This document shows, in pieces, positions 1-64,000 of a DNA stretch of 64,000 bases. The notes under the pieces were generated by a model. It searched no databases and had not been told where the DNA came from. It saw only the letters and a list, made by a program, of their open reading frames with translations. How positions within the stretch are numbered: the first letter of the stretch is position 1; every line of letters begins with the position of its first letter. The position numbers and the translations under genes were made by a program. Location: sequence record OP589283.1. One strand, written 5' to 3'.

Positions 1-11
1 ATTATTCCCAA

Positions 12-1244
12 GTGAAGAATCATCTTTACGATAAAGGATTCAAAGTTCCTTTATCAGCATCACACAAAGCGATTGTGTTGAATGAACGTCCATCCGATAT
101 ACCAACGGATGGGATTGTCGTTAAAGCAGATGAAATTGCTTTACAAAGAGAATTAGGGGAACGTCAGAATAACCCTCGTTGGGCAATTGCGTATAAGTTC
201 CCTCCTTTAACAGGTACCGCCGAATTTCTTGGTGTACATTGGAACCTTAGTTTAACCGGCACTTTATCGCCCGTTGCAATTTACACCCCGGTTAGTATTG
301 GTGGAGTCACTAACACTAATGCCACTTTGTTTAACTATCGCACGTTTAAACAAAAAGGACTGCGATTAGGGGCGAGACTAGAAATTAGTCGCAACGGTGA
401 CTGTGTGCCTTATATTGCCAATGTCATCGAAAATGGGACGGGTAAGTTAGTCACCGCACCAAAAGAGTGCCCAAGTTGTGGTGCGATACTTCAGTATTCT
501 GGGGTTAATGATGAGGAGGTTAATTTATATTGTCCTAACAGTATCGGTTGTAAAGGGCAATTGGCAGGTAGGGTAAATCAATTCCTTGGTAAAGCAGGTT
601 TAAATGTGAAAGGGATAGGTTTAACGACGATAACAGAATGGGTTAAGAAAGGAATAATCACGAAGTTAACTGATTTGTATACTGCTTCTTCAGAATTATT
701 AGGTGAACGGTTTTATAACCTCATCCACAATAATACTGAATGTAAGTTAAGTAACTTTTTAGTAGGATTAGCATTACCGGGAGTAGGCATTGTTACTGCC
801 AAAGAACTGGTAAAACTATCTGAAAGAGAGAAACCGATATTAGAGTTGCTAAGCGATAATCAATTGCTGATTAAATTTGGTATTGAGATTGGTATCGCGC
901 TAGCGGTTGCTGATTACTTTTCTGAAACCAGCAAATACAAAGAAGTTGAAAAACTGTTAAGTTATCTGACCATCTTACCTGAAGATAATGAAACACTATT
1001 GGGTAAGCGGGTTTATTTAACCGGGGTGTGTGATATCCCGCGTAAAGAAATAAAGGCATTGCTTGCGTTAAACGGCATTGAATTAGTAGATAATTTCAAT
1101 GGTTCTGTGAGTGTGCTTTTAAAAGGTAGTAATCCCGGCGAAAGTAAAATAAACGCCGCCAATAAACGTAAAATAAAGATTGTGGAGATTACTCCACCAT
1201 TCAACATCAACACAGTCCTTAGGGAGATTAACAATGAGCATTAA
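12..1244 (+). CDS. ligA: NAD-dependent DNA ligase, 5'-truncated by the window edge (C-terminal adenylation motifs, OB fold, Zn finger, HhH, BRCT)
   Basis: DGIVVK and [10 protein letters not shown] motifs; OB segment [13 protein letters not shown]; CPSC...YCPNSIGC zinc finger; Hh[16 protein letters not shown]; BRCT-like end VYLTG...[12 protein letters not shown]. The frame is open back to position 3. Confidence 0.95.
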
Positions 1245-2559
1245 ATTAAAAGCAAAGAAAGAAAAAGAAACCCCAGTTGCAGTAGTAACTGACGAAGCGG
1301 TGTTAACCACAGACAGTGGTGTTAAAACGTTAGCTGAGAAAAAACACCCTAAAGCGGTTAACTTACGTGAACCTTTTGACGAGAAAAAACATCTCAATTA
1401 TCCAAAGGTAGAAAATGCTTCTGGTGAAATCCTTAAACCAATAGAAGTGATTACGTTCTATGGTGGGATCGAAAAAGTTGTGTTTAGTAATGAACACGAT
1501 AAACTAAGAAGCAAATTAAGTAAATTAAAGTGCTCTCTTTTTGGTTATCGCCAATTTTCAGTTGATAAAGAACTAGAAAAACCCATTAAAAATAAAAAGC
1601 TCTATTGTTTTAAAGATAAAGACGTAACACTCTACCTAACAGATGATTGTGAGGTCAGATTCGTAGAAGGAGGTTTTTATGGGTTTAAACCTTCAGAACC
1701 TACCATTCTTGTTGCTTCAGGATTAAAAACTTCCGAACTTCGTATTAAAGGAATTAACCTTTTTATGGGAAATGGAGTTGAGAGTTTGGCGTATGTCAAC
1801 CTTTCTGATTCAATTACCCTATTAGGTGATTTTGATATATCGGTGAACTCCGCTGGAAATATCAACCGAATCAATATCCCTAATCAAACGTACTATAAAA
1901 CACAGGGTGGTTCGTTTATTTCTAGAAGCGCTGTTTTTGCCGGAAGACATTCCAGCAAAACAGATATATCAATAGAAAAATCGATCGTCACTTGCGCCCA
2001 TTTCTTTAACACTGACTCGTTAAATGCTAATCAAAGTGTTTTGTCCAATGTAAGCATTAATGTTAAAAACATGTATTTAACCCGTGTTTCTATTATTGGC
2101 GGGAGTATCAATCTCAAAAGCATGTATGTGAAAAATGTGAAGTTGGTTAATCCCGCTATTTATTCTCCCACTTCAACTGTTTCAACAGACCATTCTTACG
2201 GTATTTCAGAAATACATCATCCGTTATTACCCAAAGTAATGGTGTTGGTTAACGGAGAAAAAGAAGTATCCTTAAAAGCATCACACTTTGATGAAACGAT
2301 AACAATCAGTTTAACAGACACGGTTTCTGAGATTATTCAAAAATTAATCGGCTGGAAAGACAGTTTTAGTAAACCCATGTTCACAGAAACTGAATCGTTG
2401 GAATTGGCTAAGCTGATTTTCTCCAGAACAACTGTATTGCGCACGTTGAGTAATATTGAAAATACAAGACGACATTTCAATTTTGTTAATCGAATGCACC
2501 TACCGATTCTTGATGAAACAAACGATTATGATGATTCTTGGGATATCGGTGAATTTTAA
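1234..2559 (+). CDS. hypothetical protein with beta-solenoid-like C-terminal half
   Basis: Long ORF; ATG at 1234 behind GGGAG, overlapping the ligase end; repetitive S/N/V/I-rich short strands. Confidence 0.75.
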
Positions 2560-2565
2560 TCAACT

Positions 2566-2595
2566 AAGTAAGAGGGAGATTACTCCCTCTTACTT
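2566..2595 (+). terminator. 13-bp perfect hairpin (AAGTAAGAGGGAG-ATTA-CTCCCTCTTACTT)
   Basis: Inverted repeat between two ORFs, followed by T residues. Confidence 0.6.
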
Positions 2596-2613
2596 TTATA
2601 AAGGAGTTGTCTC

Positions 2614-3159
2614 ATGGCAACTAAACCTTACATTGTTTACACCGATGGTTCTGCATTAAAAAATCCAGGGCCAGGTGGATACGGTATTGTGCTAAGGCTA
2701 GGAAGCCAAATGACAACCTTATCCAAAGGATTTAAACTCACCACCAATAACCGCATGGAAATTATGGCAGTAATAGTGGCATTACAAACGATAGGAGAAG
2801 GAAAGAAAGTCGAAATCCACACAGATAGCGAATACACCATTAATGCAATCACTAAGTGGATTTTTGGCTGGAAGAAAAATAACTGGATTAAACATGACGG
2901 TGGGTCAGTAACCAATCGAGATTTAATCGAACAACTTGACGAACTTGTTCGATTAAATAAAGTCACATTTATCAAAGTAAAAGCTCACGTCGGTATCCCA
3001 GATAACGAGTTAGCTGATAAATTGGCTAAAGAAGGTGCTGGTAATCCCACAGAAATTGATGAGGGATATTTAGAAGAGTTAGCTAAACCTAAACCCCCTG
3101 TTGTCAATAACAATTATCAAAACAAGTATAAACCCTGGTACTATAAAAAGAGAGCATAA
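2614..3159 (+). CDS. rnhA: ribonuclease HI
   Basis: YTDGSALKNPGPGGYG, TTNNRMEIMA, IHTDSEY and KAHVGIPDNELADKLA; all four catalytic acidic residues present; AGGAG SD. Confidence 0.96.
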   Translation: MATKPYIVYTDGSALKNPGPGGYGIVLRLGSQMTTLSKGFKLTTNNRMEIMAVIVALQTIGEGKKVEIHTDSEYTINAITKWIFGWKKNNWIKHDGGSVTNRDLIEQLDELVRLNKVTFIKVKAHVGIPDNELADKLAKEGAGNPTEIDEGYLEELAKPKPPVVNNNYQNKYKPWYYKKRA

Positions 3160-3161
3160 AA

Positions 3162-3716
3162 ATGATCCCGCAATATAAACCCAACGTAAGTTTAATTACT
3201 GCCAAGATAGGCAAAATAGTAAACAACCTATATTGGTTAATTAGTAACTCTGGAAGTTCAATTCAATATCCAAAAATTGAATTGGGTAAAGACCGCGTAG
3301 TTGTTAATCGACACTTGATTAATTTACTCACTGTAAATGAAAAAGATTATATCACCTACCTAGCTTTCATGTATAGACTCAATGAAGAAGAAAATGTGGT
3401 GGTGCACTTCAAAGTGGATATGGAGAAATTTGAAGTCACCGATTTTCCTGTTGTATTAAATACGCTTGTCAAAAGTATTTTGAACACATCATCGCTTGTT
3501 CATGAATACGGTGTTGTACTTAATCGAGATAACTTTATAAAGTATGTGGGATTGGTTGGTTATGTAGACCAATATGAAATTGAATCAATTGAAACATCAT
3601 TATTTAAGATGATGATTTCTGATGAAGACATACCTCCTTCTACTTACGAAAATATCCGATTGTTAGAACTCAATGATTTCATTGGGGATTTCCTCCAAAT
3701 GTGTAAACGTGTATAA
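3162..3716 (+). CDS. hypothetical protein
   Basis: 184-aa ORF directly after rnhA. Confidence 0.7.
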   Translation: MIPQYKPNVSLITAKIGKIVNNLYWLISNSGSSIQYPKIELGKDRVVVNRHLINLLTVNEKDYITYLAFMYRLNEEENVVVHFKVDMEKFEVTDFPVVLNTLVKSILNTSSLVHEYGVVLNRDNFIKYVGLVGYVDQYEIESIETSLFKMMISDEDIPPSTYENIRLLELNDFIGDFLQMCKRV

Positions 3717-3733
3717 CGTTAAAAATGTTCAAC

Positions 3734-3750
3734 CCTATATTACCTATGTG
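3734..3750 (+). promoter_or_regulatory. putative phage early promoter CTATATTACCTATGTGA
   Basis: Contains TATATTAC (phiKZ early-promoter consensus) and fits the CTAYAT-N7-GTGA motif seen at other intergenic sites. Confidence 0.65.
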
Positions 3751-3791
3751 AATCTGTCACATCAAACTTTATATCAAGAAGGATTTTCAGT

Positions 3792-4205
3792 ATGACTAAC
3801 GCCACTACCCCTTTAAAAACGTTCGAAGTTCCTTTCACTAAAGAGTTCCATAATGTATTAGAAAGTAGCTTTTCACGCGCAATGAAAAAGGCGGTAAGAA
3901 GAAAAAGACTTCCGATAATAGCTCCTATTTCGGAAATTAATAATAACAACACCAGTTTAGTAATGGGTGCGTTAACAACTTGCCAAATTGGAGAATTGCT
4001 AATTAATAACATCTCTCCATTAGAAAATGGTGGTGTAAAAATCTCGGGTACGCTCACTCCTTTCGGGGATGGAGCCAGACTGTTCATAGAAGCGGTCAAC
4101 AATGGTACCTTAACTGACAGCATTACAAATCTTTACGGACTATGGGGTCAAGAAGACCATAAGTTTGTAACAGTTTTAGGGTTAGAGTCCTCTCTAGCTA
4201 AGTAA
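3792..4205 (+). CDS. hypothetical protein
   Basis: 137-aa ORF with AGGA SD, downstream of the promoter motif. Confidence 0.7.
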   Translation: MTNATTPLKTFEVPFTKEFHNVLESSFSRAMKKAVRRKRLPIIAPISEINNNNTSLVMGALTTCQIGELLINNISPLENGGVKISGTLTPFGDGARLFIEAVNNGTLTDSITNLYGLWGQEDHKFVTVLGLESSLAK

Positions 4206-4211
4206 CCACAA

Positions 4212-4244
4212 AAAGGGGATGTCAGGAGTCCCCTTTCTTTTTTT
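4212..4244 (+). terminator. intrinsic terminator
   Basis: AAAGGGGA...TCCCCTTT stem followed by a T-run. Confidence 0.65.
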
Positions 4245-4258
4245 ATTGGGAGTTAACA

Positions 4259-5890
4259 ATGAAAGGTCTTATTTTAAATACTGAAGCCGAACAAACGGTA
4301 GAAACTGTTGTTAAAGATTTTGAAACAGCAGTCGGTTCAACCCTTGGCCCTAACGGTAATTACGTTATCATCAGTTCTGGTACCAGCAGTAAAGTCACTA
4401 AAGACGGTGCGACGGTAGCGAAGTCAATTGATTATGACGACCCATTCAAAGCACACATCGCTAACATCATTCGTGAAGCGGCAATTAAAACTGAAACCGA
4501 GTGTGGCGATGGTACAACCACAACCACGTTGTTTGCTTGTGACTATTACTCTTTATTGGCGAAGTATAACACTTATCGCGAACATGAAATCATTCGTCAA
4601 CTCACTGACAAAGTCATTGTCGAAGTTTCTAAGTGTGAAGTTGATACTGAAGAAGCTATTCGAGCGGCTGCGTTAATCAGTGCCAACCGTGATACCAGCA
4701 TCGCTGATATGGTGTGCGACATTGTGTTTGAAAACCCTGGTGTTACACCCGACATCACCTTGATTGAAGGGGGGACCAACAAAGATGTGATTGAACGTAT
4801 TGAAGGTCATCGTGTTGCCGTTACACCCGTGTACTTGCCAGACAACTTTGTCAAAGATAAACAGGACTCCCAAATCCGTTTTATTTATATTGACCAGCGT
4901 CTGGATAATGCTGCGCAGTTTATTGAACTGATGCAAGGGTTTGATGTTCACTTCCAAGCAAATCCAAATGATTGTATTTATTTGTTTGTGATGAAGAACA
5001 TCGATAAGTCAGCATTGGCAGTTGACTCAGTTAATCATAAAAATGTGTTTGAACCTATTAAACACCGTTTTGGATTACTGAGTGCTAACATTGGCGGTGG
5101 GATGTCTTATGAACTGTTGGAAGATATGAAAGCGATGACAGGTGGCTGCTCATATCACTCCATTGGTGAGTACGTGACTATCGGCGGAAGTTTGATGTAC
5201 TATGGTGGTAATGAATACACCGTTACTCCTAAGTTCATTCAGGTAAATAATTTAACTAATGCGAATATACCCTCGGTAAACGAACGCATTGAGTTAATAC
5301 GTGAAGAGCTTAAAGGGATGGTGGGGTCTAAACTTCACACAGCCTATGCGGGTATTCTGCGTAAACGATTAGCCAGTTTAGCGAGTCTCCACTACATCAT
5401 TCATGTTGGTAGCGAAACGCATTCCGACTTCTTGGAACGCAAAGACCGTTTTGATGACGTTATCACCAGTGCCGTAACTAACACCATCTACGGAGTTGTA
5501 CCTGGATTTAACACTGTGTTTGTTAACGCTATGTTGGCTTTACCTGAACTTAATATGGTATTGTCGAAATCTGAGGAGCAAATGAATGAATCGGACATGC
5601 TGTATTTCGATTTTGCTAAAATCTTCTTTAAGCAAACCGAACGATTAAAGAACGGGGTGGACACTAAAAATAACGTTGTGAATGACTTAAGTACAGGTGA
5701 GTTCATCGAAATCCCATTAAACTCCACTAACTTCGGTGAAGACTTAATGGAAGCTGCTAGACAGTTAAAGATTTATGACCCTGCTTACACAGTCATTAGC
5801 GCATTGCGTGGTGGGTTTAAAACTGGTCAGATTCTGGCCAAAACTAAATCTGTTGTAGTCAGTAATCGTTTCGCAAGTCAAATGTTGTAA
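4259..5890 (+). CDS. groEL: phage GroEL-like chaperonin
   Basis: STLGPNG, VTKDGATVAK, GDGTTTTT ATP-binding motif, ERKDRFDDVITSA, GVVPG and IYDPAYTV; 543 aa. Confidence 0.93.
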   Translation: MKGLILNTEAEQTVETVVKDFETAVGSTLGPNGNYVIISSGTSSKVTKDGATVAKSIDYDDPFKAHIANIIREAAIKTETECGDGTTTTTLFACDYYSLLAKYNTYREHEIIRQLTDKVIVEVSKCEVDTEEAIRAAALISANRDTSIADMVCDIVFENPGVTPDITLIEGGTNKDVIERIEGHRVAVTPVYLPDNFVKDKQDSQIRFIYIDQRLDNAAQFIELMQGFDVHFQANPNDCIYLFVMKNIDKSALAVDSVNHKNVFEPIKHRFGLLSANIGGGMSYELLEDMKAMTGGCSYHSIGEYVTIGGSLMYYGGNEYTVTPKFIQVNNLTNANIPSVNERIELIREELKGMVGSKLHTAYAGILRKRLASLASLHYIIHVGSETHSDFLERKDRFDDVITSAVTNTIYGVVPGFNTVFVNAMLALPELNMVLSKSEEQMNESDMLYFDFAKIFFKQTERLKNGVDTKNNVVNDLSTGEFIEIPLNSTNFGEDLMEAARQLKIYDPAYTVISALRGGFKTGQILAKTKSVVVSNRFASQML

Positions 5891-5897
5891 TTGACAT

Positions 5898-5932
5898 TAG
5901 TTTACAGCACACTTAGCGTGTGCTGTAAACTA
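5898..5932. terminator. 15-bp perfect hairpin after groEL
   Basis: TAGTTTACAGCACAC-TTAGC-GTGTGCTGTAAACTA followed by T-rich sequence. Confidence 0.7.
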
Positions 5933-5959
5933 TTTCATTTTATTTTTCAGGAGAATATC

Positions 5960-5986
5960 ATGGAACACTCTTCAGAAAATAAATAG
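5960..5986 (+). CDS. possible 8-aa micro-ORF MEHSSENK
   Basis: AGGAG SD with good spacing before ATG; very short, may be a gene remnant. Confidence 0.2.
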   Translation: MEHSSENK

Positions 5987-6024
5987 AAGACATCGGGTCG
6001 ATTAAAGTATGCTTTTTCTTAAGT

Positions 6025-6041
6025 CTACATTATTGATGTGA
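6025..6041 (+). promoter_or_regulatory. putative early promoter CTACATTATTGATGTGA
   Basis: Matches CTAYAT-N7-GTGA, 45 bp upstream of the 6086 ATG. Confidence 0.55.
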
Positions 6042-6085
6042 TGAAACATTAACGTTTTTAATGTAGACTATAAGAGGATTTCAAA

Positions 6086-7567
6086 ATGATTGACAAATTA
6101 AGATTACCCCTGATTAAGTATTCAAAAATCATCGTTACACCAGAAACAGTGAATGACGATAAATATATCCAAAAGATTACTTTGTTTTACAAAGATTTAC
6201 GTGACAAAGAATTCGACAGGATTTTTATTATTAGAGCTGAAGATGACACGTTGGTGGTGTCAAATAATGATGAGTTCTTTTTTGCTATAACTGCTGATCG
6301 AATCACGGTTGCTTCAGATAAAGAATTCTTTATTTATGAAGAACTGTTTAAAACGATGTATTCTAATTTCATGGAAAGGTTGTCCCCTCCATTAGAAAGA
6401 GAAGCGGTGTCTGATAAAAATCTTGCAGATGAAATTTTTGATGCACTAAAGTTTTATGGTATCAAGCCGATGTTTAGTCTTGAATCAACAAGTTTAAAAG
6501 TCTATGTAGACCAGCTTGTTGAGTTCAGTAATACTACTTTAGTTAACATGGGTGTCACCCATTACGGCGTGGCGAACCAAATTAAGGAGCACTTTCCAAT
6601 TTCTGAAACAGCAGAACCACTTACTAAGCAGCGTTATTTCTTTGTGATGACGAAAAACATCGTGGAGAATATTGAAAAAGGCAATATTTCAATATTCGAA
6701 AACTTTGATGATTTAAACCTATCAAAAGAAAAACGTTTTTCCAGATTAGCGTCATTTAATAAAAATATGCGTGCTATTTGGAAAGCTGCCGCTGCGATGG
6801 GGGCAGAAGGAGTTCTTTTTGTTACTGATTCCGAAAAGGAAAGTTTTTCACTACAAATTCAATTGGTAGATGGAAAACATAGAGTCTTTGCTAAATCAGC
6901 GCTCGAAGGGGTCTTCTCCAAAAAAGATTTGGAAACAAAAGCAATTAAACAACTGATCAAAGAAGTGAAAGCGGAGTTTAGTACCTACGCGGTAGATGCT
7001 AAAAATCGTTTTACAATTCAACCTATCAAAACCAGCTTTTTGATAAAAGGAAAAACAATCATGTTTAAACAAACCTTTAAAGACCATTTGCATTTAGATG
7101 TAAATGAACATATTGAAACCGGTCTTCGCCACGGAATAAAAACGGCACCTCTATCTGCTAAACACTTCGCTGAAACAGTAACACAGAATGACGGTACCCC
7201 CGTTAAAACCATGACAAGCATGATAGCAAATAACGCGTTAACTCAACAGAAGCAAATTGCTTTAGTTAATTGTTTTTATACTTGGGATGGGCAGTGTGAT
7301 GAAGACGTTATTACACAGGGTATTTTAGATCGATATGCTGCAATGGAGGCTCCACTTATTGGAGTGAAATTGGTGCGTAAAAATCTTTACAATGTAGTAG
7401 TCCTGGGTATTTTTGAAAGTCATGAAGACTGTCCAAAAATATTATTTGATTTTTCAGTTAAACCGTACATCTGTGCTGACCATATCAGTGATAATCTATT
7501 CTTCCATACAGAAGAAATTAATTTTCTGAAAACATGGTTGATGGAAAACTTTTATCACACCAAATAG
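6086..7567 (+). CDS. hypothetical protein (493 aa)
   Basis: Long ORF with GAGG SD; no motif recognised. Confidence 0.8.
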   Translation: MIDKLRLPLIKYSKIIVTPETVNDDKYIQKITLFYKDLRDKEFDRIFIIRAEDDTLVVSNNDEFFFAITADRITVASDKEFFIYEELFKTMYSNFMERLSPPLEREAVSDKNLADEIFDALKFYGIKPMFSLESTSLKVYVDQLVEFSNTTLVNMGVTHYGVANQIKEHFPISETAEPLTKQRYFFVMTKNIVENIEKGNISIFENFDDLNLSKEKRFSRLASFNKNMRAIWKAAAAMGAEGVLFVTDSEKESFSLQIQLVDGKHRVFAKSALEGVFSKKDLETKAIKQLIKEVKAEFSTYAVDAKNRFTIQPIKTSFLIKGKTIMFKQTFKDHLHLDVNEHIETGLRHGIKTAPLSAKHFAETVTQNDGTPVKTMTSMIANNALTQQKQIALVNCFYTWDGQCDEDVITQGILDRYAAMEAPLIGVKLVRKNLYNVVVLGIFESHEDCPKILFDFSVKPYICADHISDNLFFHTEEINFLKTWLMENFYHTK

Positions 7568-7574
7568 TAAATCG

Positions 7575-7606
7575 AAAATAAGGGAGAAGTTCTCCCTTAT
7601 TTTTTT
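7575..7606 (+). terminator. intrinsic terminator
   Basis: AAAATAAGGGAGA-AGT-TCTCCCTTATTTT plus T-run. Confidence 0.7.
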
Positions 7607-7616
7607 GGAGAAACTT

Positions 7617-7904
7617 ATGACAACTATCGAAACATATAAAGTGGTAATAACGCTGTTATTTGGTGTTTGCTTTTTACTTGCAGTAATTATCGCGCGTTTA
7701 GCAAACCGAGAAAGAAAATATCGGAAAACGATTACCAACCTCATCGCTGGGCTTGATACTTTACATTCCATGAATAGGGATGATAAAGTCGTTCATCAAA
7801 TCCGCAACCCTAATTCACCCATAGCCAATAGACATCAGGGTGGTTATACTCCAATACCTCAACCCGAATATAAACATTGGGGGGCCCCTCCAGGGGATGA
7901 TTAG
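7617..7904 (+). CDS. small membrane protein
   Basis: GGAG SD before ATG 7617; one hydrophobic helix (VVITLLFGVCFLLAVIIA) followed by a basic segment. Confidence 0.7.
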   Translation: MTTIETYKVVITLLFGVCFLLAVIIARLANRERKYRKTITNLIAGLDTLHSMNRDDKVVHQIRNPNSPIANRHQGGYTPIPQPEYKHWGAPPGDD

Positions 7905-7905
7905 T

Positions 7906-8265
7906 ATGAATGAAAACACAGAAGAGTTTAAAGAGCTTGGAAGATTCTTTCCTTCTAAGTCTTTTTCTCCTGAAGTTGTTCTTATCGTCGGGAATCTGTT
8001 AATCGGCGCTAAAGAAAAGGGAAACGAACCACTCGAGGTTCAAGTGGTATCGTTTGAAGATAAATGTAGAAGTGTGTTGATTCGTGTTAAAGGTCAAAAA
8101 TGGAAACCTTTAGCAAAATGGTCTGGGCCAAGAAGAAAACTACACTGCTATACTACGCTACCAGACCACATCAACTATAAGCAGTTTGTTGCATTAGATG
8201 AATGGTGTGATAAATATTTGTCTAGAACTGCTAAACGAGTTGTTTACCTCGAGACTCGTCTTTAA
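7906..8265 (+). CDS. hypothetical protein
   Basis: Likely start at ATG 7906 behind GGGGA; ORF track gives 7840..8265. Confidence 0.65.
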   Translation: MNENTEEFKELGRFFPSKSFSPEVVLIVGNLLIGAKEKGNEPLEVQVVSFEDKCRSVLIRVKGQKWKPLAKWSGPRRKLHCYTTLPDHINYKQFVALDEWCDKYLSRTAKRVVYLETRL

Positions 8266-8269
8266 TAGA

Positions 8270-8303
8270 AACACTGTATCTCCTTAACGGGAGATACAGT
8301 GTT
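8270..8303. terminator. 14-bp perfect hairpin
   Basis: AACACTGTATCTCC-TTAACG-GGAGATACAGTGTT. Confidence 0.6.
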
Positions 8304-8371
8304 AATCTTATATTTTTATTTGTTTTTGAATTTTATGCCCAGTTAACTTTTAATACGAGAGAATACCAGTA

Positions 8372-10039
8372 ATGAGTAGAGACAGTATTAATTTATTCAA
8401 GAAGCGTTTCTTGGAGTATAACAGGGTCAGGTATGTCGAGGAAGACAATTGGCGTATCGCGTTAGAGAGTTTAACGGTAGACGACATCAATGTTCTGGAG
8501 TATGTACCAGACCCTGAATCGAAATACAGAACTGTGTTAACTGAGGTACAATCCGACAAATTCAGTTTGACGGGTTTAGACCAAAAGTACACTAAAGCGT
8601 ATTTCGGTACAGACACGGTTTCTATGTTGTCTGACAGATTTATTTACCCAGACTTGGTATCAGTATTAAACCTGAATATCCTGGGTATGTTTTTCTATGA
8701 GAACAAAGAGGAGCCTGAATTTCCACATGTAGTCATCGCAACCAATTTCCTTCGGGAATGGAGCGAAGGCTTGCCTTTCATTAATGAAGTATTGGAAGCG
8801 ATTAACACGTATACCAAATACGACATTAAAATGATTGAATGTACGTTCAGTAAAAACGAAGAAGATAGTTCCGGTACTCGGGAAGTTATCGACGTGGACC
8901 TTGATAACCACACTATCTGGGGGAGTATTAAAGTAGGTCAAATTCCTGCGGCGTATCCATTAGGGACTTACCCTTATGAATACCTCGGTAAATTCAGTGA
9001 ATTCCACCTCATTGAAAAGAACAAGTTATTGGAACTCTCCAATATCCCTGACTCCCCTTTAGACGAACAAAGCCGTTTGGAAACTCCCTTTGTTTGGTTG
9101 AAATTCCGTTACTACGGAAAAATCGTTTACATTCCTAAATACCCTATTTTGTCTGGGGTAAGTTGGAACACCTTAAACGACCGTGGATTAGTTGGTGGTA
9201 AGACAATTATTACAGGATTGGACGGTAATGAATACCGTTTACGTCTTGTGCTGGTAAATGATGAAGAGAACGAGTGGGACAACCTCATCAAACGCTGTGT
9301 AGATGGCTCTGAGATGATGGAGTGGGAAGCATTCAACTACAGTAATGAAATGCAATATTCTGGTGCACAGGGTTCTACCGCTGTGTTAACAGAAGGGATT
9401 GACTCTACTCAACAGAACTACCTTGTCGGTGGCGCTGGAATGGTTGACCTTATTACCCCGATTGCTAAAGGCACCACCCAGGTGTCTAATCGACTGGTGT
9501 CATGGCTGCCTGTGTTGGAGTTACGTGGTTGTGACCCCATTGACGCAGACAGTGTTCATCCTCACTGGGTTGATTTGAAAGACCCCATTCCAGACCAGTA
9601 TGATGTTGAGTACGAGCTACCACCGGACATGACATTTGCTATCCGTCTGAAAAAGGTAGAATACGAAGGTAAGAACTTAGCGACCATCAGTGTTGAGGCC
9701 GAAAGCCCGTCTGATACTGCTATTGTGTACCCGACTAAAGTGAGTGTATTGAGTGAAATTGAAGAGCCTGATTTAGAACCAGTATCAGTCAGTGCGATTT
9801 CAATCGTGTATCCGTTAAGAGTATCTGAAGCTGCGCTCGATGAAGGAGTGTTAGACATGTCTGTCTCAGCAGTCCAAGATGCTTACTTTATCTCGGTGGA
9901 CACGCTTAAAGAAGTTCCTATTGGTATCAGTGAAGCCGTTATCGATTTACCTAGCGAAACGGATGCTACCATTAAACGTACTCGTATAAGCTACCTGTCC
10001 GAACCTACCAAAACAATCTCTGAGCCTTACATCAAGTAA
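8372..10039 (+). CDS. virion structural protein, tail/baseplate paralogue family (phiKZ gp131-like), member 1 with long N- and C-terminal extensions
   Basis: Central YLGKFS...WLKFRYYGKIVYIPK...SWNTL...EYRLRL...WLPVLEL module shared with the four following ORFs. Confidence 0.65.
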   Translation: MSRDSINLFKKRFLEYNRVRYVEEDNWRIALESLTVDDINVLEYVPDPESKYRTVLTEVQSDKFSLTGLDQKYTKAYFGTDTVSMLSDRFIYPDLVSVLNLNILGMFFYENKEEPEFPHVVIATNFLREWSEGLPFINEVLEAINTYTKYDIKMIECTFSKNEEDSSGTREVIDVDLDNHTIWGSIKVGQIPAAYPLGTYPYEYLGKFSEFHLIEKNKLLELSNIPDSPLDEQSRLETPFVWLKFRYYGKIVYIPKYPILSGVSWNTLNDRGLVGGKTIITGLDGNEYRLRLVLVNDEENEWDNLIKRCVDGSEMMEWEAFNYSNEMQYSGAQGSTAVLTEGIDSTQQNYLVGGAGMVDLITPIAKGTTQVSNRLVSWLPVLELRGCDPIDADSVHPHWVDLKDPIPDQYDVEYELPPDMTFAIRLKKVEYEGKNLATISVEAESPSDTAIVYPTKVSVLSEIEEPDLEPVSVSAISIVYPLRVSEAALDEGVLDMSVSAVQDAYFISVDTLKEVPIGISEAVIDLPSETDATIKRTRISYLSEPTKTISEPYIK

Positions 10040-10070
10040 GGTATCGTGTTATTAACAAAGGAACTTAAGA

Positions 10071-10976
10071 ATGGCTATTACACTCCATTTTGACAACCCT
10101 AACCCAGAGGGTGTTAAGTTAGAAATCTTCCGTGACACGGCCCACATTGACCGTGCTAACCTACCAGCTCCTATTGCGACAATTCTCACTCATGCTGATT
10201 CATGGACTGACGTAACTGCAATTAAAGGTGCGACGTACTACTACGTATTTAAAACCACCGGTGCAGTGGACTCTAAACTGACCCGCAACCTTGAAGTCAT
10301 TGCATTGGACGACAAAGGTGTGGGTAACGACAAACTGTACTTTGGTAACTTAGACTACGGTTACTATGGTAACGTATTGGTGAGTTCATTCTTCACTGGC
10401 GCACAGTTGATTTCTGCGTTGGGCATGACGTTCCCTTTACCCGGTACGGCAATTACCATGTGGCACAAGTTCGCCTATAAAGGCAAGACTGTGTTTGTAC
10501 CAAACAGTTTCGTGGGTAAAGGTCTAAGCTACAACGAATTAGTTGCTGCTGGTCTACGTGAAGGTAAGATTGTTCAATACGGACAATTCCAATACCGTGT
10601 ACGTCTGATGAAAGGTTTCGATCCAAACAGAAACTTCGGTGACTTTATCACCATGAACAACGGTTCTACTGATACAGCGCTTCTCCCAGACTTCGACAGC
10701 GAATTCGACCGTTTAGTGTACCCACTGTCCCGCTATATTCCAGTGAGACAAGCAACACACAACGTCGATTACCGCAACATGGCTGAACTAGGTTATGCCA
10801 CGAGTACTTGGTTCGTGATGGCAGAATTGAACGGTGATGCTTCGTTGTGCTTAACCCGTGGCACGAACACTGAAACAGCCGTTGGGTTAACAACCGCAGT
10901 TGCATTAACACCTGCTACTAAAGTAAACGGTGTGGCCTTCCTTCCAATCCTTGAACTGATCACTGACCAAGTTTAA
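10071..10976 (+). CDS. virion structural protein, tail/baseplate paralogue family, member 2
   Basis: N-terminal Ig/FnIII-like strand pattern; YGYYG, WHKFAYKGKTVFVP, QYRVRL and LPILEL motifs. Confidence 0.7.
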   Translation: MAITLHFDNPNPEGVKLEIFRDTAHIDRANLPAPIATILTHADSWTDVTAIKGATYYYVFKTTGAVDSKLTRNLEVIALDDKGVGNDKLYFGNLDYGYYGNVLVSSFFTGAQLISALGMTFPLPGTAITMWHKFAYKGKTVFVPNSFVGKGLSYNELVAAGLREGKIVQYGQFQYRVRLMKGFDPNRNFGDFITMNNGSTDTALLPDFDSEFDRLVYPLSRYIPVRQATHNVDYRNMAELGYATSTWFVMAELNGDASLCLTRGTNTETAVGLTTAVALTPATKVNGVAFLPILELITDQV

Positions 10977-10993
10977 TGTAAGTGGGGTGAGAC

Positions 10994-11980
10994 ATGGCTT
11001 TAACAATCAATTATGCATTAGACCCTAACACGGCTTCTGCTGTATTGAAACGCACTGTTGGTCGCGATTACTCCCCCGGTCAGGCTCCTGATGACACTGT
11101 GACACTTGATGTAGGTGCCGCAGCTTATTCATACGCTGATGGGGTAGAAGGTACCAAGTACGGTTTCATGATTACTGCAACAGATAGTACGGGTAAAACG
11201 ATTGACAGTAACCCGTTCAGTTTAGTTTATTTTGAAGACACTGGTCCTGGTGTACAGAATAAACCAACACGGGGTTATCCAGACTTTGGTGTCTTTGAGT
11301 TTCTGACTACTGCACAGTTTGGTAAAACACCGTCTGAAGTTCGTGATATGGTTATTGCGTTGGGTTTCCCAAGTGTAGGGTTACCTTATACTGGCACAAC
11401 GACAGGTTGGTATAAATGTCTAGTGGATGGCAAGATTATCTTAATTCCTAAGAACTTCTTCATCTACTTAGATTCGATACTCAGTCAGATGATTCCATCA
11501 CGACTCATCAGTTCCGGTCTTATCTCTGCGGGAGCCGCTGGCGCACATAACTTCGATAACTGCCCGATTGTGACCATCGGTGGTTTGAATTATAAATGGC
11601 GTGGTTTAAAACATTGGACGGGGGATTTAGTCGACATCAACGATAAGTTGAAGGAAACTACCGCTAAAGACTACGGTCGTTCAAGTGAAGCGGATATGTA
11701 CATGTGTTTGACCAACCCGACTACTGCAAACGCGGGTTATGACCCAGGATTGAGTGGGGCTTCAAATGTGGGTAAGACATTACCTCCATTCGTAGCGGGG
11801 GATGATAACCTCATTTTCGGACCCACAGCCAACGCGGGGATGGTGCTCTTGGGGAATGCTAACTGGCCCAATGCAAACGGGGCTTTCCGTTTAATGGGAA
11901 CAACGGCTAACTGGTTCTCGAGTACAGGTTCAATTTACGGTGCGAAAATGGTGCCGGTGCTTGAACTCGTCAGTAACTAA
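10994..11980 (+). CDS. virion structural protein, tail/baseplate paralogue family, member 3
   Basis: MALTINY start; TGPG..RGYPDFGVF, GWYKCLVDGKIILIPK, YKWRGL and VPVLEL motifs. Confidence 0.7.
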   Translation: MALTINYALDPNTASAVLKRTVGRDYSPGQAPDDTVTLDVGAAAYSYADGVEGTKYGFMITATDSTGKTIDSNPFSLVYFEDTGPGVQNKPTRGYPDFGVFEFLTTAQFGKTPSEVRDMVIALGFPSVGLPYTGTTTGWYKCLVDGKIILIPKNFFIYLDSILSQMIPSRLISSGLISAGAAGAHNFDNCPIVTIGGLNYKWRGLKHWTGDLVDINDKLKETTAKDYGRSSEADMYMCLTNPTTANAGYDPGLSGASNVGKTLPPFVAGDDNLIFGPTANAGMVLLGNANWPNANGAFRLMGTTANWFSSTGSIYGAKMVPVLELVSN

Positions 11981-11994
11981 TTGAGGTAACTAAC

Positions 11995-12975
11995 ATGGCG
12001 TTAACGGTTAATTACAAAGTCTCTCCCGATGCCACACTTGCGAGACTCTATCGCAGTATTGGTTCGAAGATTGACTTAACTAACCTTCCAGCCAACCCAA
12101 CGGTGCTGGATAAAACTAAAACCCAGTATGTTTACCCAGATGGCGTAAACAATACTCACTACAGTTTTGTGGTAGAAACAACAGATATTAATGGAAATAA
12201 GAACTTTTCCAGTATCCAAGATATTCTTTACAAAACAGAATTGGGGCCTGGTCCTACTAAGGTCACACGTGGTTATTTTGACTTTGGCGTATTTGGTGAA
12301 GTCAGTTCAGAAGAACTCGGTGCTAACCCACATGCTCTACGGGATTACATCAACACTATCTCTGGTAACTGTCCGGCATTAGACGGACCTACTGGACAGG
12401 GTTGGTTTAAATGTCTTGTTAACAAGAAAATCATTTACATCCCTAAAGATGTGCGTTTTTACCACGGTGCTTCGGTCTCTTACACAAAAGCAGTCTTGTA
12501 TCCGACCAGACTGTGCGATGATAACGGACTGTTTGATGACTGCCCAATCATTACGTTGAAAGGCCGTCAATACAAATGGCGCAGTCTTGCTCATCACGAC
12601 ACTTCCCTAACTGGTGCTGCCGCATTAGCGGCGATTAAGGATATTGGAAGTGGGACTTTCCTAACTAAGCAACGTTCTGAAATCATGATGATGGTTTGCT
12701 TAACCGCTTCAAATTACGGTGGTGCTGACTTTGATGGGTTGGGTTTACCGGTGGCTCCATCAACAGGTGGCGCCCCATTCCGAGCTGGTGAACTTAAACC
12801 ATTCAACAACGACCCTGCGTTTAAAGCGTACGGTATGGGTACAACTGGTTGGCCAAATAACGGTTCCGGTATTTTCGCTTATCAGGCTAACCCACCATCA
12901 CTTGGACAACAGGGCGTATCTTCATCATCACCTTACTACGTGTGTTCGGTGCCGATTTTAGAACTGTTGGATTAA
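11995..12975 (+). CDS. virion structural protein, tail/baseplate paralogue family, member 4
   Basis: MALTVNY start; LGPG..RGYFDFGVF, GWFKCLVNKKIIYIPK, YKWRSL and VPILEL motifs. Confidence 0.7.
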   Translation: MALTVNYKVSPDATLARLYRSIGSKIDLTNLPANPTVLDKTKTQYVYPDGVNNTHYSFVVETTDINGNKNFSSIQDILYKTELGPGPTKVTRGYFDFGVFGEVSSEELGANPHALRDYINTISGNCPALDGPTGQGWFKCLVNKKIIYIPKDVRFYHGASVSYTKAVLYPTRLCDDNGLFDDCPIITLKGRQYKWRSLAHHDTSLTGAAALAAIKDIGSGTFLTKQRSEIMMMVCLTASNYGGADFDGLGLPVAPSTGGAPFRAGELKPFNNDPAFKAYGMGTTGWPNNGSGIFAYQANPPSLGQQGVSSSSPYYVCSVPILELLD

Positions 12976-12987
12976 TTGGAGACGGTC

Positions 12988-13893
12988 ATGCTAACAATCT
13001 TTTGGGATAACCCTAATGAGTTGAGCTTTGACCATATCGACGTCTACCGGTCTAGTAGTAAGAACGGGGAGTTTGTTAAGGTAGCTACTTTACCTTCTAC
13101 GGCTCTCCAATTCAAAGACACCGCATTACCCAAAATGCACCACGTCTATTACTACAAAATCGTGTTTGTGGATGAGTACATGGATGACGCGGACTCTATT
13201 GCTTTCCCAATGGGTTACTACCCATTAGGAACAGGTCCGGGACCTCAAGAACTCATGCGAGGAAATTGGAACTTAGGTTACTTCGGCCCAGTTAATATTG
13301 GGTTGTTACCTAGTTTTGGAGAAATTGCTGCGGTATTAAAGCATGACCCTCCTCAGATTTTCTCACCGTTTGTATGGCATAAGTTTGTTGCTCAAAGTAA
13401 CATCATCTACGTTCCTGACAAATGGGTAGCGTGGAACCAAACTGCAGTGTCTGCTATTAATCTCAATACCCCCGGTGAAGACCGAGATGACGTTATTGGT
13501 CTTCTTACCAAGGATGGACACAACTATAGTGTCAGAGCTCCCTATGCGGACTCTTCTCGACGCAATGATTGGGTCGGATATGAAGATGTTGATTTAAGAA
13601 CATCTGAAAACGTGAAAGACTCCGAGTTAGGTGCTGTGATGTCGATGTGTACCAACCTCACCGAGGAAATTTACGGGGGTTGGTTTAAACTCGTTGAAGT
13701 TCCTGAATTGAATGATTTCAGCTATGCCGTCACCACCAGTACTCCAGGCAAACCAACCGCGGACAGTAATTTCCCTGGTCGAACCACTATCCCTTGGAAA
13801 ATTCCAGCGGGACCGGCTGGTAAGGTACTCCCCGTTACGGACGCCGCAGGAAACCGTATGGTATTCAACATTCTAGAATATTTATTTGACTAG
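12988..13893 (+). CDS. virion structural protein, tail/baseplate paralogue family, member 5
   Basis: ATG 12988 behind GGAG; TGPGP..RGNWNLGYFG, WHKFVAQSNIIYVP and FNILEY motifs. Confidence 0.7.
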   Translation: MLTIFWDNPNELSFDHIDVYRSSSKNGEFVKVATLPSTALQFKDTALPKMHHVYYYKIVFVDEYMDDADSIAFPMGYYPLGTGPGPQELMRGNWNLGYFGPVNIGLLPSFGEIAAVLKHDPPQIFSPFVWHKFVAQSNIIYVPDKWVAWNQTAVSAINLNTPGEDRDDVIGLLTKDGHNYSVRAPYADSSRRNDWVGYEDVDLRTSENVKDSELGAVMSMCTNLTEEIYGGWFKLVEVPELNDFSYAVTTSTPGKPTADSNFPGRTTIPWKIPAGPAGKVLPVTDAAGNRMVFNILEYLFD

Positions 13894-13909
13894 GACTTAA
13901 GGGTACACC

Positions 13910-14545
13910 ATGTCAGAAAAACTTAACCCCATGGAGTTGTTTCTTGACAAGTTTAAAAGTGTTAACTACGAGAAGTTTGCAGGTAACGACTACGTAATCA
14001 GACAGTTGGACGCAACGGAAATTGACACAGTGGTATTCTCCAAGATTACCCAGACGTTGATAGAAGATGAAGGTCAACGATTACGTCGTTCTACCAACAT
14101 TAACACGCCGGGTTTCTTAATTGCGTATAACCAACGCTGGACCACCGCCTTCTTTATTTCTCCTGAAGCAAGTACGTTAGGAGCAATGCCCCCTATTCAT
14201 GTTGATGACGTGAAGTTGGATGAAGGTGCCTCCGTGTTTACGTATTACGAGACCCCACCCAACATTGATGATTTACCTGCGGGTACTGAAACAGTGCAAG
14301 TGCGTGTGCGGTTAGGTGCGACTATCCCAGATAGCGTACCTGACAAACTTCAATTCCTTTTCGAGATGCTCTATCCTTACGCTAAGTATGAGTTTGGAAA
14401 ACAGCATCTTTCGTATGTAGGTAACAATATTTACTTGTTAGATACTCCCACTATTTACGAATACATTCGTGTGTTCCAATTTAGTATCTCTCCGAACTAT
14501 CTAACCATTCCACCCACTTTCTACGGGAAAATGCAAAATGGCTAA
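13910..14545 (+). CDS. hypothetical protein, probably structural
   Basis: Continues the structural operon; 211 aa. Confidence 0.7.
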   Translation: MSEKLNPMELFLDKFKSVNYEKFAGNDYVIRQLDATEIDTVVFSKITQTLIEDEGQRLRRSTNINTPGFLIAYNQRWTTAFFISPEASTLGAMPPIHVDDVKLDEGASVFTYYETPPNIDDLPAGTETVQVRVRLGATIPDSVPDKLQFLFEMLYPYAKYEFGKQHLSYVGNNIYLLDTPTIYEYIRVFQFSISPNYLTIPPTFYGKMQNG

Positions 14546-15191
14546 AACCAATCCAAGAGTGTTATTCTTCCAAGCGTTCAAGGCGTTTAACCAACAGCGT
14601 TACGCTGGTAGCCGTGTAGATAAACCTCGTTTCCAAGGTCTACAGATGTCTGAGTTAGTATTCGGTAACTTAAAACGTACACCTGAAACCCAAACCGTGG
14701 TGATTGATACTATCACCTCTGCCTCTCGTCGTTTCAATGCGGTTAACCAATCGTTCATTCGTTGTCAGTTGAGCGATGCAGGTATTGCGGCAATTAAGTC
14801 TACCGGTTACCCATACGAAGACATCACCACCATGAAAGCACTGGCTGAAGCTGGCTTGAATGCTTACATGAACCCAGCGCAAGATGCGGTGTTAATCGCA
14901 GTAGTGTTCCCAGAGTCAGTTGCTGATGACCCTGCGGAAATCACTCAAGTTGTTGAAACCACCATCATTGATGCGTGTAACTACGAGATTAAACCAGAAG
15001 AAATCACTGTGAGTGCTACCGAAGACCCTAAACTTTGGACAGTGTCAGTAGACAGTGAAATCATCTACGCTGAATTGATTGCAGTGCGTTCTGAAATGCC
15101 AGTGCTTGATATTCCGGCAACTGACTACGGTCATCTGTCTACTCCAATTCAAGTACCTAATCCGTACCCACCAGTACAAGGTCCTCAGTAA
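14538..15191 (+). CDS. hypothetical protein, probably structural
   Basis: Overlaps the previous stop (translational coupling); 217 aa. Confidence 0.7.
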   Translation: MAKTNPRVLFFQAFKAFNQQRYAGSRVDKPRFQGLQMSELVFGNLKRTPETQTVVIDTITSASRRFNAVNQSFIRCQLSDAGIAAIKSTGYPYEDITTMKALAEAGLNAYMNPAQDAVLIAVVFPESVADDPAEITQVVETTIIDACNYEIKPEEITVSATEDPKLWTVSVDSEIIYAELIAVRSEMPVLDIPATDYGHLSTPIQVPNPYPPVQGPQ

Positions 15192-15205
15192 TCATTAAAT
15201 AAGAT

Positions 15206-15243
15206 ATAACCTACCTATCCCTTAATTGGGATAGGTAGGTTAT
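15206..15243. terminator. 16-bp perfect hairpin between convergent genes (probable bidirectional terminator)
   Basis: ATAACCTACCTATCCC-TTAATT-GGGATAGGTAGGTTAT. Confidence 0.7.
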
Positions 15244-15251
15244 TCATATAG

Positions 15252-18200
15252 TTACATAAATACATCAAAAGGAGTGCGACAACTACTTACAGGAAGAGTA
15301 TCAGGCTCTAAACTGAGTTCATACAGTTCATTACCTGTCACATCATTAAACACGTTACCGAGTTCATGTCCTGCAATGTCTAACATCATTTCTGCTACTT
15401 GGTCTCGACTCCACTGAAGGATGTCCAGTGTAGTAGTACTAATGTTAGGTTGGTCTCCAGTGTCTAATCGCAAACACCAGAAGAAGGTAGGACTGTCTTG
15501 GCCTTTACGGTGAATACGTGCTTTAGTTTGAATCACTTCATAATCCCTATACGGGACATCAATCATAATCAGTTGGTTAGCCATTGTAAGTGGATAGCCT
15601 TCCTTTAGACTTTTGTATGTCGTGATTAACGGGTTGGTATTAGGGTCATTTTCGAACCGTTTAATCTCGCTGTCTGTATTTCCTAGATTCTTACCCGTAA
15701 TAGTAACTGGCTTAAATCCATTAGCAAGAAAGTATTCTTCAGCTGCTTCTACCGCTTCCACATACGTACTGAAAAACAACGTTTTCTTTTCGACATGGTT
15801 AACTAGCTCAATTAATCCAGCGTGCTCGATAATCGCTTTAGCGCATTCTCTTCGAGCTGCACCAAATACGTTACCAATTACTTCCCCTTGAATTTTCAAA
15901 CTCACGTATTTTACCGCGGAACAATTAGAACGAAACTCTAACCGTTCTCTACCTGCTAATACACCTTCTATTTTTTCTTCAACACTTTTACAGAATTTAC
16001 TTTTATCTCCATCTGTAAAGGTATTGAATCCTCGCTTATTGAAGTCATGAACATAACGCTTGTACAATTCAAGTTCTTGTAATGCAGTTGCATCACGTTT
16101 AATCTTTTCTTCGTACTTATCAACACACGCAAGATACTGCGAACGAATAGAAGGAAGGTTAGCTTGATAGAAAGCATAGCGTTCCCGGATGTAGTTCAGC
16201 ATTCTTAAACGGATGTTTTCAATAGTGAATTGTTCGGCTCCTTTAAAGCTGACATTAATCACTTCGGTATCGGGTGCTTCATCCATTCCGTCGATTGCCG
16301 CAATTGTAAACTTGTTACGTCCAATCCGACGAGCAAACAGTTCATTTAAACGCTCTCTACCGCGTCCATACGCATCTTTAAACCGATCCCTAGCCAACCC
16401 TACGAACAACGGGTCTGTTAGGCTAAAAATAGCGTAGGATTCTTTACTGCACGCTTTCAATGGAGTACCACTCATAGGGAGAGTATGGCTAAAGTATCCT
16501 TTGTCAGATAACTCAATGATCATTTGGGTGCGGTTAGAAGTGGGTTCGTTGAAATTATGACATTCGTCTATAATTAATTTAAACTGATTACCTGATTTCT
16601 TATAGAACATCATGAACCGTTCGAATTCTTCAAACCCTTTGTTGGTTAAAAAATCATAATGCAAAATAAAGAATTCAACCGATGTATCTAGTGATAATCC
16701 ACTCATACTTGTCCAGTAAGGTGGTACTACTCTAAACTCTTTATCCAACGTTTCTTTCCATACTTTATCAACCAATTTAGGGGGACAAAGAATAATCGTT
16801 TTTGTGTTGTTCCCATTTAACATACGGGACCACATTAATGACAAAATCGTATTATGTGTCACAATAAAGTCATCAGTGATGTACAAATGACTTGGGTGGT
16901 CAACAGAAATACACTGAGTTAACTCATTAGCACGTTTTTCAATATTGATTATCTCTAATTTGAGATTATCAGAATACTGAGTTTGTGTGGCTCTCTCGCG
17001 CTTATGAGTTAACGTAAACAACTCCTCAGGTCGAGGATACCGAATGGACAATCGATAATCTGTTCTTCCTGATTTCTTTTCTCCTTTGTAAGAGTAATGT
17101 GGGATTCTGGTAGATAACAGTGCTATACCTCCTAAACTCCGCACTAGATACTGCACACCTAAAGCAAGTTGTTTAGAACTGCTTGAGAAACTAATTGTTT
17201 TATTGGTGCCCGATGTACCATCAGTATCCAAAAGACCTTGCAACAACTCCAATCGCTGTTGTTTGTTTGAATTTAAAAGATAGTCTACGGGAATAACTTT
17301 TTCCCAAGAACGTTTACCCATTAAATCCATTTCCCTTAAATCTTTTGTTATGTGAGAATCTACTGCTTTCTTTGTTCTTGGTGTGTTTAATGTAATGTTG
17401 AAAGTTACATCGTCCACCCATTTACAAGAAAGATGGGGCGGCAACAATTTCTGCACCTTATCAAACAACTCTTGATAAGGTTTAGATATGTACGGAGTTG
17501 AGCCAGAAAGACTACCGTCACCCAACAATACACCCATTAAATAAGGATGGATTTTGAATTCTTTGGCTGGTCCATCCTCGGGCTCACACAAAGGGATATA
17601 TATACGTTCATTTTTATTTTTCTTTAGTCTTTGCATTATGTAACGTAAAGACTTGGTGTGCCATCTTTCACCCCACGGCTTACCCTTTACCGCATCTTTA
17701 TTTTTTTCGTAGATGTCCCAAAGATGGTCTGGGTTACAATCTGTGTGACGCCCATCTTTGAAATGCACACGATAGACTTCGGTAATGCCCTGCGGGAATA
17801 CCCCTGTGACTTTGGTATGAGAACCGTCTTTTGCAATAACGGTATCTCCTACCTTGATATCCCCCATTTTCTTCCACCCATTAGGGACTTTAAGTAAAGA
17901 AGATAATGTCTGAGCTTTCCCTGAGCCTGCTTTACCATCTAATAACAACCCTTTTAACTTGTAATTCTTAGTGATTGTTAGGTAACTATCAAGAAATTCT
18001 TTTTGTGTGGGAAAGGGTGTTTTTATAAATTCAGCTAAATAACTTTGTAATGCTTGATAAGGAACTGGATTAATCGTATTTTTAATCCATGTCTCGCTCT
18101 CCAGTAAATCTTTTAACTCAATTAGCTGTTTGCGTTTTGTCGCTGTTCTGCGGACTGTTAGTAATCTGGATACAATGTGGTGAAGTTCTAATAAAAAGAA

Positions 18201-18371
18201 TTCACGAGTACGGATAACACTACCGCTTCGTAAAAACATGTACTTACCAATCACCGAGGTATTATAAAGACGCCCGATGTCGTATTCAAGTTTACGGGCA
18301 TCGATACCTTTAATTTCCACTCCACCCATTTCGTTGATTGTTATTCTCACAGAGAAGAAATCAAATAACAT
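15252..18371 (-). CDS. superfamily 2 (SNF2/DEAD-like) helicase containing an intein
   Basis: Walker A DGKAGSGK|T (after intein removal), LIIDECHNF, MSGTP, FFSTYV, SLKEGYPLT and QTKARIHRKGQ. Confidence 0.9.
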   Translation of the reverse strand: MLFDFFSVRITINEMGGVEIKGIDARKLEYDIGRLYNTSVIGKYMFLRSGSVIRTREFFLLELHHIVSRLLTVRRTATKRKQLIELKDLLESETWIKNTINPVPYQALQSYLAEFIKTPFPTQKEFLDSYLTITKNYKLKGLLLDGKAGSGKAQTLSSLLKVPNGWKKMGDIKVGDTVIAKDGSHTKVTGVFPQGITEVYRVHFKDGRHTDCNPDHLWDIYEKNKDAVKGKPWGERWHTKSLRYIMQRLKKNKNERIYIPLCEPEDGPAKEFKIHPYLMGVLLGDGSLSGSTPYISKPYQELFDKVQKLLPPHLSCKWVDDVTFNITLNTPRTKKAVDSHITKDLREMDLMGKRSWEKVIPVDYLLNSNKQQRLELLQGLLDTDGTSGTNKTISFSSSSKQLALGVQYLVRSLGGIALLSTRIPHYSYKGEKKSGRTDYRLSIRYPRPEELFTLTHKRERATQTQYSDNLKLEIINIEKRANELTQCISVDHPSHLYITDDFIVTHNTILSLMWSRMLNGNNTKTIILCPPKLVDKVWKETLDKEFRVVPPYWTSMSGLSLDTSVEFFILHYDFLTNKGFEEFERFMMFYKKSGNQFKLIIDECHNFNEPTSNRTQMIIELSDKGYFSHTLPMSGTPLKACSKESYAIFSLTDPLFVGLARDRFKDAYGRGRERLNELFARRIGRNKFTIAAIDGMDEAPDTEVINVSFKGAEQFTIENIRLRMLNYIRERYAFYQANLPSIRSQYLACVDKYEEKIKRDATALQELELYKRYVHDFNKRGFNTFTDGDKSKFCKSVEEKIEGVLAGRERLEFRSNCSAVKYVSLKIQGEVIGNVFGAARRECAKAIIEHAGLIELVNHVEKKTLFFSTYVEAVEAAEEYFLANGFKPVTITGKNLGNTDSEIKRFENDPNTNPLITTYKSLKEGYPLTMANQLIMIDVPYRDYEVIQTKARIHRKGQDSPTFFWCLRLDTGDQPNISTTTLDILQWSRDQVAEMMLDIAGHELGNVFNDVTGNELYELSLEPDTLPVSSCRTPFDVFM
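16851..17915 (-). mobile_element. class 3 intein (355 aa, Ala1) with LAGLIDADG homing endonuclease, in helicase Walker A
   Basis: Starts AQTLSSLLKVPNGW; block B DHLW; block F TQCISVD; ends IVTHN followed by Thr; endonuclease motifs YLMGVLLGDGS and LLQGLLDTDGT. Confidence 0.92.
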
Positions 18372-18402
18372 AAGAATCTACCCATATTAAATTATTGAAA
18401 AC

Positions 18403-18419
18403 CTATATCATTTATTGGA
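18403..18419 (+). promoter_or_regulatory. putative early promoter variant CTATATCATTTATTGGA
   Basis: CTATATCA core, 30 bp upstream of the 18450 ORF; 3' GTGA element imperfect. Confidence 0.45.
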
Positions 18420-18449
18420 TAATGTTACTTAATTAGGATAAGAAACAAT

Positions 18450-18665
18450 ATGAAATTATTCTTACTAATTTACATCTTTATGTCTTTTATGTTCACACCC
18501 TATAACAGCGTAACCTATTACGGTTTTGAAACAGTAGGGTATGACCCTTCGCTTTGGTGTACATGGGTTCACCCTGACCACGAAACCCGTGTATTAAAAA
18601 GTTCTAAAGCATCTGCGATGACTAAAAAATTAATTGGTCGTCCAAGTGATTATGGCAATTGTTAA
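18450..18665 (+). CDS. small protein with N-terminal signal/anchor-like segment
   Basis: MKLFLLIYIFMSFMF hydrophobic start; AGGA SD. Confidence 0.55.
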   Translation: MKLFLLIYIFMSFMFTPYNSVTYYGFETVGYDPSLWCTWVHPDHETRVLKSSKASAMTKKLIGRPSDYGNC

Positions 18666-18720
18666 TTACCCCCCCCCTCTAATTATTTACATCAACATTT
18701 CTTAATAAAAGGAAAATCCC

Positions 18721-19455
18721 ATGATTCGTATGATTCTTGCAATTAACAACGAGTGTTTTATCGGTAAAGACAACAAACTTATGTATCGTTTAAAAGGCGA
18801 TATGTTAAACTTTAAAACCATGACCCAAGGCGGGATTGTGGTTATGGGTCGTAAGACATTCCAAAGTTTAAAGGGTGCTTTACCCAATCGTACTAACTAT
18901 GTCATCACCAGTGACCCAACAAGCATTAATCACCCATCGGAACTCATCTTGACTCCGGAACAATTCAAAGAAGAGTTTCTCCCACACCATAAAGTAAGTA
19001 ATGATAATGTGTGGATTATTGGCGGTGCTCAAGTGTATGAAACTGCCACTCCTTTCACTAGCGAAATCATCTGTACATTTGTGGATGATGACGAAGTAGG
19101 TGATGTAGCGCTAAAACCTAAACTCTTTGGCGGGTTTACTCATTTGGCGACATTAAAGTCTGTTGATGTGGATGAAGACAACGATAAACCTTATGAAATC
19201 ACCCAGTTAGTGAGACATGAGGATTTAGAACATAAACTTCGTGAACTTCAGGCTCAACAACATGAGATGGAGAAAGAACAGACTCAGAATAATCTTAGCA
19301 CTCCGTTAGAAAATGGCGGGTTAAGACAAGGTGAAGCTTTTGTTATAGCTGCGACTACTTCGGCTGCGCTATCACAAATCGATACCGAATCCAGAGAAGA
19401 CTCCAGTGATTCTGATTCAAGTTCATCTGATTCAAGTTCTCCATCATCTGACTGA
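18721..19455 (+). CDS. folA: dihydrofolate reductase with C-terminal coiled-coil and Ser/Asp-rich extension
   Basis: MILAIN..FIGKDNKL, GDMLNFK (Asp27 equivalent), VVMGRKTF, LPNRTNYVIT and WIIGGAQVY. Confidence 0.92.
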   Translation: MIRMILAINNECFIGKDNKLMYRLKGDMLNFKTMTQGGIVVMGRKTFQSLKGALPNRTNYVITSDPTSINHPSELILTPEQFKEEFLPHHKVSNDNVWIIGGAQVYETATPFTSEIICTFVDDDEVGDVALKPKLFGGFTHLATLKSVDVDEDNDKPYEITQLVRHEDLEHKLRELQAQQHEMEKEQTQNNLSTPLENGGLRQGEAFVIAATTSAALSQIDTESREDSSDSDSSSSDSSSPSSD

Positions 19456-19512
19456 TTTATCCTCCAATGAATTTTAAGAGGGCTACCTTCTAACTATTCA
19501 TTGGAGTTTACT

Positions 19513-20034
19513 ATGTCAGTAACCGCGATTGTGGTAATGAACCACGAAAACAAATTAACAACCACGCAAAACCCACTTCTACGTGTTAAAGAAGTAGAAG
19601 AGATGTTGACGAAGTATGCAAAAGACGCCGTTGTATTTATTGACGAACGTCAGTTTGATTTACGTCGTGCGCTTTCAGACGGCGCCCGTGAATTATTTGC
19701 CGTAGTAGGTGAACAAAATAAACCCATTGTTGGGGTTGAAAACATTTTACCTAAGTCAGCAGAGTTGTTAATTAAACATTACTACAAAGCAAAAACAAGC
19801 GATGTTGTGCTTTTTATTTCTGCTTCTCAACTTGACAGAGTGAAAACTCACTTAGATCAAGTCGTGCTGGTTACTATTAATAACCCCAGTCGAGAATTAG
19901 AAACTATCAGTAAAGGGTTTACTGATGACCTTAAGTCTCGTGTGAACCGTAAAAAACTGTCCATGACGGAATGGTCTATCGCTCAATCAACAGAAGAGCA
20001 TAAACGTCGTTACTCTGTTAAAATCTATTCATAG
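19513..20034 (+). CDS. hypothetical protein, probable degenerate DHFR-fold paralogue
   Basis: ATG 19513 behind GGAG; aligns by eye with the upstream DHFR but lacks its catalytic and cofactor-binding motifs. Confidence 0.55.
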   Translation: MSVTAIVVMNHENKLTTTQNPLLRVKEVEEMLTKYAKDAVVFIDERQFDLRRALSDGARELFAVVGEQNKPIVGVENILPKSAELLIKHYYKAKTSDVVLFISASQLDRVKTHLDQVVLVTINNPSRELETISKGFTDDLKSRVNRKKLSMTEWSIAQSTEEHKRRYSVKIYS

Positions 20035-20041
20035 TAAATAA

Positions 20042-20078
20042 AAACGACTAAGCGGATGTAATGTCCGCTTAGTCGTTT
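20042..20078. terminator. 15-bp perfect hairpin
   Basis: AAACGACTAAGCGGA-N7-TCCGCTTAGTCGTTT. Confidence 0.65.
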
Positions 20079-20094
20079 ATTATAAGGAAACATT

Positions 20095-21585
20095 ATGTAC
20101 TTGCGTGAACCTCAATTTCATTTAAAGAATTCCAAACTCGCTGAAGTGTTTAACACCATTTTCAACGACCTTATTGTCGGGAGACAAGATGTTGAAACAT
20201 TGGAAACAGAATTGTATTCATATGACATTTATGTTAAGAATACCATTTTAACCGTGTTTATTTTCCGTGCTGAAATCGTTTCTCTCTTGGGTGAAAAAGA
20301 CGTAGAAGTATTAGGTTTCTGTTACCCACGAGAGTTGGAGCAAAAGATTATTGACGTGTCTGTCAATAAAAACTATCAGACGGTGTTTAAAGTACCTAAC
20401 GGGATTAAAGACCTAGAAACTGTTGAGGTTCGTAACCTTCGTTTACAATCCCCCGGGTTCTCAGAGTTGTATAGTCGTTTCTTTATTAACCCGCATTACT
20501 ACATTTTAAATGCGTATCCTGTACACTGCGATCCAAAACTTACTTTTGTTGAGCCTGCACCACTAACGCCTGAACAAGAAGTTGAAGCAGCAGCGTATGA
20601 CCGTTTTTGTTTACACGATTTGCCTAAGTTTGAAAAGGCAAAGACTTCATTGATTAAAGAAATGGGTGTCGCCTTTAGTCGTATTCCTGAAATGTATGGG
20701 CGTTTCCGATTAAAGCGGAAAGATCCACCAACAGACCTGGTTGCAACTTGTGGTGCTAAGCCTAATTTCAATGCTGATGATTACGAAGAACGTAAAGTCG
20801 ACCATGACTTGTACTTTACATTCCTAGGTGAAAAGATTGAAGAGGTAACGCCTAATCCTTTCACTGGTTATTATGATGTATTGAAACCGGCCTTTATTGC
20901 TATACCGCACTATATGGAAGAAACTGGAACCCGAGTTGTAACACCAGTACCTTTTGATAAAGTGGGTGTATCACCAAAGTCTATGCAGACTTATGTTGAA
21001 AAAGAATCTGATGAAGAAGATTTGCTGCTTATTGAAGAAGAAGATAAAGACAGCTTATTGTTTGTCGATATAGACTTGTTTGAAGTCATGGACCGCATTC
21101 AAACTGCGTTTGACCATGTCAATCAAATGATCACTACCTTTATCAAGAAATGGGGTTATCACCCTGAGTTGGTTTCAAAGACATTTGAAACCATTAACAT
21201 GTTCTCTTATGTAGCAAGTCAAAAACAAGACTTGTTATATTCTTTCAATAGCACCGAAATCTTGGAAGCTCACCTAAACAAAGTGTTAGGTCGAATTGAC
21301 GAGATGAAAGCTGAACAGGGTGTCCCTGATGCGGAATGGGGATTAGATTGCGATAGCTGGGTATTATGGGATTACACAAATCCAGACAATCCAGTAAAAG
21401 TCCCTGAATGGCATTTAGGTGAAGAGTTGGTAGACCACTATTCTGAACGTTATGTGGAATACTTCTCTGGGTACTCAAAAAGTACACCTCATAAAAGCTT
21501 ACGTCCCTATGTCACCACCACTGTAGTGCCGGAAGAGAAAATTGCTGAACATGCAATCGGTAGTGTTCGTCATACGTTCAATTAA
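20095..21585 (+). CDS. hypothetical protein (496 aa, acidic)
   Basis: AAGGA SD; long ORF with no recognised motif. Confidence 0.8.
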   Translation: MYLREPQFHLKNSKLAEVFNTIFNDLIVGRQDVETLETELYSYDIYVKNTILTVFIFRAEIVSLLGEKDVEVLGFCYPRELEQKIIDVSVNKNYQTVFKVPNGIKDLETVEVRNLRLQSPGFSELYSRFFINPHYYILNAYPVHCDPKLTFVEPAPLTPEQEVEAAAYDRFCLHDLPKFEKAKTSLIKEMGVAFSRIPEMYGRFRLKRKDPPTDLVATCGAKPNFNADDYEERKVDHDLYFTFLGEKIEEVTPNPFTGYYDVLKPAFIAIPHYMEETGTRVVTPVPFDKVGVSPKSMQTYVEKESDEEDLLLIEEEDKDSLLFVDIDLFEVMDRIQTAFDHVNQMITTFIKKWGYHPELVSKTFETINMFSYVASQKQDLLYSFNSTEILEAHLNKVLGRIDEMKAEQGVPDAEWGLDCDSWVLWDYTNPDNPVKVPEWHLGEELVDHYSERYVEYFSGYSKSTPHKSLRPYVTTTVVPEEKIAEHAIGSVRHTFN

Positions 21586-21604
21586 ATAACGTATTTATAA
21601 CCAT

Positions 21605-21640
21605 ATTAACCAGTAGCGGGATTTCCCGCTACTGGTTAAT
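21605..21640. terminator. 16-bp perfect hairpin between convergent genes
   Basis: ATTAACCAGTAGCGGG-ATTT-CCCGCTACTGGTTAAT. Confidence 0.7.
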
Positions 21641-21656
21641 TTATTATTGTTATTTT

Positions 21657-22289
21657 TTATGGCGTTGGATTTGCTATCTTTTGTTCTAATACTTTAATGT
21701 ACGCTTCTTGTTTGGCTACTTTCTCTTGTAATTCCCGAATGACTTTGACGTTAGTTTTGGCAGCCGTAATAGCGTTCTTGCGTGTATTCTCAAATACCTT
21801 TGCTTGACCTGCACTAATATATGCAGCAGTAGGGACCACACCAATATGAACAGTATTATTAACACCTACTCGTGCTAATACCAAATCTTGGATTTCTTGT
21901 TGTGTTTCTGCTAGTACGTTACGCAACTGAGGTGGGACCACCCCTAAGTCTACAATCATCGCCATATGCTCGTAACGAGTACCGTCTGCACTGGGAAAGC
22001 TTTCTAAATAAGAGCTGGGTAAATAGACATCTTTCTTACCTACTGCGGTAAGTACGATAACCACGCCCGCAGAATTATCCAATTCTGTTAGTACTGCTTC
22101 CGCATCTTCTTCTGTCATTTCAACAGGAACAAACACAGTTTGATATAGATTAACGTTAGCGCCACGTAATTCATCAACGGTGCGTAAAGCTTCAACGGTA
22201 AAACAAACTTCAGGGTCTACTACTTTGTCAAAGGGGGGCTTGGCTTTAAAACTCCCTTCTACATACATTCCGGGTATCATGTTACTCAT
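21657..22289 (-). CDS. putative virion structural protein
   Basis: 210-aa ORF; style typical of phiKZ-like structural proteins (inference). Confidence 0.65.
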   Translation of the reverse strand: MSNMIPGMYVEGSFKAKPPFDKVVDPEVCFTVEALRTVDELRGANVNLYQTVFVPVEMTEEDAEAVLTELDNSAGVVIVLTAVGKKDVYLPSSYLESFPSADGTRYEHMAMIVDLGVVPPQLRNVLAETQQEIQDLVLARVGVNNTVHIGVVPTAAYISAGQAKVFENTRKNAITAAKTNVKVIRELQEKVAKQEAYIKVLEQKIANPTP

Positions 22290-22323
22290 TGTCTTTTCTC
22301 ACGTTTGAAATCACTATATGATT

Positions 22324-22355
22324 TAAAGGCTACCGCATCATTGCGGTAGCCTTTA
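22324..22355. terminator. 14-bp perfect hairpin
   Basis: TAAAGGCTACCGCA-TCAT-TGCGGTAGCCTTTA. Confidence 0.6.
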
Positions 22356-22357
22356 TG

Positions 22358-23707
22358 TTACTCTTCAGTAATTAAACCATCTTGAATAAGTTGATGACGA
22401 ACCAACATTACAATGCGAGTTACCCCCACTGTTTTACTAACGTAAGTGCTACCATTTCGTACGATACGACTCACACCAATAGGAACTGAGCTAGTAGGTG
22501 TAACTACCCAAGCAGCCTCCAGTAACAACTCAATAGTGTTAATGAAATCACGAGTGACTGGTTCCATCATTCCAAAGTCACTATCTAGACTAGGAATTAA
22601 CTGATAATCGGTGTACACATCTGCGAGATTTTTATAACCGGGACGGTTAGTTGGTTTACCCACAAAGGCAATGTTAGCACTTTTGTACATAAAAGGAACA
22701 TACACAAGGGATTCTATGATATGTTCTTCAGTGGTGTACGGTTTAGCATAACGATCAACCAAGATACGACGCACATCTTCTCTCACCATGGGAGAAAGTG
22801 TACTTGTTTCGTTAGTTAAATTCGTGATACCTTTTCGAGTATAATCAGGATACGCTAAATACTCTACCGGGTTAAACAGGTCTGGGATTTTCTCTTCCCA
22901 ATCTGCCAGTGGGTATTTAGACGTGGCAAGAATTTCTTCTCTAATTTTTTCAAATAACGCATCTTCAGAATCAAGGTCGTTTCCCCAACTGATGTACCGC
23001 CAGTAACCCAATACAGACGTTTCGTTTACGTCGTCCATGATTTCAAATGGACGTACACCACGAGCAGTATATGGGTAGGCGTTATTGTTAGTCAACTCAT
23101 CCGTACGTTTTTGGATGACGTCTGGGGTTTCTTCATCAAAGCGTGCTTTGATTTGTTGGTAGTTCATTTCCATTAAACTATCGATTTCAGCCAAAGGGAT
23201 AGGGTGAATGATAGTAAAAATAATGTTGGGATATTGACGACGGAAATATTCGTCAGCAAACCATAAATAGAACTCGTGACGAACAGGTTGACCATCCACC
23301 GTTTCAATATGGTTACCATGTACCATACTGGGTAAGTAGATAGTAGAATCTGTTACCATATCACCTACTGCTAAAAATTCAATGTCAACAGTGAATTGGG
23401 TTTTTAGCATTGCGAGACAGCTTGCTTCATTGTCATTTAAATTGCCTTTCTTAGCCTGGTCATATAACCAATCTGAGATTGCAATTTGACGTTGAGCGAT
23501 GGCTGTTGGCATGACGATGTCAGCAGTCCCATTTGAGCTATAGAAGTTAAACAAAATCGTGGGTGAGTCTGTTACTGCTCCAAATACAGCCGGGTCTTTA
23601 CAATACGTCCTGGCTTTGTTAGAAAGTTCTCCAATCGGAGAAACAGTGATAGCACTGTTATTATGTAATTTGGCAATACTGCCAAATGAGAGAAACGTAT
23701 TGCTCAT
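22358..23707 (-). CDS. putative virion structural protein (449 aa)
   Basis: Long ORF next to the previous structural-type gene; no enzyme motif. Confidence 0.7.
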   Translation of the reverse strand: MSNTFLSFGSIAKLHNNSAITVSPIGELSNKARTYCKDPAVFGAVTDSPTILFNFYSSNGTADIVMPTAIAQRQIAISDWLYDQAKKGNLNDNEASCLAMLKTQFTVDIEFLAVGDMVTDSTIYLPSMVHGNHIETVDGQPVRHEFYLWFADEYFRRQYPNIIFTIIHPIPLAEIDSLMEMNYQQIKARFDEETPDVIQKRTDELTNNNAYPYTARGVRPFEIMDDVNETSVLGYWRYISWGNDLDSEDALFEKIREEILATSKYPLADWEEKIPDLFNPVEYLAYPDYTRKGITNLTNETSTLSPMVREDVRRILVDRYAKPYTTEEHIIESLVYVPFMYKSANIAFVGKPTNRPGYKNLADVYTDYQLIPSLDSDFGMMEPVTRDFINTIELLLEAAWVVTPTSSVPIGVSRIVRNGSTYVSKTVGVTRIVMLVRHQLIQDGLITEE

Positions 23708-23737
23708 ATTCAGTACCTAATATGTGGGAATTAAGAG

Positions 23738-24280
23738 ATGGTCAATGTCATAATGGAATTAATTGATAGGTTCATAGAATTTATCTTGCAAAGGTTGCCG
23801 GACGATGCACCCGAAACAGAAAAACACCGTTATGTCATGCGTATGATGGTTATTTCTTTTTCTGTGCTATTTTGGGGGTTAATTGCAATTACCGCAGCTA
23901 ACATCGATTTAAAAAGAGATAACTATGCATTAAATAAAACAGTAGGTAAAGTTAACAAATTGTTAGACGTTAACGATACGACTAACCCGCTTAACGCGTT
24001 GTTGATTCTTAATAAAGAAACGTTAGTTAAGTTGCAGGGTGTTAATCACGAGAATATCGAATTAACGAAAATGGTACTACAGTTACAAACACAGTTGTCT
24101 GTATGTCAGGAAGGGTTAGTTATACTGGATGATAAAATTAAAGAGGAGCAAGATAATCCTCTCGATAATAGAAGTCCACCTAAACCAACCCAGGCTATCA
24201 TTAATCGTCCCATAAATGGAATTAAAGAAGACGAAAAGTTAATTGACGAAGCAACTTACCCTAATGAGTTAAGAAAATAA
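23738..24280 (+). CDS. membrane-anchored coiled-coil protein
   Basis: One TM helix (MMVISFSVLFWGLIAITAA) followed by heptad-rich sequence. Confidence 0.65.
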   Translation: MVNVIMELIDRFIEFILQRLPDDAPETEKHRYVMRMMVISFSVLFWGLIAITAANIDLKRDNYALNKTVGKVNKLLDVNDTTNPLNALLILNKETLVKLQGVNHENIELTKMVLQLQTQLSVCQEGLVILDDKIKEEQDNPLDNRSPPKPTQAIINRPINGIKEDEKLIDEATYPNELRK

Positions 24281-24282
24281 AC

Positions 24283-24318
24283 TAACTAGCGAAGAGGCAT
24301 TGGCTTCTTCGCTAGTTA
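24283..24318. terminator. 13-bp hairpin
   Basis: TAACTAGCGAAGA-N10-TCTTCGCTAGTTA. Confidence 0.55.
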
Positions 24319-24365
24319 AAATATACGATCAAGTATATGTAATAGTGATTTTTGGAGAAAACCTC

Positions 24366-25853
24366 ATGTCAGAAGAAACCCTTATTGTCCAGAAACAAGG
24401 ACTGATTGTTTATCTTAAAGATGGTGGATTTGAACACGCTAAACAATCTCATTGGTTTAGTGGAGTTCATGGTTATTTTTACAACGATGACAAAGAAGGT
24501 AAAAAGAAACTAGCGAAGAACGTTCCTACCGTGAATGGGTATTATACAGGCAATGCTAATATGAGCAATAGCGTGGTTGCTATTGAACGTTATTTGTCCG
24601 GGTATACCGTAGGGTATAAAAATGCATTTGATAACGCAGAGAGCGTTTTAGGTGCCTTATTAAAGACAATAGAATCACTTGCATTGAGTTCTTTATATTT
24701 AATCGTTGATAGTGCTTTTATTGTCGGGTTTTTATCACAACCGATTAAAAATATTGAAAAGAATTTAAAATTAGCACGGCACGAGATTACCCCTGAGCAA
24801 CTGGAACGATTAAAGGCATTCCGTGAAACATTCGAAGAACTAGGTAACAGCATCACAGTAACGGTAGATGCAAATAGTGCAGTAGAAGGTGGGTTGGGTA
24901 ATCGTACAGTTAATAAGCAAGTTAAGCTCGCTGAAGCGTTTACCAGAGGGTCTAAGAAAACCTTAAAGCTAATTACATTGATAGAAAAGAAAGCCTTTGA
25001 AAATCCAGAGGTGGACTTTAACAAAATTGTGTGTGGTAATCGTTGGTATATTAACACAGGTAAAGATACGACGCATTACGAAGTTATAGAGGGGTATCGT
25101 TATTATTCCTTTGGTACTGTAGAACCTAAGAAAAAGTATTACGGTAAACTCACCCCCGATGTAACCTTTTCACGACTGTATACAAAAGAACCCATGGTTG
25201 CGTTGGATAAACTATTTAACTACATGCAGGAGCAGATTCCTAATAAAGAGGGTTACCTCAGTGCGGGGAACATTGATTTAATTAAAAGTCGAGACCTGAC
25301 CTTTTTGATTGACAGTATTCCGGGGATTCCTCACGGTAATAATCTGGTAATGCCTCATCGTGTTGGTGCGGTAGACGAACCTGTTTTAATTGAGTTAATT
25401 AACCCCCCAATGATGTCTTACGTTATTAAAGAACGTTTGGAAGTATTGGACAACGCATTAACGTTTTTCTTACATCCTGATAAGCGCCCTGATAATTTGA
25501 CGTATATTGACATCACAGACCGTATTTACGATAAGGTTCCTAATAAGAAAGGAGATGTTAAAGTTTCACTGGTTAAGGAACTTACCCCTACTACTGACTT
25601 TATTAAAGTCGACGCAGAACACCGCAATGCTAAAAAGCCTGTTCCGTTAATCGTGTCTTTCCGATACGACCTTCCTGAACGTAACGGGTTAAACAGTGTG
25701 GACAACCCAGATGTTAAAGTCTGGTTGGTGGTAGACACGCGTTTACATAAAGGGTTGAGTTTTTACACCATTGTTGAAACACCCGATTGGATTTATATTA
25801 ACACTAATGCGGTAGGTAACCTTCGTATACTGAGTGAAAAAGAATTGAAATAA
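24366..25853 (+). CDS. RNase H-fold protein with large C-terminal domain (phiKZ-like core RNase H family)
   Basis: ATG 24366 behind GGAG; YLKDGG, DNAESVLGALLKTIE, YLIVDSAFIV and GNRTVNKQVKLA line up with the four RNase HI segments. Confidence 0.6.
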   Translation: MSEETLIVQKQGLIVYLKDGGFEHAKQSHWFSGVHGYFYNDDKEGKKKLAKNVPTVNGYYTGNANMSNSVVAIERYLSGYTVGYKNAFDNAESVLGALLKTIESLALSSLYLIVDSAFIVGFLSQPIKNIEKNLKLARHEITPEQLERLKAFRETFEELGNSITVTVDANSAVEGGLGNRTVNKQVKLAEAFTRGSKKTLKLITLIEKKAFENPEVDFNKIVCGNRWYINTGKDTTHYEVIEGYRYYSFGTVEPKKKYYGKLTPDVTFSRLYTKEPMVALDKLFNYMQEQIPNKEGYLSAGNIDLIKSRDLTFLIDSIPGIPHGNNLVMPHRVGAVDEPVLIELINPPMMSYVIKERLEVLDNALTFFLHPDKRPDNLTYIDITDRIYDKVPNKKGDVKVSLVKELTPTTDFIKVDAEHRNAKKPVPLIVSFRYDLPERNGLNSVDNPDVKVWLVVDTRLHKGLSFYTIVETPDWIYINTNAVGNLRILSEKELK

Positions 25854-25868
25854 TTCACTTATGTTTCA

Positions 25869-25942
25869 TTTAAAGTCTATATCACTTAAGTGAATAAATC
25901 AAACAATGTTGTTTGATACTTACTTAAGGAATTCGATTATGA
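25869..25942 (+). repeat. 74-bp exact direct repeat, copy 1 (promoter, hairpin, RBS and ATG)
   Basis: Identical to 63927..64000. Confidence 0.95.
25877..25893 (+). promoter_or_regulatory. putative early promoter CTATATCACTTAAGTGA
   Basis: CTAYAT-N7-GTGA motif containing the perfect palindrome TCACTTAAGTGA. Confidence 0.65.
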
Positions 25943-26277
25943 CTTTATTTGAACTTGTTAAAAAGGCGATTCAAAATACTTCTTCAAGAAAAGATGTATT
26001 ACATTTACCCGCCATCGAGTTTAAAAGAATCGATTTATCAAGTAATAACCCAGGTTACATTGAAAAGTTGATTATTGAACACATAAACAACTTTGCAGTA
26101 GACCCACGGCACGAACTTGATTTTCGTTTGCATCATTGCGAAATTAATTACAACATTAATGACGCACGTATCGTTAAAGAAGGTTTAAGACGGTTAATTA
26201 AAAGTAAGTACGCTTATAGCTGTACTGAATCAATTACCATTACTAAACCAAACTCAGTAGATGTAACAAAACTATAA
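25939..26277 (+). CDS. hypothetical early protein
   Basis: ATG 25939 behind AAGGA SD; track start 25906 lies inside the leader hairpin. Confidence 0.7.
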   Translation: MTLFELVKKAIQNTSSRKDVLHLPAIEFKRIDLSSNNPGYIEKLIIEHINNFAVDPRHELDFRLHHCEINYNINDARIVKEGLRRLIKSKYAYSCTESITITKPNSVDVTKL

Positions 26278-26282
26278 AGCAT

Positions 26283-26316
26283 AACTACCAGCGTCCTTAA
26301 TTGGACGCTGGTAGTT
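26283..26316. terminator. 14-bp perfect hairpin between convergent genes
   Basis: AACTACCAGCGTCC-TTAATT-GGACGCTGGTAGTT. Confidence 0.7.
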
Positions 26317-26336
26317 AGTTTATCTTTATTTTTTTT

Positions 26337-27146
26337 TTATGCTAAATCTCTTAGCATTTGGCGGGTATCATCCATCACGGCTGACATTTCATTTAACAAT
26401 ACGAGCATAGCGCCTGTCACGTTAGTTAAGTGAGCAAATGTTTTGAACATGCTTTCCAGCCCACGGATTTCATCTTCATTGGTAGGGATATCACCAATTC
26501 TTAATTTCTCGGCGATTAAGCTGGAGATATCATAAACCCGTTTAAGCTCATTGTTCAACATTTCAGCGTCACGCGATTTAAAGTTACTGACGATTTGGTT
26601 ATACTTATTAACCACATCGATCATTTCATTTGTATTACCGTAGACTTCCTTCAATTTGTAAGAACCACGGTTTTGCTTTAATCCTCTCATGAAGACTTCA
26701 GCACGTTGAATAACTTTATCGGTATCGGTAACCACCCATTTAAACGCAATAGGAGCAACACCTGATGCAGCAAACTTTTTCATGCGGCTGTACATGGTGG
26801 ACGCTTCGGTATTAAGAATATCCATCAGTACGGCGGTGTCAGCTAATGCCTTTACGTAGTTAACCATCCACTGAGGAGATTTAACAAAATATTCTGGTGT
26901 TGGACAGAAAACGGAGCCGTGTTTATAGAACGCAGATGCATCATGTACCATTACACTCAGTTCAGCAGACATATCAACTTTGTGAATATTGAACGTGAAC
27001 TTGGAATAAATTTTTTGAATGAACGAGTAAATGTCAGTTAACCACATTTTGACATGCTCAGGGAAAGAGAGCTTCTCCTCACCCGTGACATATTCGAATA
27101 CAGGAAATTTATTATCCTGTAGGTATGTATCTAAGATATTTTTCAT
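26337..27146 (-). CDS. hypothetical alpha-helical protein, possibly an internal head protein
   Basis: 269-aa ORF with predicted helical character; function is inference only. Confidence 0.65.
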   Translation of the reverse strand: MKNILDTYLQDNKFPVFEYVTGEEKLSFPEHVKMWLTDIYSFIQKIYSKFTFNIHKVDMSAELSVMVHDASAFYKHGSVFCPTPEYFVKSPQWMVNYVKALADTAVLMDILNTEASTMYSRMKKFAASGVAPIAFKWVVTDTDKVIQRAEVFMRGLKQNRGSYKLKEVYGNTNEMIDVVNKYNQIVSNFKSRDAEMLNNELKRVYDISSLIAEKLRIGDIPTNEDEIRGLESMFKTFAHLTNVTGAMLVLLNEMSAVMDDTRQMLRDLA

Positions 27147-27299
27147 GATCGGCCTTTACGTCTGGGAAATTGAATGGGAGACATAGTATTTTTATTCTAT
27201 ACTTTTGAAGCGTTTAATAATACGAATATCCCATTGTTATAGTCAACAGCGTCTTCTCAATTCACATAACAAATTATCGTTAACATTTAAGGTGCGAAC

Positions 27300-28727
27300 A
27301 TGAACCCCTTTTCTTTTTTAGCAAAGTTAAAATCACACGATACAATCACACCGATGTTTAACTTTTCCCCTTTATTTGATTGCTTATCCGGATATTACGC
27401 AAAAGGTGTCGACGACGTCTATTACCTAAATGGTGGGTTAACCCCTAACAACGCTATTACTGGTGGTAATAACACTCAGAAAACGGGTGTCTGTGTTTTA
27501 GCGATGGCGAGAATGTTAATTTATTGGCCATCCAGTGTGGTTATTTTCTTTGACGTTGAAAGTACATTTGATGTGACACGTCTCGCTAAAATGATAGACC
27601 GTGAGATTGGCATACCTGGATACTTTGATGAACATATCTTAGATAAACGTTTCTTCTATTACACTCGTTCTAAAGGTATGGACGGAACTTTCATCCATAA
27701 CTTTGTAAAAGATTACGCCCTCAAAGTACAAGACGCTATTAAAAACAAAGAAGACGTGTATCTAACTTTGCCGTTTCCGGATAACGACGGTAATCCCATC
27801 AAGGTAATAAGTCAGACCACACTGGTTGTTGACAGTATTAGCGAAATGGATTTCATTAAAGTCAGCGAACACTTCCAAGAAGGGGACGTGGATTCCGGCG
27901 GTGAGAAACGAACACGTGACATGCAGTTAGGTAACATGCGCCGTGTTGTTTATGAAGACCTTGATGTTATTGGTGGAAAATCAGGATTCGTACAGCTCTG
28001 GACAGCGCAGGTTGTTGATATTATCAACATGACAGGTCAACCTTTAGAAAAACAATCTGTCTTCATTAGACAGGGTAAGAAATTAAAGGCACCTAAAGCG
28101 TTGTTACAACGTCCTCCTTTGGGTATTGAAATCTTTCGAGGTGGCCCATTAAAGAACGGCCAAGAGTGGATGTACCCCAACCCATTTGGTAAAGACGTGG
28201 TAATCACGAGTGACGCTAAGGAAGCACCAGACTTAATTCAATACAGTTCTGGTACTTACCGTTGTAAGAGCGGACCTTCTGGTTTCATCTTATCGTTTAT
28301 CGGTAGTCAATCACTGGGTATCCAAGAAGAACTCAGTATGTACGATACACTAAAGAAAAACGATTACTATGGGTTGGATGGAAGCAAACAATCACATGCT
28401 TGTACGTTCTATCCTGAATGCAAGGTTAGCCGCACGACAGTGTGGGGTAAAACCATGGAAGACCCACGGTTATGCACTGCATTGACTTTACAATATCACT
28501 TATTGGTATTAACTACAACAAATCTTGAGCTAGATAAAAAATATCGATTGTCGCCCAAAGAGGTGTATGATTTAGTTATTGAACAAGGGTATGATTTCAA
28601 CGAGTTCCTCGACACGGTTTATTTTTATCATGGTAATCCTGATATTAAGAAACCAACACTAACGATTATGGAACTTCTCTGTATTGCGGTAGATAAAAAG
28701 AAACCCTACTGGCACAAGAAAAAATAA
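27300..28727 (+). CDS. uvsX: UvsX/RecA-like recombinase
   Basis: Walker A-like ITGGNNTQKTG, IFFDVEST, Walker B LVVDSISEM and LWTAQV. Confidence 0.8.
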   Translation: MNPFSFLAKLKSHDTITPMFNFSPLFDCLSGYYAKGVDDVYYLNGGLTPNNAITGGNNTQKTGVCVLAMARMLIYWPSSVVIFFDVESTFDVTRLAKMIDREIGIPGYFDEHILDKRFFYYTRSKGMDGTFIHNFVKDYALKVQDAIKNKEDVYLTLPFPDNDGNPIKVISQTTLVVDSISEMDFIKVSEHFQEGDVDSGGEKRTRDMQLGNMRRVVYEDLDVIGGKSGFVQLWTAQVVDIINMTGQPLEKQSVFIRQGKKLKAPKALLQRPPLGIEIFRGGPLKNGQEWMYPNPFGKDVVITSDAKEAPDLIQYSSGTYRCKSGPSGFILSFIGSQSLGIQEELSMYDTLKKNDYYGLDGSKQSHACTFYPECKVSRTTVWGKTMEDPRLCTALTLQYHLLVLTTTNLELDKKYRLSPKEVYDLVIEQGYDFNEFLDTVYFYHGNPDIKKPTLTIMELLCIAVDKKKPYWHKKK

Positions 28728-28766
28728 AAGCACTTATAAGGGGGGAACATCCCCCTTTCTTATGGG

Positions 28767-29162
28767 ATGAAAATAATGGAAGATTTGGACTTTCTTAATA
28801 CTAAACCAGCGCCTTTATCAGTCCTGCTTCTTGCAGATAAATCATTTATGCGTCGTTGTTTAAACCCAGATGAATATTTGGTTAAACTCAAACAATACTT
28901 TGTAACGAATAAAGGAGAGGATGTTTGTTTATATACTCCTTCTTCTATGTACAACCTTTCTTTTGATGGTGTGAAGTTTGTTGATTTCGAATGCCAAAAT
29001 AAAACGTCATTTGTTTATTCCTTGGAAAACACCATCAACATGTACGATGAATGTTACATTATCAGTCAACAGGATACATCTGACCCTTACTTAGATGGTG
29101 CCCGTGAAATCATGACAGCACACAACAAATCTATTACTGGGTTAGGGTACAAATTGAAATAA
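28767..29162 (+). CDS. hypothetical protein
   Basis: 131-aa ORF in the operon after uvsX. Confidence 0.65.
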   Translation: MKIMEDLDFLNTKPAPLSVLLLADKSFMRRCLNPDEYLVKLKQYFVTNKGEDVCLYTPSSMYNLSFDGVKFVDFECQNKTSFVYSLENTINMYDECYIISQQDTSDPYLDGAREIMTAHNKSITGLGYKLK

Positions 29163-29173
29163 GGAATACCCTT

Positions 29174-29857
29174 ATGAGTAATAAAAACCGTAAAGCGGCT
29201 GAAACGTTCTTATTAACTTTTATGGGTAAGTTAACTAAGGGTGGTTATAACCGAACCGTTTATGAAAACTTATTTAAGCGTCTAGACGATAAACAGTTTG
29301 AAGCTTTTGTTAATACTGTTGCTGAAGGTAATCCACTCAGCATTTGGATTAGTAACTTCGACCCGACTGAAGCACTGGATTGGGGCAATTTAATCCAATT
29401 GTGTGGTGAATACGGTTATGACCCAGAACAACATTTGGTTGTTTATGATGTCGATACAGGGGTAAGAACACTCACTCCAGTTAAATATGTTGCGGGCAAC
29501 GCTGAAGTACGTAAGCAACGTCAGCATTTGTTTAAGAAGTTCGGAGGCGCTAAGGACGATAGCCAGGTTGATGATTTGACAGGCCAGGTAATTAGTACCA
29601 GCCGTTCAGCGGGTTTATCTGCACCAGAAGTAGGGGTGTTGATGGAACTTGGATTAGTAGTTACCACTCACGAACTGTATAACGTGAAAGGTGGTGACGT
29701 TGATGCATTAAAGGCGTATAAAAACGATTTAATTTCAACGGGTAAAACTACTGCCATTGGAAGTTTACGTCAGGGTAGTGGTGTGAAAAGCTTGCGTACA
29801 CTTCAAAGTATTTTCCGAGGTCGTATGCTTGACAACAACTTTGGGAGCAACCAATAA
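29174..29857 (+). CDS. virion RNA polymerase beta subunit, C-terminal part (phiKZ gp149-like)
   Basis: DDLTGQV...GLSAPEVGVLMELGL...ELYNVKGGD matches the bacterial beta C-terminus (TQQP...GEMEVWAL...EMLTVKSDD). Confidence 0.82.
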   Translation: MSNKNRKAAETFLLTFMGKLTKGGYNRTVYENLFKRLDDKQFEAFVNTVAEGNPLSIWISNFDPTEALDWGNLIQLCGEYGYDPEQHLVVYDVDTGVRTLTPVKYVAGNAEVRKQRQHLFKKFGGAKDDSQVDDLTGQVISTSRSAGLSAPEVGVLMELGLVVTTHELYNVKGGDVDALKAYKNDLISTGKTTAIGSLRQGSGVKSLRTLQSIFRGRMLDNNFGSNQ

Positions 29858-30300
29858 TGAGAGATCATCATTTAAGAATAATGCGTTATTCAGCTTTAAA
29901 TGTATTTAGAGTAATAAATACGGTTTTTAAAGCTGATGATTCAACGCTCACTCCACATCATCAGTTATTGCGGTTGCTTTCCAATTTGTTCAAGGTTCCT
30001 ACCATCCGATTCATTGAAGGTTATCAGACCTTTTTAGATGAGTTGAGTAGTAATAACGAAGCGCTGGATAGTTGGTGTAAATTGCTTGGTGTGTTTACTT
30101 CTGAACTTGGGGAAGATGCTAAAGAATTAAGCATCAAAACCATTAAAGATTTATTCGCCACTTTTGCCGAAATGCACCCTTCATTAAGCAACCACTTTAA
30201 AGTGTCAGGTGAGCCTGACATGAGCCAAGTACTTGCTTACATGTTGTGTATTGTCCAGTCTACTGAATTCGATGACTTTAAAGTGGTGAAACATGGCTAG
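29857..30300 (+). CDS. hypothetical protein
   Basis: TAATG coupling to the previous gene. Confidence 0.7.
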   Translation: MRDHHLRIMRYSALNVFRVINTVFKADDSTLTPHHQLLRLLSNLFKVPTIRFIEGYQTFLDELSSNNEALDSWCKLLGVFTSELGEDAKELSIKTIKDLFATFAEMHPSLSNHFKVSGEPDMSQVLAYMLCIVQSTEFDDFKVVKHG

Positions 30301-31033
30301 TAAAAAACTTTTGGCGTATACTGACTTAGACAGCATCTTTGACAGTAGTCGCGGTATCGCTCAAAAACTGATTACACAGCATTTGTCACACTTACCCTTA
30401 AAAGAGCGTATTAAAGAAAGTGATGCTTATTTCCACAAACATTTATTACGTAAATATAAGGAACGCACTTATCATTTATTCAATGCACCGGAATTAGGAA
30501 TTACTCCTGAAATTTTTAATACTGCCTATCTTCATCGTTCTGCTGATGATTTTGATTATTATTATCCTACTCCATTACTGGATGGTATTTTTAAAATCAT
30601 TGTTGGGATAGAGAACAGTAAGAACGGGGGATTTGATGTTGAGGAAATTAATCTCACTGTCAACGTTCACCCGTATGACTTTGATGAGGAACTATTGACT
30701 GAACTGGAAAACCAGATTAAGTTGAAGGTGGGTGGGTACTTCAAAAACATTCATATTGTAAACTTGGATATCGAAGAGAAAACTGCTTCTTATTTCCAAG
30801 GGTATGATTATGTGTTTAAGAAAGATATCATGTTTGGCTGTAAGAAATTTCATCAGTCTCTTGAAAACGTGTATATTCCTAACACACAGCTCATTGTTCC
30901 TATCTTGCATTATAAATACAACGAAGGATTTAAAGGCACCCCAAAAGAAACACTAGAATTATTCAGTGTGACGATGGGGACAGTGATAGGAATCACTCCT
31001 ATTGATAAAAGTCTTTATGACTGTTATTTATAA
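30293..31033 (+). CDS. hypothetical protein
   Basis: Overlapping start; 246 aa. Confidence 0.7.
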   Translation: MASKKLLAYTDLDSIFDSSRGIAQKLITQHLSHLPLKERIKESDAYFHKHLLRKYKERTYHLFNAPELGITPEIFNTAYLHRSADDFDYYYPTPLLDGIFKIIVGIENSKNGGFDVEEINLTVNVHPYDFDEELLTELENQIKLKVGGYFKNIHIVNLDIEEKTASYFQGYDYVFKKDIMFGCKKFHQSLENVYIPNTQLIVPILHYKYNEGFKGTPKETLELFSVTMGTVIGITPIDKSLYDCYL

Positions 31034-31037
31034 TGGC

Positions 31038-31070
31038 TACTCCTACTACTCCAGTGGAGTAGTAGGAGTA
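31038..31070. terminator. hairpin between convergent genes
   Basis: TACTCCTACTACTCC-AGT-GGAGTAGTAGGAGTA. Confidence 0.7.
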
Positions 31071-31081
31071 TTTAGTTAGCA

Positions 31082-31594
31082 TCACGCTACTTTAGTACCA
31101 TTAATATCAACCAATGAATTACCTTGTTCTAATTCAGCGGGAGAGATTGGATTAACCCCCGGCGCATTACCCAACAAACTTTTAGTGGGGTCAAGAAGGA
31201 AACTACCAATATTAAACGTAGGTAATTGAATCTGCCCTGATGAAATTTGTTTCATCGCCTCCATCATTTGGTTAAAGGTCAGCTTATCATCCTCTTTTTC
31301 TTTGGCACGGGCTTTCTCTTTACGGTCATCCCGGACTGTCTTTTCAATCTGGGCTAATAAGCTAGTGATGGACTCCAACATCTTTGGATTGGTTGGATTA
31401 CGTTGATACGCCATCATCGCATAATTTAATAAGACGTACTTATTGTGCTGGACAGCCGTAATCAAGGATTTTTGTTCTGGGTCTTCCTCGTTTTGTTCAA
31501 TTGTATTACGAATCTGTTCTAACGCAGTAATCACTTCCAGCTCTCTAATTTGCTCCGGAGTTGCTGGTGACGGAGTGGATTGTGTTTGTTCCAT
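31082..31594 (-). CDS. hypothetical helical protein
   Basis: 170-aa ORF. Confidence 0.7.
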   Translation of the reverse strand: MEQTQSTPSPATPEQIRELEVITALEQIRNTIEQNEEDPEQKSLITAVQHNKYVLLNYAMMAYQRNPTNPKMLESITSLLAQIEKTVRDDRKEKARAKEKEDDKLTFNQMMEAMKQISSGQIQLPTFNIGSFLLDPTKSLLGNAPGVNPISPAELEQGNSLVDINGTKVA

Positions 31595-31650
31595 AATTTA
31601 TTCAAACCTATATTACTTAAGTAGAAAGAGATAATTAAGGTAGTTCAACT

Positions 31651-32220
31651 ATGCTCAAAAAAATAAGGGCTTATTTTTCCACTAAGCGAAAAAAAGAAAC
31701 GATAGCGAAGTTAATAGAAATAAAAGCCGGTTTCTACAAAGCAAATGCGCAATACACTAATAACCTTAATGAGCTATACAATGTCCTATATAACACTGAA
31801 TTGACGATTACAGACGATTTAGTGTTATTAAGGGGGGTTACTATTGAATCAATGTTTACATCGTCTAAGGAAGCATGTGAGTTCGTTTTAGACGTAGTTG
31901 ATAAGGGAGACGACTACCACAATAATGTATACCTTAACAAATATATTCCAATTAAACAAAATTATTTAGATTGGCGAGTCAACGATTTTACACTTGTTGA
32001 ACTGGCTAAACTTTATAAATTGTTTATTAAATTGTTTTATTTTCATCGCGCCAACAAAGACAACCTTCTGTCTTTGGATGAAGTAAACATTTATAATCGA
32101 TTGACATTTAATCAACTCGATTTTTTCAAATCCATTCACGCATCACGTTTAAGAGATGAAGCGATAAACTTTTATATTTTATTGCTTCAACTGGAGTTAG
32201 GGAGCTACCATGAAGAATGA
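31651..32220 (+). CDS. hypothetical protein
   Basis: 189-aa ORF with AAGG SD. Confidence 0.7.
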   Translation: MLKKIRAYFSTKRKKETIAKLIEIKAGFYKANAQYTNNLNELYNVLYNTELTITDDLVLLRGVTIESMFTSSKEACEFVLDVVDKGDDYHNNVYLNKYIPIKQNYLDWRVNDFTLVELAKLYKLFIKLFYFHRANKDNLLSLDEVNIYNRLTFNQLDFFKSIHASRLRDEAINFYILLLQLELGSYHEE

Positions 32221-32659
32221 GCGAAAAAATAAACCCGATTCTAAAGGAAAAACATTGGCAGATACCATATCTAAGTATGTCAAAGACGAAGATTTATTGG
32301 ATACACCTGCACGGTTATTTCGGGCACTTCAGAATCGTATGAAAATGAATCCAATCATGTGGGCTAAATTACTCCGAGAATATTTAGAGCATTCGATTGT
32401 GATGCGGGACAAAGAGAAAGAGAAGAAAGCGCGTGCTCATCAGGCGGGTAACTATAAAACGGTTTTCTTCAATAATAATACGTTGACATGGAATAAGTTG
32501 CTTGAGGGGGTAAGTATCCTTCAGGCAAAAAAATGTAAGTTCACCATGCAAGTAACGATGATGGATGATACGGTAATTGAAGTATCAGAAGAATGTATCA
32601 TTAAGAACTGCAAAAACTCAGGCGATCCTGTTGAACTTGATGATTTAGATATTAAGTAA
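32210..32659 (+). CDS. hypothetical basic protein
   Basis: GGGAG SD; overlaps the previous stop. Confidence 0.7.
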   Translation: MKNERKNKPDSKGKTLADTISKYVKDEDLLDTPARLFRALQNRMKMNPIMWAKLLREYLEHSIVMRDKEKEKKARAHQAGNYKTVFFNNNTLTWNKLLEGVSILQAKKCKFTMQVTMMDDTVIEVSEECIIKNCKNSGDPVELDDLDIK

Positions 32660-32664
32660 TCTGG

Positions 32665-32696
32665 GTAGGAGTAGAGGCTTCGGCTTCTGCTCCTAC
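32665..32696. terminator. hairpin with C(UUCG)G tetraloop
   Basis: GTAGGAGTAGAGGC-TTCG-GCTTCTGCTCCTAC, including G-U pairs. Confidence 0.7.
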
Positions 32697-32716
32697 TTTA
32701 CTGTAAGGATTTTTTT

Positions 32717-33949
32717 ATGGGTACAGCATACGGTGCGGGTAATCAAGGCACATTAGACAGCATTAAAGAACGGTTAGATAACGCTAAAAAATTAGGGAGT
32801 ACGTCAGTAAGTAGTTACGAAGTCTCTGTTGAAGAAACACAATCAAAAGGGATAGCCATCATTACCCCGGATGATGTGAGTGCTGAATCCGCGATTGGAA
32901 GTTACAAAGAGACTGTCGTTGAACAAATGGACAGCAAGGTAGGTAACGCCGCAGGAGGTATTTTAAACGCAGTTACGGCACCTGGAAAAGATACACTTAA
33001 CCGTATTCAAAATGATGATGCGAGTGTGGTCGATGACTTATTTAGTAAAGTTGACCAATATAAGAACGCTCCCAAAGGTTATCAAACAGCGATATTAGAC
33101 GATCTTGCCAATAACGTTAACAACGCTGACCTCGGAATGGAAGGAACCTATTCAGCAACGTTAAAGGAATTAGGTACTCGTAACTTTGGTAGTGGAAGCG
33201 GTGGGTTTAAGAATAACCTTGTTGAGAACATTAACTCTGCCTTTAAACTGGCTACTGGTGACAACAGTACCAAGTTACTTTTAAGTAACGGTTCAGGTGA
33301 AAATCCAGTATCCCTACAACTCAGCTCTTTATTGTTAAAAGGGGGTGGTGATAAACTCTTAAACGTAGTCAGTGATTATACTGGTTTTAGTTTAAGTAAT
33401 GTTGCACAGAAGAACGCCATTGTTAGCACACTTCTTGGTAAAGTAATCGATTTAGGGGTAAAGGAGTTAATCGACCCTTTAATCAATAAACTGCTCTTTG
33501 GTGCTGAACGAGATGAAGCGTTATTATGGAATGCAAGTGGTGCAATTTCCGGTGGGGACATTCGTACTTTAAACAAAATTATTGAAGCCCTTAGTGACGA
33601 TCAAGCCAGAAAGAATCTGTACCGCACTTACCCTATGGCGGTAGCAGATATTTTACGAGCATTTCGTTTTCGTTACGAAGATAAAGAAAAGGATTATCCA
33701 TATTTAAAATCCCTTATGTTGGATATCTTTGTAAAGTTCGGCGGAACAAACTGGATGTATCATCCTGATTATCTCACTGAGAAGTATGTTAATTTAACCT
33801 ACACTTCTGTTTCTCCTGATGCAATTACTTTGTTGATGGACATTCCAGAAGTTGCGCCTATCATTCAGTGTAATAATTTATTTGCTATTATTCCTGCTAA
33901 AATGGTTTTCTTACGCGACTTCAGCAATGTGCCTATTGTAGACTATTAA
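32717..33949 (+). CDS. putative virion structural protein (410 aa)
   Basis: AAGGA SD; located beside the tail gene cluster. Confidence 0.7.
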   Translation: MGTAYGAGNQGTLDSIKERLDNAKKLGSTSVSSYEVSVEETQSKGIAIITPDDVSAESAIGSYKETVVEQMDSKVGNAAGGILNAVTAPGKDTLNRIQNDDASVVDDLFSKVDQYKNAPKGYQTAILDDLANNVNNADLGMEGTYSATLKELGTRNFGSGSGGFKNNLVENINSAFKLATGDNSTKLLLSNGSGENPVSLQLSSLLLKGGGDKLLNVVSDYTGFSLSNVAQKNAIVSTLLGKVIDLGVKELIDPLINKLLFGAERDEALLWNASGAISGGDIRTLNKIIEALSDDQARKNLYRTYPMAVADILRAFRFRYEDKEKDYPYLKSLMLDIFVKFGGTNWMYHPDYLTEKYVNLTYTSVSPDAITLLMDIPEVAPIIQCNNLFAIIPAKMVFLRDFSNVPIVDY

Positions 33950-33957
33950 CCCCACTA

Positions 33958-33995
33958 TACTCCTCCAGTATCCCATTTGGGATACTGGAGGAGTA
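33958..33995. terminator. 17-bp perfect hairpin between convergent genes
   Basis: TACTCCTCCAGTATCCC-ATTT-GGGATACTGGAGGAGTA. Confidence 0.7.
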
Positions 33996-33997
33996 GA

Positions 33998-36022
33998 CTA
34001 TCTTGCCATTTGTTTGTGGAAAATACGGAATACGTCTGACACAATACTATCACTTACTTTAGCAGCGATGTTTTGCGCACTAAATGTTTGTGTGATATTG
34101 AGTTTAGCGGAAGTTAAACGTTGGTTTAAGATACGGTATTTCAAGACGGTGTCTAAATAGTCTACCGCAGTTAATCGACTCAAATAGTTGTTATATCCAT
34201 GAGTATCGTTTAACATCCGTTTAACATAGTGAGCAGGGTCACTTAAATCAAATAATCCACCCCCACGCATAATAGGAACACTGACCATAGGGTCTAAGTC
34301 CACAATATTGAGTCGTATCCGAATGTTTAATGGTTTACGGTCTTTTGTCCAACCTGCATCCCCCATACCAAATTCGAAGTCAGCAGACTCCACCATTCCT
34401 GTACGAATAAACGTTTTTCCCTTAGAGAATGCTGAAACCATCAAAGGAGCACTGTGAGAACTCGCACCTGTACTTGCACCTGCTACTAGCGGGAGTATCA
34501 TTGCAAACAACGCCCAAATTTTAACAATCTGTTCGTAAGGGTGAGCGTAAGTACAGTGACTTTCAATGGTAAACGCTTCTCGATGTAAACTGGTGCTAAA
34601 GGATTCCCAATGTTTCGGTAATCGAATATACGAGTTATTGGCAAGTGCTAACGGGATGTTACCAATAATGGAACCTGATAACGCACCGTTAATCATATCC
34701 ACGCCAATATTCTTAATAGCGTCAATAGGGTCAAAACCAGTGTTCATTCCACCAGTAGCAAATTTAAGTTGGTTAATCGTTTGGGTCAATCCATTAAACT
34801 TGTCTTCTAATGGTGAGCTGGTTGCACTGTTGCTAAAGCTATCACTCACCGAACTTTTGTCGTTGTCAATTCTAAATGTAATACCGTTTAACCCACCATG
34901 GAAAGCAGCGGTTAACATTGATTTAACATCGTTATACCAACCTCCCTTGTCTTGTTTATAAGCATCATTAAACTTCTCATCAGGAATTTTTTCGTTTGCT
35001 GCTTGAGAATCGTCGACAATTTGTTGGTTAGCTTTAGCACGGTAGTATGCTGAAGCTTTCTCCGTGTTTTTAGCTTCTTCTTCTGTAGACCCCCGAATCT
35101 TACTTACCGCATTGATTTCCATCTCCGCAAGCTCATGAGCATGCTGCCCTTGAATTTGTGGTATAGTCATTTCAAGGTTTTCGATGATACTTTGAATAGC
35201 GGCATCTTTTTCAGAAACAGTTGTAATAGCTTGGTTGTCATCCAGTTTGGATACCTGGTCAAGCATGTAAGCGTATTTACGCGCACCCTTTTGAGATAGT
35301 TTCAATAAGTCCAGTGTGCCGTCTGGGTTTACACAACCAGGAAATAACGTATGAAGACGACTCATCTCTGTTGCAAGCTTGGTTTTGTCACCGGGTAACA
35401 TACCGTGAAGCATGTTGTAACTACTGTTTTCACGAATAGGTAACACAGGGATGATGTAACCTAGCTTTACCATGATGTCGTTTAATACACCCTGAGCAAT
35501 CATCATGTGATGACCTGTTGCTCTTTTTAAGTTATAAAAACTGGAGTTAGGGGTATCAAATAAAAACTGTAAGAACGTTACACTAATACTTACTAATTGG
35601 AAAGGCCAGAACGCAATTGAAGCTGCACCCTGTGCCAAATAAAAAGCGACTCCCGGTGCACGACCTTTGTTAGCAGCTACTGCCGCTTCACCATCAATCA
35701 TGTTTGACACAAAGTCAATCAGACCTGCAAATTCTGGGACACCTGCTACTAACGTTACCGTGGATACGTTGTCGTCGTACATTGACTTGTACATATGACC
35801 CATGCCACCTTCTTCACTCACCATCGCTCGTTTAATACGGGGGTCGGTTGCAGGACTGAATTGGGCAATGGTGTTAAAATAGGTATTGTCCCCAGTAGCG
35901 CTACTGAAGATATTAAATTTGGTTCCCCATTGTAATCTGTCTAATACTTCTTGTGGGTCGGTACCGTGAGAGATTAATCTCAAGGATTTCAAAATAAGAC
36001 TCTTGTCTTTAATTCTCGCCAT
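33998..36022 (-). CDS. putative virion structural (baseplate/tail) protein, 674 aa
   Basis: Directly downstream of the tape-measure-like gene on the same strand. Confidence 0.65.
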   Translation of the reverse strand: MARIKDKSLILKSLRLISHGTDPQEVLDRLQWGTKFNIFSSATGDNTYFNTIAQFSPATDPRIKRAMVSEEGGMGHMYKSMYDDNVSTVTLVAGVPEFAGLIDFVSNMIDGEAAVAANKGRAPGVAFYLAQGAASIAFWPFQLVSISVTFLQFLFDTPNSSFYNLKRATGHHMMIAQGVLNDIMVKLGYIIPVLPIRENSSYNMLHGMLPGDKTKLATEMSRLHTLFPGCVNPDGTLDLLKLSQKGARKYAYMLDQVSKLDDNQAITTVSEKDAAIQSIIENLEMTIPQIQGQHAHELAEMEINAVSKIRGSTEEEAKNTEKASAYYRAKANQQIVDDSQAANEKIPDEKFNDAYKQDKGGWYNDVKSMLTAAFHGGLNGITFRIDNDKSSVSDSFSNSATSSPLEDKFNGLTQTINQLKFATGGMNTGFDPIDAIKNIGVDMINGALSGSIIGNIPLALANNSYIRLPKHWESFSTSLHREAFTIESHCTYAHPYEQIVKIWALFAMILPLVAGASTGASSHSAPLMVSAFSKGKTFIRTGMVESADFEFGMGDAGWTKDRKPLNIRIRLNIVDLDPMVSVPIMRGGGLFDLSDPAHYVKRMLNDTHGYNNYLSRLTAVDYLDTVLKYRILNQRLTSAKLNITQTFSAQNIAAKVSDSIVSDVFRIFHKQMAR

Positions 36023-36088
36023 GGTATTTACTCAAGTTAACTGAAAAATAAAGGGAGGGAGCTAACCTCTACCTCCCTCCTTTATTAC

Positions 36089-39000
36089 TTATTTTAACGC
36101 GACTGTCATAGGATCATTTTTTGATTGATTCATTTTCTGCAATTCAACCAAAATATTCGCCAACAGTTTAGAACTATTTGGATCATTAGTGTTGATGCCT
36201 CCCGCTAACAATTTCTTCAGTTCATCGTTGTTGTTAATCACTTGAACTGGAGTAGGTGCCGCAGGAGTCTCTTTAGGTAATGGTGCAAGTGACGCAGGTA
36301 CACCATCAGGCTTAGTTGTACCAGTAGGTTGTGTCGCAACTTGTTTGTTAACAACACTATCATCAGGCGCAGCCACTCCTGCAAACGGAATACTGGATTT
36401 CTGGTATGGTGCTTTCTTTGGAATAGCAGCAGTAGAAACTGTCTCAGCTTTCTTATCTTCATCCTTGTTTTCTGCCGTTAACGTTCCGTCTACTAAACTA
36501 CTTAAGTAATCTTTGTAATAACCAAAACGTTTATCCATATCCGGTAAGTTTGCATTCACCCCTTGTGAAGCAAAAGCAAAGTTATCATTCTCCGTGATTG
36601 TTCGCATCTTTTTGTTGCTAGCAAAATATTCTACGAGAATCTTGGCCATGATATTTGGGTCTTCACTGGCAAGTTTAGGGTTACCCACTAAATCTAATCC
36701 CAGTCTATCCCCAATTGACTTATAGTTGTTCTTACCGGTTAATTGAATGAACCCGCGACCGCGATAGCGCCATCCATCCCCCGGATTAGTGTTACCTAAA
36801 CTAAGTCCTTTTGCACCTCCATAAACCGTGTTAGCCGTAGTCACAGGACCTGCTTTCATTAAGCTACGTGCTTGCTCGATCGTCTTCACTTCACTGAATA
36901 AGTCCACCATCCGTTTAGGGTCGGTGTATTTCAGGTTCTCTGTCGACTTCTTAAATCCACCGGACTCCACGTAAGCGTTTGCTAATACTAACGCAATTTC
37001 ACGTGGGTCGGTAAATCCTCTCGCCAGCATTTCCTTAATAATAAGCTGTTCTGCTAACTCCCTTGGTACACTAATACCTTGGTCGTCTCCTTCGTTAGCT
37101 GTGACACCACCGTAGTCCAACATTTTGGTGTCAGTGTTACCTTTGATGGGTTCAAAATAGGTTTTGGTGTAAGTATTACCACCATACCCACCTGCTAACA
37201 TAAAGTCTTTACGACTCTTCGCATCATTCCCTGTTGTGCGGTTAGACGTGTAAAGAGTTTCTTGTCCCTTTGTGTTGGTTTCAACAATCTTACCTAAATA
37301 AGCTTTCGTGCTTGTCCGTTTTGCTTCCGCAATAGGGTCAATCAAATTAGCACGAGAAGATTTCTCTTCCAACACACTTAAATAAGCAAGAATCTTTTCT
37401 CCCAATTCATCATCGATACCGTCTTTAAATGCACTGTATGATGTCGTTTCAATAACAAGGTTGCGACGTCCTGTTAATGATTTCGTTAGAGTAAGTGCTT
37501 TTGCAATTTTGTACTTAGCGGTCGCAGATAGTTTCGTCCAGTTTTTACCTGGGGCACCTGTACCGTACTCATTGTAATAACTCATGTACCCTAAGAATGC
37601 AGGTAAGAATCGACTGTTGAACCAGTTAATCCATGTTCCACGATTTGAGACGTTATTACCAAACACACTGGAAACTTCGCTGTAAACATCAATAGGTGTT
37701 TTTGAGAAGGTGACTTCTTGCCCATTGATGGAAACGTACTTCTCACAGTAACGTTCTAAATACAGTACAGCTTCCACCTCGCTTTGATTAATTAACGATA
37801 CCCCATACATCCCAACTCGTAATGCGACAAATGGGTCTAGTGTACCATCTTCAGGCATCAAATCAGTAACGGATAAATCATTACCACTCTTAAACTTAAC
37901 CACCGCTTCGTTATTAAGGAATTTCAGTTTTTGTTCAACATCCTGTAATTCTCTTAAGTTAGCAGTGCGTTCAAAATAGTTTTTACCGTTAAAGTTATCA
38001 TCCCTAGCGATTTGTTTTAACTCATCGCGTTTAGCTTCTAATGACGCCTTAGATTCCATTTTTAACTGTGTTGTTACATCAGTCTTTAACGCATCACCTA
38101 ACAACTCTTTCCAATCTTCAAAAAGATTATCGGTAAAGGTTGTGGTATTATCCAAGTTAATCAGTAAGGTATCTTTATCAATACGTGGGGTGACGTCGTA
38201 GACATTAGGGGTGATACCGTTGATTGCACGTTGAACGTCTTTAGCGATACGATAACGAATAATATCTTCGTCACTGTCATAAGCTTCCATGCCTTTAACG
38301 TCTAAAGCCTGCATGGTTCCACAGTAATTCAGGAACACAGGTTTAAACCGGTAAGTAAACCAAGATAAGAACGCTTCTACTTCTTTACCATCTTTTGGAT
38401 TTTGTAAGAAAAGTCTTAGCATCCCTTCCACATCAGCTTGTTCTGATAAACTTGCAGATGTACCTTTAATGACAACATATTCTTCTAAGAAACGTTCTAA
38501 GTTGAATACCCGAGCAGCAAGGTCACTTTGGGAATCAGCAACACCATACTGTGCCATACGAATTTGAGCAGGAAGTTTTGGTTTATCAAAATGTTTATAA
38601 GCTTTGTATGCGCCGTAACCAACCGCACCTACGGCCGCTGCACCGATTACCACAGGCCAAGATAACAATCCTGCAATACCAGCCGCTGCACTGCTTAATA
38701 AACCACCTACACTGTAACCACCTAATCCTAACACAGAGTTTGCCATACCCCATGTACCTGCTACCCCTAATGCGGTAGACGCTACACCAGAGACGTCATC
38801 AACAAGACCACCTTCTTCCACTATACCAGAAGACACTAAAGCACTGGTGCCATAACTTAATGCTGCGCCAGCCCCTAACAGTTTACCTCCTTTAAGGAAA
38901 CGAGAAACGGCTTTACCTTTATTACCCGCTTTTACTTTTTCTCGCTTGGCTTTTTCTTTGTCAGCTTTATTTTGTTTGCGTTGTTCTGGAGTTAGGTCTT

Positions 39001-42000
39001 TATCTCCCCCAAAATCAGGAATCCAACTTCCTCCTAACGCCCCCACAATTGCTGCGATACCACTAACCAATGTTCCACCAATAGATAGAATACCAGTAGC
39101 GATTTTGGGTAACAATCCACTGATTAATCCAAAGCCAGAAGTCAATAAACTGAGTAAGCCTCCTTTCTTCTCCTCCTTCTTCTCTTTGTCTTTACCTAAC
39201 CCTCTGACCATGTCTAAGAAGGAACGACGATACTCCTTCTCTTCTTTCTCCTCTTTTTCTTGTTTCAAATCTTCAAAAGAGTTTTCACGGACAAATGGCT
39301 TCCCGTCTTTATCAGTGGTTGGTGTTTCACCCTTCGCTTTCTTACGGCGTTGTTTACTAATAGGGTCTACCGTTCCCTCTTTACTCTTATCAGACGACAC
39401 GGGAGGAGTCACCCCAGCGGTTCCGGGTTCAGCAGGCATTGGTTCCCCTGTTACAGGGTCGTTAAAACGAGGTGGGGTTTTGCTGTACTTCCAGTGTGCC
39501 ATCAATAAGTCATAGATGCGGTCTACCGAAGACACCACTGGGGTTAAGTCAGTAGTAAACGCATTCTTTGTCATTTCTTTAGCGCGGTTCATTGCAGGAT
39601 TAAAACGTTCCTTCATAATCCCGAACTTTTCACCTAACCATTTACTGACTTTTCCAAGAGTTGATTTGGTAGTATCTAAACTTACCCCAAAGATATTGCA
39701 TAATCCATTATCGTAATCTGTTTGGGTAATAAGAGGTTCCATATCACGGTCATAGACAGGACCTTTAATATCCGACCATGAAGTAACTGGGTTACCATTC
39801 TCATCAAAGTACCAACCTTCTTGGAAACCTTTCCGTGTTAATACTGGGGTACGGCTTACTCCGGTATCTGTTTTCAGATACACCGCAGATTGTTTAACTC
39901 TTGTGACCGCTGCATCTTTTAACTTAGTTAAACGATTTAAAGGGTCTAACCATCTAAACGCTCTAAAAAGTAAATCCTTACCTTTGTTTAATCCTGCCAA
40001 CAGAATAGGTTTACCTTTACTCGTCCACAGCTTCTTACTTAATTGATAAGCAGAAGCAACCAATGCACCGGTTTTAGTGACAACGGCACCAATGATTTCT
40101 TTCCAAGACGTTAATACCTTTTTAGCTACCGCACAATAGTACTCACCCCGTTTCAGACGTTCTGCTTCCAGTAACGGAGATTCCGCACCTTCTTCATAAA
40201 TGTCTTCGTCGTCATACACACCACGTGCTTGTGCCTTCTCATGGAACTTCATGTATCCCACAGTAAGCGCACTCACCCCACCAATTAACATCGCCATTTT
40301 GGGATCATGGAATGCGGTGGCTGCTAAGCCCCCTAATAAGCCGCCTAAGATGAGTGGGTCATGTTTAAGTATCTTATCCATCCCACCAGAGAATAATCCA
40401 CTACCGAAGCCCTTGATGCGTTCTAGGATACCTTGCTTCTGAACTTCTGCTTCATCTTTCTCTTGCTTCTCTTTACGACTCACAATTGTTTTAGTGGTGA
40501 TACCTTCTTTTGCTACTCGTTCAAGTAGTGCTTTCATGTCAGCCGTATTTTTAGCAACATCAGCAATACCAGAATTGATTTTCGCTAAAGTAGGTTCAAG
40601 ATTCTTTAACCCACCCAAATCAAATTTACTGAAATCCAACTTCTTAATGTTTTCATTAAGTTCGCGGAAGACGGTGTAATCGATAGCAGTAGGTTGTTCG
40701 GTGTCTTGATTAGCCTTAGGAGTTTGCAGTGAATTAAATCCACCGTTATTGAAATTAGATTTACTTTTTGATTCTGCTTTCTCCATCGTCTTAGACAATG
40801 GGTCATTACCTTTGGCATATTCCTCAATCAAACGCCAACGGAGTTCATTATCAAATGTATCATCTTCTTTCAAAATACCTGCACGACGTAAAGCATCGGT
40901 ATTACCCGCAGCTTTCATTTCGTCAAAACGGTCTGCAATGCTTTGTGCACTTTGTCCAAGGTAGTTGTAAGACTCGCTCACCTCGTTTAAGCGTTTAATG
41001 TCTTTGATACCAGCAAGCGCTTCAAGCACACTACCTAAATTACCACTTTTGAATTTGTCGATATCATCTTGGGTTAATCCCCATTGAGAGATCATCAACT
41101 GCCGTACTTTCTCAGCTTCGGCTTTAGTAAACCCTTCCCCTTCTAATTCCAAATAGCTGTAAGGGCTGAACGCTAATCCTTTATCTTGATTACGTGCAAC
41201 TAAGGCAGCTAATTTCCCACGAAGTGTTTTATCATTAGTTAACACACCATCTTTATCTAACTTATCCACAACGCGTAAAGAAGAATCAGCATAGCTACCT
41301 ACTTCATTTTTAGCAAACACACGAGACATAACAGAACTGTCACGTTCTTTCTGCCCTATGAATCGGGCTTTAACAATGTCGTAGTGTTCGGCTTTTAAAG
41401 AATTGTTACCCGTGCGGATTTTTTCTAAGCTTAGGTTAATGTTGGCTAGATGAGCTGGAATCACTTCGTTCAATGTCAAATCATTACGTAGAGACCATTT
41501 TGCAGGATTAGCTAAATCAGCATGACGGCGAAGTTTGTTGGTGATACGTGTACCAGAAGAGTTGTATAAATCCTCTGTTAGACGATTACCTACATGAGTA
41601 GCACCTGCCTTTATTTTTTCCTGCGTCCACCACACTACTTTATTGAGGGGTTTCTTGCCTTCTTCTTGCATACGTTCTACGTAATCATCGTAAGACAAAT
41701 CTTGTCCTTCGTAATCATCGTAACTAGAAGAATGTTTGGCGGCTAGGTTAACCAACCCTTCAGTGTTACTGGTTAAATAACTTAACCGACCACCCTTGTC
41801 GTCTAACCAAGCGTATTTACCTTTTAACTGTTTATACAGTTTAGGGTTCTTACGGATAAAACTGCGAATACGTTTCTTCGTCCACCCTGATTTAAGAAGT
41901 TTGGGGATTAACGCGTTAACAGCATATTCACCCGCCAGACCGCCCGCAATGTTGAACATGTCTAGTTCCATACCTTCTGACATGGAAGCAGTCATTTCAA

Positions 42001-42970
42001 TAGCACTGGTTAAGGTATTTAACGCATCATACTTTTCACTCCGGGAGTCTTTACCAAACTTCTCGTTTAACATTTCACGAATACCGCCAGATTTACTAAC
42101 TGCGGTATTGTAGATGCTTTCTCTTAAATTCTTTTTAACAAACTGACTGGTGGTAGTCTTTTGGAAATCAGACATCGCTGTTTGTTTGTTAATGGCTTTA
42201 AGCTCCTGAATCGCTCTGTGTTGAGCTTTTTCCATGAACTTATAGAACTTAGCGCTGGTAGCATATTGTCTCGCTAATAAGCTGATTTTAGCCTTATCGT
42301 TAGCCGTTTGAACACGTTGCTGATAGATGACAATATCTTGCAACGTTCTGTTCATTTGACCCATGCCGGATGCAATAGCGTTGCTGCTACCTAACAGGTG
42401 ACTTGCAGTCTGAGTGATTGTTTGACTAATTGCATCTCCCACAGTAGATAATGCAGAAACGGTGTTGTCTCCGCTTTGTGCCACTGTGCTAACTAATTGG
42501 TTAACTTCTTCATCAGAAGTTTCTTCCATCTTAATCGTGTCATCACTACTTGAGCTTGACTTCTCCCAATCACTGAAGTCGTGTTTAGAAAAGCTTTCAA
42601 CCCCCTCTGAAATCTTATTAGGCAAGTACCGGTCAATCTTATCTTTTGAAGATTTTGCGATAGATTGCAGGTTGACCATACTTTCATGGGTGTTATTTTT
42701 AATTTCTTGAATCAACTCACTGCGTTGTTGTTCAAGACGTGAAATATTACTAAAGAAAGGTTTAAAACTGTTGGGGAGAACGCGTTCTAATGTACGTAGA
42801 TTCGTAGAAGTGTCACCGTAGGTTGAATCAGTCGCACCTGCCAAAAATCCAGTAACAAAACTTTTTAATTTGCTTTTAGGTTTTGACGAATCGAAATCAT
42901 CATCAAAACTCATATCACCTTCAAATGGGTCATCTCCCCAATCGAAATCATCATCGAAATTATCACTCAT
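36089..42970 (-). CDS. tail tape-measure-like / cell-puncturing protein with C-terminal GH19 (chitinase-like) muramidase (phiKZ gp181 position)
   Basis: About 2290 aa from ATG 42970 (MSDNFDDD); long helical regions, hydrophobic Gly/Ala segments and internal repeats; C-terminal NAYVESGGF..ENLKY...GDGWRYRGRGFIQLTGKNNY. Confidence 0.85.
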   Translation of the reverse strand: MSDNFDDDFDWGDDPFEGDMSFDDDFDSSKPKSKLKSFVTGFLAGATDSTYGDTSTNLRTLERVLPNSFKPFFSNISRLEQQRSELIQEIKNNTHESMVNLQSIAKSSKDKIDRYLPNKISEGVESFSKHDFSDWEKSSSSSDDTIKMEETSDEEVNQLVSTVAQSGDNTVSALSTVGDAISQTITQTASHLLGSSNAIASGMGQMNRTLQDIVIYQQRVQTANDKAKISLLARQYATSAKFYKFMEKAQHRAIQELKAINKQTAMSDFQKTTTSQFVKKNLRESIYNTAVSKSGGIREMLNEKFGKDSRSEKYDALNTLTSAIEMTASMSEGMELDMFNIAGGLAGEYAVNALIPKLLKSGWTKKRIRSFIRKNPKLYKQLKGKYAWLDDKGGRLSYLTSNTEGLVNLAAKHSSSYDDYEGQDLSYDDYVERMQEEGKKPLNKVVWWTQEKIKAGATHVGNRLTEDLYNSSGTRITNKLRRHADLANPAKWSLRNDLTLNEVIPAHLANINLSLEKIRTGNNSLKAEHYDIVKARFIGQKERDSSVMSRVFAKNEVGSYADSSLRVVDKLDKDGVLTNDKTLRGKLAALVARNQDKGLAFSPYSYLELEGEGFTKAEAEKVRQLMISQWGLTQDDIDKFKSGNLGSVLEALAGIKDIKRLNEVSESYNYLGQSAQSIADRFDEMKAAGNTDALRRAGILKEDDTFDNELRWRLIEEYAKGNDPLSKTMEKAESKSKSNFNNGGFNSLQTPKANQDTEQPTAIDYTVFRELNENIKKLDFSKFDLGGLKNLEPTLAKINSGIADVAKNTADMKALLERVAKEGITTKTIVSRKEKQEKDEAEVQKQGILERIKGFGSGLFSGGMDKILKHDPLILGGLLGGLAATAFHDPKMAMLIGGVSALTVGYMKFHEKAQARGVYDDEDIYEEGAESPLLEAERLKRGEYYCAVAKKVLTSWKEIIGAVVTKTGALVASAYQLSKKLWTSKGKPILLAGLNKGKDLLFRAFRWLDPLNRLTKLKDAAVTRVKQSAVYLKTDTGVSRTPVLTRKGFQEGWYFDENGNPVTSWSDIKGPVYDRDMEPLITQTDYDNGLCNIFGVSLDTTKSTLGKVSKWLGEKFGIMKERFNPAMNRAKEMTKNAFTTDLTPVVSSVDRIYDLLMAHWKYSKTPPRFNDPVTGEPMPAEPGTAGVTPPVSSDKSKEGTVDPISKQRRKKAKGETPTTDKDGKPFVRENSFEDLKQEKEEKEEKEYRRSFLDMVRGLGKDKEKKEEKKGGLLSLLTSGFGLISGLLPKIATGILSIGGTLVSGIAAIVGALGGSWIPDFGGDKDLTPEQRKQNKADKEKAKREKVKAGNKGKAVSRFLKGGKLLGAGAALSYGTSALVSSGIVEEGGLVDDVSGVASTALGVAGTWGMANSVLGLGGYSVGGLLSSAAAGIAGLLSWPVVIGAAAVGAVGYGAYKAYKHFDKPKLPAQIRMAQYGVADSQSDLAARVFNLERFLEEYVVIKGTSASLSEQADVEGMLRLFLQNPKDGKEVEAFLSWFTYRFKPVFLNYCGTMQALDVKGMEAYDSDEDIIRYRIAKDVQRAINGITPNVYDVTPRIDKDTLLINLDNTTTFTDNLFEDWKELLGDALKTDVTTQLKMESKASLEAKRDELKQIARDDNFNGKNYFERTANLRELQDVEQKLKFLNNEAVVKFKSGNDLSVTDLMPEDGTLDPFVALRVGMYGVSLINQSEVEAVLYLERYCEKYVSINGQEVTFSKTPIDVYSEVSSVFGNNVSNRGTWINWFNSRFLPAFLGYMSYYNEYGTGAPGKNWTKLSATAKYKIAKALTLTKSLTGRRNLVIETTSYSAFKDGIDDELGEKILAYLSVLEEKSSRANLIDPIAEAKRTSTKAYLGKIVETNTKGQETLYTSNRTTGNDAKSRKDFMLAGGYGGNTYTKTYFEPIKGNTDTKMLDYGGVTANEGDDQGISVPRELAEQLIIKEMLARGFTDPREIALVLANAYVESGGFKKSTENLKYTDPKRMVDLFSEVKTIEQARSLMKAGPVTTANTVYGGAKGLSLGNTNPGDGWRYRGRGFIQLTGKNNYKSIGDRLGLDLVGNPKLASEDPNIMAKILVEYFASNKKMRTITENDNFAFASQGVNANLPDMDKRFGYYKDYLSSLVDGTLTAENKDEDKKAETVSTAAIPKKAPYQKSSIPFAGVAAPDDSVVNKQVATQPTGTTKPDGVPASLAPLPKETPAAPTPVQVINNNDELKKLLAGGINTNDPNSSKLLANILVELQKMNQSKNDPMTVALK

Positions 42971-43001
42971 ATGCTTACTCTCTTTTAATGAGGTTAGAAT
43001 A

Positions 43002-44462
43002 ATGAAACCAACCAGAATTAAATTATTAGACCCCAAAACAATTTTTCCACCTCTTATTAACGAAGTGAGTAGTGGGGACACGTTTGACCGGGGCACGCAC
43101 AACCTTCACGAAGAAGGGTTATATTCTCCTACCATCTTTGGTAGAATCGGACGTAAAGACCGGTTTTCCAAAGAAGGGTTTATCAATACGGGTGCACCTA
43201 TTTTAAACCCCACGTATTATAAAACTATCGTGGGATTGAACAACGGTCAAAACGGTTTATACGCCGGTATTTTGAAAGGGATCGTTTACGCAAAATGGGA
43301 TGCCCAGAAAAAGGATTTCATAAAATCCGATATCATCGAAGGAAGAACAGGATATAGTTTCTTTTTAGAACACTTATCTGAGTTCGCACCTGAGTTAAAA
43401 GATTCCCATTCCCGTAAGCAAGCCATTAAGTTAATTTTGGAAAACAAAGATAAAGCATTAATGAAACGCTTTATTGTCATTCCGGCAGGTTTACGGGATA
43501 TTGAACATCGCCCCGATGGTGGGGTTAAAGAAAAGGAAATTAATAAAACGTATCAACGTTTAATTTTCCGTGCCCGTTCTTTACAAGGTATTAACGAGCG
43601 TGATGAGAACGATCCTGTTTACGATAACTCTCGTGCATCCATTGGTGAAATTGTTAACGAAATAGACCACGAACTGTTTGAGATGTTAAACGGTAAGAGT
43701 GGTTTCATTCAATCTAAAGTAGGTACCCGTGGTTTAGTCAGTTCTACTCGTAACGTGATTGTGGCCAGACAAGTCAGTCGTACTCATTTAGACGAAGATG
43801 ACGGTAAAGGCATCAATAGCACCGATATCGGTTTATATCAAGCAATGTTGATGTACAATTATGCTTGTTTACATGAACTGATAAACGGTTGGTTATCCAC
43901 TATTTTTACAATAGGGGCTAACGTGGGTAAATTAGTTGATACCAAAACCTTAACTTCAGAATACGTGGATTTGAAACCAGACACCATCAGTAAGTGGACA
44001 ACCGTTGAAGGGTTAAATAAACTCATCTATGGTTTCAAGAACGTCCATCTACGCCATAAACCAATTGTGGTGGAAGGTTACTACCTTGGGTTAGTTTACG
44101 ACGATGGTAAAGAGGTTAAACTACTCAGTGACATCGGCGAACTTCCAGATGGAAGGGATAAAAAGTTTGTCACTCCATTGACGTACTTTGAAATGTTTTA
44201 TTTAATTTGTAACCAAGCCATTAAACAAAACCTGATGCAACAAACGCGTTACCCCATTATCGGTATCGGTAGTACGTATCCTTCTTATAACAATCTTGTT
44301 ACGGGAAGTGAAAACAAACCCCGTAACGTATTAAATGAAATGTGGGAAACCGAATATCGTTGTTTAAGTTATCCTGAGAAATCAGAACATCCAGTTTATT
44401 ATGACGCAATGTCTGTTGACATTAGTCGATATGCTAACTTGGACGCTGACAACGACGGCGAT
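43002..44462 (+). CDS. virion RNA polymerase beta' N-terminal subunit (phiKZ gp180-like), exon 1
   Basis: GLYSPTIFGRIG, VIPAGLRD, LNGKSGFI...RNVI, RYPIIG; ends at the catalytic LDADNDGD. GAGG SD before ATG 43002. Confidence 0.9.
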
Positions 44463-46263
44463 TTTCTTGTACATTAATAAAGATGTGATTATTGCACCTT
44501 CGTGTTCTATTTTATATAGATAAAACCGAGGAAATAACATGTCACTCTTTACTTTACATTATCTTAAACTTCCAGAGTCAAACATTACGTATGAACTCAA
44601 GAATGATTTTTTGTTCTACGATGGAGAAACCACTCTCCCCCACTTAACTTTTACTGACAGCCCAGATAAAGTGTTGGTTAAAAATCCGTCTCCTAAGAAG
44701 GAAGGTGACGCTTACCTTACACTGGATAGAGGGTTACTTATTCTTTTTGCATGTCGTCGTTTCTATCTTCCTCTCAGTTTATGGAGGATGGTTGATATTC
44801 AGTTTTTAGATGATAACACAAAAAATTATGACCCTCGTAACTTATATGTCATGTACAAAGAAAAAATACCCTATCCTGAATTGGAGGGATTTTACTACAT
44901 ACCAGGACACGAACTGAACGTCATCAATGAAAAAGGAGTGGTGTTTAATATTCCTTGCTCTAAACTCAGACCCCCGAAAATAAACAATGCGCACATTGAT
45001 AAGAACACCTACATCGGTACCACTGTAGAGATAAAACCTCATAAGTTTGTCACAAGGGTGTTACATCGATTACTAGGGTTGGTATTTAAGAACCCCCCCA
45101 AGGGTTATCCTAATTGTGTGGTAGACCATTTGAATGCGGTAAAGTACGATTTCTCATTGGATAATTTAGAATGGGTATCGTCAGGTGAGAATAATGACCG
45201 TGCTAAACAAATGGGGTTACGAACGGACAATAAACGAGTTGAAGTGTTAGACACTAAAACAGGTATAACGTCCACATACATCTCAGGTAATAGTGCAGCG
45301 GCCGCTATAGGCTGTTCTAACGGGATTTTGAGTAATGCGTTTACAAGTGGTTCTAGGGTAGTTAAAAAGCGGTGGAAAGTAAGGTACGTTGGAGAAGAAG
45401 TCAATTGGGATTCGATTTCAATCAAACCCAGCGGAAACTCAGAAGTAAAACCTATTTTAGCCAGAAATGTTGTGTCTGGTCATATTCGTAAGTTTCCGAG
45501 TGTAAGGGAAGCCATGCGAGTATTGTCAAAAGAAGGTGTACGCGTTCATTTGGCATCCATCACCAGACAAGTTAACAACTCTGCGGAGAAACGAATAACA
45601 GGCGGGTATGAATTCAAATACCAAGATGATAGTACACCTTGGCATGTATTCACTGAATGGGATGTAGAGGTATTTAGACGCGGCCTCAATACTCGTACAC
45701 CTGTTTATAACGTTACCGATGTTACCACCAAAGAGTCAACCATTTACTTTGGTTGGCAACCAGTTGCTTTATTAACTGGAGTAGAAAAGCGTGCTGTACT
45801 CATTGCAGCGGCTGAGGGTGGTATACTGGCTCGTAAGTTTAAGATAGTAAAGTTAAGGTAATAATGTATTATGTCCAGCTAGGCGCGAAAGCCCTAGACT
45901 GTTTTCCTTTGAATTGACTGGGACGACCACAAAAGTGAACCGCTACTGCTCATTAGAAATGATGAGTGACAGAGACGAAAGTCAGAAACAATGGTGTTCA
46001 CCTGCCCTATGCTAACCAATAACGCTAAGGGGTATTGACAAGGGTCTATCAGCAGCTAAGCTCCGTACGAGGGTTATCCCTCAGGAGAATGTCCAACGAC
46101 TAAGGCCTAGCCAGCCTGTACTCATGACATGGATTCGTTGTGGGGAAGTGGAGGAGACCTAAGGTTACAAAAGTAACTATGGTTAAGATATAGTCTGTCC
46201 CTGGCTTAAGAGCAAGGCGGGTGTCTGTGCACACCGGGTGTAAGTAATACACCGGACAAAGAG
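44463..46263 (+). mobile_element. group I intron (~1801 nt) carrying an HNH endonuclease ORF
   Basis: P AATTGACTGGGA (45912), Q ATCAGCAGC (46048), R GTCCAACGACTA (46091), S AAGATATAGTCT (46185); 5' exon ends in U, intron ends in G; splicing restores DGD-QLNANG in frame. Confidence 0.88.
44539..45861 (+). CDS. intron-encoded HNH homing endonuclease with three NUMOD1-like DNA-binding repeats
   Basis: VVDHLNAVKYDFSLDNLEWVSSGENN HNH motif; repeats KRVEVLD..TYISGNSAA, KPILARN..KFPSVREA and PVYNVTD..IYFGWQPVA; own GAGG SD. Confidence 0.92.
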   Translation: MSLFTLHYLKLPESNITYELKNDFLFYDGETTLPHLTFTDSPDKVLVKNPSPKKEGDAYLTLDRGLLILFACRRFYLPLSLWRMVDIQFLDDNTKNYDPRNLYVMYKEKIPYPELEGFYYIPGHELNVINEKGVVFNIPCSKLRPPKINNAHIDKNTYIGTTVEIKPHKFVTRVLHRLLGLVFKNPPKGYPNCVVDHLNAVKYDFSLDNLEWVSSGENNDRAKQMGLRTDNKRVEVLDTKTGITSTYISGNSAAAAIGCSNGILSNAFTSGSRVVKKRWKVRYVGEEVNWDSISIKPSGNSEVKPILARNVVSGHIRKFPSVREAMRVLSKEGVRVHLASITRQVNNSAEKRITGGYEFKYQDDSTPWHVFTEWDVEVFRRGLNTRTPVYNVTDVTTKESTIYFGWQPVALLTGVEKRAVLIAAAEGGILARKFKIVKLR

Positions 46264-46434
46264 CAATTGAACGCTAACGGGATTGTTGCAGAAGACAGTA
46301 AAGAAGAATGTAAAGGTTTATTCGGTAAACGTGACTTTTACATTGGTGGTGGGGATAACTTTTATTATACCCCGGTTACTGATACATTGGCTTGGTTGCT
46401 TAAATCTGCAACTTCGGGACTTAAATCCGTTTAG
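46264..46434 (+). CDS. virion RNA polymerase beta' subunit, exon 2 (56 aa, QLNANGIVAED...SGLKSV)
   Basis: Open 57-codon frame starting right after the terminal G and ending 8 nt before the beta gene; absent from the ORF track. Confidence 0.8.
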   Translation, partial: QLNANGIVAEDSKEECKGLFGKRDFYIGGGDNFYYTPVTDTLAWLLKSATSGLKSV

Positions 46435-46442
46435 GAAAGATT

Positions 46443-49400
46443 ATGAAACAGGCACCTTTATATGAATTGTGGTATCGTAAGCTCGGGTTACGTAAAAAGC
46501 AAAACATTGCTAACCCAATGTTTTTGTCTTTAGCGGAATTGAGTTTACCGTTATACAGCACAATTCATTATTTAGCAAAACATGAAAATGAGTTAGGCCC
46601 CAGCCCAAGTGAAACGTTAATTTCAAATTGGTTGGGCGAAAACATTTACATTAACTTTGTGAACACCTATACTCCTTATATTGGGAGTATTGGCCCTGCT
46701 GTGTTTGATCTACGTAAAAACATTAAGAAATATCGTGCAAGTCATTTTAACTATAGTTGGATTATGAACATCAATGACGTCTATAAACGTCGTGAAAATT
46801 TGATTGTTTGGAACCACGCTTGTGCGAATAAAACGTTCAAAGTAAGAGCAAGTCTTTTTGCTACCTATGAACGTTATTATAATGATTTCCGTAACGTAAT
46901 CGAAAGTGTTAATACCGTTACTGAAAAAGGATTACGTAATCAATTTTTAAGAATTGAACTACCCAATCGGATGCCGAACTTTTTACGTATTAGTGATGAT
47001 TTAAATCATTTTGCTAAGGTGCGTAGAGAATACGCCAAAACCGGCAAGATGATGCTGAATAAAGAAATGATGCGTCAGACAAAAGGCGAAAGTTGCTATT
47101 GGGTATTAGAGTTACTCAGCTTCTTATTAACAGATTTAGCAACTAATAAGAAAGGGGAAGAAGCTGAAGAAAAAATTAAAATAAGTTTATTTAACCTACT
47201 CAATGATGAGTCTAAACATAAATTAAATATTGTGTTTAGTTATCAAGGTACCGGATTTGTCGTTAACCTTGGTTTATTAGAAAGTTGGTTTAAAGAGCTT
47301 CGCGATGATGGTAGTCGTGTTAATGGTTTCAAACGTTTCTATCTTTCTCTTATCAAGTTGTCTAGCACCGAAATGGTTTTAGAGGACGAAAATGAAGAGA
47401 TTAAAAACACTGTCGAGGAGACTACGGAAGAACCAGAGGAACTGGATGAAGATGAGTCAGAGGCGCCCATTGAAAAAGATGAGCAAAAGGTCGCTGTTCA
47501 CGATACTACTCCTATTCTTGATATTTTCGCTGATCAAGTCGATTCTGATGACGGAAGTCTTCAATCCGGAGGAGACGAGGGAGGGGAAGATGATTCTGGA
47601 GAGCCTGCTGAACAGTCGTGGACCGATCCAGTAGACGATAGTCTATTTGAAGAGCCTGAGGTTGCCACTGAGACGGATTCAGGTCGTAATGTATTCGCTG
47701 ACCCTTCCGCAGGTATTGAACGCAGTCTTCGCTTAAAAGGGAAAGAGAACGGTATTAGCGCAAGAGAATACGCTCTCTTTAAAAAGAAATCGGAGTCTTA
47801 TAAAAACATTGTGTTACCTAACGGTGAAACGATGGAAACGTTTATGAAGATAGACGAAAAAGAACTCCGTAATCTTGACGGTAAAATTAAGGGGACTTTT
47901 GAAACCGTAAAAGACCCTTCGTTATTACAGTCTCGTACTTCGGAATTGCGTAAAGGGTACGTGAAGAAGTTTTTACATAAAGACATCATTCGTACTTTAG
48001 TTGCTTTCCAAAACAGTGGTACCGCGTTAACTGATTTGTCTATCACTGAAGAGGGTGACAAAGAAGGGATGTATGAAATTTATAACGCGCAATTCCATCC
48101 TGTTGGGGGAACTGTTAAAACCGTTCCTATTCGCATGCCGAAAGTGCTACCTGACTGCACCATCATGATAGATGGTAATAAAAGCTATTTACAAAACCAA
48201 CGCATGGAACTCCCTATTCGTAAGGTGAGACATGACGAAGTAATGCTATCTAGCTTTTATGGTACACGATTAAGTTTAAAACGCAGCCGTATGGTGAAGG
48301 ACGATTATCATCTTTGGTTATTACGTCAAATCATCAAAGGGGATAAAATCAACGGTTATCAAATTGCATTGGGTCGTAGTAAAACAAGCCACTTAAAGGT
48401 TCCTCAACTTTATTACACGCTTGCAGCCAAATTTAAATCTATTGCATTTGATGACATGACCTTTGTTTTCTCAATGGACACGTTGATTGAAGAAGACCCA
48501 GCGATTGAAAAGTTGAATTCCCCTGATAGTGTAGTCATCGGTAAAAAGGGTGACAAATACATTACATTGGATGCGTTTAACAACGTTTATGTCGGGGATG
48601 AGTTAAAAGGTGGGTTTACTGAGTTAGTTAAAATCGACCAGCGCAAAGCTCCTGTTGATATGGTGAGTTTGTTGTTGAATAACGTAAACTTCCCTATTGT
48701 TATTTTGTTGTGTTATTATTTCGGTATCGATAAACTATTGCAGGTTACCAAAGCAAATTATCGTGTGGTACCGAGTAATGAGAAAACTGTCTTAACCAAT
48801 GACGAATTCAAAGTCGTATTTAACGACGAGACACTGGTCTTTAACCGTAACGACCGGGTGACCACGTTAATCTTTGGTGGATTAGTTGGGTTGAAAAACT
48901 TAAGTAACTTTAACAGAGTTGACTTAAATAACAACGATAACTTGCTTACGGTGATGGGTTCGGAAAGTAAAGCAAAAATCACTCACTTCTATGAAATGGA
49001 ACGGCTGTATCGTTTGTTCATCGACCCTATCACTAAAGATGAATTAATTCGTCTGAAGTACTCTGTTGACTTTGATTATTTGTTGTTGGATGCTGTTGAG
49101 CTATTAAAAGACAGTTATCACCGCAATGAAGTGGAAATTGAAGAGCAACGGATTAGTGGTTATGAACGTTTAGTTGGACACATGTACACGCAACTCTGTC
49201 GTGCTAACCGTGAATACGGTAACAAGACAACAGGTAAGAAAGTTTTCTCATTAAATCCTGATGCTGTGTTGATGGCCATCCAACTGGATACCAGTTTAAA
49301 CCAAGTGGAAGAGGTCAACCCATTCCACCAAATCAAAAGTGATGAGGAGGTTACGTTCGGTGGTACTGGTGGTCGCGGTGACGATGTAATGGTCGCCAGA

Positions 49401-49601
49401 ACCCGTGCTCAGCTACAAAGTTATCGTGGTGTGATTTCTGAAGCGCATAAAGACAACCAAAAGGTGGGGTATGTTACCCACTTAACGTCAGATGCTCGTA
49501 TCAGTGATTATCGTGGTAACATTGATAGCAAAGAAACAATAACCAATGCAGGACTAGCGTCTGTAACAGGTAACTTGTATTACGGTTCCTTTAAAGATGA
49601 T
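46443..49601 (+). CDS. virion RNA polymerase beta subunit N-terminal part (phiKZ gp178-like), exon 1
   Basis: IDGNKSYLQNQR, QVEEVNPF, VTFGGTGGR, GVISEAHKDNQKVG; ends ...GSFKDD. Confidence 0.88.
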
Positions 49602-49942
49602 CAACATAGGGTCCCCTTATTTGGAAACAGATAAGGTGCTATAACCTCTAATTGCTGGGAGGGTTTGTTAAACCTCATTACACCACTGCGTAACTGGAAA
49701 CGGTAAACGTGAAGGTTTGAAAAGTAATGAGCTGAACCTAGTCAGCAGCAAAGCACCTAAGGTATTGTTGAGATAACAAGATACGGTGTGCGTCCAGAGA
49801 CTATCGCTGAAATGCGAGTAGGGGTCTAGTGTGATTCCGAAACGGGGTTTGCTTACCGTGGACTGAAGAAGTCCTATACGGTTGCATGAAATATAGTCCA
49901 CTGTGTTCGATGATTTCTTATGGATAAGAATAGAGCACATTG
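49602..49942 (+). mobile_element. group I intron (341 nt) without ORF
   Basis: P AATTGCTGGGA (49650), Q AGTCAGCAGC (49740), R GTCCAGAGACTA (49792), S GAAATATAGTCC (49888); exon 1 ends GAU, intron ends G; splicing gives DD-PKR in frame. Confidence 0.88.
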
Positions 49943-51049
49943 CCCAAGAGAACCAGCTTCAGTAACGGCCAAGCATCTCAAATCATGGCGTCATCAGGTT
50001 ATCAAGTTAACCCAATGCGCACAGGTTATGAGGTAGTCATGCCACATCGAAACTACGACCTTTACACTAAGGTTGCTGAACAAGATGGGGTGGTTACTGA
50101 AGTTACCGATAAATATTTATTGGTAACTTATAAAGACGGTTCGACAGACACCTACTTGTTAGGTTATGAAGTGGGTTCTGCGGCAGGTGAGTATCATAAG
50201 CACAATAAAGTAACCGATTTAAAAGTAGGTGATAAATTCAAAGCCGGAGAGGTGATTGGATTTAACGATGTGTGGTTTGCTCGTGACTTCTATAATCCAG
50301 GGCAAGTGGCTGCTAAAACAGGTATCTTGACAGGTGTTGCGTTAACCCAAGGGATTAACGTTTACGAAGACAGTATTAGTATTAGTGCTGATTTCGCTAA
50401 AAAGTCAAGCTCCAGCTTCATTAAGCAGATTAGCTTTAGTGCGGCTTTAAAAGACACCATCGTTGAAAAAATCAAAGTGGGGCAAACAGTCGATCATGAC
50501 CAAGTGTTATTTGAGGTCATTGAAGAGAGTGTTGCAGCACTTAACGATGAGAATGAGGACGCGGCTGATATTAACCGTTTAGGCATTCGACAAGTTAAGA
50601 GTAACCACCACGGTGTGATTAAAAAGGTCGAGGTTTCCTACAATGGTGATTATGCTGATATGAGCAGTTCAGTCTTGAAGTTTGTTAAACCTAAAGACAA
50701 AGAAGTTGCTGACTTAGCAAAAGTCACTAAAAGCAAGATTGTTGACAACCGAGTATCAGGTGGTAAAAACGTTCCTCCTGGTCGTATCAAAGTCCGTGTC
50801 TACATTGATGCGGAAGAAAGCAGTGTGGTTGCTGACAAATTTGTAGTGGGTAACCAAATGAAATGTACTGTTAACAGTATTTACACTAAGCGCATGTACA
50901 CTCAATCTGGTATTCCAATTGACCTCACATTCAGTTATAAGAGTTTGTTTGGTCGGATGGTATTGAGTTTACGTGATAAGTTAGTGGGTAACCAGTTAAC
51001 TGAAATCGTTTCAAAACAATTTGTTGATATTTACAGGGGTGAACAATGA
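49943..51049 (+). CDS. virion RNA polymerase beta subunit, exon 2
   Basis: PKRTSF, YEDSISIS (equivalent of bacterial FEDSI) and DKFVVGNQMKCTV (equivalent of GDKMAGRHGNKG). Confidence 0.88.
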   Translation, partial: PKRTSFSNGQASQIMASSGYQVNPMRTGYEVVMPHRNYDLYTKVAEQDGVVTEVTDKYLLVTYKDGSTDTYLLGYEVGSAAGEYHKHNKVTDLKVGDKFKAGEVIGFNDVWFARDFYNPGQVAAKTGILTGVALTQGINVYEDSISISADFAKKSSSSFIKQISFSAALKDTIVEKIKVGQTVDHDQVLFEVIEESVAALNDENEDAADINRLGIRQVKSNHHGVIKKVEVSYNGDYADMSSSVLKFVKPKDKEVADLAKVTKSKIVDNRVSGGKNVPPGRIKVRVYIDAEESSVVADKFVVGNQMKCTVNSIYTKRMYTQSGIPIDLTFSYKSLFGRMVLSLRDKLVGNQLTEIVSKQFVDIYRGEQ

Positions 51050-51915
51050 GTATTGTAAAAGACAACTCGGTTAAAAAGATTCAATCTGCATTAGCCGAGT
51101 GTGAGTTGTACAAGTCAAAGATTGACGGCGCGTGGGGTGGTGGTAGCACTACTGCATTCACTACCTTAGTAAGAGGGATGTCTGACAGTGTCGAAATTCA
51201 GTTTACTGATGTCAAAGATGACAATGCTGTTATTTGTGACGTTCAACGCGTATTGAAAGGGATTGGGTTGTACCAAGGTGCTGTAGATGGCGCGTGGGGC
51301 AAAGGCTGTGTAAATGCTATGGATAACCTCGTTAATCATTACAAACGCAATCACGGTTTACCTACTTATGATTTACCTTGGAGTAAATCCGTCTCCCCTG
51401 AATTTATTAACCAGATTTACGTATTAGCACGTGAACACGGCTACTCTTATGAGTGGACACAATGGCTGATGTCATGCATGCATTTTGAAACAGGTGGGAC
51501 TTTCAGTTCTACTATTCAAAATGGTGCAGGTGCTAAATATTTTGGATTAATTCAATTTGGCACTGCTGCTGCATCTGATTTGGGAACCACCGTTGAAGAA
51601 TTGACCAAGTTAACCCCGGTAGAACAATTACACTGGGTGTTCGCTTACTTCAATTTATGGCGTAAGCGTGGCAAAACTTACACTCAATTAGAAGACTTGT
51701 ATCTTACCATTTTTTATCCTGCTGCGGTAGGTAAAAATGCGGACACAGTTATCTTCTTAAAAGACACTGTGGGTTATCGTCAAAACAACGGGTTTGATTT
51801 CGATAAGAACGGGGAGATTACCGTAGGTGAAATCTGCGATCGTATCTATAAAGTTCATTTCGATGGGCTTTTACCTATTAACCGCCGAGTACAAAAGGGT
51901 GTAACATGGAATTAG
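51046..51915 (+). CDS. modular endolysin: two peptidoglycan-binding repeats plus lysozyme-like catalytic domain
   Basis: DGAWGGGS and DGAWGKGC repeats; MHFETGGTF, FGLIQFG, EQLHWV and YLTIFYPA motifs. Confidence 0.85.
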   Translation: MSIVKDNSVKKIQSALAECELYKSKIDGAWGGGSTTAFTTLVRGMSDSVEIQFTDVKDDNAVICDVQRVLKGIGLYQGAVDGAWGKGCVNAMDNLVNHYKRNHGLPTYDLPWSKSVSPEFINQIYVLAREHGYSYEWTQWLMSCMHFETGGTFSSTIQNGAGAKYFGLIQFGTAAASDLGTTVEELTKLTPVEQLHWVFAYFNLWRKRGKTYTQLEDLYLTIFYPAAVGKNADTVIFLKDTVGYRQNNGFDFDKNGEITVGEICDRIYKVHFDGLLPINRRVQKGVTWN

Positions 51916-52091
51916 AAGAATTAGAAGTCGGTGCTGTGCGTGGCGCTTTGCTAGTGCGCATGGTATCGCTGGTATTAGCCAAGGCAGGTTATGAACATGC
52001 CGAACCACTCCCCGTTGAAGAAATTCAAGGGATCGTTATTCAACATGCTGGTTATGAATCAGCATCTGAATCTGAGGTGTATCCATGTTAA
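51906..52091 (+). CDS. small hypothetical protein
   Basis: 61-aa ORF bridging the endolysin and the 52085 gene, overlapping both. Confidence 0.5.
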   Translation: MELEELEVGAVRGALLVRMVSLVLAKAGYEHAEPLPVEEIQGIVIQHAGYESASESEVYPC

Positions 52092-53560
52092 CTAAAGCAG
52101 ACTTTTTGTGTGGTACGTTAATCGCACCTCAGAAAATCAAGTTTTCAAAAACCTCATTAATGAGCAACCTTGAAGAACTGCTTCACTTGCAGGGTGACTA
52201 TAGTACTTTTACTACTCAAGCCGCCGAACAAACTAAAGACCCTGAGTTTATTGGTCTAGCTGAAGAAGTTGCCCAAAACATTGCTGATGAATTAGTTCAA
52301 TCGGTGCTGCGTATCAAAGAACACGTGGTGCCTGTATTAAACCAAATCGTTAGAAATGTGGTTGATGGTTTTTCATCAGGTCGTATTCTGGAAAAAACCA
52401 TTTCTGGTTTAAACACCAACTTTGGTTGTCTTGACAATCCGTTCTTCGACAGTGACCTTTTCCCAACGGGTCGTAAGTCAACTGTATTGTCATATGAACG
52501 TTTACAGTTGCGTGGTGAGTTCCCTGACGGTATGATTGACGACGTAGAACTGACTGAAGAATTAATTTCTCAGTTCGTGGTTAAACACCCTGTTATCACA
52601 CGTCTGTTCAATGACCCTGATGAAGACTATCGTGAAGCTATCCGTTTTATTCATTCTCGCGAATGGTGGAGCCGTCATTTTGGTGAAAACAACGGTGAAT
52701 ACTGTCAATTCAACAAAGTGGAATATTTTGATTTAAATGCCATCTTCCGCGTGTATGTGGTATTAAGTCGTATCCGTGCGAGTGAATCATTGTTGCTTCC
52801 TGTAAAGGGTGTTTCACTTGAGCGTTACAAAACACTGATTAACGATTTATGGGAAGGTATGAACGTTTACCTACCTATGTTGAAAATCATGTGTGACCAT
52901 TACCGTAAAGAAGGTTTAGTTATTCGTCAGAAAAGCAAGTTTGAGTTATACGAAGGAACTTTTGACGGTATCAAAATGAAAGTTCTTCATGGTGACTGTG
53001 ATATTCTCTATTCAAGAAAATACGCTACTCACATTGATGACAACGGTAGCTCACTCGCCGAAGTTGCGTACAACTACATTCTACACATCATCGAATCCGG
53101 TGGTCGTCCGAACGTGAGTGCGTTAGCATTCGTGGGTATGAACGAAGGTACTTTCGGTGAACACGTACCGTTGGAAGCACTACTTCGTAGCAATATGGCT
53201 GCTTGCCGTGAAAAAGCAAGTGACCTCATCAATTTAAATGCGCGGGTGTTAATCACTAAAAAGCTTGCTGAAATGGGAATTGAGAATCCCGATTTAAAAC
53301 CACTAGATCATTTCTACATTGAAGGTGGTTCTATTAATGGCCTCAATATCGAGTCACTGGATATTCACTCCTCCATTATGTCTTCTGGTATCGGTGGTGT
53401 TCTACTGGGCCTGATGGGCTACCGTAATGCTGAAAAATTACTTTCATTTGTTCGTCATGAAATGGAAAGTGAACACGGTAAAACAAAAGCCATGGCACGT
53501 GCTTATGCCGCTTTTGCGGTATGGTATCTAACCCGTCATAACGAAGCCTTAGTGGGTTAA
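52085..53560 (+). CDS. putative virion structural protein (491 aa)
   Basis: GAGG SD; lies in the head-gene operon upstream of the protease. Confidence 0.7.
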   Translation: MLTKADFLCGTLIAPQKIKFSKTSLMSNLEELLHLQGDYSTFTTQAAEQTKDPEFIGLAEEVAQNIADELVQSVLRIKEHVVPVLNQIVRNVVDGFSSGRILEKTISGLNTNFGCLDNPFFDSDLFPTGRKSTVLSYERLQLRGEFPDGMIDDVELTEELISQFVVKHPVITRLFNDPDEDYREAIRFIHSREWWSRHFGENNGEYCQFNKVEYFDLNAIFRVYVVLSRIRASESLLLPVKGVSLERYKTLINDLWEGMNVYLPMLKIMCDHYRKEGLVIRQKSKFELYEGTFDGIKMKVLHGDCDILYSRKYATHIDDNGSSLAEVAYNYILHIIESGGRPNVSALAFVGMNEGTFGEHVPLEALLRSNMAACREKASDLINLNARVLITKKLAEMGIENPDLKPLDHFYIEGGSINGLNIESLDIHSSIMSSGIGGVLLGLMGYRNAEKLLSFVRHEMESEHGKTKAMARAYAAFAVWYLTRHNEALVG

Positions 53561-53562
53561 TC

Positions 53563-54297
53563 ATGGATTATCTTTCCCTTCCTCGAAAACCTGAGATGTT
53601 AGAAAAAACACTTCAGGTGCAAGAAGATGGGTCAGTTATTGCGTTGCGTAAACTCGAGGTACATCTCCTACAGCGTTGGGAAGAAAGTTGGTTCACCACT
53701 GTAGGAGAAACAGTATCATCGTATTTAGTTGCGGGAATTGTTACTGAAGATTACTTCTTTAGTTTAACGGCGTTACTACAAGTCGAATTCTTGCCAAGAG
53801 ACATGGAAGTCAAAACGATTGACACTGGTGCTAAACGAGAAAACTATAACGTATTGTTGTTTGAAAAGGGTGACGTGGTGATTGAAAACATCAACGTTAT
53901 GCGAGATAACAACGCTGCGTATAAGTACTTCACTGAGTTTAAGAAATTTGCACGGGTTCCTTGGTACGTTGATAATAACACACTTTCAGGGTTATTTGAT
54001 AATGCTGCCGAGGAATGTGGCGGACGGGTAGGGATTAAACCTCAAGCTATTCGTGTGTACGACGCATTCCAATATCGTGACCCTGACAACTATAATACCC
54101 CTTACCGTTATAGTAAAGCAATGCTGGAAGGTCGTCCTCCGGTTATTGTTGGATTAAACAACGTCAGTATGCTGGTAGAAAGCACCATGGCAAAATCGAT
54201 GGGTGGGTATCTCAATCAATCAACTATCGCTGCTATTGTTAATCCTTCCGACAGGGTGACAATCACAGAGAAAGTTATTAAAGGGGCAATAGACTAA
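53563..54297 (+). CDS. putative virion structural protein
   Basis: Tightly packed in the same operon. Confidence 0.7.
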   Translation: MDYLSLPRKPEMLEKTLQVQEDGSVIALRKLEVHLLQRWEESWFTTVGETVSSYLVAGIVTEDYFFSLTALLQVEFLPRDMEVKTIDTGAKRENYNVLLFEKGDVVIENINVMRDNNAAYKYFTEFKKFARVPWYVDNNTLSGLFDNAAEECGGRVGIKPQAIRVYDAFQYRDPDNYNTPYRYSKAMLEGRPPVIVGLNNVSMLVESTMAKSMGGYLNQSTIAAIVNPSDRVTITEKVIKGAID

Positions 54298-54298
54298 T

Positions 54299-55180
54299 AT
54301 GGCTAGTGCTAATCGCATTGTTACAGTAGGTAACAACCTACTTGCGGGAAGTGGTAAACGTGGGGTGTTGCGTCCTATAGACGATGATAGCCCATTCCCT
54401 TATTACAAACTTCGTGCGGGTGGGTTTAACATTAAAAACCGTGTGGGTATCACCTACACTTTAAACGAGTACATTAAAGAATGTTCTCGTGAAGGCAGTG
54501 ACTTTCACCGTCGGGTTACGATGGGACAAATGTTTGGGGAGTTAGGTCACCCTAAACAATACTACCTTGAAAAAAAGAACGGTCAAGTAGTACGTACACA
54601 AATCACCGATGTTTTTGAATGGATTATGCGTCTTAAGACAATTGATGAATCAAATGTTGCAATGCATATTCGTAAAGTCCACTTTATTTTCACAGGTGGT
54701 GACCGAGACCCGGTCTTTAACGATATCGAAGTGTGCGGTCACGGACCTTGGAAGGATGTGTTCAATTCTGCTATGGAGAACCCGGATATTAATGGGGCAG
54801 TCAGTATTCGTACTGTAACCAAACCTCAAGCCCCGGGCGCTACAGAACGTGAAGTGGACTACTGGTCAGCTTATGACCTTGTCCTTGAACAGGGTATGCT
54901 TGATGCTTGTAAACATTTACAAGCAGGTTTAGAAAGTTTAATCACCTCTCCATTTGTTTCATTAACCAACGATGGCATTGAAGTTTCTGCTGACTCATTA
55001 ATCGATTTATGTGAACGTGAGTTAAATAACGTAGTAAACATTGAACGCTATCAAGGTAACGAAAGCTTTATATCGTTACAAGGTTTAATCGAAACATTAA
55101 AAAGCAATGAGTATTACAACGCCCACAAAGGCACTACTCATCGTTTTAAAGGTGTGTCTGGTTTAGAAGCCTTCTTGTAA
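54299..55180 (+). CDS. prohead (head maturation) serine protease, phiKZ gp175-like
   Basis: MFGELGHP (His), GAVSIRT (Ser) and AYDLV (Asp) motifs of the T4 gp21/phiKZ gp175 family. Confidence 0.85.
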   Translation: MASANRIVTVGNNLLAGSGKRGVLRPIDDDSPFPYYKLRAGGFNIKNRVGITYTLNEYIKECSREGSDFHRRVTMGQMFGELGHPKQYYLEKKNGQVVRTQITDVFEWIMRLKTIDESNVAMHIRKVHFIFTGGDRDPVFNDIEVCGHGPWKDVFNSAMENPDINGAVSIRTVTKPQAPGATEREVDYWSAYDLVLEQGMLDACKHLQAGLESLITSPFVSLTNDGIEVSADSLIDLCERELNNVVNIERYQGNESFISLQGLIETLKSNEYYNAHKGTTHRFKGVSGLEAFL

Positions 55181-55187
55181 TCAACCC

Positions 55188-55223
55188 TACTCTTACCGTA
55201 TCTGAAAAGATACGGTAAGAGTA
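55188..55223. terminator. 16-bp perfect hairpin with GAAA tetraloop
   Basis: TACTCTTACCGTATCT-GAAA-AGATACGGTAAGAGTA. Confidence 0.7.
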
Positions 55224-55273
55224 TTATTATGTGAGGAATTTTTTAACACACCTATTATGTTTAAGGAAAGAAG

Positions 55274-56092
55274 ATGACAACATTTAATTTGAAAACACTG
55301 GCCAATGTAACCGTTGTTACCGAATTTGCAAACGCTCGTTTACAACTCGAAGGAATAGTTTCCTTATTCAACGATATGCAAAAGATGTGGTTTGGTTTAC
55401 ACGACCAACAAGGCAACCACTTCATCATCGGAGTAAACCTCGCCCACACTAAAACCGATGCTTGCAAAGGTTACGCAAGTGAATTAATCGTGCGTTATTT
55501 TAACGCGCACGGTATGACTTTACAAAGCTGGTCTCCTGAAAGTCTTCGTACTCAATCTCGTGACCGTGAAGGTGGCTTAGCGGCTATTGGGGTACAAACT
55601 TATCAAAAGCACGAAGATTTGTTTAAATGGGTTATGTCATTTGTGATTGGTGTTGACCCACTTTTGGTGGATGCTGCATTTGCGTTAAGAGATGGAAACT
55701 ACCGTTTAAGTAGCATCTACTTGGTTTATTGGATACTCAACCGTCATAAATTTATTGTCACTTCAACGGAATATGACGAATTCCGTAAACCTGATTTAAA
55801 ACAAGTGGAATACAATTGGCCAACATTGGTGCGGAACACAGAGTTATTGCGTCGTGAAAACATCAGTGTCATGTTTGAGCGTTTAATAGAAGCCGCTAAA
55901 GACGAACGTTATGCCGATTTAGAAAAAGATGATTTCTTAGATGCGGTGTTGGTGAACACTGTAATGGAGCCTACGTTTGAGCAGGCGTCTTCTCAGAATC
56001 CCATCAATGCTAAAACAGTGGTAATCGCTGCCGATGACCCAGACCCGGTTAAGGCTGTTGCTGAAGCCCGTGAAGAATCATTAAAATCATAG
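55274..56092 (+). CDS. hypothetical protein
   Basis: AAGGA SD; 272 aa. Confidence 0.75.
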   Translation: MTTFNLKTLANVTVVTEFANARLQLEGIVSLFNDMQKMWFGLHDQQGNHFIIGVNLAHTKTDACKGYASELIVRYFNAHGMTLQSWSPESLRTQSRDREGGLAAIGVQTYQKHEDLFKWVMSFVIGVDPLLVDAAFALRDGNYRLSSIYLVYWILNRHKFIVTSTEYDEFRKPDLKQVEYNWPTLVRNTELLRRENISVMFERLIEAAKDERYADLEKDDFLDAVLVNTVMEPTFEQASSQNPINAKTVVIAADDPDPVKAVAEAREESLKS

Positions 56093-56104
56093 AAAAGAAC
56101 AGGT

Positions 56105-56121
56105 CTACATTACTTACCTGA
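56105..56121 (+). promoter_or_regulatory. putative early promoter variant CTACATTACTTACCTGA
   Basis: GTCTACATTAC resembles GTCTATATCAC at 25875 and 63933. Confidence 0.45.
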
Positions 56122-56176
56122 CAGACTGAGCAAGCGCTCACGTAGTGGACACCACTACTTTTGTTTAGTCAGGTAA
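56114..56176 (+). ncRNA. candidate structured leader RNA (three-way junction)
   Basis: TTACCTGAC/GTCAGGTAA closing stem enclosing TGAGC/GCTCA and GTAGTGG/CCACTAC hairpins. Confidence 0.4.
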
Positions 56177-56211
56177 TTATAATTATTTTCTTTCTTTTTA
56201 AGGATATCACG

Positions 56212-56661
56212 ATGTCTATCACCAAAGCATTCAAAAAACACATGACCACTTTAACTGCTCAAATCGCAGAATCAGCGGACATCAATACCGCAACTAACAC
56301 CGTTAACTTCTCACTTGAAAAAGTCGAGATGCCTGAGGGTGTGACTAAAGAAAGTTTAGGTGTGCACGTTAACTTTATTAATGACTTATCTGCGGGCGTT
56401 GAAAGTTCTACAGCGGATATCGCCAGAACCATGTTTGCCGACAATGACAAACTCACCACTGTCGACTCGTCGTTAGTTGTGTGCGATGGTTTAACCATTC
56501 GTTCTCAGCATCACCTGAAACAAACATTGGGTGACGACAACTTCCTGTACGGTGAGTCCACCACAGTGATTGGTTTTGAAGGCACTGAAGAGCAAGCCAA
56601 GTGGCTAAGCGACATGCAAGAACACAGCAAAACCCTAGCACGCAATTTGTTCAATAAGTAG
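56212..56661 (+). CDS. hypothetical protein
   Basis: ATG 56212 behind AAGGA. Confidence 0.75.
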   Translation: MSITKAFKKHMTTLTAQIAESADINTATNTVNFSLEKVEMPEGVTKESLGVHVNFINDLSAGVESSTADIARTMFADNDKLTTVDSSLVVCDGLTIRSQHHLKQTLGDDNFLYGESTTVIGFEGTEEQAKWLSDMQEHSKTLARNLFNK

Positions 56662-56669
56662 TAAATCAT

Positions 56670-56700
56670 TAACTCTAGGAGCATTACGCTCCTAGAGTTA
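56670..56700. terminator. 13-bp perfect hairpin
   Basis: TAACTCTAGGAGC-ATTAC-GCTCCTAGAGTTA. Confidence 0.65.
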
Positions 56701-56732
56701 TGTTATGCGTTATTTTATTTAGGGATTAAATT

Positions 56733-57155
56733 ATGAACAACATTTCTACGTGGAAAGTTTCTTACCGAACGATGCTGTTATTTATCAGTATCTTCTTTTG
56801 GATGTTTGCAACCGCTTCAGAAAACCGCGATAAAACAACCTTTACTGGTACTGACTCTGCGGGCATTGTTTGGGAGTTAGAAGAAAGTTCGGGGGATTTA
56901 GTTGTTTCCCGTACTTACCCAAATGGTACTACGGTTTCAGTTAGAACAACTGATATCATGTGTAACCAAATGGAAAGCGACGAGCAACTGGTGACAACCA
57001 TGGATTTAGAAATACATGATATTTATTTCTTATTCCACAAGCATGTCGATAAAGTTAACCAAAAAGTGCAGCACCGCATTCAACTCAGCCAAGATAAACG
57101 AAGTCAGCTTTCTGTCTTTAAAAATGTAGGTGGGGATTTTTGTTTATCTAACTAA
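56733..57155 (+). CDS. putative exported or membrane-anchored protein
   Basis: Basic N-terminus, hydrophobic MLLFISIFFWMF, then an ATA-like cleavage site. Confidence 0.65.
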   Translation: MNNISTWKVSYRTMLLFISIFFWMFATASENRDKTTFTGTDSAGIVWELEESSGDLVVSRTYPNGTTVSVRTTDIMCNQMESDEQLVTTMDLEIHDIYFLFHKHVDKVNQKVQHRIQLSQDKRSQLSVFKNVGGDFCLSN

Positions 57156-57165
57156 AGGGCGTGTC

Positions 57166-57459
57166 ATGTTCACAGGTTATCGTAAATCAGTTGTTTTTCT
57201 TTTTGACAATATCCATCAAGATGATGTTTGGATGCTTGCAAGAATAATGCGTTATAGTTTACGCTATGAATTATCATTACTTGACTCATTAGAAAAGATT
57301 CCTCATTATGACCATGAACGACTGAAGCCAATTCTTCAGCAACATGATTTCATTGCGGAAATTAAGTCTTTAATTGTCGGCGTACCAAACACAGCTAAGT
57401 TTGCTGTTTCACCCCGTAATGAAACAGAGAAAACGTTTTCCATTACTGTTAGTTATTGA
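57166..57459 (+). CDS. hypothetical protein
   Basis: ATG 57166 behind AAGGG. Confidence 0.65.
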   Translation: MFTGYRKSVVFLFDNIHQDDVWMLARIMRYSLRYELSLLDSLEKIPHYDHERLKPILQQHDFIAEIKSLIVGVPNTAKFAVSPRNETEKTFSITVSY

Positions 57460-57473
57460 TACTGGAGTTAATC

Positions 57474-57635
57474 ATGTCTGAAGAAGTTTGTGCTGTAGAA
57501 AATTGCAATGAGCCTGCCACAGTAGACATCACTGTTAAAGAAGGCGAACAAACTCACAATGTAAAAATTTGTCAGAAGTGCTGGGAAGATTTAAACTTTA
57601 ACAATGTGTTATTGAAATTTAAACCTTTTAAATAA
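57474..57635 (+). CDS. 53-aa zinc-finger microprotein (not in ORF track)
   Basis: GGAG SD; MSEEVCAVENCNEPATVDITVKEGEQTHNVKICQKCWEDL...; C-x4-C and C-x2-C. Confidence 0.7.
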   Translation: MSEEVCAVENCNEPATVDITVKEGEQTHNVKICQKCWEDLNFNNVLLKFKPFK

Positions 57636-57646
57636 CGGTCGTGTCG

Positions 57647-57678
57647 TACTCTCCTAAGGTTGATTCCTTAGGAGAGTA
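57647..57678. terminator. 13-bp perfect hairpin
   Basis: TACTCTCCTAAGG-TTGATT-CCTTAGGAGAGTA. Confidence 0.65.
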
Positions 57679-57698
57679 TCTTTAAAGGAATAATCGCT

Positions 57699-58439
57699 AT
57701 GTTATTATTTAAATATTATTTGTGTGCTTTATTGGCTCATTTTTCCCCTGTTCGATTTAACGATAAAAAAGACGCATTTGGAAAAAGAATTGTTAGACGG
57801 ATATTAAACTCGGATATTTATTATTCGAGACTCCAACATCTTCGTAATAATAAGCCTGGTGATTACACTAGAAAACACACTATCTTGGAAGATTATTTGC
57901 AACATTTACTCGGAGAGGTTATCAAAGGTGACACCGACCTTTGTGAGTCCAATAGTGTACTTGAAGAATTATTCAGACCCTTTAAAACAAAATTAAGTAG
58001 AATGTTGTTTGCAAAACTATTATTGGAAGACACTGACTATCAATATTACCATTTAACAGAGGATACAGTTCCCACGGACTATTGGTATTACAATGTTGAA
58101 GAACGAGTCACTGCTGTTAAGTTTTGGTTTAAAGGTATTCCTGAACATTCCAGAATACACTCTTATTTAAACAAACGAAAGAAACTCATGTTTGCGGATA
58201 ATATTTTAAGCGAACTTTTTTCAGTTTTAGAAGACGGTGTTGAACCCGGGGTATTAACCAAACATTATTTTTCAAAATGTCATAATCGGGAACAAGTTAT
58301 CCACACGGCAAAACATTTAATTCAAAAACATGTAATCGCCACCATAGGTAACCACTTGTTTAATATTACTTCGACGGACAGTGCGTTGTCTTTCTTTTAC
58401 CATTATCAAAAGGAGCTACACAGAGTATGCGATTATTAA
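57699..58439 (+). CDS. hypothetical protein
   Basis: AAGGA SD; 246 aa. Confidence 0.7.
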   Translation: MLLFKYYLCALLAHFSPVRFNDKKDAFGKRIVRRILNSDIYYSRLQHLRNNKPGDYTRKHTILEDYLQHLLGEVIKGDTDLCESNSVLEELFRPFKTKLSRMLFAKLLLEDTDYQYYHLTEDTVPTDYWYYNVEERVTAVKFWFKGIPEHSRIHSYLNKRKKLMFADNILSELFSVLEDGVEPGVLTKHYFSKCHNREQVIHTAKHLIQKHVIATIGNHLFNITSTDSALSFFYHYQKELHRVCDY

Positions 58440-59293
58440 AACGATTTGATGAGCCGCTCTTCAGTTATGTTTCATTGGTTGAAAAAGAATTCAACAAACA
58501 CTTGTCTAAAGAGAAAATAGTTTCTTTGTTAAATGAAGTCCCTTCTTCTCATTACCGTGATTACGTCATTGAAGAGATGGATAAAGTGTCAGGTGGGTTT
58601 ATTTGTCCTGTTGAAAATAAATACATTTCCCCCACTCCTCAAGTATTGGTGCATGGTGTTTATTTTAAACACATCAACCCCTCTCACTCAGGAATCGTGG
58701 ACAGTTTTATCCTTCCTGTACATGACATCAGCAAAGAAACTAAAACAACTATTGAATGGGAAATTTATAAAGCAATAAGGTCAATTCGAAAACCTTCTTT
58801 AAGAATGTTATCCGATGACGTCTATAATTGGCTAAACAAAATCTTGTTTGGTTATAGTTCCCGTTTACTTAAAGTGGATTTTACTTTAGAAAAGAACATC
58901 ATCGTAGCGACATTGCGATTAGTGAATCCAGGTGAAGTAAATCCTGATATCACTATACTGTGTCGTCGTGATGGTCGATTCAAAGAACATTATCAAGACC
59001 TTGTTGCAGGTAGTGATATGTTAGAAGTTCACGATATCTATTTAAAAGCCAACGGATTTTTAAATATCCGTCAAGTTAAAGAAAAGAAAACGGTTTTAGT
59101 AAGAGGTAACATTATGTCAAGAGTGGCAGAAATGAAGAATACTGGATATCCCAATTATGCGACATTGCAAAACGGAATAGCCACAATAAGTAATTTCATT
59201 AACTCACCTACTGATTTGTGCACGCTAACCTCTCTAGAACGTTCTATTTTGAATGAAGCGTGTGATTACACCCCTTGGGTAAGGAGATATTAA
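58427..59293 (+). CDS. hypothetical protein
   Basis: AGGAG SD, overlaps the previous gene. Confidence 0.7.
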   Translation: MRLLKRFDEPLFSYVSLVEKEFNKHLSKEKIVSLLNEVPSSHYRDYVIEEMDKVSGGFICPVENKYISPTPQVLVHGVYFKHINPSHSGIVDSFILPVHDISKETKTTIEWEIYKAIRSIRKPSLRMLSDDVYNWLNKILFGYSSRLLKVDFTLEKNIIVATLRLVNPGEVNPDITILCRRDGRFKEHYQDLVAGSDMLEVHDIYLKANGFLNIRQVKEKKTVLVRGNIMSRVAEMKNTGYPNYATLQNGIATISNFINSPTDLCTLTSLERSILNEACDYTPWVRRY

Positions 59294-59295
59294 AA

Positions 59296-59442
59296 ATGGA
59301 TTTAATGGTCATTGGTTACGTTTTAGCAATGGTGATAATACTACAGTTAATCTTGTTGTGTTCTTCTGTTGCTAGAATGAGTACTTGCACTCTTCTTATT
59401 GACGAACATGAAAAACTAACCGCATTAGAAAAATTAACCTAG
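59296..59442 (+). CDS. 48-aa single-pass membrane microprotein (not in ORF track)
   Basis: AAGGAG SD; MDLMVIGYVLAMVIILQLILLCSSVA... Confidence 0.6.
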   Translation: MDLMVIGYVLAMVIILQLILLCSSVARMSTCTLLIDEHEKLTALEKLT

Positions 59443-59456
59443 TGATTTTTTGATGT

Positions 59457-59473
59457 CTATATAACTTAGGTGA
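59457..59473 (+). promoter_or_regulatory. putative early promoter CTATATAACTTAGGTGA
   Basis: Fits CTAYAT-N7-GTGA, upstream of the 59523 ORF. Confidence 0.6.
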
Positions 59474-59522
59474 TAACAGACGTGTTATTATTTACTCAGT
59501 ATTATTATCAAGGAAAATAATT

Positions 59523-59927
59523 ATGATAGTCGACCATAATGCTTGTTTGTCAAAGGGTGCTCGTTTAATTCGTGGTTTATCATTAGGTGACCACGTAGAG
59601 AACAAAGTTGTTTGTCATATCGACGAACGCTTTCTTTCCCATTTTCAGGAAATCGCTGAAGAACTCTTAAAAGAGCGATTACCTGTAAACATCGGAGTGC
59701 CTTATTGCTTTTACGTATTAAGTAAAGGTATGGAAGATTCTCGTTGTACTTGGCAAAGGGATGAGTTCTTTGATTTATGCAAAGAACAATTTGAAAGCCG
59801 TTGTAAGAATTTAGACGCGTTTTTAACCTCCCCTATTTTGCAAGACAGATACAAAAAGGTATTTAAAGACTTAATGGATAAGTTAGAAACCATTATCAAA
59901 AATGTTAAAGCGAAGAAAAGTCTTTAA
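59523..59927 (+). CDS. hypothetical early protein
   Basis: AAGGA SD; 134 aa. Confidence 0.7.
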   Translation: MIVDHNACLSKGARLIRGLSLGDHVENKVVCHIDERFLSHFQEIAEELLKERLPVNIGVPYCFYVLSKGMEDSRCTWQRDEFFDLCKEQFESRCKNLDAFLTSPILQDRYKKVFKDLMDKLETIIKNVKAKKSL

Positions 59928-59934
59928 TGAGTAA

Positions 59935-59968
59935 ATAACCTGAGAGTGGATATCCACTCTCAGGTTAT
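59935..59968. repeat. perfect 34-bp palindrome
   Basis: ATAACCTGAGAGTGGATATCCACTCTCAGGTTAT equals its own reverse complement. Confidence 0.9.
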
Positions 59969-59987
59969 AAATTATAGGAATTTAAAA

Positions 59988-60131
59988 ATGGGTACGGTTG
60001 GTTCGTTGTTATTCAGTATTGTTATTGGCTTAGTGACTACTGCGTCACTATCAGGAAAACAATGTCTATGTTGGAAAAACTACATGGAGAAGAATAATGG
60101 ATATTTTCTTTCTTTGGTTGTGTGTGTTTAG
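59988..60131 (+). CDS. small membrane protein
   Basis: ATG 59988 behind AGGA; hydrophobic GSLLFSIVIGLVTTA. Confidence 0.5.
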   Translation: MGTVGSLLFSIVIGLVTTASLSGKQCLCWKNYMEKNNGYFLSLVVCV

Positions 60132-60369
60132 CACGACGTTATATTTCTTTGGTATCTTTAAACGTCAACTCATGTTCATCAAACACCGAATTCAGTTTGA
60201 TGTCTGGCATGTGATGTTTTGTTTAAGTACCATCCCGATGATGATGTCAGTAATTCCATTTATTGATTTGTTATCGGGTCGAATTTACACTTTGTGGGTA
60301 GTCCCTTTGGCTTTCCACATGGCAAATATGGCTGATTTAAAATCCCGCTTTAATAAGGAACGAAAGTAA
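60097..60369 (+). CDS. small multi-pass membrane protein
   Basis: Three hydrophobic segments in 90 aa; GGAG SD. Confidence 0.65.
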   Translation: MDIFFLWLCVFSTTLYFFGIFKRQLMFIKHRIQFDVWHVMFCLSTIPMMMSVIPFIDLLSGRIYTLWVVPLAFHMANMADLKSRFNKERK

Positions 60370-60512
60370 TGAAAAAGTCTACTGTTCGCGCTATAATCAG
60401 TATGGTTAACGCTCAACTAAACGTTGAGATGTTTGATCGTGTTATTAACGATATTTTGGGATGGGATGAATTAAAGAGTTATCTCTCCCCCCCGCTTGTA
60501 ATGAAAAGTTAA
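60369..60512 (+). CDS. 47-aa microprotein (not in ORF track)
   Basis: TAATG-coupled; MKKSTVRAIISMVNAQLNVEMFDRVINDILGWDELKSYLSPPLVMKS. Confidence 0.5.
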   Translation: MKKSTVRAIISMVNAQLNVEMFDRVINDILGWDELKSYLSPPLVMKS

Positions 60513-60572
60513 TGGTTATGATCACTGAAATGTATCACAAAGTTAACACACCAAGATAACTTAAGAGAATAC

Positions 60573-60606
60573 CTCCTCCTACTCCCTTAATTGGGAGTAG
60601 GAGGAG
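60573..60606. terminator. 14-bp perfect hairpin between convergent genes
   Basis: CTCCTCCTACTCCC-TTAATT-GGGAGTAGGAGGAG. Confidence 0.7.
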
Positions 60607-60613
60607 TAAATCA

Positions 60614-63600
60614 TTACGCTGCTTTTTTTCTTTGCATCATGCGTTTGTTACGTGCTAGTTTAGCATCTTCCAAAATACTGTCCACAGTAATTGTGTTACG
60701 TGTGCTGTCTTCTGGAATGAGTTTTCCTAACTTAATAATTTCAGCTTCCAATCTTGCTGCTAAAATATTGTCGTTAGTTGCCATCAGCTCTTCGGTGTAC
60801 TGTCTAATCTTGTCCCTGATTTTATCAATAAATGCAATCAGTTCAGGGTCGAGTTTAGCGTAAGCTTCATTGCTGTCATTGGCCAGTAAGTTTTTGGTAT
60901 CAATCAATGCTAATCCTGTTGGAATGTTGTACATTTGTTTACTGACACCTAACTTAATGAACCAGTACGTTAACAACCACGCAATAACCAAGTCGTCGTG
61001 TTTATTAACATCGTGGTCAATACGCCCACCTTTAACACGCAGATTGATTAATTCATCACACAGTTTATCGTAACACAAACCATAACCAGTCACAGCAACC
61101 GCTTCTTGAATATACCCGTACATTGTCGCACGACTACTCGCGTTAGTATTAAACCCGAAGTGTTTCTTATATTTCAAGTAGAAGTCTTTATCACGGTATT
61201 GTGGTTTAGTGCGTTTAATCTCATCAATTTCCTTAGCGTATCTAACCGGGTCTTGATAGATTTGGTTAAACAGTTTTTGGAAGGGGTCTAACCCTAGTGA
61301 GTTAAGACTAATCAAGAGACTATCAATCATGTGATGCGCGTAGTTACGTTCAATGATTAACATAGAGTTAGGGATGGTCGATAATACATCCACCAAAACG
61401 CCTCCAACGTCATCTAGGAACGCTAAGGGGTATCTTCCTACTCCCACTACCTTACCTGTTCTAAAGCTCCGCATAACCACAGTACAGGCGTCTGAGTTAA
61501 TTGCAGAAGAAGTATCGCATCCCACTAGGATAAAATCGTTATAAGAAGGGGAACACATATTTGCAAATTCTTCTTTGGAAATAAACATATCCAAGAATAA
61601 TCCACTGCGTCGGTATTCCTTACTCCACATCACGTTTCGTTTAGCTTCACTAATCCCTACCCGTGTACGGTCATCAAACAGTTTATCTTCACCGTCTTCT
61701 ACCCACATTAACAGTAAGTCGATTTTAGCCCTACCGAGACCTAACCCTAGTTGGTCAATTGTCTTCTTCACCCAATCAGGACCTTTACCCAATTGCATGT
61801 AGTTATAAACCATAGACACACTAGGAGAAGTAGTAGCACGGGGAGATGCTTTAATCAACCTATCAATCAAATGACTTTCTGAGAAACTGTCGAAGAACTT
61901 TTCTCGCCATTCAGTAGAGTTCATCACCTTATCATACATGTATTCACCAGAAGGGTGTAATACGGTGTTAGGTGTGGTGATATAACTGATGCCATAAGGT
62001 AATCCGGCATTACGACAGTTTTCCATTTCTGTCAATGCTGAAGGTGTACAACCGTCGACAATCGCCCAAATCCAGTTAATATAACTTGGTTCGTCGATAG
62101 TGGTGGTTCCTACGGTTAAACCCCGCCCTAAGTCACCTGCGGCAGCCTCACCCTGTTGCGGCACACTGATAGTCATGACGTTAGTTTCAGCATCACCAAA
62201 ACTACGATAAGTTAAATACGTACCCGCGTCTTTATCTCGGTAGGTGGGGTTTACCAAATACTGAGGTATACAACTTCGGATAGATTTAACCGCTTCAATA
62301 AATTGAGCACGGTTATCTGACTTCAACGTAATAATGTGAGATTTATATCCCCGCCCTACGATATACGTTAACCAGAAGTTAATCACTTGGACTGAAACGG
62401 TGTTATGGGTAACAATGAAGTCATCGGTCACATACAGTTGATCTTGTGAATCCACTTCGATGCAGTATGCTTCATTGTGATGTGAATACTCCACTTTTTC
62501 AATGTACAACGTGTTATCTTGAGGTGGAACTTCCACTTTCTTGTACTTGAAATATTCCATGTCTTCAGAAAGTGTAATGAACAATCCCTCAGGAGTTTCT
62601 TTAGCAGTGCCTCCTAAGCTCCGTACGACATATTTCATGTCATGACGTAACTTTGTATTACTTAATGATAAAAACACTTTACCGTCGATTATAGACCCAT
62701 TAGCATCCATAAATCCTTGTACAAGGTCAAGACGTTGCTGAATACTTGCTTTAGTATAATCTGAAGGTAACCCTACATCCTGATAATTCGCATTTGGGTG
62801 TTTGTTGGCGATGTATAAATATTCACCATGTTGTTTCACCGTAAAGCAGTCAGGAGTGTGTGGACGCATTTGTTCAACAGTGATACCATCTTTTTTCATT
62901 ACTGTGCTGGTTACATCCATCCCTCCTAAGAAATAACCGTAGAAATAAGAATCCAGTAATTTCTGTTCTTTAAACTCAGTGGGGTGAATTAATGGTAATG
63001 AAAGTGTTTTGGGTTCATAATCTTTCTCTTTTAACAAGGCTTCAATTTGAGCAGTGGAATAATCTACTATACCACCAGTACGGCCTCGTTTCTTATCGTG
63101 AACTGTCCAAAGATGTTTAGTCCCTGTATTCAGTTTACGACCATCGCTTGTATGGAGAGTGTAGAGACGTTTAATCCCCTGAGGATGGATACCAATAACA
63201 CGGGACGTTTCTCCATCCACCGTGGCGATTTCATCACCAATGTTTAACTGTTCGATTTTACGCCAGTCACCCTTAGATGTTAAAATCTTCGTACCCTTCT
63301 CTTGCATCTTACCTTGTTGGCGAGGCATGATCATGTAGCTGGTAATGTGGTTTAAATAGCTCCAAATAAAACTGATATTACCCCGATTAGCCTTAAACCG
63401 AATAGTGGGTTTTAACTTACATACCTCACGTAAGAAATACCAGAAGTTACTTTTACATTCTTCATAAATCATCGTCTTCTGTTCATTAGTGAGGTCTTCA
63501 CTAAAGGGGTCAACACCTTTTAATAACGGGTTGTTTAACTGAAGCATAAAGTAATAGTTTTTATTACCTTGTAGTCTAAACAACTCTGATGTTCTTAAAA

Positions 63601-63847
63601 AAGATTCATTGGTTGTTTCTAAATCTGGTGCGGCTTTGTAGTTATAGAAATCTTTTAAGAACCGCACTGTTTTAATAGAAGATAAACTATCTTCGTAAAA
63701 GTGTGCCAATATTTTCTCATCTTCTGTTCTTGATGTGGAATCAATTCTTTTCTTTTCGTCATCATAAAGAACGGTAGGAAGGATAGGATTACCGAGGTGA
63801 GCTAATATTTGTTTAGCCACTTCTAAGTCTTGAATAGGTTGTGACAT
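60614..63847 (-). CDS. terL: terminase large subunit (phiKZ gp25-like) containing an intein
   Basis: FWYFLRE, Walker A MPRQQGK|T, Walker B TTTIDEP, YITTP, nuclease VGCDTS and KHDDLVIAW. Confidence 0.92.
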   Translation of the reverse strand: MSQPIQDLEVAKQILAHLGNPILPTVLYDDEKKRIDSTSRTEDEKILAHFYEDSLSSIKTVRFLKDFYNYKAAPDLETTNESFLRTSELFRLQGNKNYYFMLQLNNPLLKGVDPFSEDLTNEQKTMIYEECKSNFWYFLREVCKLKPTIRFKANRGNISFIWSYLNHITSYMIMPRQQGKMQEKGTKILTSKGDWRKIEQLNIGDEIATVDGETSRVIGIHPQGIKRLYTLHTSDGRKLNTGTKHLWTVHDKKRGRTGGIVDYSTAQIEALLKEKDYEPKTLSLPLIHPTEFKEQKLLDSYFYGYFLGGMDVTSTVMKKDGITVEQMRPHTPDCFTVKQHGEYLYIANKHPNANYQDVGLPSDYTKASIQQRLDLVQGFMDANGSIIDGKVFLSLSNTKLRHDMKYVVRSLGGTAKETPEGLFITLSEDMEYFKYKKVEVPPQDNTLYIEKVEYSHHNEAYCIEVDSQDQLYVTDDFIVTHNTVSVQVINFWLTYIVGRGYKSHIITLKSDNRAQFIEAVKSIRSCIPQYLVNPTYRDKDAGTYLTYRSFGDAETNVMTISVPQQGEAAAGDLGRGLTVGTTTIDEPSYINWIWAIVDGCTPSALTEMENCRNAGLPYGISYITTPNTVLHPSGEYMYDKVMNSTEWREKFFDSFSESHLIDRLIKASPRATTSPSVSMVYNYMQLGKGPDWVKKTIDQLGLGLGRAKIDLLLMWVEDGEDKLFDDRTRVGISEAKRNVMWSKEYRRSGLFLDMFISKEEFANMCSPSYNDFILVGCDTSSAINSDACTVVMRSFRTGKVVGVGRYPLAFLDDVGGVLVDVLSTIPNSMLIIERNYAHHMIDSLLISLNSLGLDPFQKLFNQIYQDPVRYAKEIDEIKRTKPQYRDKDFYLKYKKHFGFNTNASSRATMYGYIQEAVAVTGYGLCYDKLCDELINLRVKGGRIDHDVNKHDDLVIAWLLTYWFIKLGVSKQMYNIPTGLALIDTKNLLANDSNEAYAKLDPELIAFIDKIRDKIRQYTEELMATNDNILAARLEAEIIKLGKLIPEDSTRNTITVDSILEDAKLARNKRMMQRKKAA
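62402..63307 (-). mobile_element. class 3 intein (302 aa, Met1) with degenerate LAGLIDADG domain, in terminase Walker A
   Basis: Starts MQEKGTKILTSKG; block B KHLW; block F AYCIEVD; ends IVTHN followed by Thr; endonuclease motifs YFLGGM and FMDANG lack the catalytic acids. Confidence 0.9.
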
Positions 63848-63926
63848 TATTATTTTTCCTCTATACGCGCTGGAGCGCCAGCACTATAGCTAGCTAACAT
63901 ATAGGATTCATTTAACTTATGGTTCG

Positions 63927-64000
63927 TTTAAAGTCTATATCACTTAAGTGAATAAATCAAACAATGTTGTTTGATACTTACTTAAGGAATTCGATTATGA
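63927..64000 (+). repeat. 74-bp exact direct repeat, copy 2 (runs to the window end)
   Basis: Identical to 25869..25942, including the ATG at 63997. Confidence 0.95.
63935..63951 (+). promoter_or_regulatory. putative early promoter CTATATCACTTAAGTGA
   Basis: Same motif as 25877; divergent from the terminase gene. Confidence 0.65.

Follow-up and report, generated by a model that had tools for sequence, protein, structure and literature searches.

The terminase gene and its intein

We analyzed a stretch of 64,000 nucleotides of GenBank record OP589283.1 (hereafter the window), which belongs to the genome of the Shewanella jumbo phage FishSpeaker. The minus strand of the window carries an open reading frame for a precursor of the terminase large subunit (TerL), in which a long insert separates an N-terminal from a C-terminal extein. 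The features of this gene, together with an intein-bearing helicase gene of the same window that served as comparator, are listed in Table 1. GenBank labels the gene as terminase large subunit only. The N-extein matches the terminase large subunit family phrog_2 with an E-value of 1e-37, and sequence searches of PHROG, Pfam and the PDB with the C-extein returned no match. The identity of the protein as a terminase thus rests on the N-extein together with the named orthologues, which include the terminases of Vibrio phage VP4B and Erwinia phage AH04. Sequence identity of the C-extein to its orthologues ranges from 48 to 94% among the best 120 of 161 matches. FishSpeaker grows on Shewanella oneidensis MR-1, a laboratory strain.

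Table 1 Features of the FishSpeaker TerL gene and of the comparator intein in the window. Intein features are numbered by intein residue; omega, ratio from the codon analysis described below.
Feature	Coordinates	Strand	Remarks
TerL precursor ORF	60614..63847	-	1077 aa; stop codon counted in the coordinates; ORF listing and GenBank
N-extein	63308..63847	-	aa 1-180; ends with PRQQGK of Walker A (63308-63325)
Predicted class 3 intein (P0001)	62402..63307	-	302 aa; precursor residues 181-482
Intein Met1 codon	63305-63307	-	precursor Met181, directly after PRQQGK
N-terminal Hint (splicing) lobe, blocks A and B	62996..63307	-	residues 1-104; omega 0.11
Block B His65	63113-63115	-
Block B Trp67 (KHLW)	63107-63109	-
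LAGLIDADG-type domain, predicted catalytically dead	62573..62995	-	residues 105-245
LAGLIDADG motif 1 remnant Y121-D131	62915-62947	-	G129 replaces Asp
LAGLIDADG motif 2 remnant L195-S205	62693-62725	-	N203 replaces Asp
Block-H-like MKYVVRSLGGTAK	62600-62638	-	within the LAGLIDADG-type domain
Linker and C-terminal Hint lobe, blocks F and G	62402..62572	-	residues 246-302; omega 0.10
Block F Cys282 (AYCIEV)	62462-62464	-
Block G Thr300-His301-Asn302 (VTHN)	62402-62410	-
C-extein	60617..62401	-	595 aa; first residue is the +1 nucleophile Thr (62399-62401)
Comparator class 3 intein in Walker A of an SNF2-type helicase (ORF 15252..18371)	16851..17915	-	355 aa

Within Walker A (PRQQGK|T), the insert parts the Lys from the Thr, at a P-loop position known as a classic intein site in TerL (PMC5050341). 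The +1 Thr of the C-extein restores the motif as GK-T, and the downstream flank reads TVSVQV. Among the best 120 of 161 matches, we found 25 TerL homologues that lack an intein. PRQQGKTV is contiguous in intein-less homologues of 772-787 aa, and the uninterrupted pattern PRQxGKTV was present in 10 of 11 inspected sequences. As the intein-less alleles are uninterrupted at this site, the boundaries of the intein are exact.

The best PDB matches to a profile of the intein are the two solved class 3 inteins, 6BS8 (E 7e-26) and 6RIX (E 2.6e-25), and the HxW, C and THN residues coincide in the alignments. A preliminary description of this DNA had reported a Met as first residue, a W-C-T triplet and a length 53 aa below that of the helicase intein, and all three observations were borne out: the insert starts with Met and ends at HN|T, W67, C282 and T300 have identical counterparts in the alignment to 6BS8 and 6RIX, and the two inteins measure 302 and 355 aa, respectively. 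Residue 1 is neither Cys, Ser nor Thr, as is characteristic of class 3. The class is further marked by a Trp at position 12 of block B, a Cys at position 4 of block F and a Thr at position 5 of block G, and by a C-terminal His-Asn followed by Thr or Ser at +1, all of which the FishSpeaker intein shows. Moreover, in an analysis of 81 clade members, H65, W67, C282, T300, H301 and N302 each proved to be a single residue type in 80% or more. The AF2 model (pLDDT 92.5) comprises a Hint domain and a LAGLIDADG domain. Its Hint fold was matched by Foldseek to 6bs8, 6rix and 6riy at TM-scores of 0.79-0.80 (normalised to the target), and the N-terminal lobe, which is β-rich in the model, matches the Pfam families Hom_end_hint and Hint_2. 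A total of 9673 representative proteins match the TerL intein at E <= 0.001, and of 527 sampled inteins, 438 have Thr, 82 Ser and 7 Cys at +1. As judged from sequence and model, the TerL insert is a self-splicing class 3 (WCT) intein and an ordinary member of a very large, described family, whose definition and mechanism have been established (PMC2807308, PMC5222942).

The Met at position 1 had been presented as a special feature of this intein. It is indeed non-nucleophilic, but its special character was overstated. Across 96 TerL inteins, position 1 is Met in 24 and Leu in 22, followed by Ala (14), Phe (11), Tyr (8) and rarer residues, and in the 527 sampled inteins Ala occurs 276 times and Met 33 times. 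Position 1 of a class 3 intein thus tolerates, at this single insertion site, at least M, L, A, F, Y, E, P, G, Q, D and C. This variety fits the published mechanism, which assigns no chemical role to that side chain; since residue 1 would take no part in splicing chemistry through its side chain, Met is merely one of the tolerated residues. We also considered that Met1 might serve as an internal start codon, and dropped this idea because orthologues carry Leu, Phe, Tyr, Ala or other residues there, so that a start codon is not conserved.

By analogy to the class 3 literature, from which the mechanism is carried over, Cys282 of block F, a residue on which class 3 splicing depends absolutely, would attack the peptide bond between Lys180 and Met181, aided by His65 and Trp67 of block B, to yield a first branched thioester. 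The N-extein would next move onto Thr+1. Cyclisation of Asn302 would free the intein, and the ester would then rearrange to the peptide bond of GK-T. As the insert splits the ATP-binding loop, TerL would be active only after splicing.

The LAGLIDADG domain and its evolution

The domain between the two Hint lobes retains the fold of a LAGLIDADG homing endonuclease and has lost its catalytic residues. Motif 1 is YFLGGM, as compared to VLLGDG in the helicase intein, and motif 2 is FMDANG, as compared to LLDTDG, so that G129 and N203 occupy the positions of the catalytic Asp residues, in agreement with what had been described. Neither position thus holds the Asp or Glu of an active LAGLIDADG enzyme. 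The likeness of the block-H-like segment (MKYVVRSLGG) to that of the helicase intein (VQYLVRSLGG) was likewise confirmed. The Pfam family LAGLIDADG_3 (PF14528) gave no match to the TerL intein at E <= 0.1, as compared to 2.7e-9 for the helicase intein. In the AF2 model, the domain falls into two halves of helices and strands (residues 120-168 and 189-245). The top Foldseek match of the intein model is PI-SceI (E 8.8e-15, TM-score 0.65 normalised to the query), which was also recovered in the profile comparison (E 8e-16). Further Foldseek matches to TliVMA, PI-PfuI and I-DmoI support a pseudo-dimeric LAGLIDADG fold.

The loss extends far beyond FishSpeaker. Among the matches listed, each of the two catalytic Asp residues is absent from all 87 TerL inteins of up to 323 aa, and eight TerL inteins of 346-360 aa retain GDG and DTDG. 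Across the clade, the catalytic position is occupied by G, A, S, N and others in motif 1 and by N, K, Q, R, E, S and others in motif 2. Of the 141 positions of the dead domain, 21 keep one residue in 80% or more of the 81 sequences, among them those of YxxRxLGGTA. The FishSpeaker domain has a pI of 6.6, and dead TerL inteins have a median pI of 6.1, as compared to 8.7 in intact ones. Having lost its two metal-binding Asp residues as well as the basic charge that DNA-binding relatives typically show, the nuclease is, as far as sequence and model tell, most likely dead, and the intein is most likely unable to home. The wider family also holds shorter derivatives, i.e., inteins of 255-257 aa and a mini-intein of 156 aa; the dead domain is therefore dispensable for splicing in at least some backgrounds.

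In a tree of 121 TerL exteins, FishSpeaker falls into a clade of 75 exteins with 100% support, counted in cluster representatives at 90% identity that are mostly metagenomic, and all 75 carry the dead-type intein (best 120 of 161 matches). Intein-less alleles and those with an intact nuclease lie only outside this clade among the matches listed; given that the clade was drawn from cluster representatives within the best 120 of 161 matches, rare intein-less alleles could be missed. Pairwise identities of inteins and exteins are strongly correlated (rho 0.88, Mantel p 0.001), and the exteins have diverged to about 60-70% identity while the dead stage persisted.

We estimated omega by codon maximum likelihood with only the topology fixed (IQ-TREE), employing a set of 11 sequences and one of the 4 closest sequences. 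An IMG/VR scan for related loci gave a single locus of the same clade, and six further loci were obtained through exact protein look-up. For the 11 sequences, omega is 0.18 in the dead domain, 0.10 in the Hint domain and 0.09 in the exteins; the corresponding values for the 4 closest sequences are 0.08, 0.02 and 0.04. For the dead domain, omega = 1 was rejected in both sets (2ΔlnL of 330 and 186, respectively). Pairwise dN/dS by the Nei-Gojobori method was mostly unusable for the four closest genes due to saturation of synonymous sites; as this saturation affects most comparisons, the omega values are rough, yet all partitions lie far under 1.

The preliminary description had regarded the nuclease as caught in decay. 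Its active site is lost, but it is not eroding now: the presence of the dead type throughout the clade, together with an omega far below neutrality, argues that the loss is old and that the remnant has been stabilised. Taken together, our data make it probable that this is an old class 3 intein that lost its mobility and has since been inherited vertically with TerL in FishSpeaker/EL/RisingSun-like jumbo phages, its dead domain being kept folded by purifying selection. The likeliest reason for this upkeep is that splicing of the essential TerL would be blocked if the insert misfolded.

Alternative readings

A different origin had been proposed earlier, according to which the TerL intein is a sister of the helicase intein or arrived by a recent ectopic jump between P-loop genes, with its nuclease now eroding. 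Both inteins belong to class 3, sit at a GK|T position, share the C-terminus DDFIVTHN|T and carry the same type of nuclease domain. Furthermore, class 3 inteins of actinophages are documented to switch exteins through nucleotide-binding sites (bioRxiv 10.1101/2025.01.02.630785). The homology part of the proposal holds, as the two inteins match over their whole length (BLASTP E 3e-27). However, their identity of 25% does not exceed the 26-32% found with hundreds of further P-loop inteins, and DDFIVTHN is the consensus of the family. The helicase intein itself has Ala1, the site GSGK|A...HN|T and LAGLIDADG motifs that are still intact (GDG and DTDG). In intein trees of 108 rows and of a 34-row subset, the two inteins fall into different clades of the same large family with 97-100% support, and forcing them to be sisters was rejected by the AU test on the 34-row subset (ΔlnL 105, p 8e-10). 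The phylogeny thus speaks largely against the proposed sisterhood, and likewise against the helicase gene as the source of a jump. The helicase intein instead pairs with that of P0272, a second FishSpeaker helicase encoded outside the window, at 64-66% identity. This second intein-bearing helicase is mislabelled as terminase in OP589283.1, probably due to phage protein families that were built around the intein sequence and carry the names of host proteins. The deep branches that relate the dead TerL clade to intact TerL inteins are weakly supported. As the loss of the active site is common to the whole TerL clade and omega lies far below 1, a recent jump followed by ongoing erosion is very unlikely, and the FishSpeaker TerL intein is not a recent copy of the helicase intein of this phage.

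It might also be asked whether the domain, being folded in the model and under purifying selection, still acts as an endonuclease or nickase through non-canonical residues (e.g., D131 or N203) or a partner protein, so that the intein continues to home. In FishSpeaker and the two relatives closest to it, D131 follows the usual catalytic position by two residues, but it is already gone in P0005, a relative with 59% identity, and both catalytic positions vary freely across the clade. An exchange of Asp to Asn at the motif's catalytic position abolishes cleavage in LAGLIDADG enzymes that have been studied. The net charge is acidic to neutral, unlike in intact relatives, no empty target allele was seen in the clade among the matches listed, and intein and extein diverge together; a residual activity is therefore quite unlikely. 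Somewhat less improbable, although still doubtful, is that the dead domain was co-opted for a role of benefit to the phage, e.g., as a sensor of a cue such as DNA, redox state, temperature or a partner protein, or as a docking module that times TerL maturation. Fixation in 75 of 75 clade members (among the matches listed), purifying selection and the 21 conserved positions are compatible with such a role, and P-loop inteins of other proteins have been reported to splice conditionally (see the discussion in PMC5050341 and PMC6195587). If this were true, the intein would persist for its usefulness and not just for being hard to lose, and it would serve the packaging motor of EL/RisingSun/FishSpeaker-like jumbo phages as a regulatory component that has become fixed. 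However, the conserved positions are mostly those kept in active relatives too (helix packing, block H), a pattern that fits a folding constraint. Moreover, the dead domain evolves faster than the Hint domain and the exteins, and relatives with inteins of 255 and 156 aa exist. Least credible of all is that the insert has ceased to splice and stays as a permanent domain of TerL, or that the gene is a pseudogene: the splicing residues are all conserved, FishSpeaker has been isolated as a viable phage, strong purifying selection acts on the exteins (omega 0.04-0.09), and, with the Walker A Lys parted from its Thr, an unspliced ATPase would be broken.

Comparison with known systems

The prototype of class 3 is the DnaB intein of mycobacteriophage Bethlehem (Tori et al. 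2010, PMC2807308), and structures have been solved for Msm DnaBi1 (6BS8) and MchDnaB1 (6RIX). The FishSpeaker intein resembles these in its non-nucleophilic residue 1, the block B His and Trp, the block F Cys, the block G Thr-His-Asn, the Thr at +1 and the insertion into an ATPase P-loop. It departs from the class in having Met rather than the usual Ala at position 1, and, whereas the solved class 3 inteins are mini-inteins, it bears a dead LAGLIDADG domain. The 'classic P-loop' inteins TerL1-a of mycobacteriophages (Kelley et al. 2016, PMC5050341) occupy the same Lys-Thr site in a protein of the same function, and in both systems the ATPase site depends on splicing to be restored. However, the TerL family of FishSpeaker is a different one from jumbo phages, with a C-extein that has no sequence match in Pfam, PHROG or the PDB, and its intein is fixed and apparently immobile across the clade, whereas TerL1-a is sporadic.

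Orthologous inteins of this kind occur in TerL of Pseudomonas phage EL (gp011) and of the Erwinia phages RisingSun and Joad, with 37-39% identity to the FishSpeaker intein. They share the site PRQQGK|...HN|TVSVQV, the WCT residues and degenerate LAGLIDADG motifs; residue 1 of the EL intein is Gln instead of Met. In GenBank, these genes are labelled variously as helicase or terminase, and the feature tables consulted carry no note of an intein. The inteins of phage EL are presumably listed in InBase.

The combination of Hint and LAGLIDADG domains is that of PI-SceI and other intein-borne homing endonucleases. Compared to these, the FishSpeaker domain lacks both catalytic acidic residues, is more compact by ~50 aa and is acidic to neutral in charge. 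The homing-cycle model of selfish endonuclease elements describes their passage through invasion, fixation, degeneration and loss. The wider TerL family displays empty, intact, dead, truncated and mini-intein stages, including a pair of intact and empty alleles with identical exteins, so that every life stage of an intein is found within one alignable set of jumbo-phage proteins. Unlike in the model, the dead stage is not a passing one here, as the fold of the domain is under purifying selection. Because this selection is measurable, the dead form offers a convenient natural system to study why a useless nuclease domain persists.

The TerL intein and its insertion site

The terminase large subunit (TerL) gene of the window is 100% identical to that of Shewanella phage FishSpeaker (OP589283.1), which has a genome of 203 kb and S. 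oneidensis MR-1 as its host. TerL residues 1-180 match the terminase family phrog_2 (E 1e-37), and the intein that follows is flanked by PRQQGK and TVSVQV. Intein-less homologues of 772-787 aa, e.g. those of Vibrio phages VP4B and pTD1 and Erwinia phage AH04, contain an uninterrupted PRQQGKTV, which places the insert exactly between the Walker A Lys and Thr; this Lys/Thr position was termed the classic P-loop insertion by Kelley et al. 2016 (PMC5050341). The first intein residue is Met and the class 3 triplet is present, as the preliminary description had stated; the triplet consists of W67 in KHLW, C282 in AYCIEV and T300 in VTHN. The best PDB matches of a profile built from the TerL intein and its relatives were two solved class 3 inteins, 6BS8 (E 7e-26) and 6RIX (E 2.6e-25), in which the positions of W67, C282 and T300 were aligned. 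The TerL intein belongs to the class 3 family and occupies the classic P-loop site of TerL. The GenBank record of FishSpeaker carries no annotation of it, which we count among the modest new points; in Pfam, the Hint matches were weak and slightly under the thresholds, and a LAGLIDADG match was absent.

Features of FishSpeaker considered here (window positions unless stated otherwise)
Feature	Position	Strand	Description
TerL ORF	60614..63847	-	1077-aa protein, annotated terminase large subunit
TerL intein	62402-63307	-	302 aa, TerL residues 181-482; Met first, His-Asn last
TerL C-extein	60617-62401	-	595 aa
Helicase intein	16851-17915	-	355 aa, from A to HN, inserted between GSGK and T
Third class 3 intein	OP589283.1 record 50513-51589 (locus L007 1501-2577), outside the window		359 aa, intact GDG/DTDG
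RNA polymerase beta-subunit homologue	46443-49634	+	phrog_3148, E 7e-269
2337-aa ORF	36089-43102	-

The C-extein has clear orthologues (48-94% identity), and Pfam, PHROG (E <= 1e-5) and PDB sequence searches with it gave no match; current profiles give poor coverage of the ATPase and nuclease regions in this terminase family of jumbo phages. Of the helicases and TerL, solely the intein part was matched by phrog_19299, phrog_36964, phrog_15, phrog_510 and phrog_50, whose names include 'terminase large subunit', 'DNA primase' and 'DnaC-like helicase loader'. These families are a probable cause of misnamed genes in phage records; in EL-like phages, for example, the same intein-bearing genes are named RNA polymerase beta subunit, helicase or terminase. 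The beta-subunit homologue and the 2337-aa ORF, together with an EL/RisingSun-like TerL, suggest that FishSpeaker may be one of the phiKZ/EL-like jumbo phages.

A nuclease domain without its catalytic residues

The TerL intein is 53 aa shorter than the helicase intein, and its LAGLIDADG-type domain (residues 105-245) has, as described earlier, lost the Asp of motif 1 (G129 vs Asp in the helicase intein) and carries Asn in place of Asp at the catalytic position of motif 2 (N203). An AlphaFold2 model obtained from a 19-row alignment (pLDDT 92.5, pTM 0.91) shows a beta-rich Hint domain formed by residues 1-104 and about 266-302, into which a second domain is inserted; the latter has two halves, each made of helices and strands (residues 120-168 and 189-245). 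In Foldseek, PI-SceI (E 8.8e-15) ranked first, together with further LAGLIDADG endonucleases carried by inteins, and I-DmoI was matched as well; the splicing part matched class 3 DnaB inteins with a TM-score of 0.79-0.80 (normalised to the target). Judging from the endonuclease matches, the TerL intein is predicted to retain the nuclease fold despite its lost active site.

From the corresponding site of TerL homologues we extracted 96 inteins. Eight of them, 346-360 aa in length and including those in Aeromonas phages AerS_266 and CF8, keep GDG and DTDG ("intact"); each of the remaining 87 with at least 250 aa lacks both catalytic Asp ("dead"). A deletion series at the same site comprises inteins of 255-257 aa in which part of the nuclease domain is gone (TerL homologues P0396, P0399 and P0453) and a 156-aa mini-intein (P0452). 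A tree built from 121 TerL exteins puts FishSpeaker within a clade of 100% support whose members all carry the dead form (75/75, counted as cluster representatives, for the most part metagenomic). Empty and intact alleles occurred exclusively outside this clade among the best 120 of 161 matches. Outside the clade, two metagenomic TerL proteins have identical exteins: P0460 bears an intact intein of 360 aa in its Walker A motif, and P0458 has no intein. The gain or loss that separates them is very recent, and intact-type TerL inteins are thus mobile at present. Within the dead group (81 sequences), pairwise identities of inteins and exteins (means of 40% and 67%, respectively) correlate with a rho of 0.88 (Mantel p 0.001), which is consistent with vertical descent.

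Because synonymous sites were saturated in pairwise estimates, we adopted a GY+F3X4 codon model with fixed topologies, employing the DNA of ten relatives and FishSpeaker. The omega values, all of them from saturated data, were 0.18 for the dead domain, 0.10 for Hint and 0.09 for the exteins over the 11 sequences (2dlnL of 330 vs omega = 1 for the dead domain), and 0.08, 0.02 and 0.04, respectively, over the four closest sequences (2dlnL of 186); the dead domain by itself, under a free tree search, gave 0.15. The dead domain evolves at about twice the rate of its surroundings, yet far from neutrally. The nuclease had been described as caught in decay, a reading at odds with a dead form common to the whole 75-member clade and an omega far below 1. 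What our data show instead is that a dead nuclease domain has become fixed throughout a large clade of jumbo-phage TerL proteins and that purifying selection acts on it, a modestly new observation.

At 21 of the 141 dead-domain positions the same residue occurs in at least 80% of the 81 sequences, including Y121, G124, R192, L195, D201 and YxxRxLGGTA. Since active relatives also conserve most of these positions, the pattern points to a constraint on folding. The median pI is 6.1 for dead and 8.7 for intact TerL inteins, and 6.6 for the FishSpeaker dead domain vs 9.5 for that of the helicase intein, suggesting that DNA binding may have been lost as well. Most likely, the dead domain persists as clean splicing-compatible deletions are rare and unfolding missense changes would stop maturation of an essential enzyme.

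Relation to the helicase inteins

The preliminary description proposed that the TerL and helicase inteins of FishSpeaker share ancestry, possibly as sisters, or that one arose by a jump between the two genes. The block-H-like likeness cited for this is real (YVVRSLGG in both), and the DDFIVTHN common to both is the consensus of the family. The two inteins are 25% identical, and the TerL intein shares 26-32% identity with inteins in hundreds of unrelated hosts, i.e. no less than with the helicase intein. A 108-row tree places the TerL intein within a clade of 19 TerL inteins (SH-aLRT 97) and joins the helicase intein to the third FishSpeaker intein (99); this pair is nested in a wider clade of helicase inteins from jumbo phages (96). 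A 34-row tree recovered the TerL clade at 100/100 and the helicase pair at 100/99. Constraining both FishSpeaker lineages together lowered lnL by 105 and was rejected by the AU test (p 8e-10). A weakly supported split (SH-aLRT 92) has all TerL and jumbo-phage helicase inteins on one side. Shared ancestry holds at the level of the family; a sister pair, and with it a jump between these two genes, is contradicted by the separate clades. The host of the third intein, P0272, is an 892-aa SF2 helicase (phrog_16, Helicase_C) labelled 'terminase large subunit' in GenBank. Its intein, which shares 64-66% identity with the helicase intein of the window, is the real sister of that intein, and the connection between two P-loop genes of this genome thus lies there and not at TerL.

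The class 3 family and related phage inteins

A phmmer search with the TerL intein against 1.84 billion representative proteins yielded 9673 matches at E <= 0.001 (5185 at E <= 1e-10), and tblastn found the family in 411 phage records. Its hosts are varied P-loop proteins (SNF2 and DnaB helicases, PhoH, terminases, FtsH, ClpB and RecA), and some metagenomic proteins (P0133, P0147, P0278 and others) hold two or three family inteins within one polypeptide. Among 527 extracted inteins, 524 end in HN, and 438 are followed by T at +1, 82 by S and 7 by C; GK precedes 405 after refinement of the N boundary. With the same refinement, residue 1 in the wider family is A (276), P (52), L (42), M (33), E (27) or, more rarely, another residue. 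In the 96 TerL-site inteins it is M (24), L (22), A (14), F (11), Y (8), E and P (5 each), G (3), Q (2), D or C (1 each); Met1 was found also among inteins from non-TerL hosts. Met at residue 1 and the residue-1 range at the TerL site are hereby documented, which is modestly new.

From its sequence, we infer that the TerL intein splices by the published class 3 pathway (PMC2807308, PMC5222942). Cys282 would attack the Lys180-Met181 bond, the N-extein would then be transferred to Thr+1, and cyclisation of Asn302 would follow; formation of the GK-T bond would restore the Walker A loop. Met1 would be a chemically passive residue in this reaction.

The family was defined by Tori et al. 2010 (PMC2807308), who already list phage terminase large subunits and helicases among its hosts and state that insertion is usually in the P-loop. 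A study of phage class 3 inteins has already described extein switching via nucleotide-binding sites, along with mini-inteins and nuclease domains in decay (bioRxiv 10.1101/2025.01.02.630785). Among cultured phages, the TerL inteins of Pseudomonas phage EL (gp011; 38.8% identity, residue 1 Gln) and of Erwinia phages RisingSun and Joad (36.6% identity) are of the same kind and occupy the same site as that of FishSpeaker.
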